From NCBI GenBank assembly GCA_016186915.1, contig JACPKU010000004.1, positions 67,168 through 131,167 on the forward strand: DNA of 64,000 nucleotides. The letters run 5' to 3'. The notes beneath the pieces are model-generated. The model was not told where the DNA came from. It ran no database searches and worked only from the letters and a program-made list of their open reading frames with translations. A program made the translations under genes and the position numbers. Each line of letters begins with the position of its first letter. Positions within the stretch are counted from its first letter, which is position 1. Below are positions 1 through 64,000 of this stretch, piece by piece. This DNA is from Candidatus Doudnabacteria bacterium (GTDB lineage: Bacteria > Patescibacteriota > Doudnabacteria > UBA920 > O2-02-FULL-48-8).

Positions 1-407
1 GAATTTACCGTTCTCTTGAAAAACATGAGAAGCTGGTTGAGTTTGCAGAAAAAGCTTGAGTCTTTCATCAGGCAACTCGCAGAGTAATAGAAAAGAGAAG
101 CCAGTAAGAACATCTGTCCTCTTCTATACCTAAAACCCCGGCCGTACTTGGTCGGGGTTTTAGCAAAAGTGCACTATATTCATTTGAGACTTTCGCGTTA
201 ATGGTCTTTGTTTCGGCTTTAGCGCCTAGAGCTTACCGCAGGACTCTTTTAGGTAGAGTGCACTTGCATGACTGGATTAATCATCCGATGCTCTCCTTTC
301 AATTTAAGTCTATTCCTAGGTTATTTTTTCGTCAAGACCAAAGCCTTGAATGTTTGCTGCGGATTTGCTAGGATATAGTGCTAAATAATCAACAAAGATT
401 ATAGATT

Positions 408-2156
408 ATGAACAAGATATTTTCGCTAATCTTAGCCATTTTTGTCCTTACTTTAGCTGCCTTCCCTGCAATTGGCGAGGCGGCCAATGGCTTATTTATC
501 AGTCAAACTTCTGTTAATTTACAAACTGGACAAAGCACGACTTTGAATGTCACTGTGCCGTTTGGAGAAACAGCCAATGTGTTGGGCAATACCAACACGA
601 GTGTGGCTACGGCGTATATTACTGGCAACTTTTTGTTTATCAGCGCATTGAACAACGGCAGTACCACAATTAGGGTCTGCACCAATAGTCTTAACTGCGT
701 GAGTGTCTTTGTTACCGTGAGCGGATCTGGTTCAGGCGGCCAGATCAGCTTTAGTCCAAGCTCGGTTTCTTTGAATGTCGGGGAGAGCCGCGTGGCCACA
801 GTATTTAATAGCACGGGAAACAGTTTGTTTGTTTCCAATAATTCTAATTCCAATGTTGCGAGCGTGTCACTGTCATTCAACAGCATTACTGTGCAGGGCC
901 TAAACAACGGCAGTACCACGATCACAATTTGCGCCAACAGTAACTTTAATAATCAGTGCGGCAGTTTGTTTGTCACAGTGAGTGGCTTTGGCGGCGGCGG
1001 GGATTTAACATTTAGCAACAGCAATCCGTTTCTCAACATCAGCGAGACCAGGACCATCAGCGTGTTCAACACGCAAAGCAACAGTTTATTTATTTCCAGC
1101 AATTCCAACCCAAACGTGGTGTTTGCATCTGTGTCATTCAATACCGTGAATTTGTTTGGCCAAAACAGCGGCACTGCTACGGTCCGAATTTGTGAGAACA
1201 ATTTAAGCCGTTGCGGCAACATTTTTGTCACGGTGGGCACTGGGGGTGGTGGCAATCAAGTCGTGATCAGCCAGGACAGCGTGGTTTTGAACGTTAACCA
1301 GAACATCAACCTTAATATTTTCGGGGCTTTCGGTTCATTCTTTATTTCCAATAATTCCAATTCTAATGTGGCAGACGCCAGTATCTCTGGCAACAACCTT
1401 TGGATTTTTGGCCGCCAGTCAGGGGTTACCACCATCAGGGTTTGCGCACTGAACAACTCTTCTTTCTGCGACACCGTGCTGGTCACCGTGGGCAGTGGCT
1501 CCACCAACCAAATAGTGTTTGAAACCAACAACGTCAACCTGACTGTTGGCGCCACTAAAACCATAAAGGTGTTCGACACGCAGAACAGTAACCAGTCCTT
1601 GTTTGTCTCCAACAATTCCAACACCAATGTGGTAGATGTGTCTGCAGGCGCTGATTATGTCAATTTGTTTGCCAAGCAGAACGGCTCTGCCAACATTATT
1701 ATCTGCCGCTCCTCAACCAGCTACTGCGGCATTCTTGCTGTCACCGTGGGCGGCATTATCTCTGGAAATTTGATTTATCAAAACGGCACACTGGTCAATG
1801 ACAACGGCACAATTTACATCACTTACAAAAATTCCAAAAGCGGCTTTGCGAATTTACCGGCGTTCACAGGCTTGGGCTTCAAACTGTCCAGCGTGATCAG
1901 CGGCTCCACCTCGTCCCTGACTAACACCGGCTATGTGATTAGTAACCCGAACATTGCTCATCCCTGGGGCAGTTGGTTGAAGAGCGGCCAGACCGTTTAC
2001 TTTGTCCACGAGTCAGGCTTAATCCCGATTCCAAGTTTTGACGTGTTTCTGAACAACGGGGGTACAAGCCGTTTGGTAGTGGATGCGAATTTCAGAGATT
2101 TCGCCATTAAATCAATTCTGCCTGTAATGAGCCCCGACGATCAGCGACTGAAATAA
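408..2156 (+). CDS. Secreted repetitive surface protein with five ~85-aa N/S/T-rich Ig-like repeats
   Basis: N-terminal signal peptide (MNKIFSLILAIFVLTLAAFPAIGEA). Five tandem ~85-aa repeats, each with ...LFVSNNSN..V...TTIRVC..N...CG.LFVTV.G plus G-rich linkers. Function unknown. Confidence 0.6.
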   Translation: MNKIFSLILAIFVLTLAAFPAIGEAANGLFISQTSVNLQTGQSTTLNVTVPFGETANVLGNTNTSVATAYITGNFLFISALNNGSTTIRVCTNSLNCVSVFVTVSGSGSGGQISFSPSSVSLNVGESRVATVFNSTGNSLFVSNNSNSNVASVSLSFNSITVQGLNNGSTTITICANSNFNNQCGSLFVTVSGFGGGGDLTFSNSNPFLNISETRTISVFNTQSNSLFISSNSNPNVVFASVSFNTVNLFGQNSGTATVRICENNLSRCGNIFVTVGTGGGGNQVVISQDSVVLNVNQNINLNIFGAFGSFFISNNSNSNVADASISGNNLWIFGRQSGVTTIRVCALNNSSFCDTVLVTVGSGSTNQIVFETNNVNLTVGATKTIKVFDTQNSNQSLFVSNNSNTNVVDVSAGADYVNLFAKQNGSANIIICRSSTSYCGILAVTVGGIISGNLIYQNGTLVNDNGTIYITYKNSKSGFANLPAFTGLGFKLSSVISGSTSSLTNTGYVISNPNIAHPWGSWLKSGQTVYFVHESGLIPIPSFDVFLNNGGTSRLVVDANFRDFAIKSILPVMSPDDQRLK

Positions 2157-2228
2157 AAGTATTTTTGTGCTATATTGATATTGAACAGCTTAAACTTATA
2201 GAAATTCAAGATTTCTTTAAGAAAGGGG

Positions 2229-2489
2229 GTGAATTTGATGGCAGGACATAGCAGAGGTTTACACTTGCTAACTTTTACTTTGTTGGTAATCGGGGGTCTT
2301 AATTGGCTGCTGTTGGCATTGTTTAATTGGGAGGTAGGCAGTTTGTTTGGCGGCATGGATGCCGTAGTATCCAAGATTATTTATATCTTGGTCGGATTGT
2401 CAGCGATTTATGAAGCGGCCACGCACGGTTCAAGATGCCGCGCTTGCAAGCCTGATGGCAGTGCACCAGCAGCGCCAATGAACCAATAA
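2229..2489 (+). CDS. DUF378-family small membrane protein
   Basis: IGGLNWLLLALFNW...LVGLSAIYEA is typical of the DUF378/YuzA family. Start is GTG at 2229 or ATG at 2238. Confidence 0.6.
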   Translation: MNLMAGHSRGLHLLTFTLLVIGGLNWLLLALFNWEVGSLFGGMDAVVSKIIYILVGLSAIYEAATHGSRCRACKPDGSAPAAPMNQ

Positions 2490-2602
2490 TTTTGTTTTCA
2501 GTACAGCCCTCTTTTAAAGATCATCTTTGCAATATGCAAAGATGATCTTTGTAATCTTTAGGCCTTGCATTTATAGGGACTTAACCGTAAACTTAAGTTG
2601 TC

Positions 2603-3358
2603 ATGGAAGAGACGATTAGCAATAAAAAATTGTTAACCACCCAAGAAGCGGTGGATGAACTGGTCGGGGAGCAATTCGTCGAATGGCTTTTCGAGTTTAT
2701 CGTTCACGAATTGCAAACCTGGCCGCCGCTGGAAAAAATCAGCAGCGGCAAATTCAAGCAAGAAAAAATTAGAAAATTTATGATCCAACGATACCTTGAT
2801 TCAAAAGCAGTCTGGGGAGGGACAGGAGAAGATCCGGGTTTTTTGGGTTTTGTGATTGCCAATCTTTCTGAATCAGACGACCCAACAGCTGAAACCGCGC
2901 TGTCTGCCATAGAAGTTAGATACGAAGAAGAAAAGCATGGCCTGTCCCGCGAGCTTTGGGAGAATTTAATGAAAGAGTTGGGGGTGGGAGCCGAAGAATT
3001 GAAGTTGTCGGAGCCGAAGGAGTCGGGCAGAAACTATGTTTCAGATTTGTCGGAGCTATATTCCGCCTCGGAGTGGCAGACCGCAGCGGGTGCTTTGGCT
3101 GCTTACCAGATAATGAACCTTGAGGAAAGCAGGGCGCTGGTGCAGCTGCTCAAAAATAACACCCAAGTTTCTGATCCTGGTTTGCAGGCTTTAAAAATCT
3201 CTGCGGAGCAGGATAATAAGACGGTGATTAATCCGGCCAAAATTTTGGAGAAGATAGTGTTTGATAAAGAGAATAAACAGCTGGTCTGGAATGGTGTTTG
3301 GCGCCATTTGGATGCGCGGAAACTGTATTGCGAAAAAATTATGAAATATTTGGAATAG
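2603..3358 (+). CDS. Hypothetical protein
   Basis: Long ORF in the coding-dense region. No recognisable motif. Confidence 0.4.
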   Translation: MEETISNKKLLTTQEAVDELVGEQFVEWLFEFIVHELQTWPPLEKISSGKFKQEKIRKFMIQRYLDSKAVWGGTGEDPGFLGFVIANLSESDDPTAETALSAIEVRYEEEKHGLSRELWENLMKELGVGAEELKLSEPKESGRNYVSDLSELYSASEWQTAAGALAAYQIMNLEESRALVQLLKNNTQVSDPGLQALKISAEQDNKTVINPAKILEKIVFDKENKQLVWNGVWRHLDARKLYCEKIMKYLE

Positions 3359-3363
3359 CGATA

Positions 3364-4182
3364 ATGCCGGCAAAGATTATTGACAGCAGGCAAATTGCCC
3401 AAACTATTATTGAGCGGTTAAAAACAGAGGTCAGTAAATTAAATTTTCGGCCTTTGTTTTGCGATATTCTGGTGGGGAGCGATCCTGTCTCTCTGTCATT
3501 TGTCAAGCTCAAAGGAAAGAGAGCAGAGGAGATAGGCTTGGATTTTAAGATGATTCAACTTTCAGAAAACACGACCACCGAGCAGTTGATTGAACAGATT
3601 GAGCAACTGGGGCGTGAGCCGAACCTTAGCGGTTTAATTGTGCAGCTGCCTTTGCCTCCCCACATCGACCAAAAAAAAATTTTGGATTCAATTGATCCAA
3701 GCCTTGATGCGGACTGTCTAAGCGGACAGTCAAAACTTGTGCCGCCGACTGCGGGTGCGGTTTTGACCATCCTTGATTCTTTGGGTCTGGACTTGTCCAG
3801 CAAGCAAATTTTAGTGGTTGGGCAAGGAGAGCTGGTTGGCAAGCCTGTGAGCAAATTGTTAAAACAAAGGGGACTAAGCATTATGTCGGCAGACAGGGCC
3901 ACTAAAAATTTATCGAACTTGACCAGATCAGCCGATGTAATAATTTCCGGAGCCGGTCAGCCTGGGCTGATTAAGAAAAACTCAATTAAGGACGGTGCGG
4001 TTTTGATTGATGCGGGTACAGCGGATCAGGCCGGCGGGATTGTGGGGGATATAGATACTGCTTCGGTTTCGGAGAAGGCCTCATATATTTCAGCCACCCC
4101 GGGCGGAGTGGGGCCGGTGACTGTGGCTAAACTCTTGGAAAATGTGGTCAAACTTGCTAAGATGAAAAAGAAGTATGTATGA
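3364..4182 (+). CDS. folD: Bifunctional methylenetetrahydrofolate dehydrogenase/cyclohydrolase
   Basis: MPAKIIDSRQIAQ...ILVGSDPVS...LPLPPHID...ATPGGVGPVTVAKLLEN are FolD hallmarks. Start placed at ATG 3364 inside the listed ORF. Confidence 0.85.
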   Translation: MPAKIIDSRQIAQTIIERLKTEVSKLNFRPLFCDILVGSDPVSLSFVKLKGKRAEEIGLDFKMIQLSENTTTEQLIEQIEQLGREPNLSGLIVQLPLPPHIDQKKILDSIDPSLDADCLSGQSKLVPPTAGAVLTILDSLGLDLSSKQILVVGQGELVGKPVSKLLKQRGLSIMSADRATKNLSNLTRSADVIISGAGQPGLIKKNSIKDGAVLIDAGTADQAGGIVGDIDTASVSEKASYISATPGGVGPVTVAKLLENVVKLAKMKKKYV

Positions 4183-5134
4183 TTTGATAATCGTAGGAGG
4201 GGGAGTGAGCGCGTTTGCCGCCGCCCTGTTCGCTGGACGGCGAGGGCTTACGACCCTGGTGATTGCCAAAGACATCGGCGGGCAGGCAAATTTTACTGAT
4301 CTGATAGAAAACTACCCCGGGGTCAAAAGCATAGGCGGATATGAGCTAGTCAGCAAGATTAGAAAGCAAGCGGAAGAGTACGAGGTGGAAGTGTTGTCAG
4401 CCGAAGTTGGAAGTTTGAAGAGCGCTAATAAGGCGTTTGTCTTGACCGCATACGGCAAGCAATATAAAACTCAAACGGTGGTCTTGGCTTTTGGCAAAAC
4501 GCCGCGGGACCTGTCAGTTCCGGGGGAAGAAGAGTTCAAGGGCCGCGGAGTTTCATATTGTGCGAACTGCGATGCCCCGCTTTTTAAAAATAAGGCGGTA
4601 ACAGTGGCGGGCGTTGGAGATCTGAATTTAGAAGCTTGCTTGCTCTCTGCCAGATTCGCCAAAAAAGTTTACGTGCTATCTAAGACGGACAAGCTGACCG
4701 GACACCCGGCTCTTCTCAAAGCAGTAAAGACCAAGCAAAATATCGAGCTGATACCATTTGTCCAAATTTTGGAAATTCAGGGGCGAGAAAAACTGGAGGC
4801 TTTAAGATTGCAGGATTTGAAAACTGGCAAAGAAAAAGAACTGAAAACCGACGGACTGTTTGTGGAGCTGGGTTATGTGGTTAAATCCCAATTCTTGACA
4901 GGGCTGCTACAATTAGATAAGGAAGGACAAATAGTTGTAAATCAGGATCAATCCACTTCAGTTGCCGGTATTTTTGCCGCCGGCGACTGCACCAACCGGC
5001 CTTACAAACAAGCGGTTATCTCTGCCGGCGAAGGGGCAGCAGCTGGCATGGCGGCCTACGATTGGCTAATGCGCAAGCAAGGAGGCCGGGGCCTAACTTC
5101 TGACTGGACGGAAATAAAACGAGTTAAAAGTTAG
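4175..5134 (+). CDS. Thioredoxin-reductase-like FAD/NAD(P) disulfide oxidoreductase (paralog)
   Basis: N-terminal GxGxxA FAD motif (IIVGGGVSAFAAA) and CANC redox motif. Overall TrxB fold pattern. Confidence 0.65.
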   Translation: MYDLIIVGGGVSAFAAALFAGRRGLTTLVIAKDIGGQANFTDLIENYPGVKSIGGYELVSKIRKQAEEYEVEVLSAEVGSLKSANKAFVLTAYGKQYKTQTVVLAFGKTPRDLSVPGEEEFKGRGVSYCANCDAPLFKNKAVTVAGVGDLNLEACLLSARFAKKVYVLSKTDKLTGHPALLKAVKTKQNIELIPFVQILEIQGREKLEALRLQDLKTGKEKELKTDGLFVELGYVVKSQFLTGLLQLDKEGQIVVNQDQSTSVAGIFAAGDCTNRPYKQAVISAGEGAAAGMAAYDWLMRKQGGRGLTSDWTEIKRVKS

Positions 5135-5200
5135 TAAAGTTCTAAGTTCATAAAGTATAGGACTTTTTAAACTCAGAACTTAGAACCTAGAACTAAATCT

Positions 5201-6154
5201 ATGAATCACCACAAGCTCATTATAATCGGTTCGGGGCCAGCAGGATTGACTGCGGCCTTGTACGCGGCCAGGGCAGAACTCAAGCCTTTGGTTATTGCCG
5301 GTGTCACCTTTGGCGGACAGCTGATGACCACCACTGAGGTGGAAAATTTTCCGGGTTTTCCAGACGGCAGGCAGGGACCGGAACTCATGCAAGATATGGT
5401 TAAACAGGCAGAACGATTTGGCGCCCAGATGATTTATGATGATGCCATTAAGGTTGATTTTTCCGCCAAAGGCGGATCCGCCTCGGGCGGAAAGAATCAA
5501 CCGTTCAAAGTAGCCACTGGTGATAAGGAATTTACTGCCGACTCCGTAATCATTGCCACGGGCGCCACTTACAAATGGCTAGGTTTGCCCTCGGAGACCA
5601 AATATCGAGGCAAAGGAATTTCTGCCTGCGCCACATGCGATGGGTTTTTCTTCAAGGAGAAGGAGATAATCGTGGTGGGCGGCGGGGACGCGGCCATGGA
5701 AGAGGCTTTGTATCTGACCAAGTTTGCCAGTAAGGTTGTGATTCTTAATCGTACAGGAAAGCTTCGCGCGTCAAAAATTATGCAGGATCGGGTCAAGGCC
5801 AACAGCAAGATCAGCATTGAATACAATAAGCAAGTTGAAGAGTTTTTGGGAGGAGAGAAGCTTACCGGCGGCAAGATCAAGGATAGTGTCAGCGGCCAGG
5901 CGGATGAACGAAAATTTGACGGCGCGTTTATTGCCATAGGACACAAACCAAGCTCGGATATTTTCCGAGGCCAGATTGAGCTGGATGAAAAGGGGTTTGT
6001 AATACCGAAGGATCTGACGCGCACCTCGGTGGAGGGGGTGTTTGTAGCAGGCGATGTCCAGGATCACCGCTACCGCCAAGCCGTGACTGCCGCAGGATTG
6101 GGCTGTATGGCGGCTTTGGACGCGGAGAAGTATTTAGAAATGGACCATGGATAA
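5201..6154 (+). CDS. trxB: Thioredoxin reductase
   Basis: IIGSGPAGLTAALYAAR, CATCDGFFF redox-active motif, GGGDAAMEEALYLT NADPH site, AGDVQD. Carries an in-frame palindromic-element insertion encoding KGGSASGGK at 5463-5490. Confidence 0.85.
   Translation: MNHHKLIIIGSGPAGLTAALYAARAELKPLVIAGVTFGGQLMTTTEVENFPGFPDGRQGPELMQDMVKQAERFGAQMIYDDAIKVDFSAKGGSASGGKNQPFKVATGDKEFTADSVIIATGATYKWLGLPSETKYRGKGISACATCDGFFFKEKEIIVVGGGDAAMEEALYLTKFASKVVILNRTGKLRASKIMQDRVKANSKISIEYNKQVEEFLGGEKLTGGKIKDSVSGQADERKFDGAFIAIGHKPSSDIFRGQIELDEKGFVIPKDLTRTSVEGVFVAGDVQDHRYRQAVTAAGLGCMAALDAEKYLEMDHG
5463..5490. repeat. 28-bp GGATCC-centred palindromic element (ccgccaaaggcggatccgcctcgggcgg), in frame within trxB
   Basis: Near-perfect palindrome. 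Family members at 33673, 33744, 43853 and 47351. Confidence 0.8.
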
Positions 6155-6191
6155 AAATAGTAACGAGTAATTAGTAAAGAGGAATAATTTT

Positions 6192-7427
6192 GTGTCCAAG
6201 TTCAACGCTTTCGAAAATGCCATGCAGCAGCTGCGGACTGCGGCTAAAACCGCCAAAATAAGGCCGGATGTGTCGGAACGTCTGAAGCATCCGGATCGGG
6301 TTCTAAGCGTGAGCATTCCCGTGAAGATGGATGACGGCAGGATCAAAGTATTTGTAGGATACAGGTCGCAATACAACAATGCGCGCGGTCCGTACAAAGG
6401 TGGCTTGAGATTTCATCAAGATGTCGACTTAGACGAAGTAAAAGCTTTATCTTTCTGGATGGCCATCAAAAACGCCGTGGTCAATGTACCCTACGGCGGG
6501 GGCAAAGGCGGCATTACAGTTGATCCAAAACAATTATCCAAGCGAGAGTTGGAGCGATTATCCCGCGGATTTATCCAAAAGATTTACCGCAATATCGGCC
6601 CACACCTGGATGTGCCGGCCCCGGACGTAAACACCACGCCAGAAATTATGGCTTGGATGGTGGATGAATATTCCAAACTGGTGGGCAAATCAACCCCTGC
6701 GGTGATTACCGGCAAGCCGCTGAATAAAGGCGGTAGTCAGGGAAGGACAGAAGCCACTGGATACGGCGGGGTGGAGGTATTAAAAGAAGTTATCAAGGGG
6801 CAAGGGTTAAGGGGCAGGGGTCAAGGGGTGCGCGTAGCTATCCAAGGCTTTGGCAACGTTGGTTTGTATTTTGCTTTGTTTGCCCAAGCAGCAGGGTTCA
6901 AGGTAGTGGCTGTGTCTGATTCCAAATCAGGAATTTATAATCCCCAAGGCTTAGATATAAAAAAAATAAGCAAGTGGAAAGAAAAAAACCGCCAGCTGCG
7001 CGGCTTCCCGGGTGCAAAAAATGTTAGCAACGAAAAATTATTGGAATTGCCTGTGGACGTGTTAGTGCCAGCGGCGCTAGAAAATCAAATTCACAAAGCC
7101 AATGCCAGCAAGATCAAAGCCAAACTGATTATAGAAATGGCCAATGGTCCGACCACCCCCGAAGCGGATCTGATTTTGGCAAAACGCAAAATCTCTGTCG
7201 TGCCTGACGTGCTGTCCAACTCCGGCGGGGTTGCCACTTCTTATCTAGAATGGTATCAAAATCTGCATCAGCAAAAATGGAGCAAGGCTAAGGTCTTGAA
7301 ACGGTTGGAGAAGTTTATGGCACATGCATTTCGCGATGTCGCCAAGACTGCCAAGAAACATCGAACCACTTTGCGCAACGCCGCCTTCATCTTGGCTGTC
7401 CAGCGGATTGCCAAAGCCATGAAATAA
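6192..7427 (+). CDS. gdhA: Glutamate dehydrogenase (NAD(P)-specific)
   Basis: KGGLRFHQDVDLDEVKALSFWM...VPYGGGKGGI...GFGNVG are GDH signatures. GTG start. Confidence 0.85.
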   Translation: MSKFNAFENAMQQLRTAAKTAKIRPDVSERLKHPDRVLSVSIPVKMDDGRIKVFVGYRSQYNNARGPYKGGLRFHQDVDLDEVKALSFWMAIKNAVVNVPYGGGKGGITVDPKQLSKRELERLSRGFIQKIYRNIGPHLDVPAPDVNTTPEIMAWMVDEYSKLVGKSTPAVITGKPLNKGGSQGRTEATGYGGVEVLKEVIKGQGLRGRGQGVRVAIQGFGNVGLYFALFAQAAGFKVVAVSDSKSGIYNPQGLDIKKISKWKEKNRQLRGFPGAKNVSNEKLLELPVDVLVPAALENQIHKANASKIKAKLIIEMANGPTTPEADLILAKRKISVVPDVLSNSGGVATSYLEWYQNLHQQKWSKAKVLKRLEKFMAHAFRDVAKTAKKHRTTLRNAAFILAVQRIAKAMK

Positions 7428-7506
7428 TTATGAAATATCTAATCACCATTATCGGACTGATCGGCCTGTTGATTATTTTAGGTTTAGTTTTGAGATGAAA
7501 TATCAG

Positions 7507-7533
7507 CTTAACAAAACCCCGCTGAATCTTGGG
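7507..7533 (+). terminator. Rho-independent terminator-like hairpin (ccccgc..gcgggg + T-run) after gdh
   Basis: GC stem followed by TTTTT on the + strand. Confidence 0.5.
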
Positions 7534-7541
7534 CGGGGTTT

Positions 7542-8111
7542 TTAGTTGGAGCGCTCGACGTAAGTGCCAGACCTGGTGTCTACTCGGATGCTGTCACCTG
7601 CTTTGATGAACAAGGGCACATTGACGGTCAAACCAGTTTCCAGTTTAACTGGCTTGGTCGTGCCGGAAGCGGAGTCACCCTTGATCCCGGGCGGGGCTTC
7701 GATTACCTTCAGATCAATCTTGATCGGTAAATCCAGGCCGATCGACCGGCCTTCATAAGTGATGATAGTTGTTTCCATTCCTTCTTTGAGGTATCCCAAC
7801 TGATCTTCTGCCAAACTTTTAGGCACGGTAATGGTTTCGAAATTTTCTTGGTCCATAAAATGTGCACCTTCGTCGTCAGCGTAGAGAAACTGGACTTTCT
7901 TGCGAGCCACATCCGCTGCTTCCACCTTTTCGCCGTATTTAAACGAATACTCCACGACCTTGCCGCTAATCAGATTTCTTAGCTTAGTTTGGATTACGGG
8001 TTTGCGCTGGGCCGTGCGCATAAAATTCGACCAGATGATCTGGTGCGGTTCATTGTTGTATTTTACTATATGCCCGACTTTTTTTAGCTCGGAAAAGTCC
8101 AGAGTAGCCAT
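7542..8111 (-). CDS. efp: Elongation factor P
   Basis: Full-length EF-P architecture (MATLDFSELKKVGHIV...KPVKLETGLTVNVPLFI). Confidence 0.85.
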   Translation of the reverse strand: MATLDFSELKKVGHIVKYNNEPHQIIWSNFMRTAQRKPVIQTKLRNLISGKVVEYSFKYGEKVEAADVARKKVQFLYADDEGAHFMDQENFETITVPKSLAEDQLGYLKEGMETTIITYEGRSIGLDLPIKIDLKVIEAPPGIKGDSASGTTKPVKLETGLTVNVPLFIKAGDSIRVDTRSGTYVERSN

Positions 8112-8181
8112 AGGTCATGGATCACGTAACACGGAACAAAAATCAGGTGTTCAATGTTCTATGATATGTGTTATGTGATTT

Positions 8182-8403
8182 TTATGTGCTGGTAAATGGG
8201 AGCAGCGCCATGTGACGCCCATGTTTGAGCGCGCGGGTTACCATTCTCTGGTGCTTACCGCAGTTGCCGGTTTTTTTGGCCGACAGAATTTTGGCATGCG
8301 GAGACATAAAGCGGCGCAAAAACTGCGTGTCTTTGTAATCCACGTAGGAAATTTTTTCACTGCAGAACAAGCAGATTTTTTTAGTTTGCTGTTGGATAGC
8401 CAT
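8182..8403 (-). CDS. rpsR: 30S ribosomal protein S18
   Basis: CLFCSEKISYVDYKD...LRRFMS...KTGNCGKHQR is the S18 motif. Confidence 0.85.
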   Translation of the reverse strand: MAIQQQTKKICLFCSEKISYVDYKDTQFLRRFMSPHAKILSAKKTGNCGKHQRMVTRALKHGRHMALLPFTST

Positions 8404-8423
8404 ATTAATCGAATTTCTAATTC

Positions 8424-8846
8424 TTAAAAAGGGATGTCCGAGTCTTCGACCTGGATAGTGGGTTCCTCATTATTTGTGGGCTTGCTTTCCGTTGGCGGGA
8501 CAGTTGCCCCACCACTGCCCTTGCTGTCCAGCATAATCATATTATCAGCCACGATCTCGGTGCGGTTTCTTTTTTGTCCGTCGTTGCCTTCCCAGGTTCT
8601 GGTCTGCAGTCGGCCTTCGATATAAACCTTAGCGCCCTTTTTGAGGTATTGGCCGATGATCTCCGCCAGTTTTCTCCAAGCCACGACATTGTGGAACTCC
8701 ACTTGTTCTTGTTTTTGGCCTTGCTGGTTGGTCCAGGTGAAATTGGTAGCCACGCCGAATGAGGCAACGCTGGCGCCGTTGGGGGTGGTGCGGACTTCTG
8801 GGTCGCGGGTTAAGCGACCGATAATTTGGGCTTTGTTTAAATCCAT
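8424..8846 (-). CDS. ssb: Single-stranded DNA-binding protein
   Basis: OB-fold SSB sequence with acidic C-terminal DIPF tail. Confidence 0.85.
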   Translation of the reverse strand: MDLNKAQIIGRLTRDPEVRTTPNGASVASFGVATNFTWTNQQGQKQEQVEFHNVVAWRKLAEIIGQYLKKGAKVYIEGRLQTRTWEGNDGQKRNRTEIVADNMIMLDSKGSGGATVPPTESKPTNNEEPTIQVEDSDIPF

Positions 8847-8921
8847 AAATCATTCCCATTCCCGCGAAAGCGGGAATCTAATTATTTGACCCCGGATCGT
8901 GGTCCGGGATGACGCTTCGCG

Positions 8922-9377
8922 TCATTTTGTTAAATCCTCTGACTCGAGCGCGGTTTCAATCTTTTTCTCAAGTTCAGTATCAGTGAGCTTAATTTCTTGT
9001 TCAACTACCGGGACAGGTTCAATTTTTTTAGGCTTGCGGGAGAGTTTGAGTTTTTCCTGCAAGGCTTGAGTTTTGGTTTTTTGTCGTTCCATCTCCTCTA
9101 GGTTTACAATGATATAGCGGATGATTTGAGTGATGCTTCTGATTTTGTTGTTCAACGGTTCCAATTTTTCTCCGGCTAAATTAAAGGTCTGGAGAACATA
9201 AAAACCGTTCCGGGTTTTCTTGATGGGATAGGCCAATTTTTTCTTTCCCAGCATTTCTTTGGAAAGAATTGTTGCGTTCTGTTGTTTAAGATACAGTTCA
9301 ATTTCAGCAACCACGTTTGGCACTTCATCGTCGGAAACGGCTGAAGATAAAATATACATCAGCTCATATTTTGGCAT
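8922..9377 (-). CDS. rpsF: 30S ribosomal protein S6
   Basis: MPKYELMYIL...YPIKK..NGFYV is S6. Classical rpsF-ssb-rpsR arrangement. Confidence 0.85.
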   Translation of the reverse strand: MPKYELMYILSSAVSDDEVPNVVAEIELYLKQQNATILSKEMLGKKKLAYPIKKTRNGFYVLQTFNLAGEKLEPLNNKIRSITQIIRYIIVNLEEMERQKTKTQALQEKLKLSRKPKKIEPVPVVEQEIKLTDTELEKKIETALESEDLTK

Positions 9378-9504
9378 AAGGATTGAATCCTCTCGTCCTC
9401 CGAAGCTTTAGCGTAGGAGGATTTATCACCCCTCGACAATGCTTGGGGCGAATAATGAGTTAAATTTTATTGCTCGAGTAGTTTAACAAATTTGACGGTT
9501 AGGG

Positions 9505-10206
9505 TCAAGCCGAAAGTTTTATGACCTCGAAGCATTCGTATTCCAGAAAGAAAGGCCAGATGAGGTCAGGGACGTGTTGGCTCTGGTGCGCTTCCAAGGC
9601 CTTGAGTTTCTGGGCTGCATATTTTTTGATATCAATCTTCGTCAGTCGGCCGTCAGGGACACCTTTTAGATTATTTGCCACATAGTGCAAGTGGTGGACT
9701 TTGCGCTGATCCAAATGTTTACAAAAATCTTCGATCAAAGAACTGGGAATACATGTTCTCCAAATTTCCGACGGTGGCGTGTCGGCTTGCTTGGCTGCTA
9801 GCATCGCGGCTCGGCCTATGGTGATGTGGTCGCGGTGGCCAGAAATACCCTCTTCGCCAAAGGTCAGGATAATTTGCGGTGTTAGAGCGTTGATTTCTTC
9901 GGATAACTGCGAAATTAGTTCTGCGAAATCAGCCTTATCCAGTTGGCCATCACCAAAGTCGAAGATTTTTTTGCAGTCACAACCCAGCACTCGGCAGGCT
10001 TGTTGCAGTTCTTGGGTTCTAATCTCTGCCATTTGCTCTGGAGAGAGTTCTCGGTTTAATCGATCCGGGCCTCTTTCCCCCGTGGTGGCGCAGATCACAG
10101 CGCTTCGCTTTCCTTCTTCAGCCAATTTCAAACAAGTGCCGGCCAGCAGAAATGCCTCGTCGTCCGGATGTGCTAAAATAGCTAACGCGTAAACTCCCTC
10201 TTTCAT
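9505..10206 (-). CDS. PIG-L/LmbE-family N-acetylglucosaminyl deacetylase
   Basis: AILAHPDDEAFLLAGT...TTGERG is the LmbE metal-binding motif. Confidence 0.7.
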   Translation of the reverse strand: MKEGVYALAILAHPDDEAFLLAGTCLKLAEEGKRSAVICATTGERGPDRLNRELSPEQMAEIRTQELQQACRVLGCDCKKIFDFGDGQLDKADFAELISQLSEEINALTPQIILTFGEEGISGHRDHITIGRAAMLAAKQADTPPSEIWRTCIPSSLIEDFCKHLDQRKVHHLHYVANNLKGVPDGRLTKIDIKKYAAQKLKALEAHQSQHVPDLIWPFFLEYECFEVIKLSA

Positions 10207-10215
10207 ATTACCTTA

Positions 10216-11277
10216 TTATATATTGAATCTAAAATGCGCAACATCGCCGTCTTGCATCACGTATTCTTTGCCTTCCAGCCGCAGCCAGCCGCGGTCGCGA
10301 GCACCGGCGTAGCCGCTGGCCTCTAATAATTTATCCCAAGCAATCACTTCCGCTTTGATAAAGCCTTTTTCAAAATCTGTATGAATGGTGCCGGCAGCAG
10401 CAGGGGCTTTGGTGCCTTTCACAATAGTCCAAGCCTTGGTTTCCTTCGGGCCAACGGTTAAGAAAGTGATAAGGTCAAGAAGTTTGTAAGCGGCGCGCGC
10501 CAGCCGGTCCAGTCCGGACTCATTGATGCCCAGCTCTTGCATGTATTCTCTCCGTTCTTCGTCTTTGAGTTCTGCCAATTCCGCTTCAATTTTTACATCC
10601 ATCGGCAAAAATTCCGTTAACATAATCTCATCGGTCGCTAAATTTATGTCATGTGTGTTAGCTACGTATAGCAAGGGTTTCATGGTCAAAAGCTGGAGCT
10701 GTTTGACCAAGCGCAGTTCTTCGTCGCTCAAATTTACAGTTCGCGCCAACTGTCCGGCTTCCAATACAGCTTTTATTTTTTCCAAAGTCGACTTCAAAAC
10801 AACTGCCTCTTTGTCCCCGGATTTCACTTCACGGTTCAGACCCTCCAATCTTTTATCTGCAGTCGCTAGATCCGCTAACATCAGCTCCGTATTGACCACT
10901 TCAATATCCCGTTTCGGATCCACTGAACCGTCCACGTGGATAATGTCTTTGTTGTCGAAAAAGCGCACCACCTGCACAATCGCGTCCACTTCGCGGATGT
11001 GGGACAAGAATTTATTGCCCAAACCTTGTCCTTCTGCCGCCCCTTTGACCAGTCCGGCAATATCCACGAATTCAATGCTGGTTGGCACCAGTTTTTCTGA
11101 TTTTTCCAAAACAGCAAGTCTCTCTATCCGTTCGTCTGGGACATTAATCACGCCAACATTGGGGTCAATGGTGGTGAAGGGAAAGTTCGAGGCTTGGGCC
11201 GCTTGTTTAGTTAAGGCGTTAAATAAGGTGGACTTACCGACATTCGGCAACCCCACAATGCCGACAGAGAAGGACAT
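10216..11277 (-). CDS. ychF: Ribosome-binding ATPase YchF
   Basis: GIVGLPNVGKSTLFNALT...FPFTTIDPNVG...ASGYAGARDRGWLRLEGKEYVMQDGDVAHFRFN (TGS domain). Confidence 0.85.
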   Translation of the reverse strand: MSFSVGIVGLPNVGKSTLFNALTKQAAQASNFPFTTIDPNVGVINVPDERIERLAVLEKSEKLVPTSIEFVDIAGLVKGAAEGQGLGNKFLSHIREVDAIVQVVRFFDNKDIIHVDGSVDPKRDIEVVNTELMLADLATADKRLEGLNREVKSGDKEAVVLKSTLEKIKAVLEAGQLARTVNLSDEELRLVKQLQLLTMKPLLYVANTHDINLATDEIMLTEFLPMDVKIEAELAELKDEERREYMQELGINESGLDRLARAAYKLLDLITFLTVGPKETKAWTIVKGTKAPAAAGTIHTDFEKGFIKAEVIAWDKLLEASGYAGARDRGWLRLEGKEYVMQDGDVAHFRFNI

Positions 11278-11279
11278 AG

Positions 11280-11858
11280 TTAGTGAATATATTTTTTCTT
11301 TTCATCTTCAAACATTACTATTAATTCTTGAATGGCTCTCTGCTCAGTAGGATTTTTTGTCTGAGCCAAATCAAACTTCAGACTATTAATAAATCCATTC
11401 AAAATTTGTATTGTTAATTCCGGATGTCGTTGAAAATCAAAATTATTTAAATCTTTAGGTACACTTTTTCTATCCAAGAATATTAATGCTTTTGGAATCT
11501 TTGGGTCTTGTGGTTTCATCCCCTCAACCCTGACAAACGGTTGATCGGCCAACTCTTTCATTTTTATAGCTTTAGTTTTTGCGGCTTCCGCGGTAGTAAT
11601 TTGAGCCCCGATAATAGGCTTCCCGTCTTTGGAGATTACGGCGTCCACTGCTGGCCCGGATCCTTGATCCTTAACTCCAGAATCTTCTTGCTGAGTAGAA
11701 ATTCTTGCTTCCATTCCTGGAAATTCTGAATTAATAAAAAGCACAACAGCATCTTCACCTAATTCGCTTCGGTTTTGAATTTCAGGATCTGGAGGTCTGT
11801 CTAAACGTTTTATGTATCTGGCTTCTGTGCCTTCTCTCATGTACGACAAGTATAACAT
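11280..11858 (-). CDS. Hypothetical protein
   Basis: ORF tightly packed next to ychF. No motif recognised. Confidence 0.4.
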   Translation of the reverse strand: MLYLSYMREGTEARYIKRLDRPPDPEIQNRSELGEDAVVLFINSEFPGMEARISTQQEDSGVKDQGSGPAVDAVISKDGKPIIGAQITTAEAAKTKAIKMKELADQPFVRVEGMKPQDPKIPKALIFLDRKSVPKDLNNFDFQRHPELTIQILNGFINSLKFDLAQTKNPTEQRAIQELIVMFEDEKKKYIH

Positions 11859-11885
11859 AAAGTGTTTTTATGCTAAAATACTTTT

Positions 11886-12725
11886 ATGAGAATTAGAAAT
11901 CTAAAAAAGCTCCCTAAAAAAGACTTGATTGTGTTTGATCTTGATGGGACCTTGGTCGAGACTAAATCAATAATGGATAAACAGATGTCTAGATTGGTAA
12001 AGCAACTACTTTTTCGCAAACAGGTGGCAGTCATTGGCGGCGGAAAGTACACCCTTTTTCAGTCTCTGTTTTTGCGCCAGCTTAAGGCCCCAAAAAAGTT
12101 ATTTAAAAATCTTTTTTTATTCCCTACCACTTCCACCTCGTTTTACAGATATAAGAATGGCTGGAAGAAAATTTACGCTTTAGAGCTTTCTAAAAAAGAA
12201 AGGGAGAAAATCAAGAAAGCTTTTAAAGACGTGTTTGCAGAAGCAGGTTATGTGGCGCCAAAGAAGACTTATGGCACAGTGATTGAGGATCGACGTACCC
12301 AGATCACTTTTTCTGCACTGGGCCAAGAAGTAGTAAAAGTTTTGGGAAAAAAAGGAGTGGATTTAAAAAAACAATGGCTGATAGAGAACAAACCCATGAA
12401 AATGAAATTAACCCGTCTGTTAGGTAAACGCCTGCCAAGCATGGAAGTTCGCGCTGCCGGATTTACCTCGATCGATGTGACCAGGCGCGGAATTGATAAG
12501 GCCTATGGCATGAAACAAATAAAAAAGCATCTAAAAGTGCCTATATCACGGATGCTTTTTGTGGGTGATGCGATTTTTCCTGGAGGGAATGACTATGCCG
12601 TCGTAAGAACCGGGGTTGATTATTTCTCCGTATCTGGACCCGAAGAAACAAAAAAAATCATTCGGAAATTGATACAAAAAATAAAAAAAGAAGCGTCCGT
12701 GGTTGTAGTTAGCCAGGACGCGTAA
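11886..12725 (+). CDS. HAD-superfamily hydrolase (phosphomannomutase-like HAD-IIB)
   Basis: DLDGTL motif I near the N-terminus. FVGDAIFPGGNDY is the C-terminal HAD motif. Confidence 0.55.
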   Translation: MRIRNLKKLPKKDLIVFDLDGTLVETKSIMDKQMSRLVKQLLFRKQVAVIGGGKYTLFQSLFLRQLKAPKKLFKNLFLFPTTSTSFYRYKNGWKKIYALELSKKEREKIKKAFKDVFAEAGYVAPKKTYGTVIEDRRTQITFSALGQEVVKVLGKKGVDLKKQWLIENKPMKMKLTRLLGKRLPSMEVRAAGFTSIDVTRRGIDKAYGMKQIKKHLKVPISRMLFVGDAIFPGGNDYAVVRTGVDYFSVSGPEETKKIIRKLIQKIKKEASVVVVSQDA

Positions 12726-13014
12726 GGGTAAGGGTGTTGAGAAGCTGCCCACGAATCGAGTCGGTCATCGATTCTGGTTCCGGTAGGGCCAGAACTTCAG
12801 AGATGCCTCCGATCTCATCCACCGGAGCGGCGGTTGAGAGAAGACGCAGGCAACGGTCTCTGTCCTTGTCCGGGATGTCGATGTTGACTGAGTGCTGGTC
12901 GATAGGACTCAAATCTGCCCGAAGCGGCGTTTTGTCATCCAGGGTTCCGGTGATAGCGAACCAGCACAGGAGCAAGGCGTGTTGCTCAGAATTGCAGCGC
13001 ACCCAGATTTGCAT
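12709..13014 (-). CDS. Small GC-rich hypothetical protein
   Basis: About 55% GC islet between convergent genes. Perfect SD (gaggaggaatcATG). Confidence 0.4.
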   Translation of the reverse strand: MQIWVRCNSEQHALLLCWFAITGTLDDKTPLRADLSPIDQHSVNIDIPDKDRDRCLRLLSTAAPVDEIGGISEVLALPEPESMTDSIRGQLLNTLTLTRPG

Positions 13015-13057
13015 GATTCCTCCTCAGATGGGCACAGCGGGGAAGATAGAAAGTGGC

Positions 13058-14029
13058 TTAGATCAATCCGATTTTCGTCTTGACTTCGATCAGAGTAGCT
13101 TGGGCTACTTTCCGGGCTTTGGTGCCTCCTTGTACCAGAATATCTTGAATTTGATCAGGCCTAGCAAGCAGTTGCTGTTTCTTTTTTCGGAAATTAGCAA
13201 AGTGGTCGGCGATGAGTTTTGCCAGCGCGTTTTTCAATTCTGAATATTTGATGGAGTTGTCTTCCTGTTGTCTGCTAAAAGATTTAAATGTTTTTTTGTC
13301 GGCGAAATGCTCGAGTATTAAAAAGAGATTTCCAACTCCAGGGGATTCTTGTTTTGCGTCTGTGGCCGTGGGCGCTTTTTTGAGTTTACGTAAAATTTCG
13401 GCTGGCGAGTCATCCAACATCAAAGCTTCATCTCCCGTTTTGCTCATTTTTTTAGTGGGATCTGAAAGACTCATTATGCGCAGCGGTTTGCGCAGATAAG
13501 TTTTAGGTTCAGGAAAGGTTTTGCCAAAACGGTTGTTGAATTTGCGAGCAATATTGCGGGTGAGTTCTACGTGCTGGGTTTGATCGTCGCCCACCGGCAC
13601 TCCAGTTGGTTTGTAAAGCAAAATATCCGCCGCCATAAGTGTAGGATAAGTCAAAAGTCCGGCATTGATACCTTCTTTATGTTGGTCAGATTTTTCTTTG
13701 AATTGGGTCATGCGATTAAGCTCGCCCAAAGAGGTGAGAGAATTAAAAATCCAAGCCAGTTCTGTATGTTCCAAGACCTGGCTTTGCAAAAAAAACGTGG
13801 ATTTTTTGGGGTCTATGCCAGCGGCTAAATAATCGGCCGCCACTTCTAAAGTATTTTGCGACAATTCCTTTGGCTCAAAAGGTGTAGTTAAAGCATGTAA
13901 ATCCGCAATAAAAAAGAAGCAATTATTGCCTTCATTTTGCAATTCGACAAATTGCTTCAATGCCCCCAAATAATTGCCAATATGCAGTTTTCCTGAAGCC
14001 CTGATGCCCGAGACAATAGTTTCTTTCAT
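13058..14029 (-). CDS. trpS: Tryptophan--tRNA ligase
   Basis: Class I HIGH (KLHIGNYLG) and KMSKT motifs. TrpRS-length protein. Confidence 0.85.
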   Translation of the reverse strand: MKETIVSGIRASGKLHIGNYLGALKQFVELQNEGNNCFFFIADLHALTTPFEPKELSQNTLEVAADYLAAGIDPKKSTFFLQSQVLEHTELAWIFNSLTSLGELNRMTQFKEKSDQHKEGINAGLLTYPTLMAADILLYKPTGVPVGDDQTQHVELTRNIARKFNNRFGKTFPEPKTYLRKPLRIMSLSDPTKKMSKTGDEALMLDDSPAEILRKLKKAPTATDAKQESPGVGNLFLILEHFADKKTFKSFSRQQEDNSIKYSELKNALAKLIADHFANFRKKKQQLLARPDQIQDILVQGGTKARKVAQATLIEVKTKIGLI

Positions 14030-14153
14030 CCCGTTTAGAAGTTTTAATTATATAATTCTAGGCATTGACATTATTCTCCCCATTAGATGCCTCATGTAAC
14101 AAAAACGGGCACATAAACTTCTAACGGGATTCATGGGACTATTATAGCTTATT

Positions 14154-14245
14154 TTTATAACCCCTCCCAGCCTCCCCTTATGTTAAGGGGACGAGATTTT
14201 TTAAACCCCCTCTTAAATAAGAGGGGGTAGGGGGAGTTAAACTTC
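14154..14245. repeat. Modular G-tract/AT-loop hairpin repeat cluster
   Basis: Modules ttataacccctcccagcc, cctccccttatgttaagggga, ccccctcttaaataagaggggg, gggggagttaaacttc. Homologous copies at 19861-19995, 28777-28863, 43513-43635. Confidence 0.6.
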
Positions 14246-14266
14246 AATCACCACAGGCAGGATCAT

Positions 14267-14291
14267 CCGCCTACGCGCGAGGCTTCGGCGG
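14267..14291. repeat. CCGCC..GGCGG hairpin element (intergenic)
   Basis: ccgcctacgcgcgaggcttcggcgg. Same stem as the in-frame palindromic family. Confidence 0.5.
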
Positions 14292-14323
14292 ACAAGAAAC
14301 GTCAGACGTTTCAAGTTGGCCGG

Positions 14324-16081
14324 CTAGACCTCAATCACAACTGGTAATATCATAGGTCTACGCTCGGTTCGTTGAAACAAGAAATCGCCGATTTGGTCGC
14401 GCACCTCGGAACGGATGTAAGCCCAATTTGGTTCTTTGTAGCCTTTGCCGTTTTTGGTTTCCACCACCTTTCGCACTTCATGCTTAACTTCTTTCAGCAA
14501 ATCCTCAGATCCTTTCATATAGATAAAGCCGCGGGAGATAATGTCTGGCTGCTGCGTTAATTTTCCAGTCCTTCTGTCTATAGTCATAATCACCACAAAC
14601 ATGCCATCCTTGCTCATTACTTGTCGGTCGCGCAGTACGACTTCGCCCACATCACCAACACCCAAGCCATCTACAAACACGTAGCCAGTCGGGATTTTGG
14701 CTTCCATGGTTTTGGCGCTGTTGCTGGTTATTTCCAACATCTGGCCGTTGTCCAAAATAAAGACGTTGCTTTCCGGCACCCCGACACTTTTAGCCAAATC
14801 CGCGTGTGCCACCAACATGTGATGCTCGCCGTGAATAGGCATAAAGTTTTTGGGCTTGGTGAGGGCGATCATCAGCTTCAAATCTTCCTGATACGCGTGC
14901 CCGGAAGTATGGATGTCCAGAATTTTTTGATACAACACCCGCGCGCCTTGTCTGGCCAAACTGGAAAGCGTAGACGAGATAGACCGTTCGTTGCCAGGGA
15001 TAGGCGAGGCAGACACAATCACCGTGTCCCCCTTTTTTATGGAGATAGTTTTATGCTCACTGCGTGAGATTCGGGCCAAGGCTGAAAACTCCTCGCCTTG
15101 GGAGCCGGTGGTCAGGATCAAGACTTGATTGTCAGGAAGTTTTCCAGCCTGTTCCATTTTCACAATCATATTTTTCGCCGGCAACCTGAGATAATTGGTG
15201 GACAGGCAGATCTCCACGTTGTTTACAAGACTTCTGCCGGTGACCACTAATTTGCGGTTGTGTTTATGAGCCGCATCGATCAGTTGTTGCAGGCGGCCGA
15301 TTAGGGTGGAGAAGGTGGCAAAGATTACGCGTCCTTTGGCATCCCCCACAATCCGGTCAATGGTTTCACCCAAGGTTTTTTCAGACATGGAGTAGCCAGG
15401 TTTTTCCGCATTGGTGGAATCGCTCATCAAGAGCGCTACCCCCTCGCCGCCGAACTTGGCCAGCTTGTCGAATTCCGTAGGCTTGCCATCCACGGGCGTG
15501 TGGTCAAATTTCCAGTCCGTGGCATAGACCAACAGGCCGGCCGGCGTATTGATTGCCAGGCCGATACTGTCTGGAATATTATGGTTGAGTCGGAAAAAAC
15601 GGATGCGGAAGTTGCCCAGAGTCAAAATGTCGTCTTTGTTGAGTTCGTGAATCTGGGAGCGCCCCATCAGATGAAATTCTTCCAGTCGTTTTTTGATAAA
15701 CTCGCCGGTTAATTTCAGGGTATAAATCGGCGGGTCGCCGATTTTAGGCATGATGTAAGGGATGGCTCCGATGTGGTCCAAATGGCCGTGAGTAATAATC
15801 ACACCCTTGATCTTCTTTTTATTTTCTTCCAAATATTTGGTGTTGGGGATGATGTAATCAATCCCAGGCATGGTTTCGTCAGGGAACCCGAGCCCCATGT
15901 CAATTACCAAAATATCATCACCATATTCAAGTATGGTCATGTTTTCGCCAACTTCCTCAATACCACCCAGAGGGATAACTCTAAGCGAATTTTTGGAAGA
16001 GGATTTTTGCGCTACTGCTGGCGCTGAAGTGGTTGTGCGGCCGCTGTGTCTTGAAGCTGGCCCGCTTTGTTTTCGAATCAT
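14324..16081 (-). CDS. rnj: Ribonuclease J
   Basis: Metallo-beta-lactamase HxHxDH (ITHGHLDHIGAIPY) plus beta-CASP/RMMBL region. 585 aa. Confidence 0.85.
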   Translation of the reverse strand: MIRKQSGPASRHSGRTTTSAPAVAQKSSSKNSLRVIPLGGIEEVGENMTILEYGDDILVIDMGLGFPDETMPGIDYIIPNTKYLEENKKKIKGVIITHGHLDHIGAIPYIMPKIGDPPIYTLKLTGEFIKKRLEEFHLMGRSQIHELNKDDILTLGNFRIRFFRLNHNIPDSIGLAINTPAGLLVYATDWKFDHTPVDGKPTEFDKLAKFGGEGVALLMSDSTNAEKPGYSMSEKTLGETIDRIVGDAKGRVIFATFSTLIGRLQQLIDAAHKHNRKLVVTGRSLVNNVEICLSTNYLRLPAKNMIVKMEQAGKLPDNQVLILTTGSQGEEFSALARISRSEHKTISIKKGDTVIVSASPIPGNERSISSTLSSLARQGARVLYQKILDIHTSGHAYQEDLKLMIALTKPKNFMPIHGEHHMLVAHADLAKSVGVPESNVFILDNGQMLEITSNSAKTMEAKIPTGYVFVDGLGVGDVGEVVLRDRQVMSKDGMFVVIMTIDRRTGKLTQQPDIISRGFIYMKGSEDLLKEVKHEVRKVVETKNGKGYKEPNWAYIRSEVRDQIGDFLFQRTERRPMILPVVIEV

Positions 16082-16418
16082 TTAAGTCCTTTATTAATAA
16101 TAAAAACACACACTCATGTGTTTTTAAACCAAGAAAAATCTATGGCTTGCGAGTCTTTAAACAGGGCTAAACCGCTGGTTTTATTCCGACGCGGGATTAC
16201 CGGTCGGAACCCCGACCAATGGTCGGGGGAAGACCCAATTAACACAAAATAATCAACAAACAGCAGTTATTGGCTATTTTTTATTAACTGTATGAGTTTG
16301 TTTTTGTTTCTGCTTACTAACTTTAAGAGTATCTACATTATACACGAACCTAGGATTTTGTCAAACGGTTTTTTCATGGCCTTGCCCATACGGCCGCTAA
16401 GTTCTGTATTGACGGGTA

Positions 16419-16567
16419 CGGAGAGATTTTCCAGCCTTCGCTAAAGCTTCGGCGGATCCGCCGGAGCCTTGTGCGGAGGCGGAGAACTCTCACGGACTTG
16501 CGTCCACACGCTCCTGCCTGTCCGCCGAAATTTCGATGAAGGCGGAAAGCTGCGCGCCCCGCACTAA
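16419..16567 (-). pseudogene. tRNA-Leu-like copy interrupted by palindromic insertions
   Basis: Aligns to tRNA-Leu(CAG) T-arm, variable arm and the 3' part of the anticodon arm. Has a ~50-nt insertion in the T-loop and a ~34-nt insertion replacing the 5' anticodon stem. Both insertions contain ccgcc/ggcgg hairpins. No matching 5' acceptor strand nearby. Confidence 0.3.
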
Positions 16568-16588
16568 ATTTTGCTTAGGATCATATTC

Positions 16589-16662
16589 TGGTGCTCGAGG
16601 GGAGAGTCGAACTCCCACGGCCTTGCGGCCATACGCTCCTGAAGCGTACGTGCCCCGCACCA
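16589..16662 (-). tRNA. 3' portion of a second type-II tRNA-Leu(CAG)-like gene
   Basis: Intact TACGC-TTCAGGA-GCGTA anticodon arm, GGCC-GCAA-GGCC variable arm, GGGAG-TTCGACT-CTCCC T-arm, acceptor 3' strand CTCGAGC-A-CCA. Lacks acceptor 5' strand and D-arm. The matching GCTCGAG + D-arm lies at 16790-16854, on the far side of the intact tRNA-Leu. Confidence 0.35.
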
Positions 16663-16681
16663 AAAGAGCTTAGTTTTGTCT

Positions 16682-16768
16682 TGGTGGGCACGGAGAGATT
16701 TGAACTCTCACGGGATTGCTCCCACACGCTCCTGAAGCGTGCGCGTATACCAGTTCCGCCACGTACCC
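16682..16768 (-). tRNA. tRNA-Leu (anticodon CAG), type II, 87 nt
   Basis: Manual fold: acceptor GGGTACG/CGTGCCC, D-arm, anticodon arm CACGC-TTCAGGA-GCGTG, long variable arm GGGA-GCAA-TCCC, T-arm GAGAG-TTCAAAT-CTCTC, encoded CCA. Confidence 0.75.
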
Positions 16769-16789
16769 ATGAATCTTTGGTGCGGGGTA

Positions 16790-16854
16790 AATCTGCCAGC
16801 CTGCCCCGTACCTCCCGCCAGGGCGGGATGGTACCGGGGTTCCACCACTCGAGC
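16790..16854 (-). other. tRNA 5'-half-like segment (acceptor GCTCGAG + D-arm) followed by a ggcgg palindrome
   Basis: GCTCGAG-TG-GTGG-AACCCCGGTA-CCAT, then CCCGCCCTGGCGGG, then ...TTTACCCCGCACC. The last piece is complementary to ggtgcgggg preceding the 3' portion at 16589-16662. Confidence 0.3.
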
Positions 16855-16939
16855 ATAGAAAAGAAGATTAGTGCGGGGTAAATCTGCCAGACGCGGCTAG
16901 ATTTATAGGGTATCACTAAATTCGTTTCGCCTCAACTGC

Positions 16940-18718
16940 TCAACGGGTTTTGATGTACCACTTGTTTATATCTAAAAATCGTTCAGAGGGATGGATGATG
17001 GTGGTCAGATCAATGCCTTTAATCTCTTTGGGTACATTGTAGACATAAACGGCGCTGTCCAAAAACACTGCCGGAATCTCGTCAGTTATGATTTCTTGAA
17101 ATTGTTGATAATAAGTGTTGCGAACATTGACGTCATTGGTTTGTCTGGCCTTAGTCAGCAGTTGGTCCACAGTCGCGTTTTTGAACCCAGAGATGTTTAG
17201 TCCCGGGCTCCTGACTTGCGTGGAGTCCCAAAAAGCAAACGGGTCAGGATCAGCCCCGGTGTTTTGAGCAAACAGCAGAGCGTCAAAATCCCTCAGTCTG
17301 ATACTCTGCTGCTGCAGCTCAGTCGGCGAAACTACTATGAGGTTGATTTTAGCGCCAATCTGCTCCCATTGCTTTTTTATAATCTGCGCGGTTTTGACGT
17401 TCAGTACAAGATTGTTGGTGGTAAGATTAAATTCCAATGGTTTGTCATTTTTCACCCTAATGCCAGTGAACTCATCTAAAACCCAATTCCCTCTGTCCAA
17501 AATATCAGCCGCTTCCGTAAGACTGGTGTGCGTACGCTGGGAAATATTCGGGTTATATCCGAGGTTCCCCTCAATGATTGGACCGTAGGCGGCTTGCGCA
17601 TAGCCAAGATAAACTTGTTCGATAATTTCTTGGCGATCCGTGGCAAGCCATAAAGCTTGTCTTACTGCCTTATCCGTAAGCACATTATCTTTGAGGAGAT
17701 TAAAAAATACGGCTTGATATTGCGGAAGGTTGATTTGGTGTTGATTGAATTTTTCTGAAGGCTCCACAAATGTTTTCCGGTCAAAAGGCAGATAGCCCAA
17801 GGAATCGATTTCCCGGGCTTGATAGGCGGTAACCAGTTCTTCTGGATCTTCCAGAAATTTGAAAGTCAGCGAGTTGAGGAAAGGACGGCCGGCATGGTAG
17901 TTTTCATTGGCATCAAGACTGATGGATTTGAGGGTGCCGTCAGAAGTTTTTCGGATCTCTTTGACCACAAAAGGCCCCGAGCCAACGGGCTTCAAATTAA
18001 GGTCAGAAAGCCGGAACTGATTTGGCTCCAGCTCCCCCCAAATATGCTTTGGTAAAATTCCCAACGCAAAATTAATGATGAAAGAGGCGGAAACTTCCCG
18101 CAAAGTGAAGTTAAGCGTCAAATCGTCAATTTTTTCCACGGTCACTCGCTTCCAGTTGGCAGTTAGGGGAGATTCGTATTCGTCGTTTTGGATAGTTTGA
18201 ATGGTAAACAGCACATCGTCAGAGCGGATGGGTTTGCCGTCTTGCCATTTCAGATTGGGTTTAAGTTTTACCGTGTAAGTTTTCTGATCTTCCGAGACCG
18301 TGGGCAAAGACTCTGCAAGATCCGGAACTAAGTTGAGGTCTTTGTCGAATTTAATCAGCTGGGCATAAACGATTCGGGAGAGATCGGAATCCACACTGCT
18401 CGTACCTGCCAAAACCGGATTGATAAACCGCGGCTGTCCGACCAAACCTTCAACCTGTTCTCCGCCACGAGCGGGGAGGTCCGAGGTTCCTTTGGTGGCC
18501 GCTCCGAAAACTAAAAATCCGCCTGCGATGATGAATACCATCGCTGCGGCGGAAAGTTTAACTAACTCTGATTTGCTAAAACTTTCAACTATCAAAGGGA
18601 TGTGTCCGCGACTGAGCCTGGGCGTTAGCTTCAATCCGTTTAAGGCTTCTGCGAACAAACTGCGTAGTAAACTAATTGCGTTTAAAAAAGTTGTGAGTAA
18701 TTTTTTTAATATGTTCAT
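16940..18718 (-). CDS. ABC transporter substrate-binding protein, family 5 (peptide/nickel, OppA-like)
   Basis: N-terminal membrane anchor, then the typical SBP_bac_5 body (...KLKPNLKWQDGKPIRSDDVLFT...). Confidence 0.75.
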   Translation of the reverse strand: MNILKKLLTTFLNAISLLRSLFAEALNGLKLTPRLSRGHIPLIVESFSKSELVKLSAAAMVFIIAGGFLVFGAATKGTSDLPARGGEQVEGLVGQPRFINPVLAGTSSVDSDLSRIVYAQLIKFDKDLNLVPDLAESLPTVSEDQKTYTVKLKPNLKWQDGKPIRSDDVLFTIQTIQNDEYESPLTANWKRVTVEKIDDLTLNFTLREVSASFIINFALGILPKHIWGELEPNQFRLSDLNLKPVGSGPFVVKEIRKTSDGTLKSISLDANENYHAGRPFLNSLTFKFLEDPEELVTAYQAREIDSLGYLPFDRKTFVEPSEKFNQHQINLPQYQAVFFNLLKDNVLTDKAVRQALWLATDRQEIIEQVYLGYAQAAYGPIIEGNLGYNPNISQRTHTSLTEAADILDRGNWVLDEFTGIRVKNDKPLEFNLTTNNLVLNVKTAQIIKKQWEQIGAKINLIVVSPTELQQQSIRLRDFDALLFAQNTGADPDPFAFWDSTQVRSPGLNISGFKNATVDQLLTKARQTNDVNVRNTYYQQFQEIITDEIPAVFLDSAVYVYNVPKEIKGIDLTTIIHPSERFLDINKWYIKTR

Positions 18719-18946
18719 TTAGAGCAAGAATAAGATCGCGATATTTAACGCGACAAATATTACTCCTAAAATGATGGTCATATAATGTAACCCTTTGGCA
18801 AAGCCTCGCCTGGAGCGGTACACGCCGCCTTCGCCGCCGAACACCGTGGACAGTCCGCCTTCTTTTTGCTGCATAAGAATGACTATGACTAAAATTGCGT
18901 CAATTGCTATAAGGCCAAAGAGTAGTATGTTTTCTAGATTATCCAT
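18719..18946 (-). CDS. secG: Preprotein translocase subunit SecG
   Basis: 75-aa, two-TM protein with LMQQKEGGLSTVFGG motif. Confidence 0.7.
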   Translation of the reverse strand: MDNLENILLFGLIAIDAILVIVILMQQKEGGLSTVFGGEGGVYRSRRGFAKGLHYMTIILGVIFVALNIAILFLL

Positions 18947-19000
18947 ATCATTTGATGAAAATTAAATACTATAGTATTTTGCCAGAAAGCAAAGCTTATG

Positions 19001-20959
19001 TCAAAGCTTGGCTTTTATCTTCTCTGCCAAGGAGCGGCCTACTACATTGGAAAGTTCGGTCATGTTAGCAGCTTTTAAAGCCGCGACAGAGCCAAATTTA
19101 CTGAGTAGTTGTTTTTTCTTTTGTGGTCCGATTCCGGGGATAGTGTCCAAGCTGGATAAAAGTAGGGATTGGGATCGGAGTTTGCGGTGGAAGGTTACGG
19201 CGAATCGGTGCGCTTCGTCGCGAATGCGCTGAAGGAGAAACAAAGCAATGGAATTAGGGGGAAGGGTTAAGGGTTTAGGATGCCTAGGCAGAAATATTTC
19301 CTCCAAGCGTTTGGCTAGACCAATGATAGGAATTTTTGTTTTTTTATTGTAAATTGAAAATTGAGATTTGGAAATTGCCGCGATAGCGGCGTTAAGTTGC
19401 CCGCGACCGCCGTCAATGAGGATAAGGTCAGGCAAGGGCCAGGCTTTGTTCCGTGTTCCGTGATCCGTGCCGCCTTTGGCGAGCCTCGCCTCTGGCGGGA
19501 TCCGTGACCTGGAGAATCTCCTTTCCAGCATCTCGCGCATCATAGTGTAATCGTCGGGCGTGTGTTTGCTTCGGATCTTGAATCGCCGATAATCTTGTTT
19601 TTTGGGCCGTCCGTAATCAAATACTACCATTGAGCCGACAGGATTCATCCCTTGAACATTGGAAATATCATAGGCCTCGATTCGACCGGGCAATTTGGAT
19701 AAATTAAGCACGCGTTGCAATTCTTTAAGCGAAGCAAGCAGCCTGGCTTCTTCTAGCAGATTTTTATCACCAGTGCTTTCTAAGTACTGTTTGGCGTTTT
19801 CTGTGCCGAGTTGGATGAGCTTGAGCTTCTGGCCGCGGGATGGAACGAAGATTCGCGGACGTAACTCCCCCTCACCAGCTCTCGGCAGCCGGTGAGGTAG
19901 GGAATTTCCTCTTATACTAAGAGGGGGTTTTTTTGCAGCTACACCTCCCCTTATATTAAGGGGAGGCTGGGAGGGGTTATAACCCTGGGCTGGTAATAGA
20001 ATCTCCCTCGGCCAGCTACTCGCTTCCAAATAATATTTCGGCAGAAATTCATCTAAGATTTCTGCGGGTGTTGCTCCTTTGGTGTTTTTGAGAATAAAGT
20101 TTTCTTTTCTAATCAATTTGCCTTCCCGAATGAGAAATAAATTGATCGAGCCGAGACTGCCCGTAAGATAGAGACTAAAAATATCCTGATCAACTTTTTT
20201 CGGATACACCAGTTTTTGTTTTTCTAATACTCTATTAATAGTAAAGATCTGGTCTCGGATTCGCGCCGCTTTTTCATACTGTCTGTTTCTGCTTAGTTGG
20301 CTCATTTGGGATTTTAAATCGTCGAGCGTTTTTAGCTGCCAGCCGGATAAAAGTTGGACGATCTGATCAATAGCTTTTCGATACTCCGCCAAAGAAATTT
20401 TGCCGATACAGACACCCGGACACTTGCCAATGTGATAATAAAAACATGGCTTGGTGCCAACCTTGGAATTGGAGCAATAAGGAAAAATTTTACGGATCAA
20501 ACGCAAGGTTTGTTTGATGGAATAAGAGGATGTGTAAGGGCCTAAGTAGCGCGCCGATTTACCTGCCCGCCGTAGCTTTAGCGAAGGCGGGTCGGCAATT
20601 TTGCGCTCGAAGTCTATGGTCGGGATTTCGTCCTGGATATTGATTTTTATAAACTGAAAATTTTTGTCGTCTTTCAGCATCATATTGTATTTGGGCTGGA
20701 ATTCCTTGATGAAATTGTTTTCCAAAATCAGGCTTTCGGTTTCATTGTCTGTGATCACATAGCTTAGATCCCGGATTTGGCTGATCATCTGCTGAATCCT
20801 GTTTGATCTTGCTGGGTCGGGCTGGAAATAAGAACGGACTCGGTTTTTAAGCTTGTTGGCCTTGCCCACATACAAAATATCGCCAGCGGCGTTTTTGAAA
20901 ATATAGACGCCAGGTCTGGCTGGTAGTTGTTTGGTTTTTTGAGCCATGCTTTTGCGCAT
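19001..20959 (-). CDS. uvrC: Excinuclease ABC subunit C
   Basis: N-terminal GIY-YIG (PGVYIFKN..GDILYVGKA), UvrBC-interacting region, RNase H-like domain, C-terminal HhH (IPGIGPQKKKQLLSKFGS). Carries in-frame repeat insertions (19460-19489, 19861-19995, 20566-20591). Confidence 0.85.
   Translation of the reverse strand: MRKSMAQKTKQLPARPGVYIFKNAAGDILYVGKANKLKNRVRSYFQPDPARSNRIQQMISQIRDLSYVITDNETESLILENNFIKEFQPKYNMMLKDDKNFQFIKINIQDEIPTIDFERKIADPPSLKLRRAGKSARYLGPYTSSYSIKQTLRLIRKIFPYCSNSKVGTKPCFYYHIGKCPGVCIGKISLAEYRKAIDQIVQLLSGWQLKTLDDLKSQMSQLSRNRQYEKAARIRDQIFTINRVLEKQKLVYPKKVDQDIFSLYLTGSLGSINLFLIREGKLIRKENFILKNTKGATPAEILDEFLPKYYLEASSWPREILLPAQGYNPSQPPLNIRGGVAAKKPPLSIRGNSLPHRLPRAGEGELRPRIFVPSRGQKLKLIQLGTENAKQYLESTGDKNLLEEARLLASLKELQRVLNLSKLPGRIEAYDISNVQGMNPVGSMVVFDYGRPKKQDYRRFKIRSKHTPDDYTMMREMLERRFSRSRIPPEARLAKGGTDHGTRNKAWPLPDLILIDGGRGQLNAAIAAISKSQFSIYNKKTKIPIIGLAKRLEEIFLPRHPKPLTLPPNSIALFLLQRIRDEAHRFAVTFHRKLRSQSLLLSSLDTIPGIGPQKKKQLLSKFGSVAALKAANMTELSNVVGRSLAEKIKAKL
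19460..19489. repeat. CCGCC..GGCGG palindromic element variant in frame in uvrC
   Basis: ccgcctttggcgagcctcgcctctggcgg encodes RLAKGGTDHG in UvrC. Confidence 0.6.
19861..19995. repeat. Modular G-tract hairpin repeat cluster in frame within uvrC
   Basis: cccctcaccagctctcggcagccggtgaggtaggg, cctcttatactaagaggggg, cctccccttatattaaggggagg, gggaggggttataaccc. Encodes ~45 aa (..PPLNIRGGVAAKKPPLSIRGNSLPHRLPRAGEGELRP..) without stops. Confidence 0.65.
20566..20591. repeat. CCCGCC-gtagctttagcgaa-GGCGGG hairpin element in frame in uvrC
   Basis: Encodes PPSLKLRRAG. A related loop motif, gaagctttagcg, occurs at 9399-9422 and 16436-16460. Confidence 0.55.
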
Positions 20960-20977
20960 GAACCTATGCTAACAACC

Positions 20978-21006
20978 CTTGACAAATCCGTCAAAAATGA
21001 CTAGGA
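20978..21006 (+). promoter_or_regulatory. Sigma70-like promoter TTGACA-17-TAGGAT upstream of the GC-rich gene
   Basis: ttgacaaatccgtcaaaaatgactaggatat. Confidence 0.4.
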
Positions 21007-21117
21007 TATGATGTCCTGTAATCAAGGGGACAACTGCGGCTCCGACAGAACTCGGATCCTGGGCCTCGGGATAAGGGGCAAATTGCTCTTCGGGCAAATT
21101 AGCCTGAAGGAGGGATT

Positions 21118-22056
21118 ATGAAACTCATGGATTGGGATCTTTTCGGCAAGTGGACTGGCGATGATCACCGTTCGTTGATCAGCGCTCTCGGTGAGGAGAA
21201 CGCGCGAGCCGTGAAGAGCGGCCAACTCGTTCTCAAGGTCACCAAGCCGGCAACGGAAACCGAGCCGGGAGAGTTCGTGCTGGAAGAGCCGGTCAGGCCG
21301 ATGTTCGACTCACACGGCCGGCGGATTCCGCCTCAAGGCATGAAAGCCAAGGCGGTGGATGCCAACCGCTCGTTCTACCTTGACCAGCCGAAGCTCGACT
21401 TCGGATCACGGCTGGCGCGGTTCGCCGAGCACTTCGGCTGCGGCACGTTCATGTCAGCCGATGAGTTCGAAGGCCGGTTCGTCGAGATTCTGCGGTGGCT
21501 GGCTACGGATCTGCTCACGGCCAACCTACCGATCAACGGCGTTGTGTTGCCGCTGGCCCTGCCGAAAATGCAAATCGACGACCTCGGCCAGTTCACGGAA
21601 GTGAAGCTCCTGGCCGCGGTCAAGCGGGCTTATGAGCAACAGTTCCCCGGGCGGAACTTTAAGAACTACCGCGCCGGCAAACTGGCCAAGCAGGTCAAGG
21701 TCGTGGCCGATAGCCATAACCGGCTGCTGCGGAAGCTGGCCGAAGGCCCGGTCGTGCTGGGCTACTCCCCGAACTGTCTGCAGGGATTCTCCATCCCGGC
21801 AGATCGGGAACAGATGAATACGCTGCCCGATGACTTGCTGCTGTGCGGCGTCATCGAGCCGGCAGCGGCCCTGACCACTTACTCGGACGTCCTGGCGCGT
21901 GATTACCAGACCCCGGGTCTGGATTGCGCCGCAGTCCAGTGGCAGTCGCGGGAGTTCTCGCTCTACTTCAGGGCCTACGACAGTGCGCTTGAGTTCGACC
22001 ACAGGCCTCTGCCTGCCTACGGCAACTCTTCCGGCGGCTTGTCCGTCCTCGGGTAG
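21118..22056 (+). CDS. Hypothetical protein in a GC-rich islet (~60% GC)
   Basis: Strong SD (aaggaggg, then ATG). Composition sharply different from flanks. Followed by a terminator. Confidence 0.5.
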   Translation: MKLMDWDLFGKWTGDDHRSLISALGEENARAVKSGQLVLKVTKPATETEPGEFVLEEPVRPMFDSHGRRIPPQGMKAKAVDANRSFYLDQPKLDFGSRLARFAEHFGCGTFMSADEFEGRFVEILRWLATDLLTANLPINGVVLPLALPKMQIDDLGQFTEVKLLAAVKRAYEQQFPGRNFKNYRAGKLAKQVKVVADSHNRLLRKLAEGPVVLGYSPNCLQGFSIPADREQMNTLPDDLLLCGVIEPAAALTTYSDVLARDYQTPGLDCAAVQWQSREFSLYFRAYDSALEFDHRPLPAYGNSSGGLSVLG

Positions 22057-22105
22057 TTCGTTGGTTTCTCGGTTTTTGGGATTTGGATCCTCGGTCCAAT
22101 CCTGT

Positions 22106-22139
22106 GGGAGCAATCACGTTTGGTTGCTCCCATTTTTTT
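22106..22139 (+). terminator. Rho-independent terminator (gggagcaa..ttgctccc + T7)
   Basis: Stem plus TTTTTTT. Confidence 0.55.
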
Positions 22140-22150
22140 GTCCAAGACCA

Positions 22151-22192
22151 AGCATTCCCTTTTTGCCACATATGTGGCAAAAAGGGAATGCT
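22151..22192. repeat. Perfect 42-bp palindrome centred on CATATG
   Basis: agcattccctttttgccacatatgtggcaaaaagggaatgct. Confidence 0.7.
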
Positions 22193-22333
22193 GTTGAAAG
22201 ATACAAAAGCGGTACCCCCTTGCGCCGGCGATTATTTAAGTGTATACTATCTTAGCTTAAAAAGCCGTTACATTCAACGGCTTTGTCGCCGTATTCATTT
22301 TTGAAACTTCAGGGTAACTATATAAAGGTAGTC

Positions 22334-22402
22334 CTTCGACTACGCTCAGGACGTAATTTTTACGCTCAGGACATAATTTTGATCCCTGAGTAGAATCGAA
22401 GG
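22334..22402. repeat. Hairpin-forming element CCTTCGAC..CTCAGG...CCCTGAGT..GAATCGAAGG with an internal 20-bp direct repeat
   Basis: Direct repeat tacgctcaggac(g/a)taatttt x2. Paralogous element at 62301-62360. Confidence 0.55.
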
Positions 22403-22411
22403 GTCAAAATT

Positions 22412-25279
22412 ATGCAAGAAAAAATTTCCATTCAGGGCGCGCGCGTTCACAATTTAAAAAATATCAATCTTGATATTCCCCGAAACAAGCTGGTGGTCAT
22501 GACCGGGCTTTCCGGATCAGGCAAGTCGTCTTTGGCGTTTGATACGATCTACGCAGAGGGCCAAAGACGTTACGTGGAATCCCTGTCTGCTTATGCCAGA
22601 CAGTTTTTGGGATTGATGGACAAGCCAGATGTGGACAAAATTGAAGGCTTGTCTCCGGCAATTTCCATTGACCAGAAATCCGCCTCACATAATCCTCGGT
22701 CAACCGTGGGCACTGTCACGGAAATTTATGATTATTTAAGATTGCTTTTTGCCAGAGTGGGAGTGCCGCACTGTCATGTTTGCGGCAAGAAAATTACCGG
22801 GCAAACAGTGACCCAGATGACCGATCAGATTATGAGTTATCCTGTGTCCACCAAGATTATGATTTTAGCGCCAACTGTGAAGGATCAAAAAGGCGAGCAC
22901 AAACACCTTCTGGAAGAAGCAAAGAAAAGCGGCTATCAACGAGTGCGGTTTGACGGCACAATCATGGATATTGGCGAGGCCTTGCAATTAAACGTGGATA
23001 AAAAGAAGAAGCATACTTTGGATGTCGTGGTGGACAGGGTTGCCTTGAGCGCTGAGGATCGAGCAAGAGTGGCTGACTCTTTGGAAACCGCTTTGGATCT
23101 AGGCAAGGATTCAGTAGTTATAATCGTAGATGATAAACACGAAATTTTACTTTCGTCCAATTTTGCCTGTCCCGAGGGACATATGAATCTGCCGGAGCTG
23201 AATCCCAGGAATTTTTCCTTCAATTCTCCGCACGGCGCCTGTTCTGATTGCACTGGTTTGGGCACCAGATTGGAGATAGACGAAAATCTGGTTATACCGA
23301 ATCCAAAATTGACTTTGGCCGAAGGGGCGGTGAGGCCATGGAGCAAAACCACCTCCAGACTTACCTGGTACGCTCGAGTGTTGGAGGCTTTAGGCCGCGA
23401 GTACGGATTTTCTGTAAACACGCCGGTGAAAGATCTGCCTGAAAAATTTCTTGATATCGTGTTATACGGCAGCGGCGGCAAGAAACTAAAAATTTCGGAT
23501 GACAGCGGCTATGAACGGTACACTTCTTTTGAGGGCGTGATCCCAAACCTCACCCGCCGATACAAAGAAACTGATTCTGATTATATGCGCGGCGAAATTG
23601 AGCAGTATATGAGAGTGCAAAAATGCCCGACTTGCAAAGGGCGAAGACTCAAACCCGAATTTCTGGCAGTCACCATCCAAGACAAATCCATTATTGACGT
23701 GGCACACTTGTCAATCGACGAAGCGGTGAAGTTTATGGCGGCTTTGCCCAAGAAATTTTCTGAAAAAGACTTGAAAATTTCTCATCAGATTTTAAAGGAA
23801 ATCGTGGCAAGATTGAAATTTTTACTGGATGTGGGTTTGAATTATCTCACCTTGGATCGAGGAGCAGACACTCTTTCTGGCGGCGAAGCGCAGCGGATCC
23901 GTTTGGCCACGCAGATTGGCTCTGGATTAACCGGAGTTTTGTATATTTTAGACGAGCCGTCAATCGGCCTGCACCAGCGGGACAATGCCAGATTATTGCA
24001 AACCCTAAAGAATTTGCGCGATCTTGGCAATACCGTAATCGTGGTCGAACACGACGAGGAAACTATCTGGGCTTCGGATTGGGTGGTGGACATCGGTCCG
24101 GGCGCTGGCAAACACGGCGGCGAGGTGGTGAGCGAAGGCACGCCCGCCCAAGTCTCCAAAGACCAAAAATCACTGACTGGCAAATATCTTTCTGGGCGCG
24201 AATCAATCCCGGTGCCGGCGATGCGCCGAAAAGGCAGTGCGCGGACCATTAAAATAGTCGGAGCCAGCGAGCACAATCTGCAAAATATTGACGTGGAAAT
24301 TCCCCTGGGTAAATTTGTGGCTCTAACCGGCGTATCTGGCAGCGGTAAAAGCACTTTGCTGAATGAGATATTGGCCAAAGCATTATCTGCTTATTTTTAC
24401 AATGCCAAAGAGTCACCCGGCGAGCACAAAAGAATTATGGGGACAGAAAATATTGATAAGGTGATTAATATCGACCAGTCGCCAATTGGCCGCACCCCCC
24501 GATCAAACCCCGCCACCTACACCGGCGTGTTTACCTACATCCGCGATTTATTTGCCGCAACCCCAGAAGCCAGAATGCGCGGCTACAAGGCTGGTCGGTT
24601 CAGCTTTAACGTTAAGGGCGGGCGATGCGAAGTCTGCGGCGGAGACGGGGTGATTAAAATTGAAATGCATTTTTTGGCTGATGTGTACGTCACTTGCGAA
24701 GAGTGCAAAGGCAGACGATACAATAAAGAAGCTTTGGAAATTCACTACAAAGGGAAAACCATTGCTGATGTTTTGGAAATGACCGTGGATGAAGCGCATA
24801 TCTTTTTCAGAAATATTCCCTTGATTGCGCGCAAGCTGGAGACATTGTCATTGGTGGGGTTAGGCTATATGCACTTGGGCCAGCAAGCCACCACGCTTTC
24901 AGGAGGCGAGGCCCAAAGAATCAAGCTGGCCACGGAACTTTCTCGCGCATCCACTGGCCGGACGCTGTATATTTTAGACGAACCGACCACTGGTCTTCAT
25001 TTCGACGATGTGAAAAGATTACTCGGCGTTTTGAACCGATTGGTGGACAAGGGGAATACGGTATTAATCATTGAACATAACTTGGACGTGATAAAAAATT
25101 CCGACTGGGTGATTGATTTAGGTCCCGAAGGCGGGGACAAGGGCGGGGAAGTGGTGGCTGTGGGTACGCCGGAAGAAGTGGCGAAGGTCAGAAAAAGTTA
25201 TACCGGGCAATATTTAGCGCGGGTTCTAAAGAAAGAAAAATCTAAGGTTAGAGAAAGGATTAGTGAAAAAGTTCAATAA
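22412..25279 (+). CDS. uvrA: Excinuclease ABC subunit A
   Basis: Two ABC ATPase modules ([27 protein letters not shown]), zinc-finger cysteines, LSGGEAQR signatures. 955 aa. Confidence 0.9.
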
Positions 25280-25313
25280 AAAAAGACCGACTTCTTCCTC
25301 GAGTCGGCCGGGA

Positions 25314-25763
25314 TCACGGCTTCCGGATCTTTAACGCGATGCTGTCGAGAGTATAGTAGTGATCCACATCATCCCACCGACAGCCAATCCGGAAGTGGAC
25401 CGAGCAGAATGTAAACGCTATGTAAGGCAGAAAAAACCAGGAGTTTTTTCTGATCCTCACCAGGCTGAACTGCCATTGTCCATTGGCCGGGATCGGTTTT
25501 GGCCCCACCTCGCCGGATGTGGCCATAGCTTGAAGATAGTGCCTGCTTCCAAAAATCATGGTCGGCGGCTCAAGTAGGGCCCGGGCGGTCATACTTCGGC
25601 ACATCCAGCTTTGGAGCGGTATGCGGTCAGCGTGCGGTTGGTTGCTCAGGTGTCTTGGGAGACCAGTGGGGATTTTCCCAAATAGAGCAAGCGCATACCC
25701 CAGGCCGATATAACCTCCGATTAGACAGAGGGACAGCTCGAGTATGGCAAGCAAAGAAGTCAT
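25314..25763 (-). CDS. Hypothetical membrane protein
   Basis: ORF with an N-terminal hydrophobic segment. Moderately GC-rich. Bidirectional hairpin at 25282-25313. Weak support. Confidence 0.3.
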   Translation of the reverse strand: MTSLLAILELSLCLIGGYIGLGYALALFGKIPTGLPRHLSNQPHADRIPLQSWMCRSMTARALLEPPTMIFGSRHYLQAMATSGEVGPKPIPANGQWQFSLVRIRKNSWFFLPYIAFTFCSVHFRIGCRWDDVDHYYTLDSIALKIRKP

Positions 25764-25909
25764 GAGTCCTCCTGTGTATTTAGAATAATATAGGTATTTT
25801 ATTAGTTACGTCAATTAAGCGTTAAGACAGGTTGTTTAGCCCTTGACCAAGTGTTTATATCATGCTAGTATGATAACATAGTTTAATAGTAAGGGGATTA
25901 GGATAGTTT

Positions 25910-26221
25910 ATGAATATTGTTCAAGGGTGGCAAAATAAGAATACCACTGCCCTATTTGAGGCGATTTTAAAGCTGAAAACCGTGCCGGAAGCCGAGGCGT
26001 TTTTCCGCGATCTCTTGACTTTGGCCGAGATTAGAGAATTAAGCACCCGACTGAAAATCGCGAAACTATTGAATAATACAGATAAGACTTATTTACAGAT
26101 TGCGAAAGAAGCCAAAACCACCACCGCGACCATTACCCGGGTAGCGCAGTGGCTGAAAAACGGCATGGGTGGGTATAAACTTATTCTCAACCGCTTAGGT
26201 CATCATTCCAACTCTTCTTGA
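25910..26221 (+). CDS. TrpR-related YerC/YecD-family DNA-binding protein
   Basis: ...ELSTRLKIAKLL..TDKTYLQIAKEAKTTTATITRVAQWLKNG matches the YerC/YecD HTH. Confidence 0.7.
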   Translation: MNIVQGWQNKNTTALFEAILKLKTVPEAEAFFRDLLTLAEIRELSTRLKIAKLLNNTDKTYLQIAKEAKTTTATITRVAQWLKNGMGGYKLILNRLGHHSNSS

Positions 26222-26265
26222 AGGGGTTGGTGAGCTTTTGTATTGCTTAATAGAAATTCTCTTCA

Positions 26266-26290
26266 ACCCCTGCAAGTCGCAGGGGTTTTT
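26266..26290 (+). terminator. Rho-independent terminator (acccctgcaagtcgcaggggttttt)
   Basis: GC stem plus T-run. Confidence 0.55.
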
Positions 26291-26304
26291 GTGAAGGAGG
26301 AGAA

Positions 26305-27075
26305 TTGACAGCGATTCATCGGGCATTCGGAGGCACTGGGCCGCACAATGCTGGCGGGATTTCCTCCCGCCGGCATTCCCCAGTTTATCTCAAAGCAGAG
26401 GAGACTGACATGGACGCACGTATTCTGAAACGGGTCAAGGCCGTTGCTAAAGTTACCGGAAAACCGGTCAGGCTGGATGACGCAACCTTGGTGTTTTTCC
26501 TCTGTCCTTGTCTCTCCAGTAAAGGGATCACGGTTCGAAAGGACGGCCTGGGATATTCGGCCAAATACGTCAATCGGCTTAGTATCACGGCAAGAGAGCG
26601 GATAAACAAGACGTTGGCTTTTAGGGCCGCCGCGGCTGACGTGGGCTGGCAGTGCGAACCTGTCGCTGTGTGGGGTTCAGCTGACGCCTTTATACTTTAC
26701 GATCAGACGGACTTTCCGCTCCTGCCCGAGAACATACCGGTCAAAGTAGTGAGTAATTATGAGCCAGTCCAGGCGCGGATTAGCGATTTCTGGTCGTATT
26801 ACGAGTCCCAGCCCTGGTTGCAGGGATGTTTACAGCGGGCCGTGAAGCAAGAACAGCAGCGCCTGCTTTCCCTGCTGCCGAATTCGTGCAGGAGTCTCCG
26901 ACTGGACTTCGTTCGTCGAGTGTTCGCAGGATTCGCATTGGACGGCATGCTCCTGCAACTTGGTACATTTGGTCGCAACCCAATCATTCTCGGCGTGGAA
27001 TCGCCAGGAGTGACCGAGCTCCAGAATGCCGTACTCCCTCCGTTTAATAGGGTACCGGTGATTCAATTGCCGTAG
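26305..27075 (+). CDS. Hypothetical protein in a GC-rich islet
   Basis: About 58% GC. SD aaggagg. Flanked by terminators at 26266-26290 and 27077-27109. The start is uncertain; an in-frame ATG lies further into the ORF. Confidence 0.45.
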   Translation: MTAIHRAFGGTGPHNAGGISSRRHSPVYLKAEETDMDARILKRVKAVAKVTGKPVRLDDATLVFFLCPCLSSKGITVRKDGLGYSAKYVNRLSITARERINKTLAFRAAAADVGWQCEPVAVWGSADAFILYDQTDFPLLPENIPVKVVSNYEPVQARISDFWSYYESQPWLQGCLQRAVKQEQQRLLSLLPNSCRSLRLDFVRRVFAGFALDGMLLQLGTFGRNPIILGVESPGVTELQNAVLPPFNRVPVIQLP

Positions 27076-27143
27076 TAAGGGGTGGAGCTGTTTCTACCCC
27101 TTCGTTTTTATAATTAATTATAATTGATCTTAAGTAAAAAAAT

Positions 27144-27848
27144 ATGATAACTTTTTATAATTGGGAATGCCCGCCTCGCTTTTTGGATATTGATGGAGGA
27201 ATCAGCTATTTAGTTGATTTGGATAAGATATTCAAAGGCCAGAAAATTGATAAATTTACAGAACTACCCAGAGTAGTATCACAATCGAAAAGAGAGATAA
27301 GAATTTTAAAAAAATTAAATTCGTTAGGTCTTAAGTATCGGTTCGTGAAAATTATTGCTGATACTAACGCTTATTATTTGACTCCCGAGAGCTTACAACG
27401 ATACGGCGAACAGAACGTCAAAAGAAAATTTTTGGAGTTTAAAACAAAGATTGAGGGGGGTATCTTAAAGTATCCGGCAAGGACAAAAGTCTTTTTGTTT
27501 ACAGAGTTAATTAAAGATTATCAGCAGTTGTATGACAAATCATTTCAAAAAGCGCTGAAACTTTTAAAACAAGACAAACTCGTATCCAAATGGTGGATAG
27601 CTGAACAATTAAAGAGAACAAAAGAACACGTTGGGATTAATGAGGCTGAAAAATTACAAGAATTTTGTTTCAGGACTATTGCCAGTTACGCTGCTGAAGG
27701 GTTGGTCTTTGGTCGGCTCTCTAAGACAAGATTTTTCGCCAATTGTGTCTGGTTGAACATCGAAGAGGCTGACGAAAGAACCATAACAATTACGAATTCT
27801 CTGAGAATTAAAGAAGGTAAGGACCCCTTGCCAATGCTATTTATGTAA
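27144..27848 (+). CDS. Hypothetical protein
   Basis: AT-rich ORF. No motif recognised. Confidence 0.4.
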   Translation: MITFYNWECPPRFLDIDGGISYLVDLDKIFKGQKIDKFTELPRVVSQSKREIRILKKLNSLGLKYRFVKIIADTNAYYLTPESLQRYGEQNVKRKFLEFKTKIEGGILKYPARTKVFLFTELIKDYQQLYDKSFQKALKLLKQDKLVSKWWIAEQLKRTKEHVGINEAEKLQEFCFRTIASYAAEGLVFGRLSKTRFFANCVWLNIEEADERTITITNSLRIKEGKDPLPMLFM

Positions 27849-27954
27849 TTTTAGCACTTGACCCAGCCTTCGCCCTATGGGCTTCGGCGGGCGGGACTCG
27901 GAATATTTATATCTGATAATTAGCGTTATCTATGGAATTGACTTTAGTTACCTC

Positions 27955-27981
27955 TTAGCACTTGACAGGGTAGAGTGCCAA
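27955..27981. promoter_or_regulatory. CIRCE operator 1 (TTAGCACTT-N9-GAGTGCCAA) overlapping a TTGACA-17-TATAAT promoter
   Basis: Matches the CIRCE consensus TTAGCACTC-N9-GAGTGCTAA. Promoter at 27962-27990. Confidence 0.7.
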
Positions 27982-28001
27982 ATATATAATGTTAAGTACG
28001 G

Positions 28002-28028
28002 TTAGCACTCGGAAGCTTAAAGTGCTAA
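28002..28028. promoter_or_regulatory. CIRCE operator 2 (TTAGCACTC-N9-AAGTGCTAA)
   Basis: Near-consensus HrcA binding site immediately upstream of hrcA. Confidence 0.75.
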
Positions 28029-28036
28029 TAAAATAT

Positions 28037-28774
28037 ATGAATCTAAGCCTCAGACAACAAAAGATTCTGGCCGCCATTATTAAAGAATACGCGGAAACCG
28101 TCTCCCCAGTAGGGTCTAAAGAACTGGCAAATAAGTATAATTTCAAGGAAAGTCCAGCCACGATCCGCAATGATATGGCAACACTTGAAAAATTAGGCTT
28201 TATCACCCAGCCTCATAAATCCGCGGGCCGGGTGCCGACTGACAAGGGTTATCGGTTTTTCGTCAATGAGCTGATGCGCCGGTTCGAGATTTCCGAAAAA
28301 GAGCGCAAGATGCTGAGAGCGCAGCTGCTGAATCTGCAATCAGAATACCAGCAGCTCGGAAGAAAATTAACCACCCTCATTTCTGAAGTTTCAGGACAAG
28401 CGGCCATCGCCTTGCTCCCAGATCAAACCTCGATTACCGGCATGTCATATTTAGTGAGTAATCCCGAGATGAGAGACGATAAGTCTGTCAGACAAGTGGC
28501 GGAATTGTTTGATCATTTAGACCGCTACGCGCCCAAGCTTCTGAAAGGAGCGCCGAATAAAACCGAAACATTTATCGGCGGAGAAACACCCCTGCCCGTG
28601 CCTAAGGATCTCAGCCTTGTAGTTTCCAGCATTAAGCTGAAAGGCAACAAAAAAGGGATGATCGGGATTTTGGGCCCCAAAAGAATGGCCTATGCCAAGA
28701 ATTTATCCTTACTTGAGTATTTGTCGAAGTTGATTTCCGGCACTGCCGTAGTGTTATTGATAATTAAGTTTTAG
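28037..28774 (+). CDS. hrcA: Heat-inducible transcription repressor HrcA
   Basis: N-terminal winged helix (LSLRQQKILAAIIKEYAETVSPVGSKELA). HrcA length. Follows CIRCE. Start at ATG 28037. Confidence 0.85.
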   Translation: MNLSLRQQKILAAIIKEYAETVSPVGSKELANKYNFKESPATIRNDMATLEKLGFITQPHKSAGRVPTDKGYRFFVNELMRRFEISEKERKMLRAQLLNLQSEYQQLGRKLTTLISEVSGQAAIALLPDQTSITGMSYLVSNPEMRDDKSVRQVAELFDHLDRYAPKLLKGAPNKTETFIGGETPLPVPKDLSLVVSSIKLKGNKKGMIGILGPKRMAYAKNLSLLEYLSKLISGTAVVLLIIKF

Positions 28775-28776
28775 TT

Positions 28777-28863
28777 GCCCCCTCTTAGAATAAGAGGGGG
28801 ATAGGGGGAGTTAGATTCAGAGGATTATAACCCCTCCCAACCTCCCCTTATATTAAGGGGAGG
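28777..28863. repeat. Modular G-tract hairpin repeat cluster
   Basis: ccccctcttagaataagaggggg, gggggagttagattc, ttataacccctcccaacc, cctccccttatattaaggggagg. Confidence 0.6.
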
Positions 28864-28874
28864 AGAATACGAAT

Positions 28875-29342
28875 ATGTCAAACGATAATAAGCAAGCACA
28901 AGCAGAAGAATTGACCAACGAGGAGCTTTTAAATAACTGGAAGCGAGCGGCGGCGGATTTGGAGAATTTTAAGAAAAGAAAAGAGACAGAAGGCAAGGAA
29001 ATTTTGGAGTACGCGAAAGAAATGGTGGTGTTGCGGCTCATGCCTTCTTTGCAGAGCTTGGAGCAGGTCCTCTCCTTTGCTCCCAAGGATGAGAAGTATC
29101 AGAAATGGTTGGAAGGATTGCGAGCCACGATTAAGCAGCTGGAAAAGACCATGGAAGGACTGGGGGTAAAAAAGATTGCAACAGAAGGCCGGAAGTTTGA
29201 TCCCCATCAGCACGAAGCTGTGCAGGAAATTGAAGGGAAAGAAGAGGATATGATAGTTGATGAAGTACAGCCGGGATTTACCTTAAATAATAAAGTAATT
29301 ATCCCCGCTAAGGTCGTAGTAGGGAAAACAAGAAAGGAGTAA
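28875..29342 (+). CDS. grpE: Nucleotide exchange factor GrpE
   Basis: ...RAAADLENFKKRKE.E......A....V.RL.P..D.... is the GrpE pattern. 155 aa. Confidence 0.85.
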   Translation: MSNDNKQAQAEELTNEELLNNWKRAAADLENFKKRKETEGKEILEYAKEMVVLRLMPSLQSLEQVLSFAPKDEKYQKWLEGLRATIKQLEKTMEGLGVKKIATEGRKFDPHQHEAVQEIEGKEEDMIVDEVQPGFTLNNKVIIPAKVVVGKTRKE

Positions 29343-29346
29343 ACAT

Positions 29347-29760
29347 ATGACACATTTAGTAAGATGGACGCCATTTCGGGAATTGGATCGTTGGTTTGAG
29401 GATGACTTCTTCTCTCCCATGACCCGTATGTTCAGTCCAGCGGTCAATCTTTATGAGACTGACAATGAAGTCGTGGCCGAAGTAAGCATTCCCGGCATAG
29501 ATCCCAAAAAAGTGAACGTGGAAATTGAGAACAACGTGCTCCATATCCGAGGAGAAGAAACGGTTGAACAAGAAGACAAGGGCAAGGATTATTTCCGCAA
29601 GGAGATCCGGTCCGGCATGTTTGCCCGTTCTCTGCAGCTGCCGGAGGAAGTAGAAGCAGACAAAATTTCTGCGACTTCTGAAAAAGGCATCCTGAAGATC
29701 ATAATGCCGAAAAGCGAAAAAGCAAAACCTAAAAAGGTTGCGATAGAAGTTAAGGAATAA
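29347..29760 (+). CDS. Hsp20/alpha-crystallin small heat-shock protein
   Basis: ACD domain (V.LYETDNEVV..V.IPG....V.VE.EN.VL.I.GE...). 137 aa. Confidence 0.85.
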   Translation: MTHLVRWTPFRELDRWFEDDFFSPMTRMFSPAVNLYETDNEVVAEVSIPGIDPKKVNVEIENNVLHIRGEETVEQEDKGKDYFRKEIRSGMFARSLQLPEEVEADKISATSEKGILKIIMPKSEKAKPKKVAIEVKE

Positions 29761-29794
29761 AAAAACAGGCCGTGAGGGTGGTTAATTCACACCC

Positions 29795-30115
29795 TCACGG
29801 CAAGACAGCAGACCGTTTTGCCTCTTGGATATAAGGCAGGGTAAATCCTAGGGCAATCAGCTGCATACCCACATAGACGTACAAGGACAAAAGTCCTTGG
29901 CAGCTCCAGATCCACGGCTCTCCTTCTGCCAGCATCAGCCAATTAAGACTGAAGCAAAACAACGTGATTCCTGAAACCACCATGGCCATGCAAGTCACAG
30001 GCGGGAGCCGAGGCGCTTGCCGCACAGACCGAAGGTAGCAGATGATCAAGGTGAGGGCGAGGGCGAGGTTAAACAAAAAGGTTCTGCCGCCGAGCAGTTC
30101 AAGTATCAACAGCAT
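29795..30115 (-). CDS. Hypothetical small membrane protein
   Basis: Three predicted TM helices. Bidirectional hairpin at 29770-29802. Confidence 0.35.
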   Translation of the reverse strand: MLLILELLGGRTFLFNLALALTLIICYLRSVRQAPRLPPVTCMAMVVSGITLFCFSLNWLMLAEGEPWIWSCQGLLSLYVYVGMQLIALGFTLPYIQEAKRSAVLP

Positions 30116-30214
30116 GTCTCCCTCCTTATAGGTTAATCCTATTTTAGATTATTACTTAACTTAAGTCTATAAGATTATAGATTTAAGTTAATCAGTAATT
30201 AAAAGGATCAAAAT

Positions 30215-32038
30215 ATGGCAAAAATTATAGGTATTGATTTAGGCACTTCGAACAGTGCGGCGGCCGTGGTGGAGGCTGGCACTGCCATCATTATTCCCTC
30301 GGCAGAAGGGCAGACTGTGGCTGGCAAGGCTTTTCCGTCTTATGTAGCCTTTACTAAAGACGGCCAACTTTTGGTGGGCGAACCAGCCCGCAGGCAGGCG
30401 GTGACCAATCCTGATGGGACCGCGTTTGAATTCAAGCGCAAAATGGGCACGGCGGAAAAATATAAATTAAGTGGCAAAGAATACACGCCAGAACAGCTCT
30501 CTGCGTTCTTGCTGCAAAAAATTAAAAAAGATGCGGAAGCCTTTTTGGGCCAACCGATCAGTAAAGCCGTGATCACGGTGCCGGCTTATTTTGACGACAG
30601 CCAAAGACAGGCCACGAAAAATGCCGGCGAAATCGCGGGACTGGAAGTAGTGCGGGTAATCAATGAACCAACGGCCGCGGCCTTTGCCTATGGCATTGAC
30701 AAGAGCCATCAGGAACAAAAGATCCTAGTATTTGATTTGGGTGGCGGAACTTTGGACGTGACGATTATGGACTTTGGCGAAGCAGACGGCCAAGCGACTT
30801 TCGAAGTTTTGGCCACTTCGGGTGACACGAAGTTGGGGGGGAAGGATATGGATCAAGCGTTGATTGACTATGTCGTTTCGGAATTCAAGCGCGAATCCGG
30901 GGTGGATTTGAGTCAGGATAAAATGGCAATGAACCGGGTCCGCGAAGCAGTGGAGAAAGCCAAGATCGAGCTGTCCACCACTTTGGAAACCGATCTGAAC
31001 CTGCCGTTTATTTCTGCAGATCAGTCAGGCCCGAAGCACCTGAATATGAAAATTACCCGGTCCAAACTGGAAGAGCTGGTCAAGCCGGTGATTGAGAAAA
31101 TGAAGCAGCCAGTGGGGCAGGCTTTGGGTGATGCCAAACTCACAGCCAGTCAGATTGGCAAGATTATTTTAGTCGGCGGTCCGACTCGCATGCCAATTGT
31201 TCAGAAATTTGTCGAGGAATTTATCGGTAAGCAGGTGGAGCGCGGGATTGACCCGATGGAAGCAGTGGCTAAAGGGGCAGCCATCCAAGCCGGAGTGTTG
31301 TCGGGCGATGTTTCCGGCAAAGAGATTTTACTCTTGGACGTTACTCCTTTAACTTTAGGTATTGAAACTTTGGGGAGTGTGGCCACCCCGCTGATTGAGC
31401 GCAACACCACCATCCCAACCTCCAAATCCCAAGTGTTTTCTACGGCCGCTGATAACCAGACTTCTGTGGAGATCCACGTGGTGCAAGGAGAGCGTTCAAT
31501 GGTGGCAGATAATAAATCTCTGGGTCGTTTCCACCTCGATGGTGTCCCACCGGCTCCCCGAGGTGTACCGCAGATTGAGGTCACTTTCGATATCGACGCC
31601 AATGGGATTTTGAAAGTCACGGCCAAAGACAAAGCTTCGGGCAAATCCCAAAATATTACCATCACTGGGTCCAGCAATTTATCCAAAGAAGAAGTGGAGA
31701 GGATGAAGAAGGAAGCAGAAGCACACGCGCAAGAAGACAGGAAAAACAAGGAAGTGGTGGATACCAGAAACCAAGCGGATACTTTGATTGCGGTGAGTGA
31801 GCGGACTTTGAAAGATGCCGGTGAGAAAGTCCAGGACGTGGATAAAAAGAACGTCACTGAAAAGATTGAGGCCTTGAAGACGGTCAAAGACAAGCCGGAA
31901 TTAGAGCCGATTAAAAAGGCGATGGATGAGCTGTCCCAAGCCATTCAGAAGGTCGGGGCGGCGATGTATGAAAATCAGAAAACAGAGAAAGGGCCCGTGG
32001 ACGCGGAGTTCAAAGACGTCAAAGAAGAAAAGAAATAA
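30215..32038 (+). CDS. dnaK: Chaperone DnaK (Hsp70)
   Basis: [18 protein letters not shown], the substrate-binding domain and the lid all conserved. Confidence 0.9.
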
Positions 32039-32153
32039 TTAACGCGATCCGAATATACAAATAAGCATCCGAATGATCCGAATTTAAGAGTTAGTCTATT
32101 CGTGGCATTCGTGTGTCCCATTCGTAATTTCGTCTCGCTATAAACTAAAGCTT

Positions 32154-32450
32154 ATGCCAAGTAATCAAAACATCAATGTCAAAATTCCCGACGACGTGCT
32201 GAAAGGGAGTTACGCCAACAATATGCTGGTGTCGCACAGCAAAGAGGAATTTATCATAGATTTCATTAATGTGTCTATGTTTCCGCCTCCAGGGCAAGGC
32301 ATTGCCACGGCCAAGATCATCACCAGTCCGGGGCACATGAAGAGGATTGTCTCAGCACTGACAGAAAATCTCAAAAAATACGAAGATCAGTTCGGCAAGA
32401 TTGAACAAGCCCAAGCCCCAGGCAGTTCAGAGATGGGTTTTAGGACATAA
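32154..32450 (+). CDS. DUF3467-family protein
   Basis: ...P..L.GSYAN...V.HS..EF..DF.... Confidence 0.6.
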   Translation: MPSNQNINVKIPDDVLKGSYANNMLVSHSKEEFIIDFINVSMFPPPGQGIATAKIITSPGHMKRIVSALTENLKKYEDQFGKIEQAQAPGSSEMGFRT

Positions 32451-32459
32451 AAAAGACTA

Positions 32460-33425
32460 ATGACAGAAAAGAACCAACACAGAATTTTTCCCGAGGGTTG
32501 GAATTTGCCTTATTCCAATCCTGCGTACACAGTTAAAATTATCAGTCTGGCTATAGCCACGACTGTGTTACTGACGCTAGACTGGTGGCTGATTAATCTG
32601 GCCTTAAACACCAATCAGGCTTTGGATTTTTGGATCTGGCCAGTAGCGGTCACCATGCTTTGGATTATTGCCTTGAGTTTTTTCTCTCTGACTAATCGTA
32701 ATCGGCCATTGTATGCGCTGGTAAACCTCATCCCCTTTCTCGCCTATTTGTTCATCATGCCCAATGATCTTTTGGTGATCGCGGGCGGTGCTCTGTTCAT
32801 TCCTTTGGCAATGTGGTTTCAAGCCAGAATCCGTACGGAAGAGAAAAACTACCTACATTTTTCCATTGTCAGGATCCTCAACAGTGGCATCGGGATTATG
32901 ATTTACGCCTTGCTGATTGTCTTGGGGTTCAATATTTATTTCACCACTAACCAGGATTTTAAAAATAACCCAGATGCTTATTACGATCGGTTAGGCGCTT
33001 CTGCTTTGAAAAGCATCCGTTTGGGGTCTGGCTTGGCAGAGGACGATGGTCAATTCGATTTAAATCAAACCCTGGATGACTATTTGGCTAGACAAATAAA
33101 CTCTCAGGATTTGAAACAGTTTGATTTAAGCCAGGCCAGAGAGGAGATTTTGCGCAATCTAAATGTTTCCGCTGTCGGCAGTGAAACGTTGGCAGAGGTA
33201 TTAAGTAAGGTGGTCGTTGATCAAATGAAAGAACTAGTATCTAAGTATGACAAATTTTTTCCTTTAATCTTTACTTTGATTGTCATTGCTCTGCTTCGTA
33301 TGTTTGCCTTTTTGTTCAAATGGACAAGTTTGTTGGTCATGTGGCTTTTATATAAAGTTCTGTTAGGATTTGGTTTTTTAAAACTCACTAAAGTTGTAGT
33401 GGAAGTGGAGCAATTGGAAATTTAA
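32460..33425 (+). CDS. Hypothetical multi-pass membrane protein
   Basis: Several hydrophobic helices. No known motif. Confidence 0.45.
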   Translation: MTEKNQHRIFPEGWNLPYSNPAYTVKIISLAIATTVLLTLDWWLINLALNTNQALDFWIWPVAVTMLWIIALSFFSLTNRNRPLYALVNLIPFLAYLFIMPNDLLVIAGGALFIPLAMWFQARIRTEEKNYLHFSIVRILNSGIGIMIYALLIVLGFNIYFTTNQDFKNNPDAYYDRLGASALKSIRLGSGLAEDDGQFDLNQTLDDYLARQINSQDLKQFDLSQAREEILRNLNVSAVGSETLAEVLSKVVVDQMKELVSKYDKFFPLIFTLIVIALLRMFAFLFKWTSLLVMWLLYKVLLGFGFLKLTKVVVEVEQLEI

Positions 33426-33428
33426 TTT

Positions 33429-34613
33429 ATGGCTGAGGACTATTATTCAATTTTGGGTGTTGCCAAAACCGCAACCGCAGAAGAGATTAAGAAAGCTTAC
33501 AGAAAATTGGCACACAAGCATCATCCGGACAAAGGTCAAGGCGGGGATCCTGAAAAATTCAAACAGGCCAGTGAAGCTTATCAGGTTTTATCCAACGCAG
33601 AGACGCGGGGCCAGTATGACCAGTTTGGCACGACTTTCGAACAGGCTCGCAGGCAAGGTTACGGTGGTTTTTCCGCCAAAGGCGGACCAGCCTCTGGCTG
33701 GGATTTTTCTGATTTTATGCGCGGCTTCGATTTTGGCGATTTTTCCGCCGGAGGCGGATCCGCCTTTGGCGGAGAAGATGCCTTTGATATTTTTTCCGGG
33801 ATTTTTGGCGGCCAAGCTACGGGCAGACGACCGCGCAGAGCGCGGGGCGTGGATCTGGAGATGGAGCTGGATATTACTTTTGACGAGGCAGTATTTGGCG
33901 TGGCAAAAAAGATTAAGCTTGAAAAAAAAGACAAATGCTCCGCTTGCGAAGGGTCTGGAGCAAGGCCTGGGAGCAAGATTGTTACTTGTGCCAGATGTCA
34001 CGGCACCGGACAAATCCGAACGCATCGTCGAACAATTCTTGGACAAATTGCCCAAGTCAGTGTATGTGACCAATGCGATGGCAGCGGCAAGGTGGCCGAA
34101 GAAGCATGTCAGGAGTGTGACGGGAGCGGCATAGTCAGAAAAGAGAAAACACTGGAGGTGAAAATTCCGGCTGGGGTGGATAATGGTACCAGAATCAGAA
34201 TCAGCAACGAGGGCGAGGCTGGATACAAAGGGTCAAGTCCCGGCGATTTGTATTTACGGCTTAATGTGGCGCCGCATCCGGAATTCAAACGGGAAGGCCA
34301 AGATATCTATTTGGAAATTCCCATCAGTTTTTACCAGGCCGCGCTTGGCACCACCATTGAGGTGCCAACCATTGATGGCAGAGTTAGTTTGAAGATCCCG
34401 GCCGGCACGCAATCCGGCAAGGTTTTCCGGCTGAAAAATAAAGGAGTGGTAAAAGTGAACGGGTCTTCTCGCGGCGAGCAATATGTAACGGCCAATGTCG
34501 TTACCCCGGCCAAGCTTACCAAGAAAGAAAAAGAATTGTTCAAACAACTGGCAGAAGAAAACGGCGAGACTGTCGACGTGGATGAGAGTCTCTGGTCTAA
34601 ATTCACAAGCTAA
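33429..34613 (+). CDS. dnaJ: Chaperone DnaJ
   Basis: J domain (HPD: KHHPDK), G/F region, four CxxCxGxG zinc-finger repeats, C-terminal substrate-binding domain. G/F region contains two copies of the 28-bp palindromic element. Confidence 0.85.
33673..33701. repeat. 28-bp palindromic element (degenerate copy) in frame in dnaJ
   Basis: ccgccaaaggcggaccagcctctggctgg. Confidence 0.6.
33744..33771. repeat. 28-bp palindromic element in frame in dnaJ
   Basis: ccgccggaggcggatccgcctttggcgg encodes [11 protein letters not shown]. Confidence 0.8.
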
Positions 34614-34738
34614 ACGTATGTTCTCCCTCTGGCCCGATTTGGGATCTAAATTTTTAGTTGAGCATTTTCAGCGATCGCTGATTTTATTCAATATGATGTT
34701 ATCAGGTAAAAAAAGAGACCTGAGGTCGCAAGGCATCC

Positions 34739-35104
34739 TCAGGCTTGAGCAGGTACATTTGTGTGCACTTCATACGTTTCCTCTGTCGGTGCTGGGCCTG
34801 CAAGTTGCGTGACCAACTCTCCGACACTTATTCCCGGCCTTATCAGGACGGGTTGCGCTTTCCCTTGGAAGGTTACGATCAGGAAACGGTAAGTGCCAGT
34901 GCCGATTGAGCGACCGAGTTGGCCGAGGTCAGTTAGCGTCTCGTTGAGAGTAAGCGCCGAAGGAAGGTGAGCGAGCACTGCCTCTAAGGCAGCTCGCGCT
35001 CCTTCTCGATCAGCCAGTCTTTGCAGCTTGGCTTGTTCCCTGAATATGTCGATAGGCCGCCGACCGTCTGGGCCAGGCAGGTAGAGGTCCGAGTAGTGAG
35101 GCAT
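34739..35104 (-). CDS. Small GC-rich hypothetical protein
   Basis: About 60% GC. Perfect SD (aggaggaaacATG). Lies on the 3' side of tRNA-Lys. Confidence 0.4.
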   Translation of the reverse strand: MPHYSDLYLPGPDGRRPIDIFREQAKLQRLADREGARAALEAVLAHLPSALTLNETLTDLGQLGRSIGTGTYRFLIVTFQGKAQPVLIRPGISVGELVTQLAGPAPTEETYEVHTNVPAQA

Positions 35105-35244
35105 GTTTCCTCCTTCAAACAGAAAACCGAGTTATCCGACTCGGTTCGAATCTTTAGTCAGTTTGTTCAGTTGTCGTAATTCATGCTGCATTTTGGTTAA
35201 TATTATTATTCTGTTTGGTGTTTGTCAAATTCGGTTTTCGAAAA

Positions 35245-35270
35245 ATAAAAAACAGCGTAAGCTGTTTTTT
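35245..35270. terminator. Bidirectional terminator hairpin (aaaaaacagcgtaagctgtttttt)
   Basis: Perfect stem flanked by A- and T-runs. Confidence 0.55.
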
Positions 35271-35274
35271 ATTT

Positions 35275-35351
35275 TGGTGGGTGCAGCAGGATTCGAACCT
35301 GCGACCCTCTGCTTAAAAGGCAGGTGCTCTACCAGGCTGAGCTATGCACCC
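35275..35351 (-). tRNA. tRNA-Lys (anticodon TTT), 77 nt
   Basis: Manual fold: GGGTGCA-TA-GCTC-AGCCTGGTA-GAGC-A-CCTGC-CTTTTAA-GCAGG-AGGGTC-GCAGG-TTCGAAT-CCTGC-TGCACCC-A-CCA. Confidence 0.8.
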
Positions 35352-35586
35352 TAAATTATTATGGCTTGTTTATTATATATATTTTTTTGCTAACTTTCAA
35401 GAGAAAAAGAAAAGGCCATAGCGGAATGGAGATTCAGGGATTGAACCGTGATAGCACTATAGGTGCATGACGTACCAATTGGGACTTTTATTAAAGATGA
35501 CCTTGGAACAATGCTATTCCTAATCGCCAAATCCGCCTTTGTGAGCTTGGGCGGACAAGAGGGCGATTTTTTGGTATGATGGAGTT

Positions 35587-36459
35587 ATGTTAGAGCCTAA
35601 ATTGATTCAAATTAAAACCCAAGACAAGTTGATTCTGCCCGGGCTTCTGTTCGAAGCCAAGAAATCCCAAAAAATAGCTATCCACCTTCATGGCAATGGC
35701 AGTAGTTCAGTTTTTTATCATGATGATATCCGCCCAGAGAAGGCGGAGGCATTAGTAAGGAATGGGATTTCATTTTTTCAATTTAACAACCGAGGAGCGA
35801 ATTATATCAAAAAACTCAATTCGGCGCGTTTCGGCATGGCTTATGAAAAAATAAAAGAATGCATTCATGATATTGAAGCCGTGCTTGGAGCATTCAAAAG
35901 ATCCGGTTATAAAGAATTTTATCTCATCGGCGAATCAACTGGAGCCAATAAGATTTGTGTTTACGATTTTTATCGGACAAAAAATTTTGTTTCTAAATAT
36001 GTGCTTTTGGGCGGTGGCGATGATGTAGGAATTTATTATGACTTACTTAAGAAAAAGAAATTCAGCCGTTTATTAAGTGAAGCCAAGAAGAAAATCAGAG
36101 CAAGAAAAGGAGCAGAGATTATTTTAGAGCTTCTTCCAGATATAGTTTTTTCCTATCAAGGCTTTTACGACATCGCCAATCCTGATGGAGATTATAATAT
36201 ATTTCCTTTTTATGAGGTGATCAGAAAAGTTAAATTATCTAAGAAGCCCTTGTTCCGTCACTTCAAAGCTTTGAAAAAGTCGACCTTGGTGGTTTATGGC
36301 AGTGAAGACAAATACAATTGGGGAGATACATCCAGAGTCGTCCAAATTTTAAAAGAGCAAAGGCCTGATTTGGACTATAATATTATTAAAGGCGCGGACC
36401 ATAGTTTTTCTAAGCATCAAATTAAACTTTCTAAAATGATAGCAAAATTTTTGAGATGA
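35587..36459 (+). CDS. Alpha/beta-hydrolase-fold protein
   Basis: GESTG nucleophile elbow (GxSxG). Length and spacing typical of an esterase. Confidence 0.5.
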   Translation: MLEPKLIQIKTQDKLILPGLLFEAKKSQKIAIHLHGNGSSSVFYHDDIRPEKAEALVRNGISFFQFNNRGANYIKKLNSARFGMAYEKIKECIHDIEAVLGAFKRSGYKEFYLIGESTGANKICVYDFYRTKNFVSKYVLLGGGDDVGIYYDLLKKKKFSRLLSEAKKKIRARKGAEIILELLPDIVFSYQGFYDIANPDGDYNIFPFYEVIRKVKLSKKPLFRHFKALKKSTLVVYGSEDKYNWGDTSRVVQILKEQRPDLDYNIIKGADHSFSKHQIKLSKMIAKFLR

Positions 36460-36923
36460 GGATTTTGAGTGAGACGAGGAGAGAAGAATTGGTGAAACAG
36501 TTCGGCAGCCACCGAGATTTTAAGTATTTTGGCAAGTCTTACAAACACTGTTATTTGGCGGCTTTGACTAAAGAAGAATACGAAAATTTGGGTATGAATT
36601 CTTCCCCGGAAAATCCTTTTCCAGAAAAAGGGTATTTTCCGAAAATGAAGGAAAGTGTGGCGCAGTTTCTGCAGCATCCCAAATATCTGGAAAAGTCTCA
36701 TCCGGATCGCGGCATCAGCGGCATCACGGTTAAAAGATATTTGCAAGAATTTCAAAAGGGATTAAAGCTTCGAGATTGTTTTATCACTGACGATGTGCCA
36801 GCCAACGCTTATTATATTTGCGAAGGCATGCACCGACTGACTGCTTATGGAGTGTTTAAGGAGTTGGATATAAAGGATTACGATGTGCAAGTTTATTATC
36901 ATACTAATAAAAATTTTAATTAA
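36456..36923 (+). CDS. Hypothetical protein
   Basis: ORF. No motif recognised. Confidence 0.35.
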   Translation: MRILSETRREELVKQFGSHRDFKYFGKSYKHCYLAALTKEEYENLGMNSSPENPFPEKGYFPKMKESVAQFLQHPKYLEKSHPDRGISGITVKRYLQEFQKGLKLRDCFITDDVPANAYYICEGMHRLTAYGVFKELDIKDYDVQVYYHTNKNFN

Positions 36924-37020
36924 GCAAGACAACTACCCACCTATCGCTCAATAGTTGTCTAACAGAACCTTGACTGGTTGTCTGTTTAATGATACATTAG
37001 GCTGCTTAATACCACCATCT

Positions 37021-37740
37021 ATGAAAATTGTGGAACTCAATCAACTAAATAAGATTTACAATCCCGGCAAAGAGAATGAGCTGGTGGCTTTGAAAGACAT
37101 CAACCTGACCATTTGGGAAGGTGATTTCGTGGCTATTATGGGGCCTTCGGGCAGCGGCAAATCCACGCTCATGAATATTATCGGGCTGCTGGATTTGCCC
37201 ACCCAGGGTGAATATTTATTCAAAGGGCAAAAGGTTCAGGAGTTAAAACAAGAGGAGTTAGCCCGGCTGCGCTCGGACGAATTGGGCTTTGTATTTCAAA
37301 ATTTTAATTTACTGTCCAGAACCACGGTCTTTGAAAACGTCAGTTTGCCGCTTCTTTACAACCAAGCCAAATCCAACGAAGACGTGGGCCGGGTACTTAC
37401 TGAAGTGGGGTTGGCGGATAAAATAGCCAGCAAACCTAACCAACTTTCCGGCGGGCAAATGCAGCGCGTGGCCATCGCCCGAGCCTTGATCAATCGCCCC
37501 AGTCTGATCTTAGCTGATGAACCCACTGGCAATTTGGACTCCAAAACGGGTTTGGAGATTATGCGACTACTTTCCGAATTTAACGAACAGGGGCAAACCG
37601 TGATTATGGTGACGCATGACCGCAACATTGCCAATTTCGCGCACCGCATTATTCATTTGACTGACGGACAGATTGTCCGGGAGGAACAGCGCATCCACAT
37701 CAATTTCCACAAGCACTACGTTTCTTATGAATCCCGTTAG
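37021..37740 (+). CDS. ABC transporter ATP-binding protein (MacB/LolD/FtsE-like)
   Basis: Walker [25 protein letters not shown] signature, Walker [12 protein letters not shown]. Start at ATG 37021. Confidence 0.8.
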
Positions 37741-37847
37741 AAATAGATATACCCCTGGTTTTAACAATGCCAATATGCAAAAAGACTTAGTTAAAATTAA
37801 TCGCCTCTTGCTTTATTTCTGTTTGGGCGCAAGCAATTTCTAACGGG

Positions 37848-39059
37848 ATGAACCCTCAAGACTATCTTAAATTAGCGGCCACGAGCTTGCTGACCAATAA
37901 AATCCGTTCCAGCTTGACCATGTTGGGCGTGATTATCGGCGTGTTTTCGGTCATCACTTTTTTAGCCATTGGCGAAGGGTTGCGCGCGGAAATTTCCGGC
38001 CAGTTTGAGCAGCTGGGCAGCAATTTGCTGATTGTGCTGCCGGGCAAAGTGGAAGGCCTTGAATCTTTCACCGGCACGATTGGCGCCTCCACTTTGAGTT
38101 TAAAAGACTTGGAGACCATCAAAACGCAAAGTCCTTTGACCGAGTCCGCCTCGCCCGTGATGTTAGTATCCGGCGTGATTACGGTCGCGGGCGAAACTGT
38201 CACTGGCCCGTTTGTGGTGGGCACAGATGAAGCGCAGGATGATATCCAGAAAATGGAGCTGGCCGCCGGCAGTTTTTTTTCAGCCGCGCAAGTAGCAAAC
38301 CAAGCCCGAGTCATGGTGTTAGGCCATAACGCGGAAACCCGGATGTTTGGTGAAACCAATAATGTCGTGGGCAGACGAGTGAGCATCTTGGGCCAAGAAT
38401 TTGAAATTATCGGCTTGGTGAAAAAATCAGAAAGCGCGTTCACTTTCGGGGACTCGTTTGATAATTTAGTGTATATCCCTATCACTACGGCCCAAACCCT
38501 TACCAATTCCGCCCAAGTGGCCCGGATCATGGTAAAAGTCCGGGATCCGGAAAAAGTGGATGAGGCGAGGGAGGAACTTACCAAGCTGGTGCGGTTAAAC
38601 CATGGCGGTTCCGATGATTTCACCGTGCTCAAACAGGAAGAAGTCTTGGAGATCTTTAATGATGTGTTTGGTCAGCTGACGCTGGCTGTTTCCGGCATTG
38701 GCGCTATCTCATTGTTTGTCGCCGGCATTGGCATTATGAATATTATGTTTGTGTCCGTGACCGAACGGACGCGCGAGATTGGCCTGCGGAAAGCGGTGGG
38801 TGCGACCAACAACAATATCTTGATGCAATTTTTGGCTGAAGCCTCCCTGTTGTCTTTATTGGGCGGAGGTTTGGGCGTGTTGTTGGCTTTTATTTTGACC
38901 GTGATTTTGAAAAGCAGTGTGGGGTTGCCGGCGACAGTGACTTGGCAAGCCGTGTTGTTGGCGGCGGGGATTTCCATTGCCGTGGGGGTCATCTTCGGCA
39001 TCGTGCCAGCCATTCGGGCCGCCAGAAAAAACCCGATCGACGCGCTGCGTTATGAGTAA
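37848..39059 (+). CDS. ABC transporter permease (FtsX/MacB family)
   Basis: N-terminal TM, large periplasmic domain, C-terminal four-TM FtsX-like region. Confidence 0.8.
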   Translation: MNPQDYLKLAATSLLTNKIRSSLTMLGVIIGVFSVITFLAIGEGLRAEISGQFEQLGSNLLIVLPGKVEGLESFTGTIGASTLSLKDLETIKTQSPLTESASPVMLVSGVITVAGETVTGPFVVGTDEAQDDIQKMELAAGSFFSAAQVANQARVMVLGHNAETRMFGETNNVVGRRVSILGQEFEIIGLVKKSESAFTFGDSFDNLVYIPITTAQTLTNSAQVARIMVKVRDPEKVDEAREELTKLVRLNHGGSDDFTVLKQEEVLEIFNDVFGQLTLAVSGIGAISLFVAGIGIMNIMFVSVTERTREIGLRKAVGATNNNILMQFLAEASLLSLLGGGLGVLLAFILTVILKSSVGLPATVTWQAVLLAAGISIAVGVIFGIVPAIRAARKNPIDALRYE

Positions 39060-39128
39060 TTCAAAATGCAAAAGTCAAAAGGCAAAATGACAAAGTAAAA
39101 TTTAAAATTACGCTCTTTGCATTTGTAA

Positions 39129-39707
39129 TTACAGTTTGATTTTTGATGCTTGATTTTTGATTTCTATAATCGTTCTTTTCACGGTATCATAAATCACAGG
39201 CAATTCCAGATAATCGATAAGGATGGCCAGCCAGGCCACGGCCGCGTGCCACTGAAAGATCCCTTCGTATTGCGTAAAATGCTCGATGACGACTTCATCC
39301 GTAATCCAGAGAATATGCAGCCATTGGATATTGATAAACAAAAGGTAAAGAAAATTTTTCGCAGTAAATTTTTCGCGCAAAAAGTGGAGGTATAATATAG
39401 AGGTGCTGATAATGGCCGGGATTTCGCTGTAATCAAGGAACGTAGAAACCGCGCCCCAAAAAGACGGGAACACGAAATAGCTGGTTCCGGTCAGACGAAG
39501 CAGAACTACGTCGGTAAACAGCCAATAAAGGTGGAAAATTTGAATAAAAAATAAAAGTGTGGTTGCAGTGAGCACCAGCGTATAATTATTTTGATACCAA
39601 GCCCAGAATTTTTGGAACATCAAGTTTTTTAACAGATCGTCACTCCGCCTGAGGCGGATCGCGATGGTTATAACTAATATCATCATACCATGAAAGAGCG
39701 TCTGCAA
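39129..39707 (-). CDS. Hypothetical membrane protein
   Basis: Multi-TM ORF. Contains a 13-bp ccgcctgaggcgg palindrome near its 5' end. Confidence 0.4.
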   Translation of the reverse strand: MQTLFHGMMILVITIAIRLRRSDDLLKNLMFQKFWAWYQNNYTLVLTATTLLFFIQIFHLYWLFTDVVLLRLTGTSYFVFPSFWGAVSTFLDYSEIPAIISTSILYLHFLREKFTAKNFLYLLFINIQWLHILWITDEVVIEHFTQYEGIFQWHAAVAWLAILIDYLELPVIYDTVKRTIIEIKNQASKIKL

Positions 39708-40373
39708 AAATTTATCTCCAATGCCGGCATAACTTCTCGCAGAAATGCGGAGAAATTGATTGTTGCTGGTAAAATTAAGGTAAACGGTCAGGTTGTCACT
39801 GAATTGGGGAGCAAGGTAGATCCAAGCGCGGACCAGGTGGAAGTAGAAGGCAAAAAAATTACACTGCAGAGAAAAATATATCTGGTATTGAACAAGCCGA
39901 AAAAATACGTCACCACCCGAAAAGATAAATTAAATCGCAAAACGGTTTATGATTTATTGCCGGCAATATATAGAAATCTCGTCTGGCCAGTGGGCAGACT
40001 AGATTATACTACTGAAGGGTTGCTAATTTTTACTAATGATGGAGAATTAACGCAAACACTCACCCACCCCTCAAAAGAGCACGAAAAAGAATACGAAGTA
40101 GTGTTGGACAAAGCCTTATCCGCTGGGCGTGCGGATAAAATCAGGAACGGAATGATGCTAGACGGCAAGAAAACTTCTCCGGCAAAACTGCAAGTAAACG
40201 GCAAAACCGTGCGTTTAACTATTCATGAAGGGTGGAATCGGCAGATCAAGCGGATGTTCGCAGCTTTCGGTTTGACAGTACGCAGCATTAAACGAATCCG
40301 AATTGGCAAATTACAATTATCTGGGTTAGAATTAGGACAAAGTAAAATAATTCAACGCAAGGATATAATTTAA
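39690..40373 (+). CDS. Pseudouridine synthase, RsuA/RluB family
   Basis: S4 domain (KFISNAGITSRRNAEKLI..GKIKVNG). Catalytic RLDYTTEGLLIFTNDG motif with Asp. Confidence 0.8.
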   Translation: MKERLQKFISNAGITSRRNAEKLIVAGKIKVNGQVVTELGSKVDPSADQVEVEGKKITLQRKIYLVLNKPKKYVTTRKDKLNRKTVYDLLPAIYRNLVWPVGRLDYTTEGLLIFTNDGELTQTLTHPSKEHEKEYEVVLDKALSAGRADKIRNGMMLDGKKTSPAKLQVNGKTVRLTIHEGWNRQIKRMFAAFGLTVRSIKRIRIGKLQLSGLELGQSKIIQRKDII

Positions 40374-41011
40374 TGAGAGAAAGACGCAGCAACGTAGTTA
40401 CAGGATCGGAAACTGAAGATCTAGAAACAAAAATTACCAGACTTGAACAAGAGAACGAAAAGCTTAAGTTTGAAAATGAACTATTATTGAGCCGGGCCAC
40501 CAAAGATCCTCTGACTGATTTGAACAATCGTCGCGGTTTACAAGAGGCGGTCCAACTACTAAGGCCAGGCAGTAGTTCTGGAGAAAAAAGGGAGAGTGAC
40601 AATAAAGAAAAGAGCCGTAGACCAATGTCGGTACTATTTTTGGATGTTGATAATTTTAAAGTGATAAATGATGCTTACGGTCACGAGGCTGGCGACCAAG
40701 TACTAAAAGAGATCGCCCAGCATCTCCAGGGGACTATAAGAGGCGGGGATGTTGTAGGGCGCTGGGGCGGAGAGGAGTTTGTTGTGGTGTTTAACAACGC
40801 CTCACCGGACCAAATTCAACAGAAGTATTATAATAAAAATCAACAACGCGCTTTGCTAGAAATCAAAACCTCGCAAGGGGTTATAACTTTCAGCGGAGGC
40901 GTAACCGAATTGGAACCAGATGAAAGTTTGGAACAGGCAGAAGAAAGAGCAGACCGAGCTATGTATGAAGCCAAGCAATCGGGGAAAAACCGAATTGTGT
41001 CTGTGGTATAA
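40373..41011 (+). CDS. GGDEF-domain diguanylate cyclase with N-terminal coiled coil
   Basis: LTDLNNRRG...LFLDVDNFKVINDAYGHEAGD...GRWGGEEFVVV. Confidence 0.8.
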   Translation: MRERRSNVVTGSETEDLETKITRLEQENEKLKFENELLLSRATKDPLTDLNNRRGLQEAVQLLRPGSSSGEKRESDNKEKSRRPMSVLFLDVDNFKVINDAYGHEAGDQVLKEIAQHLQGTIRGGDVVGRWGGEEFVVVFNNASPDQIQQKYYNKNQQRALLEIKTSQGVITFSGGVTELEPDESLEQAEERADRAMYEAKQSGKNRIVSVV

Positions 41012-41025
41012 TATAGATAGTTTTT

Positions 41026-42273
41026 ATGCCTAACCAGAAACAAACACTAAAAGAAAAAAAACATATTGTGATTTTGGGCGGCGGGTTTGCCGGCGTGCGC
41101 GCCGCTTTGGATTTGGGAGAGTATTTTAAGCGTGATGATGCGTATGAAATAATTCTTATAGATAAAAAAGACTATCATCTTTACCATGCCGCACTCTATG
41201 AAGCGGCCACCGCGCAGCACGGATTGGTGGAAGCCAGCCAGGTGAAGCGGGCGGTGGTGATCCCTTTTGGCTCCATTTTGAAACGGAGCAAAGTTAAGCA
41301 TTTCAAAGCTTTTATCGATCACGTCGACCTGGACGATGGCAAGGTCGTGACAGATTCGAGGATTGTTTATTTTGATTATTTAGTGACTGCGATGGGCAGT
41401 GTCAGCGATTATTATGGGATTCAGGGAATGGACAAATATGCTTTCACCTTGAAAAGCCTGGATGACGCGATCATGATACGCAATAGGATTGAAGAGTTGG
41501 TAAGCAAGAAAGACAAAGGAGATATTGTTATCGGGGGCGGCGGGTTTGCCGGCGTGGAATTTGCCGGCGAGGTTTACAATTTACTTAAGCATGAGTGCGA
41601 ATACCATAAGAAAGATTTAGCAAAATTTTCTGTAACAATTTTGGAAGGGTCGAGCAATTATTTGCCTGGCTTGTCAGAAAAAGTTTCGAAATTAGCAGCG
41701 GAGAGACTTGCTAAACAAAATGTGCAGGGAAAATTTTCTTCCATAATCACTGAAGTTGGCAGCAATTACGTTGTGCTCAACGAAAAAGACAGGATTGATT
41801 TCGATTTACTGATCTGGACCGGTGGGGTGCGATCCTGTGTCCTACCCTTTAGTGAAAAATTGGAACAGGACAAGAAAGGCCGGACAGTGGTTAACGAATT
41901 TTTGAACATCAGAAAATATCCAAATGTTTTTATTGTAGGCGATAATGTCTGTTTTATCGACAAATTGACGAAGAGTCCAGCGCCCCAGACTGCGCAAGAA
42001 GCTATCCGGCAAGGGCGGCTGGCCGCGAAAAATATTTACCGATTAGTTCGGGGTAAGGAACTGCTGCCCTACCATGCCGGCCCCAGCAGATATGTGATTC
42101 CGGTTTCCGGCAAATATGCCATCATGTACACAAAAAATTTAATTATCGCAGGTTTTTTTGGCTGGATGATCAGAAGGTTTGTAGATTTGAGATATTTTGT
42201 TTCAGTTTTGACATTTATCAAGGCTTTGAAATTGTGGCTTTCCGAAACAAGCGTATTTATGAAAAATGACTAG
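41026..42273 (+). CDS. Type II NADH dehydrogenase-like FAD-dependent oxidoreductase
   Basis: Two Rossmann GxGxxG motifs (ILGGGFAGV, VIGGGGFAGVEFAGE). NDH-2 family organisation. Confidence 0.65.
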   Translation: MPNQKQTLKEKKHIVILGGGFAGVRAALDLGEYFKRDDAYEIILIDKKDYHLYHAALYEAATAQHGLVEASQVKRAVVIPFGSILKRSKVKHFKAFIDHVDLDDGKVVTDSRIVYFDYLVTAMGSVSDYYGIQGMDKYAFTLKSLDDAIMIRNRIEELVSKKDKGDIVIGGGGFAGVEFAGEVYNLLKHECEYHKKDLAKFSVTILEGSSNYLPGLSEKVSKLAAERLAKQNVQGKFSSIITEVGSNYVVLNEKDRIDFDLLIWTGGVRSCVLPFSEKLEQDKKGRTVVNEFLNIRKYPNVFIVGDNVCFIDKLTKSPAPQTAQEAIRQGRLAAKNIYRLVRGKELLPYHAGPSRYVIPVSGKYAIMYTKNLIIAGFFGWMIRRFVDLRYFVSVLTFIKALKLWLSETSVFMKND

Positions 42274-42850
42274 ACCCAGAAGGTCCACCTCGTTTAAGAC
42301 AGATCGCCGCAAGGCGACCGTAAAAAGAGACCGGACGCGGCGGTCTCTAACGGGGTTTACTCTGATAGAGTTGCTTGTAGTTATTGCAATCATCGGGGTT
42401 TTAGCAGCAGTGATTCTAGGCAACATCCGCCGATCCAAAGAACAAGCGTATTATGCCCGGGCCGCGGGCGAGGCCAAAAGCATTGCCGCTGCCATCCAGT
42501 TGTATATCAGTGATAATGGCGACTACCCGGCTGACGCCAACCGCAATCTTCCTCCTGGTCTGGAAGCATATCTGCCCGCAGGCGAGTGGCCCAAAGGTCC
42601 TTGGCCTGGCAGTGTGTATGATTGGGATAATTGGCAGGACCCAGATAATCAATGGCAGCGGATTTACCAAATCAGCATTCGATTTTGCGAAATTGGCGCG
42701 CCTGAAACCTGCCAGTTTCCCAACATTGAGTGGGCAGAGGACTTTGCGGTAAACAGCAGTGTTTATTATTGTTTGGAAGGGGCGTGCCGGCCGCATATCG
42801 GCGAGCCAATTGGTTATCCGGGGAAGTGCATTAATTGTGGCGGTTCTTAG
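42266..42850 (+). CDS. Type IV pilin-like/pseudopilin with N-terminal methylation motif
   Basis: G|FTLIELLVVIAIIGVLAAV class III signal. Cys-rich C-terminus. Unusually long (~29 aa) basic leader. Confidence 0.65.
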   Translation: MTRPRRSTSFKTDRRKATVKRDRTRRSLTGFTLIELLVVIAIIGVLAAVILGNIRRSKEQAYYARAAGEAKSIAAAIQLYISDNGDYPADANRNLPPGLEAYLPAGEWPKGPWPGSVYDWDNWQDPDNQWQRIYQISIRFCEIGAPETCQFPNIEWAEDFAVNSSVYYCLEGACRPHIGEPIGYPGKCINCGGS

Positions 42851-42918
42851 AAGGGGAGATTAAAGCTTTTGGTACAAGGGTTTTTTTGTTTGGGTAAATT
42901 TGCTAAGATTCACAAGCT

Positions 42919-44034
42919 ATGAATCGAGGATTTTGGGATAAGTTAACTAAACCAATAATGATTTTGGCGCCTATGGCCAATGTCACTGATTTTGCATTTC
43001 GTAAAATGATTGCGCAATACGGCAAGCCAGATGTAATGTGGACAGAGTTTGTGTCAGTTGATGGCTTGTGTTCGCCAGGCAAGGAGAGGCTGATGATTGA
43101 TTTGAAATATTCAGAAATTGAACGGCCAATTGTCGCCCAATTTTTTGGGAGCAAACCAGAAAATTTTTATAAGTGTGCTCAACTTGCACAAGAACTTAAA
43201 TTTGACGGCATAGATATCAATATGGGTTGCCCTGACAAGTCAGTGGAAAAGCAAGGCGCTGGGGCGGCACTGATGAAAAACCCAAAATTAGCTAAAGAGA
43301 TAATTTTAGCTACTCAAGAAGGTGCGGGAGAGTTGCCAGTTTCTGTCAAAACACGTCTTGGATACAACAAGATTGATTTTGAAGACTGGCTACCGACATT
43401 GTTTGAGGCCAAACCTGCAGCCGTAATTTTTCATCTGCGAACGCGCAAAGAGATGTCTAAGGTGCCGGCGCATTGGGAAGTGATGCCGGAAATAATGAGC
43501 CTTATTGGGGCTTCCCCCCTTGAAACAAGGGGGGAAAGAGGGGGGTTAGAGGCAAAGCCCTCTGATCTAACTCCCCCTACCCAGCTCTCGGCAGCTGGTG
43601 AGGTAGGGGACTTCTCTTATTCTAAGAGGGGGTTTAGCGCTCCATTGATTCTTGGCAATGGGGATGTGATGAGTTTGCAGCAAGGAATAGAAAAATGCGC
43701 GCAGACAGGTGCAGACGGCGTAATGTTTGGCAGAGGGATTTTTGGCAATCCGTGGTTGTTTAACAGAGAGATTAGGGTTGAGGGATTAGAGATTAGAGAC
43801 AAACTCAAGGTCATGATTGAGCATACCAAGCTGTTCGAAAAGACTTTTATATCCGCCAGAGGCGGACCCGCCTCTGGCGGGAAGAGCTTTGAAGTGATGA
43901 AGAAGCACTACAAAGCCTATGTCAACAATTTCGAGGGCGCGAAGGAATTGCGGGCGGAGTTGATGGAAGGAGCGTCCACAGCCCAAGACGTAGAAAGAAT
44001 AGTCAAGAATTTTTTACTTGCGGATCAAAAGTAG
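42919..44034 (+). CDS. dus: tRNA-dihydrouridine synthase
   Basis: ILAPMANVTDFAFR...IDINMGCP TIM-barrel Dus motifs. Contains a ~40-aa repeat-derived insertion (43513-43635) and a palindromic element (43853-43880). Confidence 0.8.
   Translation: MNRGFWDKLTKPIMILAPMANVTDFAFRKMIAQYGKPDVMWTEFVSVDGLCSPGKERLMIDLKYSEIERPIVAQFFGSKPENFYKCAQLAQELKFDGIDINMGCPDKSVEKQGAGAALMKNPKLAKEIILATQEGAGELPVSVKTRLGYNKIDFEDWLPTLFEAKPAAVIFHLRTRKEMSKVPAHWEVMPEIMSLIGASPLETRGERGGLEAKPSDLTPPTQLSAAGEVGDFSYSKRGFSAPLILGNGDVMSLQQGIEKCAQTGADGVMFGRGIFGNPWLFNREIRVEGLEIRDKLKVMIEHTKLFEKTFISARGGPASGGKSFEVMKKHYKAYVNNFEGAKELRAELMEGASTAQDVERIVKNFLLADQK
43513..43635. repeat. Modular G-tract hairpin repeat cluster in frame within dus
   Basis: cccccttgaaacaagggggg, ggggggttagag..ctctgatctaactcccc, ctacccagctctcggcagctggtgaggtagggg, ctcttattctaagaggggg. 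Confidence 0.65.
43853..43880. repeat. 28-bp palindromic element in frame in dus
   Basis: ccgccagaggcggacccgcctctggcgg encodes SARGGPASGGK. Confidence 0.8.
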
Positions 44035-45279
44035 AAGGTCTGAAACATTGGCTTGAGTTTGTCCGGTCATGAGCGTATAGCCCAACTTTTCGGCTAGTCC
44101 GTATCCATCAAAGCTGGCTACATAATCCTGAATATTGAGTCCAAGTTCTTGGGCTTTTTGTTTGACTTGATAATCTACTATCCCGCCTGCAGCCTCGGAG
44201 TTATCCAAGCCATCAGAAGCCAGAAACAGGAAGGTATCTTTTTTTGAAACTTTATTTATGGCCCGCATGGACATATTTAAGTTTCTTCCTCCAGTGCCGC
44301 CGGGCTTGTTAACCACGAGTCCCGGCTCCCCGCCAACCAGAATCACTGAATTGTCAGTGGCCGCCTCAAGCATTTTTTGGACGACGGTATCCATATCGTC
44401 GTACATTTCGTCGCTTAAAATGTGCGTGGTGTAGCCTAATTTTTCGCTTTCCTGTTTCATTGCGTCGAGTGCTAAATGATTGGAAACCAGCACGATGTTG
44501 TGGACCTTCTCGAAATATTTGTCGTCCTTTGGCGTTTCCGTGAGTTTATAATCGCTCAATTTGTATTTCTCAATGATCTTTTTTACATCCTTTATCGTGG
44601 AGTTGTCTTTATAGGTCGGCCCGGAAGCAATCAGATCGTAGTTATCGCCTGGGACATCGGAAAAAATTAATCCGATCACGGTGGCGGGATAAAGCAGACG
44701 GGCCAGGCCTCCGCCCTTAAGCTGTGAAATATGCTTGCGCAGAGTGTTGAGTTCCCGAATACTGCCGCCTGTGGCTAGAAATTCTTCATAGAGCTTTCGG
44801 CCCTGATCACATTCTTCCTTGGGCCAGCAAAGCAGAGCTGATCCCCCACCCGAAACAATCACGATTATCAAATCATCTGCGGTTGAGCCTTGACTCATTT
44901 CATACACATTTCTGGACAGCTTGACGTTTTCGTCGCTGGGCCTGGGGTGAGAGCCTTTATACATTTTTATGTTTTCGCAGGCGATCGGTTGGATGCCAAT
45001 GGCGATTCCCGTATTGATTCTTTTGCCCAAGATTTGGTCCAAAGCAAAAGCCGCCTTGCAGGAAGCCTTGCCAAAGCCGATGACTTTGATGGTTTTGAAA
45101 TTTTTAAGCTCAATTTTTTGATCTTTTACTACCAATGTATCGCCCTGCTCAATCCGAACGTTCTGCATAACTACGTCTTCGGAATCAATCGCGGACAAAC
45201 CGGCATTGGCGATGGTGAGTGCATCTTTGCGGGCTGGGGTGGTAGCAAGCGGGATGAAATTTTGAAACCAATTTTTCAT
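44014..45279 (-). CDS. Glycerate 2-kinase (MOFRL family)
   Basis: DUF4147 + MOFRL architecture (VSGGGSALL, LKGGGLARL). Confidence 0.65.
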   Translation of the reverse strand: MKNWFQNFIPLATTPARKDALTIANAGLSAIDSEDVVMQNVRIEQGDTLVVKDQKIELKNFKTIKVIGFGKASCKAAFALDQILGKRINTGIAIGIQPIACENIKMYKGSHPRPSDENVKLSRNVYEMSQGSTADDLIIVIVSGGGSALLCWPKEECDQGRKLYEEFLATGGSIRELNTLRKHISQLKGGGLARLLYPATVIGLIFSDVPGDNYDLIASGPTYKDNSTIKDVKKIIEKYKLSDYKLTETPKDDKYFEKVHNIVLVSNHLALDAMKQESEKLGYTTHILSDEMYDDMDTVVQKMLEAATDNSVILVGGEPGLVVNKPGGTGGRNLNMSMRAINKVSKKDTFLFLASDGLDNSEAAGGIVDYQVKQKAQELGLNIQDYVASFDGYGLAEKLGYTLMTGQTQANVSDLLLLIRK

Positions 45280-45327
45280 AAAACTGATTATATGGTAACA
45301 TTAGTTTACTTAATTAACCAGAAATTT

Positions 45328-46068
45328 ATGTTGCAATTTATTATCATCGTCATTGCCGCAATAATTTTAATCAGCATTCGCCAAGTCAACCAATACCAGC
45401 GGGGAGTGATGTTTACTTTAGGAAGGTTTACGGGAATCAAGGATCCTGGCTGGAGACTGGTGTTCCCCATATTCCAAAGCATGCGCAAAGTGGACATTCG
45501 CGTCAAAGCCGTGGACGTGCCGGATCAAAAAGCCATTACCAAAGACAATATTTCCGTGGGCGTGAATGCCGTGATTTATTACAAAGTTTCAGACGCGGGC
45601 AAAGCGATTTTGGAAGTGGAAGATTTTTTCTTTGCCGTGTCCCAGCTTGCCCAAACCACCATGCGCAACGTGGTCGGCGAAGTTGAACTGGACGAACTAT
45701 TGGCGCAAAGAAATAAAATTTCTGAACGGATAAGAGAAATTATTGATGAAGCATCTGATCCTTGGGGGATTAAAGTGGATAATGTGGAACTCAAAGACGT
45801 GGTGTTGCCGGCGGACATGGAAAGAACAATTGCCAAACAGGCCGAAGCAGAGCGGGAAAAGCGGGCAGTGATTATCAAAGCCCAAGGAGAAGTAGAAGCA
45901 GCAGAAAATATGGCCAAGGCCGCCCAAATGCTTTCCAGCCAAGCCGGGGCTTTGCACCTGCGCACTTTGCAAACCTTGAATGATTTAAGTTCAGACCAAT
46001 CAAACACGGTGGTGTTTGCCGTGCCCTTGGAAATCCTGCGGGCTTTTGAGCGAATGAATAAGAAATAA
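45328..46068 (+). CDS. SPFH/band-7 (stomatin-like) protein
   Basis: N-terminal TM, then band-7 domain (..VD.RV......Q...TKDN..V.V.AV.YY.V.D...A...V.D). Start at ATG 45328. The longer track ORF is a frame artefact. Confidence 0.75.
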   Translation: MLQFIIIVIAAIILISIRQVNQYQRGVMFTLGRFTGIKDPGWRLVFPIFQSMRKVDIRVKAVDVPDQKAITKDNISVGVNAVIYYKVSDAGKAILEVEDFFFAVSQLAQTTMRNVVGEVELDELLAQRNKISERIREIIDEASDPWGIKVDNVELKDVVLPADMERTIAKQAEAEREKRAVIIKAQGEVEAAENMAKAAQMLSSQAGALHLRTLQTLNDLSSDQSNTVVFAVPLEILRAFERMNKK

Positions 46069-46086
46069 GCAGCAAGCATTGGAAGG

Positions 46087-46116
46087 CAAAAAAACCAGGG
46101 AATCACCCTGGTTTTT
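46087..46116. terminator. Bidirectional terminator (aaaaaaccagggaatcaccctggttttt)
   Basis: Perfect stem flanked by an A-run and a T-run. Confidence 0.55.
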
Positions 46117-46335
46117 CTTTATGCTGCTTCGGATTCTTGATCGTGGTTTCCTATCAGCATTTCTAGCTGTTCTTTCCTGGCCCACAAACTGTTATATTTT
46201 TTCGTACCCCTTTTACCCTTGGCGTCTAGGTTGATGATCTGTTGGTTTATCTCTTCCAGTTCTCCTTGGAGCGCTTCGGGTGAAAATTCGTTTTCTCTCA
46301 TATTTTTTAGAGATTACTAATTGTTTATAGTATAA

Positions 46336-48600
46336 TCATTCTTTTGTAAAATCACAATCTTTATTACTGCATTTGATAACCCCGTCTTTGGCAAAGATTA
46401 ATAGATCGCCAGACTTCGGGCATTTTTCGCCCGTGGGTTTAGTGGGCAAACTGAATTTACATTTTGGATAGCGAGAGCAGGAATAAAAGATGCCGCGCTT
46501 GCTTCTTCGCTCCACCAGCTCGCCTTCTCCGCAAACCGGGCAAGCAACGCCTGTGGTTTTTTCAATTTTTTTGATGTTCTTGCATTCCGGATAGCCGGTG
46601 CAGCCGAGGAAAGACCCGAACCGGCCAAACTTTACGGCCATGGGGCGGCCGCATTTGTCGCAAACCTCGCCTTTGTTCTCATCAATGATTTTTTGCTCCT
46701 CTGGCATGGGCCTGGTGAACTTGCATTCCGGATAGTTGGAGCAGGCAATGAATTTGCCAAACCGCCCGAATTTTATAACCAGCGGATGCCCGGAGTCTGG
46801 GCATTTTTCATCCAGGGTTTCCACGTGTTTTTCCACGGTTGTTTCTTTTTGCTTTAGGTTCTCATGAAAAGGGCTATAAAATTCTTTTATCACCGGCACC
46901 CATTGCTTGTTGCCTGCGGCAATTTCGTCCAAGCTCTCTTCCATGCCTGCGGTAAATTGGTAATCTACGATTTTGGGAAAATGCTCCACCAAAATATCAT
47001 TGACGATGAATCCCATTTCCGAAGGATGAAATTTTTTGTCAATCTTATGCACGTAGTCGCGGTCCTGGATGGTGCTGATTGTCGGCGCATAAGTGGAAGG
47101 CCGGCCAATGCCATATTCTTCCATTGTCTTAATTAAGCTTGCATCAGTGAACCTTGGGGGCGGCTGGGTAAAATGCTGTTTGGGCAAAATCTTGACCACT
47201 TTGGGTTTATCGCCTTTATTAAGTTGGGGCAATAATCCCTCTTCCTCCTCTTCGCCATTTTCTTCGTCTTTGCCTTCCAGATAGACTTTCATAAAGCCGT
47301 CAAATTTTATAATCTGCCCAGTGGAGCGGAAAATGTAAGCTTTTTCTTTCCCGCCGGAGGCGGGTCCGCCTTTGGCGGATATTTCCGTGTCCACTGAAGT
47401 TGCGTCAAACAAAGCCTCAGGCATTTGCGTGGCGATTGTTCGTTTCCAGATAAGCTCATAAAGCCGATATTGATTGCGGTCCAAATACTGTTTTATGCTT
47501 TCCGGATCCCGAGTTAGATCTGTGGGCCGGATGGCTTCGTGGGCTTCCTGGGCGTTTTTGCTTTTCGATGCGAACTGGCGCGGCCGGTCCAAAAGATAAT
47601 CCTTGCCATAACGCTGACTGATCGCAGACTTGGCTGATTGCAGGGCAAAGTCAGAAAGATTAACTGAATCAGTACGCATATAGGTAATTAAGCCCGTGGC
47701 TTCATCTTCCCCCAATTCCACGCCTTCGTAGAGTTGCTGGGCGTACATCATGGTTTGTTTGGCACTAAAGCCCAATTTACGGGCGGCTTCCTGCTGCATG
47801 GTGGAGGTGATAAAAGGCGCGGCCGGCGTTCTTTTGACTTCTTTTTTGTTGACCTCAACTACTTGGGCAGGATAGCTGGCAAGATCGGATAAAATCTTTT
47901 TGGCTTGGATCTCGTTTTTGATTGCCAGTTTGTCCAAATTTTTTCCATCAACTTTCGCAAGCTTGCCTAAGAAATTGCTGTCTTTATGGAAAGTGGCGAT
48001 AATGCTCCAGTATTCTTCAGGCTTGAATTTTTGGATTTCTTTTTCGCGTTCTACAATTAAGCGCACTGCCACTGACTGCACGCGGCCAGCGGAAAGCCCG
48101 CGTTTGACTTTTTTCCACAAGAAAGGCGAGAGTTCATAGCCGACTAATCGATCAAGCACGCGCCTTGCTTGCTGGGCATCCACCAAGTGCAGATCTAACT
48201 CACGCGGATTTTTTAAAGCCTCCTCAATCGCCGACTTAGTAATTTCGTGAAAAGCAATGCGTTTTATTTTGGGATTTGGGATTTGGGATTTGGGATTTTC
48301 CAAGCCGAGTGCTTGGATAAGGTGCCACGCGATGGCTTCGCCTTCGCGGTCTTCGTCTGTGGCGAGGATTATTTCTGGCGCGTCTTTAGCTAATTTTTTA
48401 AGCTCTGCGATTTTCTTTTTGGCTTTGGGCGGGACCAGGTAAGTCGGTTCAAAATCATGCTCAATATCAATCCCCATTTTGCTGGTGGGCAAATCGCGGA
48501 TATGGCCAAACGAGGCCTCCACCTTGTATTGACCATCCAGAAAACGCGAAATGGTTTTCGCCTTGGTGGGAGATTCAACGATGACTAAAGATTTAGGCAT
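46336..48600 (-). CDS. topA: DNA topoisomerase I
   Basis: TOPRIM N-terminus (SLVIVESPTKAKTI), catalytic region, multiple C-terminal C4 zinc ribbons. Carries an in-frame palindromic element (47351-47378) and a tandem heptamer tract (48271-48298). Confidence 0.9.
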   Translation of the reverse strand: MPKSLVIVESPTKAKTISRFLDGQYKVEASFGHIRDLPTSKMGIDIEHDFEPTYLVPPKAKKKIAELKKLAKDAPEIILATDEDREGEAIAWHLIQALGLENPKSQIPNPKIKRIAFHEITKSAIEEALKNPRELDLHLVDAQQARRVLDRLVGYELSPFLWKKVKRGLSAGRVQSVAVRLIVEREKEIQKFKPEEYWSIIATFHKDSNFLGKLAKVDGKNLDKLAIKNEIQAKKILSDLASYPAQVVEVNKKEVKRTPAAPFITSTMQQEAARKLGFSAKQTMMYAQQLYEGVELGEDEATGLITYMRTDSVNLSDFALQSAKSAISQRYGKDYLLDRPRQFASKSKNAQEAHEAIRPTDLTRDPESIKQYLDRNQYRLYELIWKRTIATQMPEALFDATSVDTEISAKGGPASGGKEKAYIFRSTGQIIKFDGFMKVYLEGKDEENGEEEEEGLLPQLNKGDKPKVVKILPKQHFTQPPPRFTDASLIKTMEEYGIGRPSTYAPTISTIQDRDYVHKIDKKFHPSEMGFIVNDILVEHFPKIVDYQFTAGMEESLDEIAAGNKQWVPVIKEFYSPFHENLKQKETTVEKHVETLDEKCPDSGHPLVIKFGRFGKFIACSNYPECKFTRPMPEEQKIIDENKGEVCDKCGRPMAVKFGRFGSFLGCTGYPECKNIKKIEKTTGVACPVCGEGELVERRSKRGIFYSCSRYPKCKFSLPTKPTGEKCPKSGDLLIFAKDGVIKCSNKDCDFTKE
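47351..47378. repeat. 28-bp palindromic element in frame in topA
   Basis: ccgccggaggcgggtccgcctttggcgg encodes [10 protein letters not shown]. Confidence 0.8.
48271..48298. repeat. Perfect tandem heptanucleotide repeat (gggattt)x4 inside topA
   Basis: Read directly. Encodes PKSQIPNPK on the coding strand. Confidence 0.85.
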
Positions 48601-48731
48601 AAATCCGAATATCTAATATCGAAATCCGAAACAATATCTAAATTCAAAGCACAAATATCTAAACGTTTTGAATTTTGTATTTTGAAATTCGAATTTGTTT
48701 CGTGCTTCGAATTTCGTGCTTCGGATTTAAC

Positions 48732-49880
48732 TTAATCATTCTTATCTAAAAGAATAACACTTGTCAAACCTAGTTTCCCTAAAATCGCCAAAGTTTCTGT
48801 TTCAGTTGCCCACCTTGGACAGCAATAATTATCAATGATTACAGGTTTTAATTCGATTTTTTTAATTTCCGGTCCAGTCATTGTCCCGCCTATCTCTGAT
48901 GGGCGAGGCTCGCCCACATTCGTGGGCGGCATCGTCATAGTTATCGTTACGGTTAAGCCTTCCCTTGTATCAATGCTCCACATTTGGTCAAATACGAAAT
49001 TGCCTAAAGAATAAAAGATCCATTTGCCTTGGTACTGTTCAATGGTCTGGATCCAATGGGGGTGGTGGCCAATGACAAGGTCAGCGCCGGCATCTATGGC
49101 ACCATGGGCAAAGTCAATTTGTTTTTGGTTCGGTTCCCTGGTATATTCAGCGCCGGCATGCATGCTGACAATTACGATATCAGCATAGTGCCCTTTTATA
49201 TCTAAAATATCTTGCCTTAGTCGATCTAAATTATTGAAGTCCGAAATTTGCGTGTGTGTGCTTCTGCCTGCCTCGCCGGCAGGCGGGCCGCCGTCGTTGT
49301 GAGCGGCGTAACTGTAGGAAAGAAAGCCAAACACAATCCCATTTTTCTCTATAATTGCTGCGGCGTGTTCAGTCGCAGGTTTTTTGGTGCCAGATGCTTG
49401 GATATTGTATTGATTCAAAAGATCAATAGTGTATTCTAGGCTTTCAATGCCATAATCCAAGGAATGATTGTTAGCAGTTGAGAGCACGTCAAAGCCAGCA
49501 AACGATAATCCACGTGCTACGTCTGGATGTGCGCCAAATACCAAGCCTTGCCTGGCTCGGATAGCATTTTGTGCAAACTGGGACTCTAAATTAGCAAACG
49601 CGATATCAGCTTGCTGGACCTGCGAGGCAACATTTAGGAACGGCAGATTAGGGTTATTGGCTTTCAAGATTTCTTGGTCCACGTTGCGCGAGAGCATAAT
49701 GTCGCCGGCGAAAAACAGGGTGGTAGGTTTTGACGGTGCGATCTGGTTAAATGTCTGCTGGATTTCGGGACTAGTTTGTTGTGGCCTTGATACAATGACG
49801 ATAACGATGACAATGACCGCTGCAATCAAAATTCCAGAAAATGTTTTTAATATTTTTGTTCGGTCAATAGTCATTGTCAT
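48732..49880 (-). CDS. CapA/PgsA-family metallophosphatase-like protein
   Basis: N-terminal TM. CapA motifs (FANLESQF, LSTANNHSLDYG, GHHPH). Confidence 0.7.
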   Translation of the reverse strand: MTMTIDRTKILKTFSGILIAAVIVIVIVIVSRPQQTSPEIQQTFNQIAPSKPTTLFFAGDIMLSRNVDQEILKANNPNLPFLNVASQVQQADIAFANLESQFAQNAIRARQGLVFGAHPDVARGLSFAGFDVLSTANNHSLDYGIESLEYTIDLLNQYNIQASGTKKPATEHAAAIIEKNGIVFGFLSYSYAAHNDGGPPAGEAGRSTHTQISDFNNLDRLRQDILDIKGHYADIVIVSMHAGAEYTREPNQKQIDFAHGAIDAGADLVIGHHPHWIQTIEQYQGKWIFYSLGNFVFDQMWSIDTREGLTVTITMTMPPTNVGEPRPSEIGGTMTGPEIKKIELKPVIIDNYCCPRWATETETLAILGKLGLTSVILLDKND

Positions 49881-49884
49881 TTAG

Positions 49885-50976
49885 TCATCGTATCTTAACA
49901 TATTTGGCGCCGCCTAAATTTTTTACGCGGCCCTTTAATTCCAACAAGCTTAAGGTAGCATTGATTTCGCTAACGGGCAATTTTACTTGTTTGACCAGAT
50001 CGTCAATGTGGATTGGCTCGCGCGTTAAATTCAAGAGCAGTTGGCTTTCCTGATCCGTGGTTGCCAGCGGCTCGGTTTCAGTAAGAACCTGAACATCCAA
50101 ATTCAGCTCTTCAAAAATGTCCTGCGCCGTACTGACTAGTTTTGCCCCTTGTTTAATGAGTTTGTTAGTGCCGCGGCTGGTCGGTGAAAAGATCGAGCCG
50201 GGAATGGCGAACACTTCTCGGCCTTGTTCCAGAGCATAGTTGGCTGTGATAAGTGCGCCGCTTTCTTCATCCGCTTCGATTACCAAGACGCCAATGCTTA
50301 AACCAGAAATCAGCCGGTTGCGGATCGGGAAGTTTTGTTTTTGGACATTTGAATTCAGCGCGTATTCAGAAACCAGACAGCCTTTTTCGGCAACTTCCTG
50401 GGCAAGATTGAAATTTGATCTAGGCGAGATGCTGTTATCCTGTAAATCAGAAGCCAGGATGGCCACTGGTTTGGCACCTGCATTGAGGCAGGCGTGTAAA
50501 GAGAAAGCATCCACGCCAAAAGCCAGACCGGAAATAATGTTGAGGCGGCTTTGTGCCAGGGCTGTCACAATCTCTTCGATTGCCTGTCTGCCGTATTGAC
50601 TGATTTTTCTGCTTCCCACCACTGCAATCCCGGTTTTAGACAAAACTTTTTTATCACCTCTTACATATAACAACGGTGGCGGAGTTGTGATTTCTTTCAG
50701 CAGGGCAGGATATTCAGATTCTAAAATGGTAACCATTTCTATCTTTTGTATCAATAGATCTTCCCAAGCTTTTCCCGGATTGATTCCGGGTTGTTTGGAC
50801 TTGACCGCGTCAATGGTTTTTTGATCGAGCTGGGCCTGGTTCAATTCAAAAGCTGAAGCTTCCCACGCAGTTTTATAATCTCCGAAATAATTTAATAAGC
50901 GCGTGAGTTTAACAGCACCCAGTTCAGGGATGAGGTTCAGGGCGTTGCCGTAGATTTTGTTCTTTGTTTCTGGCAT
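49885..50976 (-). CDS. dprA: DNA-processing protein DprA (Smf)
   Basis: Rossmann-like DprA core (IAVVGSRKISQYG...GLAFGVDAFSLHACLNAG..VAILASDL). C-terminal winged helix. Confidence 0.85.
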   Translation of the reverse strand: MPETKNKIYGNALNLIPELGAVKLTRLLNYFGDYKTAWEASAFELNQAQLDQKTIDAVKSKQPGINPGKAWEDLLIQKIEMVTILESEYPALLKEITTPPPLLYVRGDKKVLSKTGIAVVGSRKISQYGRQAIEEIVTALAQSRLNIISGLAFGVDAFSLHACLNAGAKPVAILASDLQDNSISPRSNFNLAQEVAEKGCLVSEYALNSNVQKQNFPIRNRLISGLSIGVLVIEADEESGALITANYALEQGREVFAIPGSIFSPTSRGTNKLIKQGAKLVSTAQDIFEELNLDVQVLTETEPLATTDQESQLLLNLTREPIHIDDLVKQVKLPVSEINATLSLLELKGRVKNLGGAKYVKIR

Positions 50977-51008
50977 TTAATTTGTGAGGGAGGTTGATAA
51001 GGAGCTGT

Positions 51009-51038
51009 TGACAAAAGGCCCCAAGTTTGCTAGAATGC
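51009..51038 (+). promoter_or_regulatory. Strong sigma70-like promoter TTGACA-17-TAGAAT
   Basis: ttgacaaaaggccccaagtttgctagaatgc. Confidence 0.5.
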
Positions 51039-51039
51039 A

Positions 51040-51480
51040 ATGTTTCCTTTATATTATTAGTTAGATCTTTAAAGTTTACAAGTGAGTTAGTATTTTCCAC
51101 CCTACTCTGCGAGCGGCGAAAGTGAGCAGCATCCCTCCTATTGTTCGCGAGTAACCTTAAGCTAAGGTCGAGATGGTTTTCCATTTTTACCTTACGCTCG
51201 TAGGTAGGGTTGAGAATGGTAAGCTCGGCACAGGCCGCAAAATTACCAGCTGTCAGGTTTCGCTCGAGTAGCCGGAAAATTATCGGCTGTCATCCCGCCT
51301 CGTGGGAACTTCGGCGGGATGCAGCCTACTTTCTCAGCCGGACGAACCGGCTTCCGAAGGTTAATTTTCCGGCTACTCTCGCTGCAAGTGTAAGTATGGA
51401 TACTACTTGCTCACGCCGGAGTTCTGGCGTAGGTTAATTTTGCGTCTATGCCTCGCTTGGAAAAAAAAAGGGGGGGGGAG
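51040..51480 (+). ncRNA. Candidate structured non-coding RNA or long leader with nested long-range inverted repeats, ending in an A9G9 tract
   Basis: No credible ORF. 17-bp inverted repeat cgagtagccggaaaatt / aattttccggctactcg (51270-51287 / 51363-51380). Outer complementarity between 51104-51130 and 51375-51420. Internal cccgcc..ggcggg hairpin. Not assignable to a known RNA family by eye. Confidence 0.3.
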
Positions 51481-51577
51481 GAGGAAGGTAAGCGTGCTGG
51501 ATTCTGGATAGTAACGAAAAGTTAGTGAACAGAGTTTAGTGCGTAATTGTCAAGTTACGGATCCAGAAGGAGGAGCT

Positions 51578-51709
51578 ATGGAAGACACTGAATCGGGGGA
51601 CTTCCCATCCGTGTTGGGTATGATCGTCCTCCTTGTCCTCGTCGTCCTCGCCGAATGCGTCATTTGGTTTTTTGAGGTCCGGGATTTTATCCTGGGCTGG
51701 CGTCGGTAA
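51578..51709 (+). CDS. Small hydrophobic protein (43 aa) in a GC-rich cassette
   Basis: Perfect SD aggagg 6 nt upstream. GC-rich. Confidence 0.3.
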   Translation: MEDTESGDFPSVLGMIVLLVLVVLAECVIWFFEVRDFILGWRR

Positions 51710-51740
51710 CCCAATCACAATCACCGGTGAGGAGAACACG

Positions 51741-52049
51741 ATGCCTTATAACGCATGGCAAGACCAGGTCGCCGGTGTTGCGGTCGGTTTCGCTGTTGTG
51801 GCGGCTGCCGCTGGCCTGGCATTCGGACCGTCCGAAACAAGCGGGGCTCTGCTCAGCTTGCTCGGCAAGGCTCTTGCTGTAGGCGCTGTGTTGCTCATCT
51901 GCCTGGCAATCTGCGCCCGTTTGGCCTGGCGACTGAAGAGAAGAAGAACTGGGAGCCTCCCGTTCGGTGAGGAAATGTACGACTCTCACGGAGGACTGCC
52001 TGGCTCAGAAAGGGAGGTGGCCCGGATGTCTCACGAGGGGCGCTAACGT
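51741..52049 (+). CDS. Small membrane protein (~102 aa) in a GC-rich cassette
   Basis: SD ggtgaggag. Ala/Gly/Val-rich TM segments, basic RLKRRR. Confidence 0.35.
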
Positions 52050-52121
52050 TGGCGTCGTTGTCGCAGCTGCGGAGGTCCCGCGGCTAAACTACAACGTCTG
52101 CTGTCGTTCGGAGGGAACGAG

Positions 52122-52325
52122 ATGCATCGTCGCGTCAGCTCGTTCGTACCGTCGCCTCCACCGGATCTGTCGGCGGAGGCTCCACTGGTCAAGGCCCTCC
52201 TCGGAGTACAGCTCTCGTCTGACGAGGCTGCTTCACTCCCGTTGAGCGCCGATCTCGGCAGCGTTCAGGACTGGAGACAGGTCATAGCGAGAAGCAACAG
52301 GCTCGCCGGCCTGGAGGAGTCCTGA
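52122..52325 (+). CDS. Small hypothetical protein (67 aa) in a GC-rich cassette
   Basis: SD ggaggg. GC-rich. Confidence 0.3.
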   Translation: MHRRVSSFVPSPPPDLSAEAPLVKALLGVQLSSDEAASLPLSADLGSVQDWRQVIARSNRLAGLEES

Positions 52326-52327
52326 CC

Positions 52328-52546
52328 ATGTCCCGCAGTCGTTGGACTGTAGGGGCTAGGTTCGTCCGGTCCCAGCGGGTCAGTCCGCCAGGACCGGCTT
52401 CACGGGGAGTCACGAGTCCTCTGCCGTCTCTCCCGAGGCAGCAGCCGAAGGCGGTCGAACCGCCACCGAGTGCAACCAAGGAAGAGCAGCGAGAGTGGGC
52501 TCGCAAGATTTTTGACGGCATGTTCCTACCATCCCGCCAGTAAGAC
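52328..52546 (+). CDS. Small hypothetical protein (71 aa) in a GC-rich cassette
   Basis: SD ggagg. Followed by a terminator at 52583-52620. Confidence 0.3.
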
Positions 52547-52582
52547 CGATACCCTGATCCCAGCCAGGGTGCCAAAGCAACA

Positions 52583-52620
52583 AGGCTCGTCGTTTCCTTA
52601 AACGACGAGCCTCTTTTTTT
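52583..52620 (+). terminator. Rho-independent terminator (ggctcgtcgtttccttaaacgacgagcc + T7)
   Basis: Long perfect stem plus TTTTTTT. Confidence 0.6.
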
Positions 52621-52814
52621 GTAGTGGTTATCTTCAATAAGTTCTCATCCTGTTTACCATCGCGAGCGAGGATAAGCACAGTTCATTGGGAGCGTGTTGG
52701 TCTGTTAAGAAGATTGCTTTGTCTGCTAAACTTAACGCTATCCCTCCTCGCAATGGTAACCGCACTAGAACCATCGCGAGCGAGGGAACGTCAGATGTTC
52801 CGGAGCGAAGCGAT

Positions 52815-53153
52815 CTAATCTAAGTCGTTATATAGATCTCTCCAATCTTTGTTATTAGTTTCGATAAGTTTAATTTTCTTTTTTCTAGAACCTGCCTTGA
52901 TTTGTTTTTCTCTTGCCAAAACAGCATCATAGTCGTCTCCGATCTCAAAATACACCAGCTTAGTGATATTGTATTTTTTAGTAAATCCATGAACGAGTTT
53001 GTTTTTGTGTTCCCAGACCCGAGCTTTTAAAGGTTTGCTAGTAAACCCAGTATAAAGTGTAGTATTTGTCGGGTTCGTCATGATATAAACAAAATACTGC
53101 TCGTCTTGCATATATATAAAGATTGCTTCACCCCGCCAAGGCGGGGTTCGCAA
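52815..53153 (-). CDS. GIY-YIG-family nuclease (COG2827-like)
   Basis: YFVYIMTN..NTTLYTGFTSKPLKARVWEHK....GFTKKY....LVYFE..DDYD.AVLAREKQIK. Confidence 0.7.
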   Translation of the reverse strand: MRTPPWRGEAIFIYMQDEQYFVYIMTNPTNTTLYTGFTSKPLKARVWEHKNKLVHGFTKKYNITKLVYFEIGDDYDAVLAREKQIKAGSRKKKIKLIETNNKDWRDLYNDLD

Positions 53154-53189
53154 TGGTATAAAAATAAAGAGTTAAGTTGAATTACTATA

Positions 53190-53768
53190 TCATCCATTGA
53201 ACCTTGATTGTGCTGCTTCCAGCCCTTCTGTTTGGAGCACTTCCAAAGCCTCCAACGCCTTGCTTAACATTTCTTTCACTATCGGGTTTTCGTCGTCAGT
53301 GAAATTTTTTAGTACATATTCATCTCCAGGAATTGACATATAACCGTCTGAGGTAGGTCGTCTTCTGGTTTTAGGGTTGCTAACCCCCAGTCTCACCCGA
53401 ATAAAATCCTGTGTGCCTAATTCGTCTATAATGTTCTGCACGCCGTTATGCCCGGCCGCGGAAATGCCTTTTTGAACACGAATAGATCCTAATAGTAAAT
53501 CAAGATCATCGTGCACGATAATCATTTCTGCGGCTGGATAATATTTCAGGATTTGTTTTACCGCCTTGCCAGAGTTGTTCATAAACGTCTGGGGTTTTAC
53601 CAAAATAATGTCATTGAGCTTTAAAAACAAACTATCGTATTTTCCTTCCCAGCCGCCTTCGCCGAGGCTCCGGCGCCCGGCCAACAAATCTAAAACCTTA
53701 AATCCGAGATTGTGTCGAGTAAGTTCGTATTTTTTGCCTGGATTGCCGAGACCGATTATAATTGTCAT
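53190..53768 (-). CDS. pth: Peptidyl-tRNA hydrolase
   Basis: IIGLGNPG..Y..TRHNLGF...HDDLD...GHNG. Confidence 0.85.
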   Translation of the reverse strand: MTIIIGLGNPGKKYELTRHNLGFKVLDLLAGRRSLGEGGWEGKYDSLFLKLNDIILVKPQTFMNNSGKAVKQILKYYPAAEMIIVHDDLDLLLGSIRVQKGISAAGHNGVQNIIDELGTQDFIRVRLGVSNPKTRRRPTSDGYMSIPGDEYVLKNFTDDENPIVKEMLSKALEALEVLQTEGLEAAQSRFNG

Positions 53769-55081
53769 ATTCGTTTGTGATACCTAATTATTATAGGGCT
53801 GCCTTCAAAGCCGAAGCGCAAACGGAACTGTTTTTCCAGTAAATTTTTCCAAGCCGGAGCAAACGCATTAGGGAAATTTACCGCAAGCTCGAAGATTGGC
53901 GGGTTGGTCCTTATTTGGGTGAGGCCATAAATTTTTGGGGCGCGCTGGTCATCCATTTTGCCGGGGAAATTTTCGTTGAGAAGTTTACCTAAGAAACCGT
54001 CCAGTTCTTCTTGTGGGATTTGGACCAAAGCTTTTTCCACCACCTCTTGGACTAATTGTAGCATTTTTTTCAACCCTTCTTGAGTTTTAGCGGAGACGTA
54101 GACTACTGGCGCAAACCAAAGCTTGGGAAGATAGTGGGGCAGTTTGTCTAGAAATTTTTCCCTTTCAGTTGCCGCCAGCATATCAATTTTGTTCAAAAGC
54201 ACCAGAACTTTTTTATTTGATTCCAAAATTTTAGTGGCGATAGCCTGGTCCTGAATGGTAATTTCCGCGGCGGCGTCGAGGACGAACAGCACCACATCAA
54301 CCCGGGCCAAGGTATTGATCGACTGCATGGCTGCGGCAGCTGAAACATCATCATCACTCTTCCATTTTTTCTTTATCCCAGCAGTATCAAGCAGGAGAAA
54401 CTTTTGGTCATCAAATTGAAAAGGAATTTCCACCGTGGATCTGGTTGTCCCGGGTTTATTGTCAACCAAAAGCCGTTCTTGTTTGATCAGGGCGTTGACT
54501 AAAGATGACTTGCCGACGTTCGGCTTGCCGATAAACGCAATTTTTAACCGAAGGTCACCTTCGTCAACGAAGGTGACCTTCGGAAATTTAGTAACCACTG
54601 CGTCCAACAAATCGCCCATGCCCGAGCCGTTGGCAGAAGAAATGAGAAAGGGCCTGCCCAAGCCTAACTTTTGGAAGTTGCGGGCGATGACTTCCGATTT
54701 CTGATTGCGAACATCGATCTTGTTGACTGCTAAGACTTTTGGTTTTTTGGCCCGGTTAAGCTGGGCGGCCACTGCCAAATCTTTGGCTGAAACCTGTGAC
54801 TTGCCGTCAACCATCAAAAGAATTAGATCCGCCTCTTCGATGGCAATCGCTGTTTGTTTCTGGACATTTTTTTCCAGTTCAGAGTCTGGTTTGTTGTTGA
54901 TTCCTGCTGTATCAATCAAATAAAAATCAAACCCATTCCAGGAAGTCAGGCCGTAATGCCGGTCCCTGGTAGTGCCCTCTTCGGGGAAAGTCAGGGCTTT
55001 GTAGGTTCTGAGGACCTTGTTAAAAAAAGTTGATTTGCCGCTGTTGGGAAGACCCACAATCGCGACTAAAGGGGTGTTCAT
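53765..55081 (-). CDS. der: GTPase Der (EngA)
   Basis: Two G domains (GLPNSGKSTFFN, GKPNVGKSSLVN) plus KH-like C-terminus. Start set at MNTPLVAIVG. Confidence 0.85.
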   Translation of the reverse strand: MNTPLVAIVGLPNSGKSTFFNKVLRTYKALTFPEEGTTRDRHYGLTSWNGFDFYLIDTAGINNKPDSELEKNVQKQTAIAIEEADLILLMVDGKSQVSAKDLAVAAQLNRAKKPKVLAVNKIDVRNQKSEVIARNFQKLGLGRPFLISSANGSGMGDLLDAVVTKFPKVTFVDEGDLRLKIAFIGKPNVGKSSLVNALIKQERLLVDNKPGTTRSTVEIPFQFDDQKFLLLDTAGIKKKWKSDDDVSAAAAMQSINTLARVDVVLFVLDAAAEITIQDQAIATKILESNKKVLVLLNKIDMLAATEREKFLDKLPHYLPKLWFAPVVYVSAKTQEGLKKMLQLVQEVVEKALVQIPQEELDGFLGKLLNENFPGKMDDQRAPKIYGLTQIRTNPPIFELAVNFPNAFAPAWKNLLEKQFRLRFGFEGSPIIIRYHKRI

Positions 55082-55156
55082 AAGTTTAGAATATAGAATG
55101 TAGAATATAGAATGTAGAGTTATGCCATATTCCACATTCGACATTCCACATGCTGA

Positions 55157-56548
55157 TTACAACGCGTCTTGGCCGATGATAATGACAAAATCCGCATTGG
55201 AGTTATTGAACGGCAGGTCTGCGACAGTCAGATCAAAATTTTCTTCCAAGTATTTGCGGGTCTCGGGTTTCAGGTTGCCGGAGTTGTCGTAGAGGATTGT
55301 CCGGCTGAATTTGTTCGATTGCAGGAAGGGCCGGAAATTGACTTCCATTCCAAGATTGTTCAAAGCGCGGAAAGGACCCAAAACATAAGCTTGCTGCGTG
55401 CTGTTCTGCACCTCCACCTCTGCCGCCTCTTTGCTTAGTTTGGCAAGCTTGCTGGCATTGGCGATGTAGTTGTGAACATCGGTTAGGGTTTTGCCTTCAC
55501 AAGGCTGGACCACGTAAGCCCGATTCTCGTAGTCCCCAATAATGCCGTTGCAGATCAGCACATTATCCGGCTCCAGCGAGAGAGAAAAAGCATGTTCGTT
55601 ATCAATATCTTTTCCGAGTTCTATCAGCCGTTGCAATTGGTATGGTTCGAGATTGGTCCGGAAGTTATCAGTAAATACTGACAGCAGGTTGTTAATGGTA
55701 CGAAGATCGGTAATCCCAAGTTTAACTACTTTGTCTTTGAAAGCTTGAATGACTTTTTTTTGTCGCTCGCTTCGGGCGAAATCCGAGCCTTCGTTATTCG
55801 TGCCTTTTCGGGATCTGGCAAAAATCAAAGCCCTTTCTCCGTCCATATGCTCGGAGCCCGCGGTGAAGGTCACGGGCGCCAAAAATCCATACCGCTCATC
55901 CGGATAGCTGGAATCAGTAAAGGTTCTGTCAATCACAACGTCAACCCCGCCTACCTGGTTAATGGCTTTGACAAAGCCTTGAAAATCTATGGCGGCATAG
56001 TAAGGAATCTCAAGGCCTGTGAGTTTACTTGCCGCGTCAACCGCGGCTTCCCCGGCGCTGTTCGGATCGTTATCGTCGCGGAAGAAGGCGTAAGCAGAAT
56101 TAATTTTTCTAAAACCAAGACCTGGAAGTTGAACCACAAAGTCCCGCGGGATGGATACTAAAACCACTTCGTCTGTTTCCATGTCTAGGCTGGCTACGAT
56201 AATCGTATCAGTGAGGTACGGCCCGTCATGGCCTGGTCCGCCGTAGCCGAGAAGCAGAACATTGACTTGTCCGTCATCTTCACCAATCAGTTTTTTATCG
56301 CCTCCCACAAACAGCTGCCCCACCCTTTGGAAGACGTTTTTATCACCTGTGAAAATTCGATTGGTTTTCGAAAGCAGGTTGGATGCTCCCCAGACAAGCA
56401 ACCCGCTCAGGATCAAAATAACCACTAAAAGAAAACAGCCGTATCGCCGTTTTGGTCTTTGCTTTCTCAAGCGCACGTCGTTATATGAACTATTCTGGTT
56501 TGGGTTGATGGCGTCTATCGACTTCATGTTTTTCAAGATTAGCCACAT
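55157..56548 (-). CDS. LytR-CpsA-Psr (LCP) family protein
   Basis: N-terminal TM. LCP core (DTIIVASLD....VVLVSIPRD..V..PG....KINSAYA). Confidence 0.75.
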   Translation of the reverse strand: MWLILKNMKSIDAINPNQNSSYNDVRLRKQRPKRRYGCFLLVVILILSGLLVWGASNLLSKTNRIFTGDKNVFQRVGQLFVGGDKKLIGEDDGQVNVLLLGYGGPGHDGPYLTDTIIVASLDMETDEVVLVSIPRDFVVQLPGLGFRKINSAYAFFRDDNDPNSAGEAAVDAASKLTGLEIPYYAAIDFQGFVKAINQVGGVDVVIDRTFTDSSYPDERYGFLAPVTFTAGSEHMDGERALIFARSRKGTNNEGSDFARSERQKKVIQAFKDKVVKLGITDLRTINNLLSVFTDNFRTNLEPYQLQRLIELGKDIDNEHAFSLSLEPDNVLICNGIIGDYENRAYVVQPCEGKTLTDVHNYIANASKLAKLSKEAAEVEVQNSTQQAYVLGPFRALNNLGMEVNFRPFLQSNKFSRTILYDNSGNLKPETRKYLEENFDLTVADLPFNNSNADFVIIIGQDAL

Positions 56549-56659
56549 AATTATAATGGAAAACTTGCTAGCTGGCCATAGTTTTGTAAGGCTTGACCCG
56601 GTAGGGGAACTCAGATATGATTAAATTTACTAATGGACGATTAACTTCCGCTTTCGCTT

Positions 56660-56697
56660 GGGCGATTAGCTCAGCGGTTAGAGCGCTGCATTTTCAC
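56660..56697 (+). tRNA. tRNA 5' half A (acceptor-D arm-anticodon stem/loop, anticodon UUC)
   Basis: GGGCGAT-TA-GCTC-AGCGGTTA-GAGC-G-CTGCA-TTTTCAC. Its acceptor complements 3' half Y (ATTGCCC). Confidence 0.45.
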
Positions 56698-56788
56698 TCC
56701 GTTAGATTTTCTCGGACGGTTAGCTCACCCCGACGCTTTACCGGTCGGGATCCCGATATCGCAATGCGATTGTCGGGATTGGTTTTCT

Positions 56789-56825
56789 GGGCGGTTAGCT
56801 CAGCGGTAGAGCATTGCATTTTTAC
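56789..56825 (+). tRNA. tRNA 5' half B (anticodon UUU)
   Basis: GGGCGGT-TA-GCTC-AGCGGTA-GAGC-A-TTGCA-TTTTTAC. Its acceptor is the perfect complement of 3' half X (ACCGCCC). Confidence 0.45.
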
Positions 56826-56841
56826 CCCGTTAGATTTTCTT

Positions 56842-56918
56842 GGACGGTTAGCTCAGTTGGTTAGAGCGCGCCGTTCACATCGGCGAGGTCACTGGTTCGA
56901 GTCCAGTACCGTCCACCA
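56842..56918 (+). tRNA. tRNA-Val (anticodon CAC), 77 nt
   Basis: GGACGGT-TA-GCTC-AGTTGGTTA-GAGC-G-CGCCG-TTCACAT-CGGCG-AGGTC-ACTGG-TTCGAGT-CCAGT-ACCGTCC-A-CCA. Confidence 0.8.
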
Positions 56919-56949
56919 GGAAAATCTAAAAATCTAACGGGGCAGGCAT

Positions 56950-56987
56950 TGCAGGGGCCACAGGTTCGAATCCTGTACCGCCCACCA
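56950..56987 (+). tRNA. tRNA 3' half X (anticodon stem 3' strand, variable loop, T-arm, acceptor, CCA)
   Basis: TGCAG-GGGCC-ACAGG-TTCGAAT-CCTGT-ACCGCCC-A-CCA. Pairs with 5' half B. Confidence 0.45.
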
Positions 56988-57021
56988 GTAAAAAGCACTC
57001 AAAATCTAACGGGGCAGGCAT

Positions 57022-57059
57022 TGCAGAAGTCGGCGGTTCGAATCCACCATTGCCCACCA
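57022..57059 (+). tRNA. tRNA 3' half Y
   Basis: TGCAG-AAGTC-GGCGG-TTCGAAT-CCACC-ATTGCCC-A-CCA. Pairs with 5' half A (one G-U). Confidence 0.45.
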
Positions 57060-57080
57060 TTAAGAAACTAATATATTACC

Positions 57081-57710
57081 ATGCAAGAACTAGGACAGTT
57101 CAGCGCACCTCAACCGGAAAAAAGCGGCTTTTCTCACATCATGTTATTTATCTGGGATTTTTTGAAAGTGATCTTGATTGCCTTGGCTGTCATTATCCCG
57201 ATCAGATATTTTTTGTTCCAGCCGTTTATTGTTTCTGGTTCTTCTATGGAGCCAAATTTTTCCAATGGCCAGTACTTGATTATTGACGAAATATCCTATC
57301 GTTTTCGACAGCCGCAAAGAGGAGAAGTTCTAGTGATTAGGTTTCCAGAAGACCGCAAGCAGTTTTTCATCAAGCGCGTGCTAGGCTTGCCCGGTGAGCA
57401 GGTAAAAATTGAAAACGGCAGAGTTATAATTTTCAACACCGAACATCCCAACGGTGCGGTGGTGGAGGAAGTTTATCTGTCCAATCAAGGACTGACCTTT
57501 CCGCACAACACGTCTTTGGTTGGGGGAAAAAATGTTTTGACGCTTAAGGAAGACCAGTATTTTATGTTGGGGGACAACCGTTTGGCTTCATCAGACTCCA
57601 GGGATTGGGGCATTTTGAAGGAGCAAGACATTGTCGGCAGAGTCTTCCTCCGCGCTCTTCCCATAACCACTTTTGATTTGTTTGACAGTCCGGAATACAC
57701 TTTTAATTAA
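57081..57710 (+). CDS. lepB: Signal peptidase I
   Basis: N-terminal TM. Catalytic SGSSMEPNF (Ser), RGEVLVIRF, GDNRLASSDSRDWG box E. Confidence 0.85.
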   Translation: MQELGQFSAPQPEKSGFSHIMLFIWDFLKVILIALAVIIPIRYFLFQPFIVSGSSMEPNFSNGQYLIIDEISYRFRQPQRGEVLVIRFPEDRKQFFIKRVLGLPGEQVKIENGRVIIFNTEHPNGAVVEEVYLSNQGLTFPHNTSLVGGKNVLTLKEDQYFMLGDNRLASSDSRDWGILKEQDIVGRVFLRALPITTFDLFDSPEYTFN

Positions 57711-57715
57711 ACTTT

Positions 57716-58996
57716 ATGGGCCGTCCCAAAAAAATTACCCCCGCAGTTGAAAAAGCCCCGAGCAGGTTGGAGGGAAGCATTGATCTGCTGTCCGAACATC
57801 ATTCCTGCTGGAATTTTTTTGTCGATCGATTGAATAATTTGTCTCAAACATTTAGCTACTCCAAATTAGACACGCCAATGTTGGAGGATGCGAAGTTGTT
57901 CAAATTTTGGACGGAGGCCGGTCCGGAACAGCTGTTGTTTTTTACGGACCATAAAGGGGTGCGCATGGCTGTCAAACCTACAAATTTATTTGGTGTGGCC
58001 CGCGCCTATCTCGAACATAAATTTTTTGAGAGAGAAAAAGTCACTAAATGGTTTTATCTTTCGCCAGTGGCTCATATTACTTCAGAGCAAAAAGTCAAGC
58101 AGCTTCATGAGTACGGCTTCCAGGTTTTTGGAGACACAGCCGGGATTGCGGACGCCCAGATTATCAACTTATTGATCAGATTGTTTAAAGAGGTGGGGCT
58201 GACCGGGGTGGGATTGCATATCAACAATATTGGCTGTCTGGAATGCCGGCCAATATTCAAAGAAGTTTTGAAGAATTTTTTCAAGGATAAAAAATATGAT
58301 CTTTGTGAAAGTTGTGTCGAATATTCGGACTCCAATCCGCTCAAGATTCTGGCTTGCAAAAATCTCTCATGTAACACGGTGATTGCCGAAGCGCCGGTGG
58401 GGGTTGATTATTTATGTGAAAATTGCCGCCGACACTTTATCGATGTTTTAGAGGGATTGGAAGAATTAAACATCCCGTTTAATCTGAATCAAAAAGTGAT
58501 CGGCTACCCTTGGTCCAGAAAAACCGTGTTTGAGCTCAGATCGCAGGATAGCAATCAAGAAATAAAATTAGGCGAGGGCGGACATGCCGACGATTTGATC
58601 CAAAGCCTGGGCGGCCCGGCAACTGTCGCGCTTGGTTTTGCCGGCACCATCCAAAGCGTTCTGGAGGCGCTGGAGCTTGCCAACATCAAATATTCCTCTC
58701 GCAGTAAAGTTGACGTGTTTTTAGTGCCACTGGGCGAACTGGCCGCCAAAAAGACCCTGCGCTTGTTTACTGATCTTTGGAACCATAATATCATGGCTTC
58801 AGAGTTTATCGGTCCAGCTTCAATTAAAACCCAGCTGAAATTGGCCGAATCAAACAAAGTGAGCATCGCACTGATCGTCGGCCAAAAAGAAGCCCGGGAT
58901 GGCACAGTGATTTTGCGCGACGTGCGCTCCGGCATGCAGGAATTGTTTACAGTTGAGCGGATTATAGAAGAAGTGAAGAAAAGATTGGGAAAGTAG
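57716..58996 (+). CDS. hisS: Histidyl-tRNA synthetase-like class II aaRS (divergent, with a Cys-cluster insertion)
   Basis: Motif-2-like LHEYGFQVFGDTAG, motif-3-like LGEGGHADDLIQSLGGPATVALGFA, C-terminal HGTP anticodon-binding domain. Extra C..C / C..C / C..C cluster. Confidence 0.55.
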   Translation: MGRPKKITPAVEKAPSRLEGSIDLLSEHHSCWNFFVDRLNNLSQTFSYSKLDTPMLEDAKLFKFWTEAGPEQLLFFTDHKGVRMAVKPTNLFGVARAYLEHKFFEREKVTKWFYLSPVAHITSEQKVKQLHEYGFQVFGDTAGIADAQIINLLIRLFKEVGLTGVGLHINNIGCLECRPIFKEVLKNFFKDKKYDLCESCVEYSDSNPLKILACKNLSCNTVIAEAPVGVDYLCENCRRHFIDVLEGLEELNIPFNLNQKVIGYPWSRKTVFELRSQDSNQEIKLGEGGHADDLIQSLGGPATVALGFAGTIQSVLEALELANIKYSSRSKVDVFLVPLGELAAKKTLRLFTDLWNHNIMASEFIGPASIKTQLKLAESNKVSIALIVGQKEARDGTVILRDVRSGMQELFTVERIIEEVKKRLGK

Positions 58997-59113
58997 GGCG
59001 CTTGTCCTATAGTTTGGGTAGAAGGCCCAAGCTTTTATTTTGACTTATTGACTATTTTGTGCTATATATAAGGAAGCTATATAAAGATTTTTTTAAGGAA
59101 GGGGTGAACTTCG

Positions 59114-59356
59114 TTGGTTGAAGTAAAAAAGAAAGAAGGAGAATCGTTTGAAAGTCTCCTGAGACGTTTTAACCGCAAGATTCAGCAAAGCGGTGTTTTG
59201 ATTCGCGCTCGAAAAATCAGATTCTATACGCCGAACAAATCACGCAATTTGCTTCGGGTTGATGCGGCCAGAAGAGCTGAGAACCGGGAAAAAAGGGAAG
59301 AGTTGAAAAAACTTGGCAAACTGCCGCTTTTCAGCCGCCGCAATAAACGAAAGTAA
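59114..59356 (+). CDS. rpsU: 30S ribosomal protein S21
   Basis: ESFE.LLRRF.R...Q.GVL...R...FY..P...R. Confidence 0.8.
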   Translation: MVEVKKKEGESFESLLRRFNRKIQQSGVLIRARKIRFYTPNKSRNLLRVDAARRAENREKREELKKLGKLPLFSRRNKRK

Positions 59357-59363
59357 GAAAAAA

Positions 59364-59801
59364 ATGATTGAAGAAAAAATCGAAGCGGATTTAAAGAAGG
59401 CTATGAAAGAAAAAAACGCGCTGGTGCTTTCCGCGCTTCGAAATCTGAAAGCCGAGATGAAGAATGTTGCGATTGCCAAGGGTCAAAAGCTTGCGGATGA
59501 AGAAGTGATACAGGTCGTGAACAAAAAAGTGAGGCAGCACAAGGATTCGATTGAAAGCTTTAAGGCAGGAGGCAGGGCAGATCTGGAAAAACTAGAACAG
59601 GAGCAGATGACGGTGTTGCAGCAATATTTACCTAAACCACTTTCCGAGGACGAGGTGCAGGACTTGGTCAAAAAAGTTATTAGTGAGCTTGTTGCCCAGC
59701 CCCAAGATTTTGGCAAAGTTATGAAAGAAGTTTTAAGCCGGGCTGGTGGGCGGACTGACGGGAGCATCGTTTCTAAAATCGTCAAAGAAGAATTAAAGTA
59801 A
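59364..59801 (+). CDS. GatB/YqeY-domain protein
   Basis: LKKAMKEKNALVLSALRNLKAE is YqeY-like. Start at ATG 59364. Confidence 0.65.
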   Translation: MIEEKIEADLKKAMKEKNALVLSALRNLKAEMKNVAIAKGQKLADEEVIQVVNKKVRQHKDSIESFKAGGRADLEKLEQEQMTVLQQYLPKPLSEDEVQDLVKKVISELVAQPQDFGKVMKEVLSRAGGRTDGSIVSKIVKEELK

Positions 59802-59886
59802 AGGCAACGAATTAAAAACGAATTTAAAGCGATCCGAATATGACGAATATGTATTTGTAGATTAGTATCGCGATAAACAAAAGCGA

Positions 59887-61134
59887 ATGGCAAAGGAACA
59901 AATTTTTATTGGTCTTGATATTGGCTCGTCCACCATCCGAGTGATAGTCGGCAAGCAAGAATCCGAACTGGGCAATCCCAGTATCATTGGGGTCGGGGAA
60001 GCGCATTCAGCCGGGATCCGTCGTGGGGTGATTGTGGATATAGACGAAGCGGTGTCCAGCATTTCCGAAGCTTTGGAAAAAGCCGAGCGCATGACAGGCC
60101 TTAGTTTGGATCACGCGGTGGTGTCAGTTGGGGGCGCGCAAATTACTTCTCATGAGAGCCACGGGGTGATTGCGGTATCGAGAGCAGACGGCGAGATTAC
60201 AGAAAATGACGTGGTTCGGGTAGTGGACGCCTCTCAAGCGATTTCAATTCCAGCCAACAGAGAGATCCTGCATGTGATTCCGAAGACTTTTACAGTGGAC
60301 GGGCAAACCGGGATAAAAGATCCGGTGGGCATGTCCGGCATCAGGCTGGAGGTGGACACAGAGATTATTCAGGCTGCCGTGCCATTTATTAAAAATTTGA
60401 CCAAGTGTATAATGCAGGCCGGGCTTGAGATTGATGATTTGGTGCTGGCTCCCTTGGCCGCTGCCCAGGCCGTGCTCACCAAAAAACAGAAGGAATTGGG
60501 AGTGGTGGTGATTGAGCTTGGTGGCGGCACCACGGGTATGGTAGTATTTGAAGAGGCCAACTTAGTGGCGGCTAATATTCTGCCTGTGGGCGCCATGCAT
60601 ATTACCAATGATCTGGCCATTGGGCTGAGAACCTCCGTGGAGACCGCGGAAAAAATCAAACTTCAGTATTCTTCCGCGGAATCAAAGAAGCTGAAAAAAG
60701 ATTCAGAGCTTGATCTGTCCAAGATAGACAAACAGGAAGAAGGCCGAGTTTCACTTAAGCACATCGTGGAAATCACAGAAGCTCGTCTGGAAGAAATTTT
60801 TGATTTAGTAAACAAAGAACTGCGAGCGATCAACAAAGACGGGCAATTGCCTTCGGGCGCTGTTTTAACCGGCGGCGGAGCAAACTTGCCAGGCGTGGTG
60901 GATCTGGCCAAAAAGCAGCTGCGTCTCCCGGTAAGCCTCGGCCTTCCCAGCTCGGTGGCCACTGTGATTGACCGGGTTAATGATCCGGCATTTGCCACCG
61001 GCGTGGGATTAGTGATGTGGGGCAATGAATTTTTGCTGGGCTCTTCTCATGCCATCAATAAATTTGCCAGAAGCGTTTTAGAAAATGACTCGGTGGCCAA
61101 ATTAAGGAAATGGTTTAAATCGTTTTTGCCATAA
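59887..61134 (+). CDS. ftsA: Cell division protein FtsA
   Basis: Actin-like ATPase ([28 protein letters not shown]). Position immediately upstream of ftsZ. Confidence 0.85.
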
Positions 61135-61153
61135 ATTAATTTTCTCTTTTATT

Positions 61154-62299
61154 ATGACGAAATTTAAATCTTCGGAGGTGAAGCCAAAAATAGAGACCTT
61201 TGCCCGCATCAAAGTTATCGGCGTGGGAGGTTCAGGACACAACGCTATCCACCGGATGATGGAAACCGGAATCAGAGGGGTGGAATTTGTGGCGATCAAC
61301 ACTGATGCGCAGGCGCTGCATCACTCGCAGGCTGATCAAAAAATTCATATTGGCAGAAATTTGACTCGGGGGTTGGGAGCGGGCATGAACCCGGAGATCG
61401 GCCGGGCGGCGGCGGAAGAAGGCAAGGCTGAGATTTTGGATGTGATCAAAAATGCTGACATGATTTTTATCACTTGCGGTCTCGGCGGCGGTACGGGCAC
61501 GGGTGCGGCGCCGGTGGTGGCGGAGTTGGCCAAGAAAAACGGCATTCTGACTGTGGCGGTGGTGACCAGACCTTTTACTTTTGAAGGTGTAAAGCGCCGA
61601 GAGATTGCGGACAAAGGCGTGGCTGAGCTCAAACAGCAGGTGGATACGATTATTATTATTCCCAATGATCGAATTTTGCAGTTGGTAGACAAGAAGACTT
61701 CTCTTCTGGACGCATTTAAAACCGTGGATGATGTGCTGCGCCAAGGCGTGGCCGGGATTTCGGACTTAATCACCATCCCAGGCATGATCAATGTGGACTT
61801 TGCGGATGTAAAAGCCATAATGCAAAACGCCGGCTCGGCCTTGATGGGAATCGGCCGAGGCACGGGCGAGAACCGAGCGCAGGATGCCGCACGCATGGCT
61901 GTGGATTCACCGCTTTTGGGCCTGTCCATCGAGGGCGCAAAAGGGGTGCTGTTCAATGTTACGGGTGGGAAAGATCTGGGAATGTTTGAAGTGGATGAGG
62001 CGGCCAAATTCATCACCAAATCAGCTGACCCAGATGCAAAGGTCATCTTTGGGGCAGTGATTGACCAAGAAATGGACGAGGAAGTGAAGATCACGGTGAT
62101 TGCCACTGGGTTTTCCTCTGACGGTGGATCTTTCTCCGGCACAGACGGGGCATTGAGCAGAGAAGAGCCGACATATGAGCCAGCACCTGCCACTGCTTTC
62201 CGACCCAAGTCGATTGACGACGACGACGATCACAAACCAGACGACGATGATCAGGACGAATTGGAAATCCCGGCGTTTATAAGAAAGAAGATAAAGTAA
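61154..62299 (+). CDS. ftsZ: Cell division protein FtsZ
   Basis: Tubulin signature [17 protein letters not shown]. Acidic C-terminal tail. Confidence 0.9.
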
Positions 62300-62300
62300 G

Positions 62301-62360
62301 CCTTCGACAAGCTCAGGCATCAAGGTTGCTCCCTGAGTGAAGCGAAGCGGAATCGAAGGG
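62301..62360. repeat. Paralog of the 22334-22402 hairpin element (ccttcgac..gctcagg...ccctgagt..gaatcgaaggg)
   Basis: Shared terminal motifs in inverted arrangement. Confidence 0.5.
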
Positions 62361-62361
62361 T

Positions 62362-62613
62362 ATGCTCAGCAAACCTCTGGTATTTACCGCCCTATTATTC
62401 CAAATCATCGGTTTGGTTTGGGATTTAGTGGTGCACTTTCAGGCCGGAAGATTAAGCGAATTTTTTGAAGCGCCTCATTGGCCGATATTTTTGGGATTTG
62501 TTTTGCTTCTTGTAGCTGTCTTACAATCTGGAAACACTAGCCAGAGGAACATCGAAAAAGAAACAGACCAAGAGCCAACACCTCCCAACCCAGAAGAACA
62601 TAATCAGATATAG
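62362..62613 (+). CDS. Small hypothetical membrane protein
   Basis: Two hydrophobic helices. Terminator at 62617-62650. Confidence 0.35.
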   Translation: MLSKPLVFTALLFQIIGLVWDLVVHFQAGRLSEFFEAPHWPIFLGFVLLLVAVLQSGNTSQRNIEKETDQEPTPPNPEEHNQI

Positions 62614-62738
62614 AAAATGCCACTGCCCTGTCATACGGACAGGGCTTTTTTTATTTGTATAAAAACCAATATTTCCAAATTTAATGGTATTTGCTATGCT
62701 GGAGTGATTCGTACACTTCGTTTTCGAACCGGAGGAGA

Positions 62739-64000
62739 TGATGTCCAATTTAATGCTTCCGGGTAACCCCCGGTATCAGCCCAGGCAGCTGCTCGAGATC
62801 TTTGGCTACGACAACCTCGTACGCACCTTGTACGAGGTCGAGTTGGCTGGGCTCGATGTGCTCGCGGAAATCGCGTTGATCCCGAGTGGCGACTACTCGC
62901 TTCTGACCCCTGACATTCGTGGCCGGATTCTTGCAATTCAGACCACGGCCGTCGACGAGCTGGAACGGAAGGTCACCAAGCATGATGTGCGCGCTGCGGT
63001 GCGTCTCATGCAGGATCTTCTACCCCTTCCGTTGCGACGTTGGGTTCACATCCCCTACACCAGCTACGACCCGTTGGATACTGGCCGTTCGCTTCAGTTT
63101 ATCCGCGCTCAGCGGCAGGTCATGGCTCCTTCACTCGTCAAAGCGGCCAAGCAGATGGCCGAGTTTACACGAGAGTTCGCTGGCCAAGTCCAGATCGGCC
63201 GGACCCACGGTCAGCACGCCCTACCTATCACGGTCGGGTTCTGGTTCGCCACGATTCTCAACCGGGTGCTCGACAATCTTCAGGAGATGGATACCCGAGC
63301 AGGTCAGCTCGTGGGCAAGATCTCGGGTGCTGTGGGTGCGTACAACGCGCAGGTTCATCTGGGCATTGCAGAGCGGTGCGGTTCGTTGAGCTTCGAGGCG
63401 CGAGTGCTTCAGAAGCTCGGTCTGAAGCCAGCGGCAATCAGTACTCAGATCCTACCGCCGGAACCGCTGGCGCACTACCTCTTTGCGGTCTTGTTGCAGA
63501 CCGCGGCGTTCGCCCAGCTCGGTCGCGACTGCCGTCATCTCATGCGCACTGAAATCGGGGAAGTTGCGGAAGGTTTTTCTAAAGACCAAGTCGGTTCCTC
63601 GACCATGGGCCACAAGCGTAACCCAATCAACTTCGAACAGTTGGAAGGCATGCTCAAGAAGAACATCGGTGAATTCGTGAAGGTCTTGCTGACGTTCATC
63701 AGTGAGCACCAGCGGGACCTGACGGACAGCGCGGTTTTTCGGGACTTCCCGATCCTCGTGGTCAATCTCGCCAACCAACTCAACACGCTGCTGCGGGCCG
63801 ATCCGGAAAGCGGGCAAACATTCCTGCAGCGCGTGACCGTCGATCGGCAAGCATGCTGGCGGAATTTTCAGATGTCGGCCAATGTCATTTTGGCCGAGCC
63901 GCTCTACATCGCGCTGCAGATGTCAGGATACGAGGGCGATGCCCATGAGCTCGTCAATCGCTACCTTGTGCCAGCGGCCAAGGCGAGCGAGCGGCTGCTC
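62739..64000 (+). CDS. purB: Adenylosuccinate-lyase-like fumarate-lyase-family protein (3' end outside window); GC-rich
   Basis: Open frame from ATG 62739 to the window end, so absent from the complete-ORF track. GRTHGQHALPITVGFWFA...GKISGAVGAYNAQ and GSSTMGHKRNPINFEQLEG match B. subtilis-type PurB signatures (GSSxMPHKxNP). About 60% GC. SD ggaggag. Confidence 0.65.

Follow-up and report, generated by a model that had tools for sequence, protein, structure and literature searches.

It is probable, at roughly 0.6, that the GC-rich gene islets found in the window, i.e., the whole 64-kb stretch of DNA that was analyzed, belong to an accessory, flexible part of the genome of a groundwater bacterium, Candidatus Doudnabacteria (CPR/Patescibacteria), in which GC content and the use of a Shine-Dalgarno (SD) sequence mark a class of genes and not the date of their arrival. 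The data examined comprise these 64 kb of one genome and stretches of approximately 20 kb from its relatives, with gene calls based on open reading frames and with promoters and terminators recognized as consensus matches. The positions of the features are collected in Table 1.

Table 1. Islet genes of the window, their signals, and the neighboring features of the focal islet.
Feature	Position	Strand	Details
Focal islet gene, 121-aa ORFan	34739-35104	-	56.6% GC; 0.69/0.48/0.53 at codon positions 1/2/3
Perfect AGGAGG SD of focal gene	35109-35114	-	4 nt before ATG; anti-SD duplex -12.1 kcal/mol
Leader hairpin, then U-rich run	35124-35147	-	9-bp stem; just upstream of the SD
Sigma-70-like promoter match, TTGACA-17-TAATAT	35200-35228	-	10 of 12 positions; consensus match
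Bidirectional terminator-like hairpin, A6-CAGC-GTAA-GCTG-T6	35245-35272		Read from sequence; between tRNA-Lys and islet
tRNA-Lys(UUU)	35275-35351	-	72.6 bits; 3' end toward islet
Intrinsic terminator of focal gene	34700-34738	-	CCTGAGG..CCTCAGG stem and T7 run
dnaJ, backbone gene beside insertion site	33429-34613	+	Pfam DnaJ, DnaJ_CXXCXGXG, DnaJ_C
Islet gene, 101 aa	12709-13014	-	56.2% GC; AGGAGG
Structured 5' leader RNA of 312-aa gene, 85 nt	21035-21122	+	Three helices, the third abutting the SD
Islet gene, 312 aa	21118-22056	+	61.9% GC, GC3 80%; uncharacterized family
Islet gene, 149 aa	25314-25763	-	53.6% GC; AGGAGG
Islet gene, 256 aa	26305-27075	+	54.9% GC; AGGAGG, then TTG start
Islet gene, 106 aa	29795-30115	-	52.6% GC; AGGAGG
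Four-gene GC-rich cassette	51578-52620	+	Genes 53.8-63.2% GC; terminator 52583-52620
First cassette gene, 43 aa	51578-51709	+	
Second cassette gene, 101 aa	51741-52046	+	
Third cassette gene, 67 aa	52122-52325	+	
Fourth cassette gene, 71 aa	52328-52543	+	
purB-like lyase	62744-64000, cut by window end	+	58.7% GC, GC3 72%; GGAGGAG; Lyase_1, ASL_C

The overall GC content of the window is 46.6%, and its 49 backbone genes have a mean of 45.3% (sd 4.3, maximum 52.5, GC3 49.5%), whereas the islet genes range from 52.6 to 63.2%, which agrees with an earlier note on this DNA where GC-rich segments were seen to rise above the background. This does not lie inside normal variance, given that all but two of the islet genes rank at or above 98.8% of length-matched in-frame backbone segments, the weaker ones being the 106-aa gene, above approximately 92%, and the 43-aa cassette gene, above approximately 90% of the segments. 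GC3 is raised to 0.60-0.80 in most islet genes and is 0.53 in the focal gene, and the encoded proteins are enriched in R, P, L, W, and C and depleted in K, N, and I. AT-rich accessory genes are present too (27144-27848 and 35587-36923), so that GC-richness does not extend to the whole of the flexible genome. Two islets of the same kind that were absent from the earlier note, those of the 149-aa and 106-aa genes, were also found, both with an AGGAGG and both on the minus strand.

It is also clear that the islets and the backbone differ in their translation signals. The SD duplex energy of 11 islet genes lies between -8.6 and -12.6 kcal/mol, against a backbone median of -0.4 (Mann-Whitney p = 2e-7, or 4e-7 with alternative backbone starts permitted). 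An AGGAGG had been described in front of every islet, and a perfect one is indeed located 5-8 nt 5' of the start of genes 12709, 21118, 26305, and 34739 and of the first cassette gene; the purB-like gene carries GGAGGAG instead, and cassette genes 2-4 carry GAGGAG, GGAGGG, and GGAGGAG, respectively. Window-wide, AGGAGG is not enriched (21 observed versus 26.8 expected), and it is the placement of the motif, not its abundance, that is non-random. The SD pathway is in use at genes 28875 and 29347 as well, which are rplM/rpsI by homology to the ribosomal protein genes of relatives. The relatives contain GC-rich, SD-led extra genes of their own, with 0-2 strong-SD genes per locus, and in most of the related loci, GC content and SD strength show a negative correlation of modest size.

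The focal gene is found on the 3' side of tRNA-Lys with a bidirectional terminator-like hairpin between the two, as had been described before; this hairpin was seen by direct reading and was not listed by the automated scan. The hairpin of the leader is a candidate attenuator. The focal segment is open in one of its six frames, with the other five carrying 3-7 stop codons. An antisense coding frame for this ORF, an idea that arose from GC1 being higher than GC3, was rejected on account of these stops. The 121-aa protein, which is probably cytoplasmic, has no match in Pfam, PHROG, PADLOC, or NCBIfam and no significant match in the PDB (best E = 0.033), and in a search of 5.8 billion proteins, its sole match was itself, HYW51_01090 of a Candidatus Doudnabacteria MAG. 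The gene was not found in the loci of relatives that were examined, and a single-sequence AlphaFold prediction gave an unusable model (pLDDT 43).

The small islet proteins in general gave nothing significant against Pfam, PHROG, PADLOC, NCBIfam, and PDB sequences. The 12709 protein and the cassette proteins have no family match (Pfam, NCBIfam, etc.) aside from a weak holin-like one obtained with a longer, 137-aa reading of the second cassette ORF (E = 0.005, below the Pfam cut-off), and the 106-aa protein has a weak match to DUF423 (E = 0.0015). From their sequences, the N-terminal hydrophobic stretch of the 149-aa protein, the several hydrophobic stretches of the 106-aa protein, and those of the first two cassette proteins may span the membrane. 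The start of the cassette, previously placed at 51536, is at 51578, and the motif that had tentatively been said to be common to the 12709 and 34739 proteins did not survive, given that BLASTP finds no alignment between them at E <= 100. For the 121-, 101-, 149-, and 106-aa proteins and the cassette, no homologue was obtained, with the 121-aa protein alone having been searched singly against a large database; these five islets could be simple recent imports.

The gene order trpS..uvrC-uvrA-trpR..rplM-rpsI-dnaK..dnaJ-tRNA-Lys is kept in relatives, while the six single-gene islets give zero tblastn matches in the closest ones, L006, L007, and L009. The spacing between dnaJ and tRNA-Lys is 31-83 bp in L009, L086, L088, and L090-L092, versus 661 bp in the window, where it holds the focal gene. 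Likewise, the uvrC-uvrA gap measures 148 bp in L009 versus 1452 bp here, and the uvrA-trpR gap 129 bp versus 630 bp here, the latter holding the 149-aa gene. In L006, L007, L087, L089, and L095, the same dnaJ/tRNA-Lys junction has been filled independently by unrelated genes, which indicates that it is a hot spot of gene gain and loss. The scan of the islet and neighboring ORFs returned no integrase domain, in line with what had been noted before. The proposal that the islets are laterally acquired DNA, thus, holds as far as their absence from L006, L007, and L009 and the short ancestral gaps are concerned; it does not hold for GC content as a mark of arrival, given the purB-like, 256-aa, and 312-aa genes.

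These same observations, together with an SD signal that is foreign to the backbone and an amino-acid usage of the GC-rich type, would also be accounted for by a recent horizontal transfer from a non-CPR donor that is GC-rich and uses SDs, such as a host bacterium, with the islets now drifting to the composition of the recipient. The focal gene, whose GC3 of 0.53 is near the 0.50 of the backbone while GC1 and GC2 are still high, has the pattern of such an amelioration. Nonetheless, this reading is unlikely, given that the focal protein has no homologue outside its own population among the 5.8 billion proteins, and that the islet genes for which orthologues exist have kept their composition for a long time. 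The orthologue of the 256-aa gene in L091/L092 is 51% identical and syntenic, has 55.8% GC, is preceded by GAGGAGG, and has the same upstream terminator hairpin, while the four-fold synonymous sites of the pair are saturated (27% identity); these comparisons point to a gene that is old and syntenic, not recent. The purB-like gene matches Lyase_1 (6e-29) and ASL_C (1.6e-6, with 28.6 bits under the 35-bit cut-off), and it scores 242 bits against TIGR00928, below the cut-off of 326, with a query truncated at 418 of 477 residues; it is followed by a SAICAR synthase gene. Its relatives number 7740, and of the best 120, those that carry a name are nearly all Patescibacteria. In a 77%-identical relative, it is syntenic (ftsA-ftsZ...purB-purC), equally GC-rich, and SD-led, and in L167, the purC-like gene that follows purB is equally GC-rich and SD-led, with the same pattern in L166. 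It is a native, conserved gene of the Patescibacteria. Across orthologue pairs, four-fold third-base identity is only 0.22-0.35, and the 256-aa gene and purB keep a high GC3 in their orthologues although the synonymous sites are saturated. Since orthologues and family members keep the signature in further AT-moderate CPR genomes in spite of this saturation, the composition would appear to be at a gene-specific equilibrium.

The family of the 312-aa gene, with at least 459 cluster representatives (E <= 1e-3), is GC-rich and SD-led in all eight genomic contexts examined, with a GC content that exceeds that of the flanking genes by 0.08-0.21 in each (Wilcoxon p = 0.004). In the contexts examined, its members are found only in CPR-like housekeeping surroundings, which also speaks against a recent transfer from outside the CPR. 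The lone 'Gemmatimonadaceae' label on one family member was rejected as evidence of a donor, given that its flanks have approximately 42% GC and a CPR-like gene order. The 121-, 256-, and 312-aa proteins have no relatives in IMG/VR, and the 312-aa protein has none by tblastn in phage and plasmid sets; therefore, a phage or plasmid origin is unsupported for the proteins queried, and recent transfer is not favored from this side either.

The reading that the islets are native genes that were never transferred is less probable still. It holds that the composition is selected for function: a high content of Ala, Arg, Pro, and Leu in the proteins makes the mRNAs GC-rich, and such mRNAs need an SD in a genome where translation otherwise starts in AU-rich, unstructured regions, with the patchiness due to differential loss. 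The syntenic, vertically consistent purB-purC and 256-aa genes fit this, as do the negative correlation of GC content and SD strength in most related loci and the use of the SD pathway at genes 28875 and 29347. However, the ancestral gaps, which measure 31-148 bp in several relatives independently, favor insertion over many parallel losses, unrelated genes occupy the same gaps across lineages, and GC3, which is not set by amino-acid content, is nevertheless raised in most islet genes, albeit less so in the focal one.

An artefact, be it a chimera, contamination introduced by binning, or non-coding DNA whose high GC content keeps ORFs open since stop codons are AT-rich, is largely refuted and hardly credible. 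In its favor, the DNA comes from a MAG, an open frame of 122 codons at 57% GC has by our own estimate a chance of approximately 1% per frame, and AlphaFold models the focal protein poorly. Against it, Logan contigs assembled at run level from four further SRA runs agree with the window at 100% across dnaJ-islet-tRNA, uvrC-islet, and ftsZ-purB, which rules out chimeric assembly at these three islets, and in addition, each ORF has an SD at the correct spacing, most have a terminator just past the stop, the focal segment is open in one of six frames only, and true homologues exist for the 312-aa and 256-aa proteins.

Under the preferred reading, that of an accessory gene class, most of the islets would be self-contained expression cassettes made of a sigma-70-like promoter match, a strong SD, one ORF or a small operon, and a terminator; promoter-like matches were not seen for all of them, and hairpins with a T-run are clear in five of seven. 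These cassettes would lie between the housekeeping genes of a highly syntenic backbone, itself almost without SD, and they would be gained and lost by lineage at recurrent intergenic gaps (such as dnaJ/tRNA-Lys and uvrC-uvrA) with no integrase, presumably entering through DNA uptake and recombination. The composition could be held by ongoing exchange of genes in a mobile pool that is GC-rich, by biased gene conversion at hot spots of recombination, or by selection linked to the SD-dependent translation of GC-rich mRNAs. The focal gene would be one such cassette, inserted between dnaJ and tRNA-Lys and using its own transcription and translation signals.

The 312-aa gene has two further properties. 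The first is its link to a diversity-generating retroelement (DGR). When the 3' repeat of the homologue in L179 is compared with the template repeat downstream of it, 16 mismatches are seen, 15 of them at template adenines. Genes for bAvd and a reverse transcriptase (RVT_1) adjoin the homologue, so that the family is a proven DGR target in at least one genome. For the copy in the window, the template repeat, Avd, and reverse transcriptase are all absent within the 64 kb. The AlphaFold model of the 312-aa protein is of high confidence (pLDDT 95), and Foldseek finds nothing for it in the PDB or BFVD at E <= 1e-3; therefore, a match to the C-type lectin fold, which variable regions of this kind would be expected to have, is not seen.

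The second is its structured leader RNA, which is carried by all eight of the family genes examined. In this small sample of eight sequences, pairing is observed in 88-93% of cells (alignments A4 and A5) versus at most 55-60% in slid-partner controls, and ten pairs change on both sides, which none of 500 shuffles reaches. A search of 1.13 Mb with model R1 returned the eight family leaders only, and a pattern scan of IMG/VR for the motif gave seven matches, all by chance and without the 312-aa family gene. A 5' UCCUC stretch of the leader makes an alternative pairing with the SD possible. Rfam searches, with the gathering threshold as the limit and likewise with E <= 1, found no known RNA family in any islet leader. 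The 312-aa leader has the structural marks of a cis-regulatory RNA or riboswitch, with a fold that is backed by covariation and a position 5' of a 312-aa family gene in every case (8/8). It is conceivable, and is put forward tentatively, that a distinct CPR (Doudnabacteria-like) gene compartment exists that is GC-rich and SD-led past synonymous saturation within an AT-moderate backbone almost without SD, and that one of its families, widespread and without a detectable fold match, consists of DGR targets under a previously undescribed, riboswitch-like leader.

Compositional outliers are routinely taken as recent horizontal gene transfer (HGT), whereas here, the same genes stay outliers, with their own translation signal, across divergent genomes. 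For this reason, GC content and SD use may mark a gene class and not an arrival date in these ultra-small symbionts, and such a class may be connected with hot spots of recombination or with translation that is initiated in a separate way. This bears on the calling of HGT in metagenome-assembled CPR genomes, with the dnaJ/tRNA-Lys and uvrC-uvrA gaps as concrete hot spots for integrase-free gene gain, and a by-product of the analysis is a candidate regulatory RNA that precedes the genes of a protein family targeted by hypermutation.

When compared with known systems, the islets resemble typical ORFans in being short, lineage-restricted, uncharacterized, and located in variable gaps. ORFans and recent acquisitions are reportedly, following Daubin and Ochman and Rocha and Danchin, usually AT-rich relative to the host, and most of the islets, being 6-18 points GC-richer than the host, reverse this trend. 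They also differ from integron gene cassettes, given that they are dispersed, that most have their own promoter-like sites and terminator-like hairpins, and that they have no common repeat. With riboswitches and SD-occluding leaders, the 312-aa leader shares its three covarying helices, one of them at the SD, but it matches no Rfam family, and the set comprises eight sequences. DGR target proteins of CPR bacteria are said to have been treated by Paul et al. in 2017. Such proteins, of DGR clade 2, are also described by Roux et al. 2021 (PMC8144416); the L179 homologue is like them in its C-terminal variable repeat, its template repeat with adenine-specific mismatches, bAvd, and reverse transcriptase, unlike the copy in the window. 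For groundwater Patescibacteria, genomic islands and HGT are given, in the part of the source available here, as up to 13% of genome length, with most exchange occurring among Patescibacteria themselves (PMC12455944), which is alike in that CPR genomes have a notable horizontally acquired share; that part of the source holds no mention of single-gene cassettes in intergenic gaps, of SD-led islets set apart from a backbone poor in SDs, or of GC-richness persisting in orthologues. Finally, the focal islet is similar to tRNA-adjacent genomic islands in its atypical composition, its position on the 3' side of a tRNA, and its absence from relatives. Unlike those islands, with their integrase and attL/attR, it consists of one 366-bp gene with no integrase, shows at its borders no direct repeat that reaches 8 nt, and shares with the tRNA a longest same-strand match of 8 nt and a 10-nt match to the T-loop in inverted orientation only. 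A recombination hot spot fits it better than a site-specific element does, because the dnaJ/tRNA-Lys junction holds unrelated genes elsewhere.

The GC-rich islets that the earlier note had picked out by eye are discrete, and the GC content of their genes lies beyond the normal variance of length-matched, in-frame segments taken from the backbone genes. The window has 46.6% GC, and a 300-nt profile peaks at about 21.0-22.2 kb (55-63%), 51.6-52.5 kb (58-65%) and 62.7 kb to the end (56-60%), with further peaks at 34.8-35.1 kb (57%) and 26.4-27.0 kb (54-55%) and only a weak one at 12.6-13.2 kb. The islet genes have 52.6% to 63.2% GC versus a mean of 45.3% (sd 4.3, maximum 52.5) for the 49 backbone genes, and all but two exceed at least 98.8% of the segments. 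Arginine is commoner in the islet proteins than in those of the backbone (7.3% vs 4.7%), as are the GC-type amino acids P, L, W and C, and lysine is rarer (3.2% vs 8.0%). Accessory genes that are AT-rich (35-39% GC) and have no Shine-Dalgarno (SD) sequence are found at 27144-27848, which in the related stretches L091/L092 is syntenic with the 256-aa gene (26305-27075), at 35587-36923, and at 52815-53153, a stand-alone GIY-YIG nuclease adjoining the GC-rich cassette.

AGGAGG shows no excess in the window (21 sites vs 26.8 expected), and seven of the sites lie 4-8 nt upstream of start codons of GC-rich ORFs. It precedes the start of two islet ORFs previously overlooked (see table). The anti-SD duplex energies of the 11 islet genes range from -8.6 to -12.6 kcal/mol versus a backbone median of -0.4 (Mann-Whitney p = 2e-7; 4e-7 with alternative starts allowed), indicating that SD is always used by the islets and rarely by the backbone. 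The backbone comes near this strength only at the genes at 28875 and 29347, putatively rplM and rpsI by match to ribosomal protein genes of relatives, and at one alternative start.

Relatives were located by a UvrA-based scan with one genome per species, which gave L009 (Doudnabacteria, 84% identity), L006 (83%) and L007 (76%). The gene order trpS..uvrC-uvrA-trpR..rplM-rpsI-dnaK..dnaJ-tRNA-Lys is kept, and the islet proteins have no tblastn match in these three loci. The uvrC-uvrA gap is 1452 bp in the window and 148 bp in L009, and the uvrA-trpR gap 630 and 129 bp. The distance from dnaJ to tRNA-Lys is 661 bp in the window and 31-83 bp in L009, L086, L088 and L090-L092, while unrelated genes occupy it in L006 (399 bp), L095 (682 bp, with a GC-rich 159-aa gene led by GGAGG), L007 (1245 bp), L089 (1390 bp) and L087 (3656 bp, AT-rich). 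These short gaps and differing fillings indicate that the junction is a recurrent gain/loss hot spot, with the focal gene as one of its lineage-specific fillings. A conserved, SD-led 88-aa ORF with 51-53% GC between uvrC and uvrA in L170 (8682-8948) and L172 (5590-5856) is another small GC-rich cassette near uvr genes, in a different lineage.

Among 5.8 billion proteins the sole match to the focal 121-aa protein is HYW51_01090, at 100% identity, from a Candidatus Doudnabacteria MAG, so that the window matches a CPR/Patescibacteria genome. There was no match in Pfam, PHROG, PADLOC or NCBIfam, no relative in IMG/VR and nothing significant in the PDB (best E = 0.033), and single-sequence structure prediction gave a model too poor to use. 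Of the six frames of the segment, only one is open. The motif thought to be common to this protein and the one at 12709-13014 is not supported, given that BLASTP yields no alignment. Neither an integrase nor a direct repeat derived from the tRNA is present in the islet. All that was seen is a 10-nt match, in inverted orientation, to the T-loop motif GGTTCGAATC in the gene's leader (35143-35152), which could be a tRNA-fragment relic or a chance match (~0.05 expected per strand).

The composition of three islet genes is lasting. The purB-like gene has 7740 relatives, and among the best 120 those named are nearly all Patescibacteria, at ~60% identity. The next gene in the source genome, purC-like and SD-led, is equally GC-rich (61%), and in a relative (L166, 77% identity) a block of pyrD-, pyrF-, amidohydrolase-, purB- and purC-like genes has 55-60% GC and GGAGG-type sites, with adjoining genes at 47-50%. 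The 256-aa gene has a syntenic orthologue in L091/L092 (51% identity), with GAGGAGG and 55.8% GC versus 35-50% in the backbone, preceded by the same trpR terminator hairpin. The 312-aa gene (21118-22056) is no ORFan, its family counting 459 cluster representatives in a full phmmer scan. In the eight DNA contexts recovered for the family it is a lone gene amid housekeeping genes (uvrC/uvrA, PGI/uvrC, serS, bipA, ychF, rpoC and ruvB), always SD-led, and its GC exceeds that of flanking genes by 0.08-0.21 (Wilcoxon p = 0.004). One of these contigs, L172 (Ga0265296_1000768, protein P0273), is probably mis-binned in a 'Gemmatimonadaceae' MAG; its flanking genes have ~42% GC and its gene order (PGI, uvrC, uvrA, uvrB) is CPR-like.

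Third-base identity at four-fold sites is only 0.22-0.35 in orthologue pairs of the 256-aa gene, its AT-rich neighbour, dnaK and purB, showing that synonymous sites are saturated, and GC3 nonetheless stays high in the 256-aa and purB pairs. High GC with SD is thus a lasting attribute of these genes and not a fading trace of their entry. Of the proposal that the islets are acquired DNA, their absence from L006, L007 and L009 stands, while composition as a sign of acquisition does not. Recent transfer from GC-rich outsiders alone, an unlikely reading, would account for that absence and leaves the persistence unexplained. That the genes are purely native, with selected composition, is less probable still; it would explain the persistence and leaves the short ancestral gaps and differing fillings unaccounted for. 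An artefact is essentially excluded, and the chimeric assembly considered in the earlier note is contradicted over three spans by Logan contigs from four other SRA runs, which match the window there at 100%. Independent Logan contigs terminate within a perfect 42-nt palindrome (22151-22192) between the terminator of the 312-aa gene and uvrA.

In L179, a second copy of the final 115 nt of the 312-aa family gene lies 414 bp downstream, and 15 of the 16 differing positions are adenines in the downstream (template) copy. Beyond that copy come bAvd and a reverse transcriptase. This locus is a bona fide diversity-generating retroelement (DGR) with the family homologue as its target; DGRs are common in CPR (PMC8144416). 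A reverse transcriptase fragment adjoins the family gene in L174/L175. For the 312-aa gene, neither a template repeat nor Avd nor a reverse transcriptase is present in the 64-kb window. The 3' end of this gene is similar in DNA sequence to the conserved end of the variable repeat in L179. The AlphaFold model built on the family alignment reaches pLDDT 95, and for it Foldseek gives nothing at E <= 1e-3 from PDB or BFVD.

A conserved ~85-nt leader with three helices precedes all eight recovered family genes. P1 varies in sequence and always keeps its pairing, P2 is GCCNC/GNGGC, and P3, UUUCGGGC/GCCUGAAA, abuts the SD. In the alignment 88% of cells pair (93% once realigned by the model) vs 57-60% with partners slid one column, and ten pairs are changed on both sides, matched by 0 of 500 shuffles. 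A search of 1.13 Mb of CPR-like DNA with the covariance model brings up these eight leaders and no others, and Rfam gives no match at E <= 1. Judging from eight sequences, the leader is a promising candidate for a new cis-regulatory RNA, not a proven riboswitch.

Other repeats were observed in the window. A palindromic REP-like family (CCCCTTATATTAAGGGG...) occurs at 14155-14196, 19862-19986, 28782-28866 and 43565-43635, with one copy in-frame within uvrC, where UvrC has extra linker residues PPLNIRGG/PPLSIRG absent from L009 and L006. A second palindromic repeat is found at 16431-16455 and 20567-20591, and its copy in uvrC corresponds to a 10-aa insert, PPSLKLRRAG, absent from relatives. A 36-nt palindromic repeat of the GGCGGATCCGCC type recurs inside coding genes, the G/F region of dnaJ among them, and probably encodes Gly-rich linkers. 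Degenerate tRNA-like copies adjoin tRNA-Leu (16592-16669, minus strand; at 26.8 bits slightly short of the Rfam cut-off) and follow tRNA-Val (56926-56994 and 56998-57066, plus strand), the latter resembling T-arm plus acceptor stem.

Coordinates of features in the window and in related stretches
Stretch	Feature	Position	Strand
Window	tRNA-Lys(UUU)	35351-35275	-
Window	A6-stem-T6 hairpin (read direction)	35272-35245	-
Window	Promoter match TTGACA-17-TAATAT	35228-35200	-
Window	Leader hairpin, 9-bp	35147-35124	-
Window	AGGAGG of focal gene	35114-35109	-
Window	Focal ORF	35104-34739	-
Window	Terminator, hairpin + T7	34738-34700	-
Window	dnaJ end, convergent with focal gene	34613	
Window	Overlooked islet ORF, AGGAGG before start	25314-25763	-
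Window	Overlooked islet ORF, AGGAGG before start	29795-30115	-
Window	Logan span: dnaJ, focal islet, part of tRNA	33747-35303	
Window	Logan span: uvrC, 312-aa islet	20564-22186	
Window	Logan span: ftsZ, purB	56871-64000	
Window	GGCGGATCCGCC-type repeat	5456-5491, 33666-33701, 33738-33773, 43846-43881, 47344-47379, 62108-62143	
Window	Leader RNA	21035-21122	+
L170	Leader RNA	5918-6002	
L172	Leader RNA	3054-3138	
L175	Leader RNA	93-181	
L176	Leader RNA	5914-6001	
L177	Leader RNA	2918-3005	
L178	Leader RNA	2918-3003	
L179	Leader RNA	2918-3003	
L179	Variable repeat	3889-4003	
L179	Template repeat	4303-4417	
L179	bAvd	4441-4794	
L179	Reverse transcriptase, RVT_1	4885-5848	

The islets are best read, with a probability of roughly 60%, as self-contained cassettes, accessory to a syntenic CPR backbone, that turn over at hot spots and belong to a class of genes with a composition and a translation signal of their own. 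Dedicated recombinases would play no part in this turnover, whose hot spots are intergenic, and the composition of the class may be kept up by exchange inside a GC-rich pool, by biased gene conversion or by selection tied to SD-dependent initiation. Horizontal gene transfer and genomic islands are already known in Patescibacteria (PMC12455944), and DGRs in CPR are likewise known; the available part of the literature describes neither SD-led islets against an SD-poor backbone, nor GC-richness kept in orthologues, nor the leader RNA of the 312-aa family.

Follow-up and report, generated by a model that had tools for sequence, protein, structure and literature searches.

Two unrelated enzymes encoded in one stretch of Doudnabacteria DNA, the topoisomerase TopA and the tRNA-dihydrouridine synthase Dus, contain nearly the same short peptide, which raises the question of where this peptide came from. 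A sequence-only reading of the locus had placed a palindrome under each of the two peptides and had proposed a mobile DNA element as their common source. We followed this proposal in the window, i.e. the whole 64-kb stretch of DNA that was analyzed, as well as in homologous proteins and in other genomes. The data are best read as a palindromic insertion element whose in-frame copies are tolerated; the palindrome probably represents a family of very short, non-autonomous elements of this kind. Its distribution and the pattern of insertions and deletions suggest that it is mobile. The element is apparently new: the full-text literature that was searched contained analogues only and no earlier description of it.

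Copies of the palindrome in the window

Both palindromes are present in topA and dus where they had been reported, and they encode near-identical peptides. The element is a GC-rich palindrome of 30 nt (10 codons), which consists of a tandem pair of the 15-nt mini-palindrome TCCGCC-NNN-GGCGGA. The copy in dus (43852..43881, + strand; TCCGCC-AGA-GGCGGA/CCCGCC-TCT-GGCGGG) encodes SARGGPASGG; written as T-CCGCCAGAGGCGG-AC-CCGCCTCTGGCGG-G it is a perfect 28-nt palindrome, which translates into SARGGPASGGK. The copy in topA (47350..47379, - strand; TCCGCC-AAA-GGCGGA/CCCGCC-TCC-GGCGGG) corresponds to TopA residues 408-417 and reads T-CCGCCAAAGGCGG-AC-CCGCCTCCGGCGG-G, which translates into an 11-residue peptide.

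With up to 3 mismatches allowed, the window contains five palindrome loci, at 5463, 33673, 33745, 43853 and 47351, or about 1 per 13 kb; the number expected from 100 dinucleotide-preserving shuffles is 0.00 per window. All five copies are located inside housekeeping genes, in frame and in one common codon phase. The four host genes are topA (46336..48600, - strand; 754 aa with Toprim, Topoisom_bac and zinc-ribbon domains), dus (42919..44034, + strand; 371 aa), a thioredoxin reductase gene (5201..6154, + strand; 317 aa) and dnaJ (33429..34613, + strand; 394 aa). The thioredoxin reductase gene contains one copy of 30 nt or 10 codons (5462..5491, + strand). Two copies are present in dnaJ: copy 1 (33672..33701, + strand) is partly decayed with 2 stem mismatches in its second unit, and copy 2 (33744..33773, + strand; 30 nt) lies in the Gly/Phe-rich region of DnaJ. 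The loops differ among the copies of the window, hence no copy is demonstrably recent. A lone 15-nt unit, TCCGCC-TGA-GGCGGA (39644..39658, no strand assigned), is a candidate for a half-element relic, an assignment that is possible but uncertain; most lone units in pattern-selected loci are what remains of a dimer after its other half has decayed. The window also contains other, unrelated coding palindromes.

The 30-bp unit pair can fold either into two 6-bp hairpins or into one long hairpin, and computed folding predicts strong hairpins (-20 to -28 kcal/mol). One long conserved hairpin was ruled out, since only 10 of the 61 copies listed have 3-nt loops that complement each other. Of 142 pairs of adjacent units among the matches listed, 141 have a gap of 2 nt. 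Units occur only in pairs; the lack of arrays of three or more units among the loci listed rules out tandem-repeat slippage as a source. The flank logo of the copies listed shows T-y-T upstream and A-r-A downstream of the core; these flanks prolong its dyad symmetry, and the usual insertion junction is T-Y|R-A. An intrinsic terminator was ruled out, as a T-run precedes and an A-run follows the hairpin on both strands. A CRISPR repeat array was rejected as well: the copies are dispersed in genes and the units are paired 2 nt apart. An Rfam scan of the whole window returned only three tRNAs at the gathering score and no match for the palindrome.

Occupied and empty sites in homologues

The TopA and Dus sites were each compared with 120 homologues, and the alignments revealed length differences in both proteins. 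The homologues are indeed mostly compact at these positions, as had been predicted. Most close homologues of TopA read EIKGD-KKY, and the TopA of the window is longer by the insertion; in 81 of 121 Dus sequences the loop is compact and lacks 10 residues relative to the Dus of the window. In AlphaFold models both insertions appear as loops. The TopA insertion forms a loop at the tip of the beta-hairpin E396-409/E420-433 in the catalytic core (pLDDT of 68 for residues 411-420). The sequence-only reading had located it before the C-terminal zinc ribbons; this location was imprecise, as the insertion does not adjoin the ribbons but lies ~180 residues before the first of them. The Dus insertion is modelled as a loop after helix 292-311 (pLDDT block 70), and domain mapping and the model agree with its earlier assignment to the C-terminal helical domain. 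The peptide encoded in the codon-boundary phase is Ser-Ala-x-Gly-Gly-Ser/Pro-Ala-x-Gly-Gly, so the palindrome apparently adds a flexible Ser-Ala-Gly loop to its host proteins.

Several sites exhibit the insertion with nucleotide precision. At the dus site one genome (L129) has a precise 30-nt insertion relative to the empty site in another (L121). Copy 2 of dnaJ is equally clean; the window reads GAT TTT, then the 30 nt, then GAA GAT, while the close relative L124, which has no element in 22 kb, reads GAT TTT GAA GAT. Copy 1 adds extra residues in comparison with the DnaJ of L124, and compared with solved structures of this enzyme, such as 5uth, the thioredoxin reductase of the window has an insertion of ~11 residues. 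A Magasanikbacteria-like UvrA contains a clean insertion of 30 nt or 10 residues, and 117 of 120 homologues are devoid of the element. There is no target-site duplication at the clean insertions TTT|GAA, ATC|AAR and TTC|AGT. The same TopA and Dus loops are occupied in several lineages, and the occupied sites are scattered through rough neighbor-joining trees beside decayed and half-length remnants. No filled/empty pair between near-identical strains occurred among the relatives compared, the closest TopA among the matches listed being 81% identical.

Distribution in other genomes

One genome per species was scanned for the exact pattern, which resulted in at least 120 loci. The matches listed all belong to uncultivated lineages, mainly Patescibacteria and Omnitrophota. 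Among them the element resides in unrelated genes and also in intergenic DNA; host genes include rpoC, dnaE, recG, mfd and dnaJ, with the Gly/Phe-rich region of DnaJ as a repeated host site. As a negative control, 1.0 Mb of unselected metagenome TopA loci, from relatives of ≤57% identity, contained 0 copies. One contig labelled Gammaproteobacteria was identified as Patescibacteria by its UvrA; taxon labels are thus partly unreliable, and the Gammaproteobacteria labels were dropped as proof of breadth. A search of 2.9 million viral contigs gave only 4 matches and hence no sign of a phage vector.

Identity at the level of DNA

Given the peptide, the chance of finding exactly the codons TCC GCC. 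GGC GGA is ~1.4e-4 per copy. The other two reading phases, PPxADPPxAE and RxRRIRLxRK, are also used. The choice of codons, the copies in these other phases and the intergenic copies indicate that the identity resides in the DNA and not in the protein. Together with the five window copies in housekeeping genes, the precise 30-nt presence or absence, and the at least 120 loci in unrelated genes and intergenic DNA of other uncultivated bacteria, this identity supports the proposal that a mobile DNA element was the source of the shared peptide.

The reading phase is strongly biased. Among the matches listed, 51 of the 57 copies in stop-free spans of ≥300 aa are in the Ser-Ala-x-Gly-Gly phase, which exceeds both one third (P ~1e-18) and the 60% expected from the T-Y|R-A site bias (P ~9e-7). 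When the copies are read in coding orientation, Ser prevails at the second loop codon (43 of the 61 copies listed), which suggests some filtering at the protein level. In Patescibacteria-labelled loci, 40 of the 57 copies listed are located in stop-free spans of ≥150 aa.

Alternative explanations

A comparison of the dus site in four genomes shows that the stems are identical in spite of otherwise saturated synonymous sites: 6 of 7 stem codons are identical versus 4 of 82 elsewhere (P ~9e-8). Variation is confined to the loops, the centre dinucleotide and the flanking synonymous sites. Stem identity at saturation is not compatible with a neutral selfish relic; it requires constraint on the DNA, gene conversion or repeated insertion at the same site. 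The palindrome could be a functional cis-element under purifying selection, which was spread or homogenized by recombination. It might be bound or cleaved by a dimeric protein, act as a cruciform during DNA uptake, replication or repair, or serve as a ribosome-pausing mRNA hairpin between folding units. Invariant stems next to variable loops favor this explanation, and the same pattern has been read as constraint in the GC42 clusters of yeast (PMC4478555). The strong hairpins, the flanks that prolong the dyad and the occupation of the same TopA and Dus loops in several lineages also fit. However, many orthologous copies are decayed or halved, and most relatives are devoid of the element at the TopA and Dus sites, with none in 22 kb of L124. 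Furthermore, the host genes are unrelated and have no common position or operon context, the control loci contained no copy in 1 Mb, and no Rfam family matched. We therefore consider a cis-element unlikely.

Still less probable, and disfavored, is that the palindrome arises anew at each site by template switching or hairpin-primed repair at Gly-rich GGC-GGA codons, such that the copies are convergent. Some empty sites do exhibit a partial likeness to the element, namely AAA GGC GAC in TopA of L129 and L131 and GGG ATC in Dus of L121, and the sequence GGC GGG GGA GGA lies upstream of the dnaJ site. The repeated hits in the Gly/Phe-rich region of DnaJ and the unrelated coding palindromes of the window point in the same direction. 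Local templating, however, is unable to yield the same 20 stem bases, 3-nt loops and 2-nt centre at unrelated and intergenic sites of >100 genomes. The dnaJ and UvrA insertions are clean and have no local template, and the number of units is fixed at two.

A third explanation, in which a Gly/Ser/Ala linker evolved convergently in the proteins, or the peptide serves as a common functional tag, and the likeness of the DNA is secondary, has very little left in its favor. The peptide resembles a flexible linker, sits in modelled loops and has Ser at the second loop codon in 43 of the 61 copies listed. Yet the codons are fixed despite synonymous freedom, the DNA is palindromic, and intergenic copies exist alongside those in the other two phases; identical codons and non-coding copies effectively refute convergence. 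An assembly or sequencing artefact is hardly credible: all genome matches listed come from metagenome-assembled or single-cell genomes and none from an isolate, but they stem from many pipelines and projects and include one single-cell genome and contigs of 0.7-1.6 Mb from long-read assemblies. Independent samples have the element at the same orthologous site; its loops vary, some versions are decayed, and the insertion never breaks the reading frame.

How the element may move and persist

If the palindrome is a tolerated insertion element, its dimensions may explain why it persists in genes. Its 30 nt are divisible by three and the invariant GC-only stems are stop-free in all frames, so an insertion would never shift the frame and would rarely end it. 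The Ser/Ala/Gly peptide would work as a flexible linker, and selection would consequently leave mainly copies in the Ser-Ala-x-Gly-Gly phase and in surface loops.

Movement would depend on a trans-acting factor that recognizes the hairpins or a cruciform. One candidate is a single-strand transposase of the HUH/Y1 type, acting via a 30-nt two-hairpin circle; alternatively, the element may be copied and pasted by gene conversion from other copies. The element would have spread among Patescibacteria and either entered other uncultivated lineages or come from them. Virtually all genes in the 64-kb window were annotated with Pfam, which revealed no transposase, integrase or nuclease gene. A RAYT or Y1 HUH transposase was absent from the window, and none recurred within 8 kb of the 120 listed copies. 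All-against-all clustering of 2,389 ORFs from the 120 loci listed, done to find a linked mobilizing gene, gave no family that recurred in >4 loci. A parent IS of the Doudnabacteria element did not come to light either.

A more far-reaching scenario has five parts, which we propose jointly and only tentatively, with rather low confidence in the whole. The 30-nt palindrome would be the complete mobile unit and smaller than any other so far described from cellular genomes; its moving form would be a single-stranded circle or dumbbell with two hairpins, in which GGCGGA|TCCGCC is the site of cleavage and joining; it would integrate site-specifically at T-Y|R-A without duplication; it would cross phyla of ultra-small or uncultivated bacteria; and its stems would be kept by selection or repeated homing, while surface loops of TopA, RpoC, DnaE, UvrA and DnaJ are continually remodelled.

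The lineages with the element account for much of the diversity of uncultivated bacteria. If our interpretation is true, in-frame palindromic mobile DNA is not just an oddity of Rickettsia and organelles, and 30 bp is a new lower size limit for such elements. Compact genomes with little intergenic space would then recurrently absorb selfish DNA inside loops of essential proteins. This would explain lineage-specific Gly/Ser/Ala insertions in Patescibacteria proteins, which disturb alignments, phylogenies and structure predictions, and the element would provide a simple marker for recent gene flow among the organisms that carry it. The results also raise a concrete biochemical question, namely which enzyme recognizes TCCGCC-NNN-GGCGGA hairpins. 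The conserved stems at saturated synonymous distance offer a testable case of selection or homing on DNA structure within coding sequence.

Comparison with known systems

DNA uptake sequences, such as the DUS of Neisseria and the USS of Haemophilus, are DNA-level motifs in genes, which are frame-biased and occur in poorly conserved protein regions. Point mutation and recombination give rise to these motifs, each of which is restricted to one species or family and has a density of ~1 per kb. The Doudnabacteria element, in contrast, arrives as a 30-nt insertion, has a density of ~1 per 13 kb across the window and is not confined to one phylum. It resembles MITEs (Correia, ERIC, BOX) in being non-autonomous, in its inverted-repeat ends and in that it may sit in genes; MITEs, however, have 50-500 bp, are derived from IS elements and are accompanied by target-site duplications, three features that the Doudnabacteria element does not share.

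REP and REPIN sequences are closer in size. They are GC-rich imperfect palindromes of 20-40 bp, the REPIN being a doublet, which are mobilized by RAYT transposases; movement as a single-strand hairpin via a trans-acting enzyme is proposed for them (PMC3733652). The Doudnabacteria element, whose 28-nt core and 30-nt insert fall within this size range, may move in a similar way. REPs, however, are extragenic and species-specific; they carry GTAG or CGTC as a 5' tag and are found together with a RAYT gene. The Doudnabacteria element is mostly intragenic, has TyT/ArA flanks instead of such a tag and is common to several phyla.

The double-hairpin elements of fungal mitochondria, reported by Paquin et al. 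in 2000, are said to have a similar two-hairpin architecture. In the GC42 clusters of yeast mitochondria, substitutions gather in the loops while the stems are conserved (PMC4478555). The Doudnabacteria element is likewise a GC-rich two-hairpin repeat with conserved stems and variable loops, and it shares with mitochondrial GC clusters the short length, the lack of an encoded enzyme and the AT-rich target context. GC clusters and double-hairpin elements, however, reside in organelles, mostly between genes, and an AG target is duplicated by GC42; the present element is chromosomal in bacteria, mostly intragenic in Patescibacteria, free of target duplication and of a length that is a multiple of three. 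It is an analogue and not a member of these groups.

Rickettsia palindromic elements (RPEs) are palindromic repeats that lie in frame in unrelated housekeeping genes, encode a fold-compatible peptide and have no transposase of their own (PMC10969869). The Doudnabacteria palindrome also lies in frame in unrelated protein-coding genes, adds a fold-compatible peptide and has no transposase of its own. RPEs are ~100-150 bp long, fall into several families by sequence and are restricted to Rickettsia and its relatives, whereas the present element is a 30-bp dimer of a 15-nt unit in Patescibacteria, Omnitrophota and other phyla; length, architecture and host set the two apart. By analogy, the behavior of the Doudnabacteria element resembles that of RPEs and yeast mitochondrial GC clusters, albeit in an element that is far smaller and more widely spread.

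The element, its copies and their host genes

The element is a GC-rich palindrome of 30 nt. Its core consists of two 15-nt mini-palindromes, TCCGCC-NNN-GGCGGA; as a dimer it is directly repeated in tandem and also palindromic over its 30 nt. The sequence-only reading had placed such palindromes in topA and dus, and both are present and translated in frame. The dus copy (43853-43880, plus strand, ORF 42919-44034) is a perfect 28-nt palindrome, CCGCCAGAGGCGG-AC-CCGCCTCTGGCGG, with the translated context ...FISARGGPASGGKSF...; the topA copy (47351-47378, minus strand, ORF 46336-48600) has the reverse complement CCGCCAAAGGCGG-AC-CCGCCTCCGGCGG. A search with up to 3 mismatches added one copy at 5463-5490 (ORF 5201-6154), a slightly decayed one at 33673-33700 and a further one at 33745-33772 (both in ORF 33429-34613). 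At this tolerance the window thus holds five copies, whereas shuffles that preserve dinucleotides predict 0.00. By Pfam, the host proteins are thioredoxin reductase, DnaJ, Dus and TopA, and both DnaJ copies lie within the Gly/Phe-rich region. The reading phase is identical in all five: xCC GCC NNN GGC GGA NCC GCC NNN GGC GGx.

The core can fold as a single hairpin of 12-16 bp or as two hairpins of 6 bp, with folding energies (-20 to -28 kcal/mol as RNA, -13 to -17 as DNA) far beyond those of shuffled controls. Of the 61 copies in long ORFs, only 10 have 3-nt loops complementary to each other; what is conserved is therefore the two small hairpins. In loci selected by the element pattern, adjacent units are spaced by 2 nt in 141 of 142 cases and no arrays of three or more units occur; most lone units resemble what is left of a dimer after one half has decayed.

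Insertion relative to homologous proteins and loci

Most homologues proved to be compact at both sites, as had been claimed, and the alignments show the length difference. Most of 120 TopA homologues read EIKGD-KKYIFRS where the window has its insert; the closest among these 120 matches listed, about 81% identical, is named Candidatus Doudnabacteria. In a minority the same loop is filled, with an intact copy in P0041 and decayed or halved copies in P0014, P0020, P0030, P0059, P0001, P0046 and P0086. In Dus, 81 of 121 sequences (the window and 120 homologues) are compact, with 10 residues fewer than the window in the insert loop. Intact copies occupy this site in P0122, P0137, P0176 and P0177 and decayed copies in P0172 and P0163, while a large clade has HLPLGGK there, which may be a one-unit relic. 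P0121, from an NCBI Doudnabacteria MAG (134,948-bp contig), is 100% identical to the window Dus. The copy in thioredoxin reductase likewise adds about 11 residues that solved structures lack.

The boundaries of the insertions are clean. In dnaJ the window reads GAT TTT [TCCGCCGGAGGCGGATCCGCCTTTGGCGGA] GAA GAT, versus GAT TTT GAA GAT in the related Doudnabacteria locus L124; in dus, locus L129 reads GGG ATC [TCCGCCAAAGGCGGACCCGCCTTCGGCGGG] AAA AAC, versus GGG ATC AAG GAT in L121. The UvrA of locus L013, which resembles that of Magasanikbacteria, reads ...GWF[PAQGGSALGG]SVE..., versus ...KELF|SEE... in 117 of 120 homologues. The inserted unit is therefore exactly 30 bp. No target-site duplication was found at the compared dnaJ, dus and UvrA insertions.

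AlphaFold models built with the homologue alignments place the TopA and Dus inserts in a turn and a loop, respectively. In TopA (mean pLDDT 84.5) the insert, residues 408-417 (local pLDDT 68), is the turn joining strands 396-409 and 420-433, and alignment to the PDB sequence 6ozw shows a gap in the catalytic core at this site. The earlier placement before the zinc ribbons is correct in that the insert lies upstream of them, but it was loose: the ribbons begin near residue 600, some 180 residues later. In Dus (mean pLDDT 89.3) the insert lies in the loop after helix 292-311 (local pLDDT 70). This loop belongs to the C-terminal helical domain, as had been proposed, and the PDB alignment to 1vhn agrees.

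Codons, reading phase and target site

Given the peptide and the codon usage of the window, the probability of exactly TCC GCC. GGC GGA TCC GCC. GGC GGR is P ~1.4e-4 per copy. Intergenic copies exist, as do copies in the other two phases, which read PPxADPPxAE or RxRRIRLxRK. The identity sits at the DNA level and does not reflect protein convergence.

Of the copies in stop-free spans of 300 aa or more, 51 are in the Ser-Ala-x-Gly-Gly phase and 6 in the other two. The flank logo is T(-3) y(-2) | T + core + A | r A; the insertion target is in effect a T-Y|R-A junction. In window genes 60% of such junctions fall at codon boundaries; target preference therefore accounts for part of the phase bias. 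The observed 51 of 57 is above this 60% expectation (P ~9e-7; versus 1/3, P ~1e-18). In the coding orientation, 43 of 61 copies have a Ser codon (TCN) in the second loop, which also points to filtering at the protein level. In Omnitrophota locus L028 a single ORF (2595-4754) has two adjacent copies in different phases (...PPKAGPPTAEVVPAEGGSAYGG...), so copies in other phases can persist within long ORFs.

Conservation of the stems

The dus site is filled in four genomes, the window, L129, L130 and L131, whose proteins are 63-75% identical. Among invariant residues with four- or six-fold codon families, the codon is shared by all four genomes at 4 of 82 outside the element but at 6 of 7 inside it (P ~9e-8). 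The positions that vary at the site are those of the loops, the central dinucleotide and the final base. The same contrast between loops and stems is seen in the GC42 clusters of yeast mitochondria (PMC4478555). In rough NJ trees, sequences with a filled TopA or Dus site are interspersed with empty ones: P0176 has the empty P0197 as a neighbour, and the window has the empty P0131 and P0190. The stems may reflect constraint at the DNA level, homogenisation from other copies or repeated entry at exactly the same positions.

Distribution across genomes

An exact scan for CCGCCNNNGGCGGAYCCGCCNNNGGCGG, with one genome per GTDB species, gave at least 120 loci, all of those listed being from metagenome-assembled or single-cell genomes. 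By label, the matches listed comprise about 53 loci from many classes of Patescibacteria, 18 from Omnitrophota (one single-cell genome included), 13 from the PVC group, 4 from Chloroflexota, 3 from Ignavibacteriota (two on 1.6-Mb contigs of long-read MAGs) and 11 from TPA assemblies labelled 'Gammaproteobacteria'; the remainder are other or unlabelled. In the one such contig checked, L013 (CAZHFX010000015.1, 'uncultured Gammaproteobacteria'), UvrA is 78% identical to Candidatus Magasanikbacteria proteins. Hence the taxon labels of these assemblies cannot be relied on, and the element spans fewer taxa than they imply; the 11 assemblies are probably Patescibacteria as well.

The element is patchy, not universal. 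In 1.0 Mb from 80 unselected metagenomic TopA loci, a search allowing 2 mismatches gave no copy, and lone units numbered just 7; L124 has no copy within 22 kb, and viral contigs gave only 4 matches. Hosts elsewhere include rpoC, dnaE, uvrA, recG, mfd, a class I aminoacyl-tRNA synthetase gene, arsA, hsdR and again dnaJ. Patescibacteria-labelled copies are mostly in long ORFs in the Ser-Ala-x-Gly-Gly phase, and PVC-labelled ones mostly outside long ORFs. In a Kiritimatiellae MAG, several copies of an intergenic repeat of about 185 nt embed the 28-nt core between cataggaatttt...acaatccgtctt (L008 4569-4752 and 6390-6572; also L003, L038 and L071). In some Omnitrophota loci (L047, L077, L101) the flanks gttacaggtttc...gaaacctgtaac prolong the palindrome.

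Other palindromes and insertions in the window

An intergenic palindrome at 16443-16470, flanked by a tRNA gene and the RNase J gene, has the centre of the element (GGCGGATCCGCC) with shortened outer stems; it may be a variant of the element or a copy in decay. The window also has two copies of another palindromic core, GGCGAG-S-CTCGCC (19478-19490 and 48902-48914; 0.1 expected), both inside in-frame insertions that homologues lack. These lie in uvrC (region 19470-19498; about 19 aa versus 2nrt) and in a PGA_cap-family gene (region 48873-48947; 19 aa versus four Doudnabacteria orthologues). Translation of the UvrC insert runs in another phase (PPEARLAKGG); its DNA contains a 7-nt repeat (CACGGAN)x3 and is flanked by the direct repeat GATCCGTG. 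The PGA_cap-family protein also has a 7-aa in-frame insert, GPPAGEA (49260-49298), without counterpart in the four orthologues and formed by a 7-bp GC hairpin (GCCTGCC...GGCAGGC). Dus has a second insertion of 35 aa (43522-43647, residues ~205-235, pLDDT <50), whose DNA consists of nested hairpins rich in GC (-53.8 kcal/mol); in Dus proteins of other Doudnabacteria this loop holds unrelated insertions.

The genome seems generally palindrome-rich: the der GTPase gene linker holds a perfect 36-nt palindrome (54548-54583; no length change versus L124), and intergenic palindromes of 42 nt (perfect, 22151-22192, upstream of uvrA), 35 nt (2516-2550) and 130 nt (imperfect, 48600-48729, between topA and the PGA_cap gene) occur. 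The 2.2 kb between dprA and pth (50977-53189) have no ORF above about 137 aa and no Rfam match; the equivalent in related genomes holds small ORFs only. An ORF adjoining dus (42266-42850) has a type IV pilin-like N-terminus (GFTLIELLVVIAIIGVLAA), and dprA adjoins topA; such competence-related genes are typical of Patescibacteria.

Probable mobility and comparison with known elements

The sequence-only reading attributed the shared peptides to a mobile DNA element. The clean 30-bp insertions and the identity at the DNA level support this, and we consider it likely. The window encodes housekeeping functions only, and of the ORF families within 8 kb of the element, none is shared by more than 4 of 120 loci. 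This makes the element non-autonomous. A single-strand circular intermediate and an HUH-type enzyme would be compatible with the fixed dimer form, and the identity of unit junction and centre, the symmetric target and the lack of duplication would fit such a circle. A symmetric double-strand enzyme would fit equally well.

No Rfam family matches the element, and our literature search found no published description of it. It differs from REPs, which lie outside genes and carry a GTAG/CGTC tag, and from MITEs, which have target-site duplications and IS ancestry. Rickettsia palindromic elements insert in frame into unrelated genes and yield tolerated peptides (PMC10969869). The element is alike in these respects, but differs in size and taxon, which are defining features of that group. 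In its behaviour it also resembles mitochondrial GC clusters and double-hairpin elements.

Follow-up and report, generated by a model that had tools for sequence, protein, structure and literature searches.

What is made from the approximately 440 nt of DNA that, in a Candidatus Doudnabacteria genome, separate a near-consensus promoter from a run of GC-rich small open reading frames (ORFs)? The original prediction read the locus, which lies in a 64,000-nt stretch of DNA (hereafter the window), as a horizontally acquired module governed by an RNA and by slippage in a homopolymer. Nearly all the features that it listed are present in the sequence, with coordinates shifted by 1–2 nt. The promoter, for instance, had been placed at 51009–51038 and is found at 51008–51036, with 11 of the 12 consensus positions matched and a TG upstream. 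The elements that follow from the promoter to the end of the core RNA are:

51008–51036, + strand: promoter, TTGACA (51008–51013), 17 nt ending in TTGC, TAGAAT (51031–51036)
51043–51086, + strand: AT-rich 5′ leader, start point approximate and the transcription start predicted from sequence
51087–51221, + strand: core RNA of 135 nt, aligned over 19 distinct sequences
51088–51115 pairing with 51195–51221, + strand: closing stem P0/P1, 27 bp, identified by covariation
51122–51129 pairing with 51141–51148, + strand: P2, closing the loop CAUCCCUCCUA at 51130–51140
51163–51168 pairing with 51189–51194, + strand: P3
51171–51176 pairing with 51181–51186, + strand: P4, with a UUUU loop

The claim that the region is structured and rich in complementarity proved to be right, since nucleotides 51040–51500 fold at −189 kcal/mol compared with −145 ± 6.6 kcal/mol for shuffled sequences (z = −6.6), and none of 100 shuffles was as good. 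The outer helix proposed between 51104–51130 and 51375–51420 has to be replaced, as covariation pairs 51088–51115 with 51195–51221 instead. In the alignment of 19 distinct copies, mean column identity of the RNA is about 80%, whereas the adjacent DprA proteins of these syntenic relatives are just 41–73% identical. Pairing is retained in 93.9% of the paired cells, as opposed to 40–46% when the partners were slid, and 32 of the 44 base pairs have changed on both sides; none of 500 shuffles matched these values of pairing and covariation. RNAalifold independently gave the same fold with 47 pairs, 34 of them compensatory, and with the loop closed to 11 invariant nucleotides. The covariance model placed the RNA on the + strand (142 bits, versus 17 bits on the − strand) and also recognized an additional independent copy absent from the model (L043, 127.7 bits). 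The closing stem carries a three-way junction containing invariant nucleotides; all unpaired nucleotides are on its 5′ side, while P3 runs straight into P1 on the 3′ side.

The RNA could not be assigned to a family by the original prediction, and the scan against Rfam 15 likewise gave no match. With gathering thresholds, only three tRNAs were returned for the 64-kb window, and at E ≤ 10 both the region 50900–52900 and the 171-nt core alone gave chance-level scores of 9–19 bits, far below threshold; the families covered included SRP RNA, 6S, RNase P, tmRNA, OLE, Y RNA/YrlA, GOLLD, ROOL, raiA, and the known riboswitches. No description of the RNA was found in our literature searches. Some homologues contain GAA(A)GGAAGCAGCA, which is like GGAAGGAAGCAGC of SRP RNA. 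In helix 8 of the latter, the 5′ and 3′ strands close a GNRA tetraloop, and symmetric as well as asymmetric loops (AGG / AGCA) are present. Bacterial SRP (4.5S) RNA was rejected because the GGAA/GUGA segment pairs downstream with UUCC/UCGC as P2 and not upstream as helix 8, the pair types at one position of P2 being GC in eight sequences, UG in seven, CG in three, and UA in one. The topology of the fold argues against a divergent 5S RNA and against a Y RNA. A closer comparison is provided by 6S RNA (ssrS), which in Escherichia coli is co-transcribed with the downstream gene ygfA. The likeness consists of a strong promoter, a long closing helix, an abundant and stable product, and joint transcription with a downstream protein-coding gene, of which the last two are presumed for the RNA described here. 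However, the central bubble open on both strands is absent, P3 being contiguous with P1 on the 3′ side, and the Rfam 6S model gave no match, so that this identity was rejected as well.

Every Doudnabacteria-type locus for which flanks are available retains the syntenic gene order der-pth ← [small ORFs ← RNA] → dprA-PGA_cap, and all copies of the RNA but one lie between divergent dprA and pth, the RNA being transcribed away from dprA. A promoter of the TTGACA-17-TGnTAAGAT type precedes it in all 18 dprA-linked loci examined, the leader sequence is kept in two of the relatives (L013 and L015), and a candidate dprA promoter (TTGTAA-17-AATAAT, 51081–51053) is found on the opposite strand inside the leader. 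The RNA was absent from the dprA neighbourhood of a non-syntenic Patescibacteria genome (L042), and a DprA search of genome contigs returned only proteobacterial loci with 36–44% identity. As synteny with dprA and pth holds and the RNA is missing beside dprA in L042, we consider it to be inherited vertically. Judged from comparative sequence analysis, 51087–51221 thus encodes an RNA from a structured family that is passed on vertically within Candidatus Doudnabacteria, a lineage of uncultivated CPR bacteria, and that has not been catalogued before. A copy is also present on a phage-like contig with 32% GC (L041), where it adjoins tRNA-Ile and has no small ORF behind it. This contig bears, in addition, a Ro60-like C-terminal ORF fragment (phrog_850, E = 3e-5). 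In the Doudnabacteria loci the RNA has no Ro-like gene nearby, and an Rfam scan of L041 (E ≤ 1, with Y-RNA models covered) produced tRNAs and weak matches only.

Between the core and the small ORFs lie the following elements:

51222–51458, + strand: second structured domain, a long helix GGCA..CGCAAAAUUACC / GGUUAAUUUUGCG..UGCC enclosing hairpins
51266–51378, + strand: main helix and hairpin H1 of the inner copy of this domain, 17-bp arms with a cccgcc..ggcggg hairpin inside
51461–51488, + strand: purine tract, read directly, A9 (51461–51469) and G9 (51470–51478), then AGGAGGAAGG (51479–51488)

The remainder of the 440 nt is a sublineage-specific second domain that is duplicated internally in this genome. 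Homologous domains are present in three loci (L013, L018, and L040), where both the long helix and hairpin H1 show compensatory changes, and the domain is missing from others such as L014, L017, L019, L025, L027, L031, and L038; L016 has a long extension at the same place, the homology of which is uncertain, as the pairs fail in the alignment. In the window, a second copy is nested within the first (51258–51386), and the duplication is marked by direct repeats D1 and D3. This duplication explains the 17-bp arms noticed earlier, which form a perfect inverted repeat (51266–51282 / 51362–51378, 79 nt apart), and the cccgcc..ggcggg hairpin, also reported, is present inside them at 51294–51319.

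The A9G9 tract, previously given as 51462–51478, is also real (51461–51478), but its proposed role as a slippage-prone switch found no support. A9G9 is absent from all relatives, in which short purine-rich stretches that are not homopolymeric take its place; the five Logan assemblies covering the tract (L002, L003, and L005–L007) agree on it exactly; and the tract is badly placed for switching, in untranslated RNA about 100 nt upstream of the first small ORF (o1), outside any credible ORF or promoter spacer. A homopolymer of varying length within an ORF or a promoter spacer, which characterizes phase-variable (contingency) loci, was thus not found here. The tract is presumably a lineage-specific expansion of a purine-rich linker and not a switch.

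The small-ORF cassette and its end are composed as follows:

51578–51709, + strand: o1, 43 aa, one predicted transmembrane segment, Shine–Dalgarno (SD) sequence AGGAGG 4 nt upstream
51741–52046, + strand: o2, 101 aa, two predicted transmembrane segments and a charged C-terminus
52122–52325, + strand: o3, 67 aa, soluble, GC content by codon position 0.68 / 0.52 / 0.71
52328–52543, + strand: o4, 71 aa, Pro- and Arg-rich, starting 2 nt past the o3 stop
52583–52620, + strand: intrinsic terminator, 13-bp perfect stem (52583–52612), 4-nt loop, T7

The lengths predicted for three of these ORFs (43, 67, and 71 aa) and the presence of SDs were correct, while the second ORF has 101 and not 102 residues; the membrane character of the first two agrees with their predicted segments. 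All four have a spaced SD and were also called by a gene caller in independent assemblies. The ORFs are thus there, but to speak of four genes goes one step further, as the opposite strand also offers ORFs of about 100 aa, and by our estimate about three of such length are expected by chance at this GC content. We regard o1–o4 as probably coding. Open frames containing transmembrane segments were found in 27 of 147 cases on the + (RNA) strand versus 7 of 153 on the − strand. The relatives likewise have small ORFs at this site, most of them for membrane proteins: in 17 of the 19 loci the RNA is followed by small ORFs that lie on its strand and are led by an SD, and in most relatives the first of them encodes a small transmembrane protein.

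The proteins themselves are orphans. Among 5.8 billion protein clusters o2 matched only itself, as did o4 among 1.84 billion representative proteins. The similarity of o2 to Phage_holin_3_6 (PF07332; E = 0.0024) covers the transmembrane segments and reaches 18.3 bits, below the Pfam gathering cut-off of 28.4; since the best holin in PHROGs had E = 0.41 and no endolysin gene is nearby, o2 was rejected as a holin. A marginal similarity of o3 to an ORF of L040 (E = 0.003 in a database of 546 pieces) was non-significant in the profile test. Shared families proposed by eye from the motifs AYGVP, LYDEHGR, PPRLVK, C-terminal LEES, NFFR, and A..IF..MF failed the profile test, profiles built from the relatives gave E = 0.8–5 or no listed match with o1, o3, and o4 of the window, and no small-protein homology across loci was statistically significant. 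At the DNA level, no alignment of the cassettes between species was obtained, while the Logan contigs of this organism are all 100% identical; the genome is represented in sequencing runs SRR12113384 to SRR12113430 of the source project. As no cross-locus homology is significant, a partnership of the RNA with these proteins is speculative. The small ORFs are best described as a native, fast-evolving companion of the RNA in which putative membrane proteins come first.

The stem with T7 at 52583–52620, correctly described before as long and perfect (13 bp), is the first convincing terminator past the promoter, and over the 420 nt that follow the core in this genome no hairpin with a U-run appeared. 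With no terminator in between, the transcript would run from the RNA into the small ORFs and end at 52583–52620. Among the relatives, strong terminators stand directly behind the core in L027 (−26.6 kcal/mol, U7), L038 (−24.2 kcal/mol), and L031, and behind the extension in L016 and L040; at least seven loci have a terminator behind the RNA if the latter two and that of L033 are included. In L014, L027, L031, L037, and L038, the terminator follows the RNA and precedes an ORF whose start is about 30–60 nt further on, and inspection by eye revealed no promoter-like sequence between terminator and ORF1 in the terminator-bearing loci. No sequence is common to these terminators, and none of them reaches into the 27-bp closing helix. 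In L025, the interval from the RNA to pth is devoid of ORFs.

The hairpin loop of P2, 5′-CAUCCCUCCUA-3′, is absolutely invariant over its 11 nt and holds the anti-SD core CCUCCU, and an SD/anti-SD-like duplex (CCUACCU / AGGUAGG) occurs in a stem. Because the loop is invariant, covariation is silent on whether it is free or paired elsewhere. No complement longer than 10 nt was found elsewhere in the 64-kb window, the short matches being ordinary SDs, and by our count the SD of the first ORF extends the match to GGAGGG in about five of 19 loci, so that pairing with its own operon would be no more specific than pairing with any SD. We consider this exposed loop to be most likely the acting part of the RNA.

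These observations lead us to propose, with moderate confidence, a stable RNA that would act via its anti-SD-like loop and be read through into a small-protein operon; its stability and the ends of the transcript are predicted from sequence features. The RNA would be abundant and functional in its own right, beyond any role as a leader. Its loop might base-pair with purine tracts in mRNAs that resemble SDs, among them the AGGAGG(G) sites of the ORFs behind the RNA; alternatively, it might bind a factor whose normal target is the 3′ end of 16S rRNA. Expression of the small proteins would result from read-through, with leaky terminators to be passed in some relatives and none here, and these proteins may be partners of the RNA. 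An independent RNA, more than a leader, is indicated by the terminators behind the core or the extension, by the lack of an ORF in L025, and by the position beside tRNA-Ile in L041; the argument for action in trans comes from few loci, namely these two and the terminator-bearing ones.

Comparable loops are known from trans-acting bacterial small RNAs with anti-SD-like, C/U-rich loops, such as CcsR (“cuckoo”), which has CCUCCUCCC loops, AbcR, and RsaE/RoxS, while cyanobacterial Yfr1 displays an ultraconserved unpaired motif. They share with the present RNA a short, invariant, pyrimidine-rich motif in a loop or single strand that is complementary to SDs, an own promoter and, in several loci here, an own terminator. 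However, they are simple hairpins of 55–120 nt, whereas the Doudnabacteria RNA has 135 nt arranged in a three-way junction, with a stem of 27 bp and further invariant nucleotides at the junction; the Rfam library gave no match to it.

Among the other explanations, the one that survives best is a cis-regulatory leader of the small membrane-protein operon (an attenuator, a riboswitch-like element, or an SD-sequestering one) that has no role in trans, which we consider possible, though rather unlikely. Same-strand ORFs apparently devoid of their own promoter in most loci are also what such a leader predicts; the first of the SD-led ORFs is usually a transmembrane one; the five loci with a terminator shortly before the ORF have an attenuator-like layout; the loop is complementary to SDs of the AGGAGG(G)AU type, e.g. 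in L013, L016, and L033; and the fold recalls riboswitch aptamers in being rich in junctions, with invariant nucleotides there and with stems that covary. However, a 27-bp closing helix is far too stable for a ligand-switched P1, the terminators differ in sequence and lie off this helix, with no conserved antiterminator alternative visible, and the ORFs downstream are unconserved, whereas riboswitches control conserved functions. Moreover, the RNA is kept without an ORF in L025 and beside a tRNA in L041, and its near-consensus constitutive promoter is typical of stable RNAs.

A bolder extension of the proposed stable RNA is suggested by OLE RNA of Bacillota, the function of which was unexplained for years despite its strong conservation. 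Both are highly conserved, lineage-restricted, structured non-coding RNAs whose genes directly precede one that encodes a small transmembrane protein, and both contain a CCUCCU mimic of the 16S anti-SD, which for the Doudnabacteria RNA is a similarity of sequence. They differ in that OLE RNA is about 600 nt long, has another architecture, and its Rfam model gave no match here; its mimic is paired within P6, whereas that described here is in a hairpin loop; and its partner OapA is a conserved 21-kDa protein, while the membrane ORFs of our loci are unconserved orphans. The CCUCCU mimic of OLE RNA is bound by bS21, and the OLE gene adjoins that of the membrane partner OapA (PMC12054373), which provides a precedent for the modes of action considered above. 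By analogy, the RNA could be an essential, lineage-wide ribonucleoprotein in which the free mimic of the 16S 3′ end and the SD/anti-SD-like stem duplex engage translation initiation, e.g. through bS21 or another factor of the 30S platform, perhaps tethered to the membrane by the co-transcribed small transmembrane proteins, and the phage-like contig L041 would then have captured a copy next to its tRNAs. We offer this only tentatively and regard it as unlikely in its entirety; if true, the RNA would be an independently evolved CPR counterpart of the OLE particle.

Considerably less probable is a type I toxin–antitoxin-like locus, in which o1 would be a small hydrophobic toxin and the structured 5′ UTR, with its internal anti-SD, would keep the mRNA inert. 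The layout does recall the mRNAs of hok, tisB, and aapA1, with their long structured 5′ UTR, internal anti-SD, and small hydrophobic ORF downstream: in six of 19 loci (the window, L013, L017, L019, L037, and L040) the first ORF is a single-transmembrane one of 39–51 aa, the CCUCC element could sequester an SD, and transcripts of the divergent dprA probably run antisense across the leader. However, in such systems it is not the RNA that is invariant and the peptide dispensable. Here, the RNA is far more conserved than expected of a type I toxin UTR, persists without the peptide in L018, L020, L021, L025, L028, and L041, and is strictly single-copy and fixed in position over a deep lineage, the peptide being elsewhere replaced by proteins of 73–123 aa with 2–4 transmembrane segments; no antisense RNA gene, promoter, or terminator was identified, and PADLOC gave no match.

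The high GC content ascribed to the cassette (about 60%) was verified, with values of 0.57–0.65 across 51550–52600 versus 0.466 for the window. Nevertheless, foreign origin does not follow. In 18 of the 19 loci the gap that holds the small ORFs has a higher GC content than dprA, and GC3 at four-fold sites of the small ORFs (0.53–0.78, versus 0.50–0.60 in host genes) is host-like, so recent horizontal transfer is unsupported; the GC excess results from the Ala/Gly/Pro/Arg-rich composition of the small proteins. Likewise, nothing indicated a toxin–antitoxin, defence, or mobile-element remnant: PADLOC gave no match, PHROGs nothing better than E = 0.07, and Pfam nothing above cut-off; the complete element, compared with phage and plasmid sequences by blastn, matched none of them, while scans of viral contigs (IMG/VR) returned none with an 18-mer and two matches with a 16-mer, both rejected by the covariance model. 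The horizontally acquired module of the original prediction, governed by the RNA and by A9G9 slippage, is therefore highly improbable, as the raised local GC (0.60–0.65 versus 0.47), the orphan ORFs with a weakly holin-like o2, and the adjoining selfish GIY-YIG gene are outweighed by synteny and GC-richness at the same site in the relatives, host-like GC3, the lack of mobile-element and defence matches beyond weak, sub-threshold ones, and an A9G9 tract that is unique, invariant in five assemblies, and placed about 100 nt upstream of o1, outside any promoter spacer or credible ORF.

A false lead is thereby removed, as neither the GC-rich cassette nor A9G9 testifies to a foreign module with phase variation. 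The genomes of CPR bacteria are tiny, and to our knowledge almost no non-coding RNAs have been characterized in them beyond the universal ones. The alignment and the covariance model allow the family to be annotated across CPR genomes, in which spurious ORFs now cover the RNA, and the invariant anti-SD-like loop offers a concrete, testable handle, either by target pairing or by protein binding. Since the RNA is conserved beyond the proteins of its neighbours, has a near-consensus promoter, and occupies one fixed locus across Doudnabacteria, it likely does something important in these organisms.

The DprA protein of the window is identical to that of a Candidatus Doudnabacteria MAG. Contigs of relatives were fetched via DprA (54-73% identity). 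All of them but L015, a short contig, have der-pth and dprA-PGA_cap in this order, separated by a gap of about 1-1.4 kb, and in each relative the small ORFs of the gap lie on the strand opposite dprA. A stretch of about 135 nt was near-identical across all gaps compared, and its invariant 18-mer, CAGCATCCCTCCTATTGT, was used to scan JGI metagenomes. Of the 22 loci retrieved, 19 were true homologues, and in 18 of these, wherever flanks were available, the RNA lay between divergent dprA and convergent pth, a placement kept even where DprA identity to the protein of the window fell to 41-42%. The cassettes of different species could not be aligned. Just past pth, two relatives (L017:1-1223 and L019:166-3445) have an RVT_1 reverse transcriptase gene paired with bAvd, as is typical of diversity-generating retroelements, and around the same place a third (L016) carries HicAB and a Y1 transposase of the IS200/IS605 type. 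The elements identified in the window are as follows.

Features of the RNA locus in the window
51008-51013 and 51031-51036, + strand: promoter TTGACA, 17 nt, TAGAAT; 11 of 12 positions match; TG upstream of the -10 hexamer
51088-51115 with 51195-51221, + strand: closing stem P0/P1, 27 bp (covariation, RNAalifold)
between closing stem and P2 in this order, + strand: junction segment GGYGAAN (alignment)
51122-51129 / 51141-51148, + strand: hairpin P2, closing the 11-nt loop CAUCCCUCCUA
between P2 and the P3-P4 arm in this order, + strand: junction RAGUARCCnnAAGY (alignment)
after this junction, + strand: P3-P4 arm with UUUU loop (alignment)
51461-51469 and 51470-51478, + strand: A9, then G9, followed by AGGAGGAAGG (read from the sequence)
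52583-52620, + strand: terminator, 13-bp stem plus T7, ending the unit

The structure of the core was first drawn by eye and then tested formally for covariation. In the alignment of 19 distinct sequences (mean column identity about 80%), 93.9% of the cells formed pairs, compared with 40-46% when the partners were slid, and both sides had changed in 32 of the 44 pairs, while none of 500 shuffles reached any of the pairing measures. RNAalifold independently predicted the same fold (47 pairs, 34 compensatory), and the P2 loop did not vary in any aligned sequence. The strand is fixed by the many G-U pairs, and a covariance model of the core scored 142 bits on the + strand versus 17 bits on the - strand. 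This model found exactly one copy per locus, recovered the RNA with the same synteny in a locus outside its training set (L043, 127.7 bits), and detected none beside dprA in a Patescibacteria genome with other synteny (L042). Rfam 15 gave no match at gathering thresholds, and relaxing the cut-off to E <= 10 brought up nothing meaningful, even with the core alone as query, in agreement with the original observation that the RNA could not be assigned to any family recognizable by eye; literature searches found no description of it either. The RNA represents a new structured family that is strand-specific and inherited vertically, and both its strong promoter and its loop are kept, the loop without any change. 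A spurious 86-aa ORF is called across the start of dprA and into the RNA, of which it covers the 5' half (50924-51184, - strand; also contig L001:127-387), and in public annotations of these genomes the RNA is probably hidden beneath hypothetical proteins.

The whole non-coding region (51040-51500) folded at -189 kcal/mol, whereas dinucleotide-shuffled versions gave -145 +/- 6.6 (z = -6.6), which bears out the predicted structured region of about 440 nt. This region is made up of a ~45-nt leader, the core of 135 nt and an extension, duplicated, that spans about 240 nt. The extension is a second domain common to the window and three other loci (L013, L018 and L040), in which a long helix, GGYAC..GUAAAAUUACC / GGUUAAUUUUAC..GURCC, surrounds two hairpins, with compensatory changes in its helices. 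At the equivalent place, L016 has an extension whose alignment to this domain is unconvincing, and other lineages lack the domain. In the window, it holds a nested complete second copy of itself (51258-51386), explaining the cccgcc hairpin, the direct repeats D1 and D3, and the 17-bp arms, a perfect inverted repeat (51266-51282 / 51362-51378) present as predicted. The sole structural claim to fail was an outer pairing of 51104-51130 with 51375-51420. Every Logan assembly breaks at 51290-51339 (the dprA contig stops at 51310 and cassette contigs begin at 51339), coinciding with the 31-nt hairpin catcccgcc-N13-ggcgggatg; we suspect a de Bruijn graph artefact, the alternative being a heterogeneous or invertible loop.

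The near-consensus promoter and the long-stemmed terminator were both found as predicted, and upstream of the RNA, 18 of 18 dprA-linked loci have a promoter of this kind (TTGACA, 17 nt, (TG)TAAGAT). In the window, no terminator was found after the RNA upstream of 52583. Strong intrinsic terminators come straight after the core in L027, L038 and L031 (-26.6, -24.2 and -11.5 kcal/mol, each with U7) and, by eye, in L014 and L037; in L016 and L040 they come after the extension. The first ORF of such loci begins about 30-60 nt past the terminator, and since no promoter-like sequence was seen in between, these ORFs must presumably be expressed via read-through. In one locus (L025), the RNA-pth interval contains no ORF whatever. 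Another (L041; JGI contig Ga0172379_10047958, 1-3793) is AT-rich (32% GC) and phage-like, with two tRNAs (tRNA-Ile(UAU) and tRNA-Thr), a Fic/DOC gene, a weak manA-RNA-like match and a first ORF that corresponds to the C-terminal part of phrog_850, a phage-type "RNA-binding protein", and may be Ro60-like; its diverged RNA copy (102 bits, 1401-1533) abuts tRNA-Ile(UAU) (1526-1599). The same contig has long, apparently non-coding stretches (~1240-1400 and ~1600-2280) and a repeated element, "ccccattagt[ag]aattaaataattaa", which hint at additional RNAs. The terminators after core or extension, L025 and L041 argue, from sequence, for the RNA being an independent gene rather than merely a leader. 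The main rival, in which it would serve purely to regulate the small-protein operon in cis, is weakened by the same two loci, by the 27-bp stem, by terminators that are neither overlapping nor conserved, and by the lack of conservation of the supposedly "regulated" genes.

The cassette is GC-rich as predicted (0.57-0.65 over 51550-52600 versus 0.466 for the window) and carries four same-strand ORFs, o1-o4, each with a properly spaced Shine-Dalgarno (SD) sequence; the predicted lengths of 43, 67 and 71 aa hold, and the second is 101 rather than 102 aa. Their coding status is supported by SD spacing, close packing on a single strand and gene-caller support, also in independent assemblies. It is further supported by the relatives, most of which encode a small membrane protein in their first SD-led ORF, and by an enrichment of TM-containing open frames on the RNA strand, 27 of 147 versus 7 of 153 on the other (15 versus 4 loci). 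Against it, codon-position GC is rather flat, o3 excepted, the opposite strand also has ORFs of about 100 aa, the cassettes do not align between species, and RNA folding of the cassette is unremarkable (z = -1.7 in its first half, -4.4 in its second, terminator included). Likewise against it, only self-matches were obtained for o2 in 5.8 billion sequences and for o4 in 1.84 billion, and profiles built from relatives' ORFs did not retrieve those of the window. A sub-threshold holin-like Pfam match of o2 lies across its transmembrane segments. We consider o1-o4 to be probable small proteins that evolve fast and are lineage-specific; only in a minority of loci does a type I toxin-like reading fit. 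The suggested toxin/antitoxin-like, defence or mobile-remnant nature found no backing in PADLOC (no hit), PHROGs (chance level, best E = 0.07) or Pfam (none above threshold).

Judged by its sequence, the cassette is not foreign, contrary to the proposed horizontal acquisition: 18 of 19 loci have an equivalent segment with a higher GC content than dprA, the window's cassette has a GC3 at four-fold degenerate sites (0.53-0.78) like that of host genes (0.50-0.60), and neither cassette nor element resembled phages, plasmids or IMG/VR contigs. The GC excess stems from amino-acid composition (Ala+Gly+Pro+Arg 36% versus 23% in flanking genes; Lys+Asn+Ile+Phe+Tyr 10% versus 28%). The A9G9 tract exists as described, with only short mixed purine stretches at its position in relatives; it is identical in all five Logan assemblies crossing it, belongs to no promoter spacer and sits about 100 nt before o1, within RNA that is not translated. 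At the level of assemblies, this leaves the proposed slippage switch unsupported, and the interpretation as a transferred, phase-switched module is not supported either.

Between the cassette terminator and pth, the - strand carries a gene for a GIY-YIG nuclease (52815-53153; Pfam E = 5.6e-13), flanked within 52624-53160 by repeats (ACCATCGCGAGCGAGG at 52656 and again at 52770, together with related ..CTCGCAATGGTA.. motifs at ~52745 and ~53140). No such gene was called at the equivalent site of any fetched relative, and L017 and L033 have there a small homologous minus-strand ORF, which Pfam identifies in L017 as an endonuclease of the DUF559 type. Small selfish nuclease genes therefore seem to use the pth-proximal end of the gap as a landing site.

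These findings led us to hypothesize that a stable RNA would act via its invariant loop, which contains CCUCCU, the anti-SD core of 16S rRNA, and is complementary to AGGAGG(G)AU. The loop might pair with SD regions, in the manner of the CcsR/cuckoo, AbcR, RsaE and Yfr1 sRNAs, which are precedents for such pairing. It matches over 8-9 nt two ribosome-binding sites, AGGAGGGAUUAUG and AAGGAGGGAGACAUG (21108-21122, + strand; ~30126, - strand), exceeding the canonical SD by one G; these could be candidate targets if the RNA works by pairing. Alternatively, the loop might mimic the 16S 3' end and bind a 30S-platform protein, as was shown for bS21 and OLE RNA, whose gene adjoins that of its membrane partner (PMC12054373); the likeness would extend to the small membrane-protein ORFs beside the RNA. 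The same paper mentions unpublished evidence for YqeY (PMC12054373). In the window, the genes for these two proteins are found some 7.7 kb further downstream than the RNA (~59114-59800; gene calls of the Logan contig L002). Since rpsU-yqeY pairing is common in bacteria, this proximity is context only.

The finding is real, and the RNA is of more interest than the cassette: it adds a new family to the lineage-specific structured non-coding RNAs. Inside its 5' leader, a promoter-like site (TTGTAA-17-AATAAT, 51053-51081, - strand) is directed at dprA. If this site is used, the dprA mRNA and the RNA would overlap antisense by about 40 nt, which would explain the conservation of the AT-rich leader, and the expression of both could be coupled.
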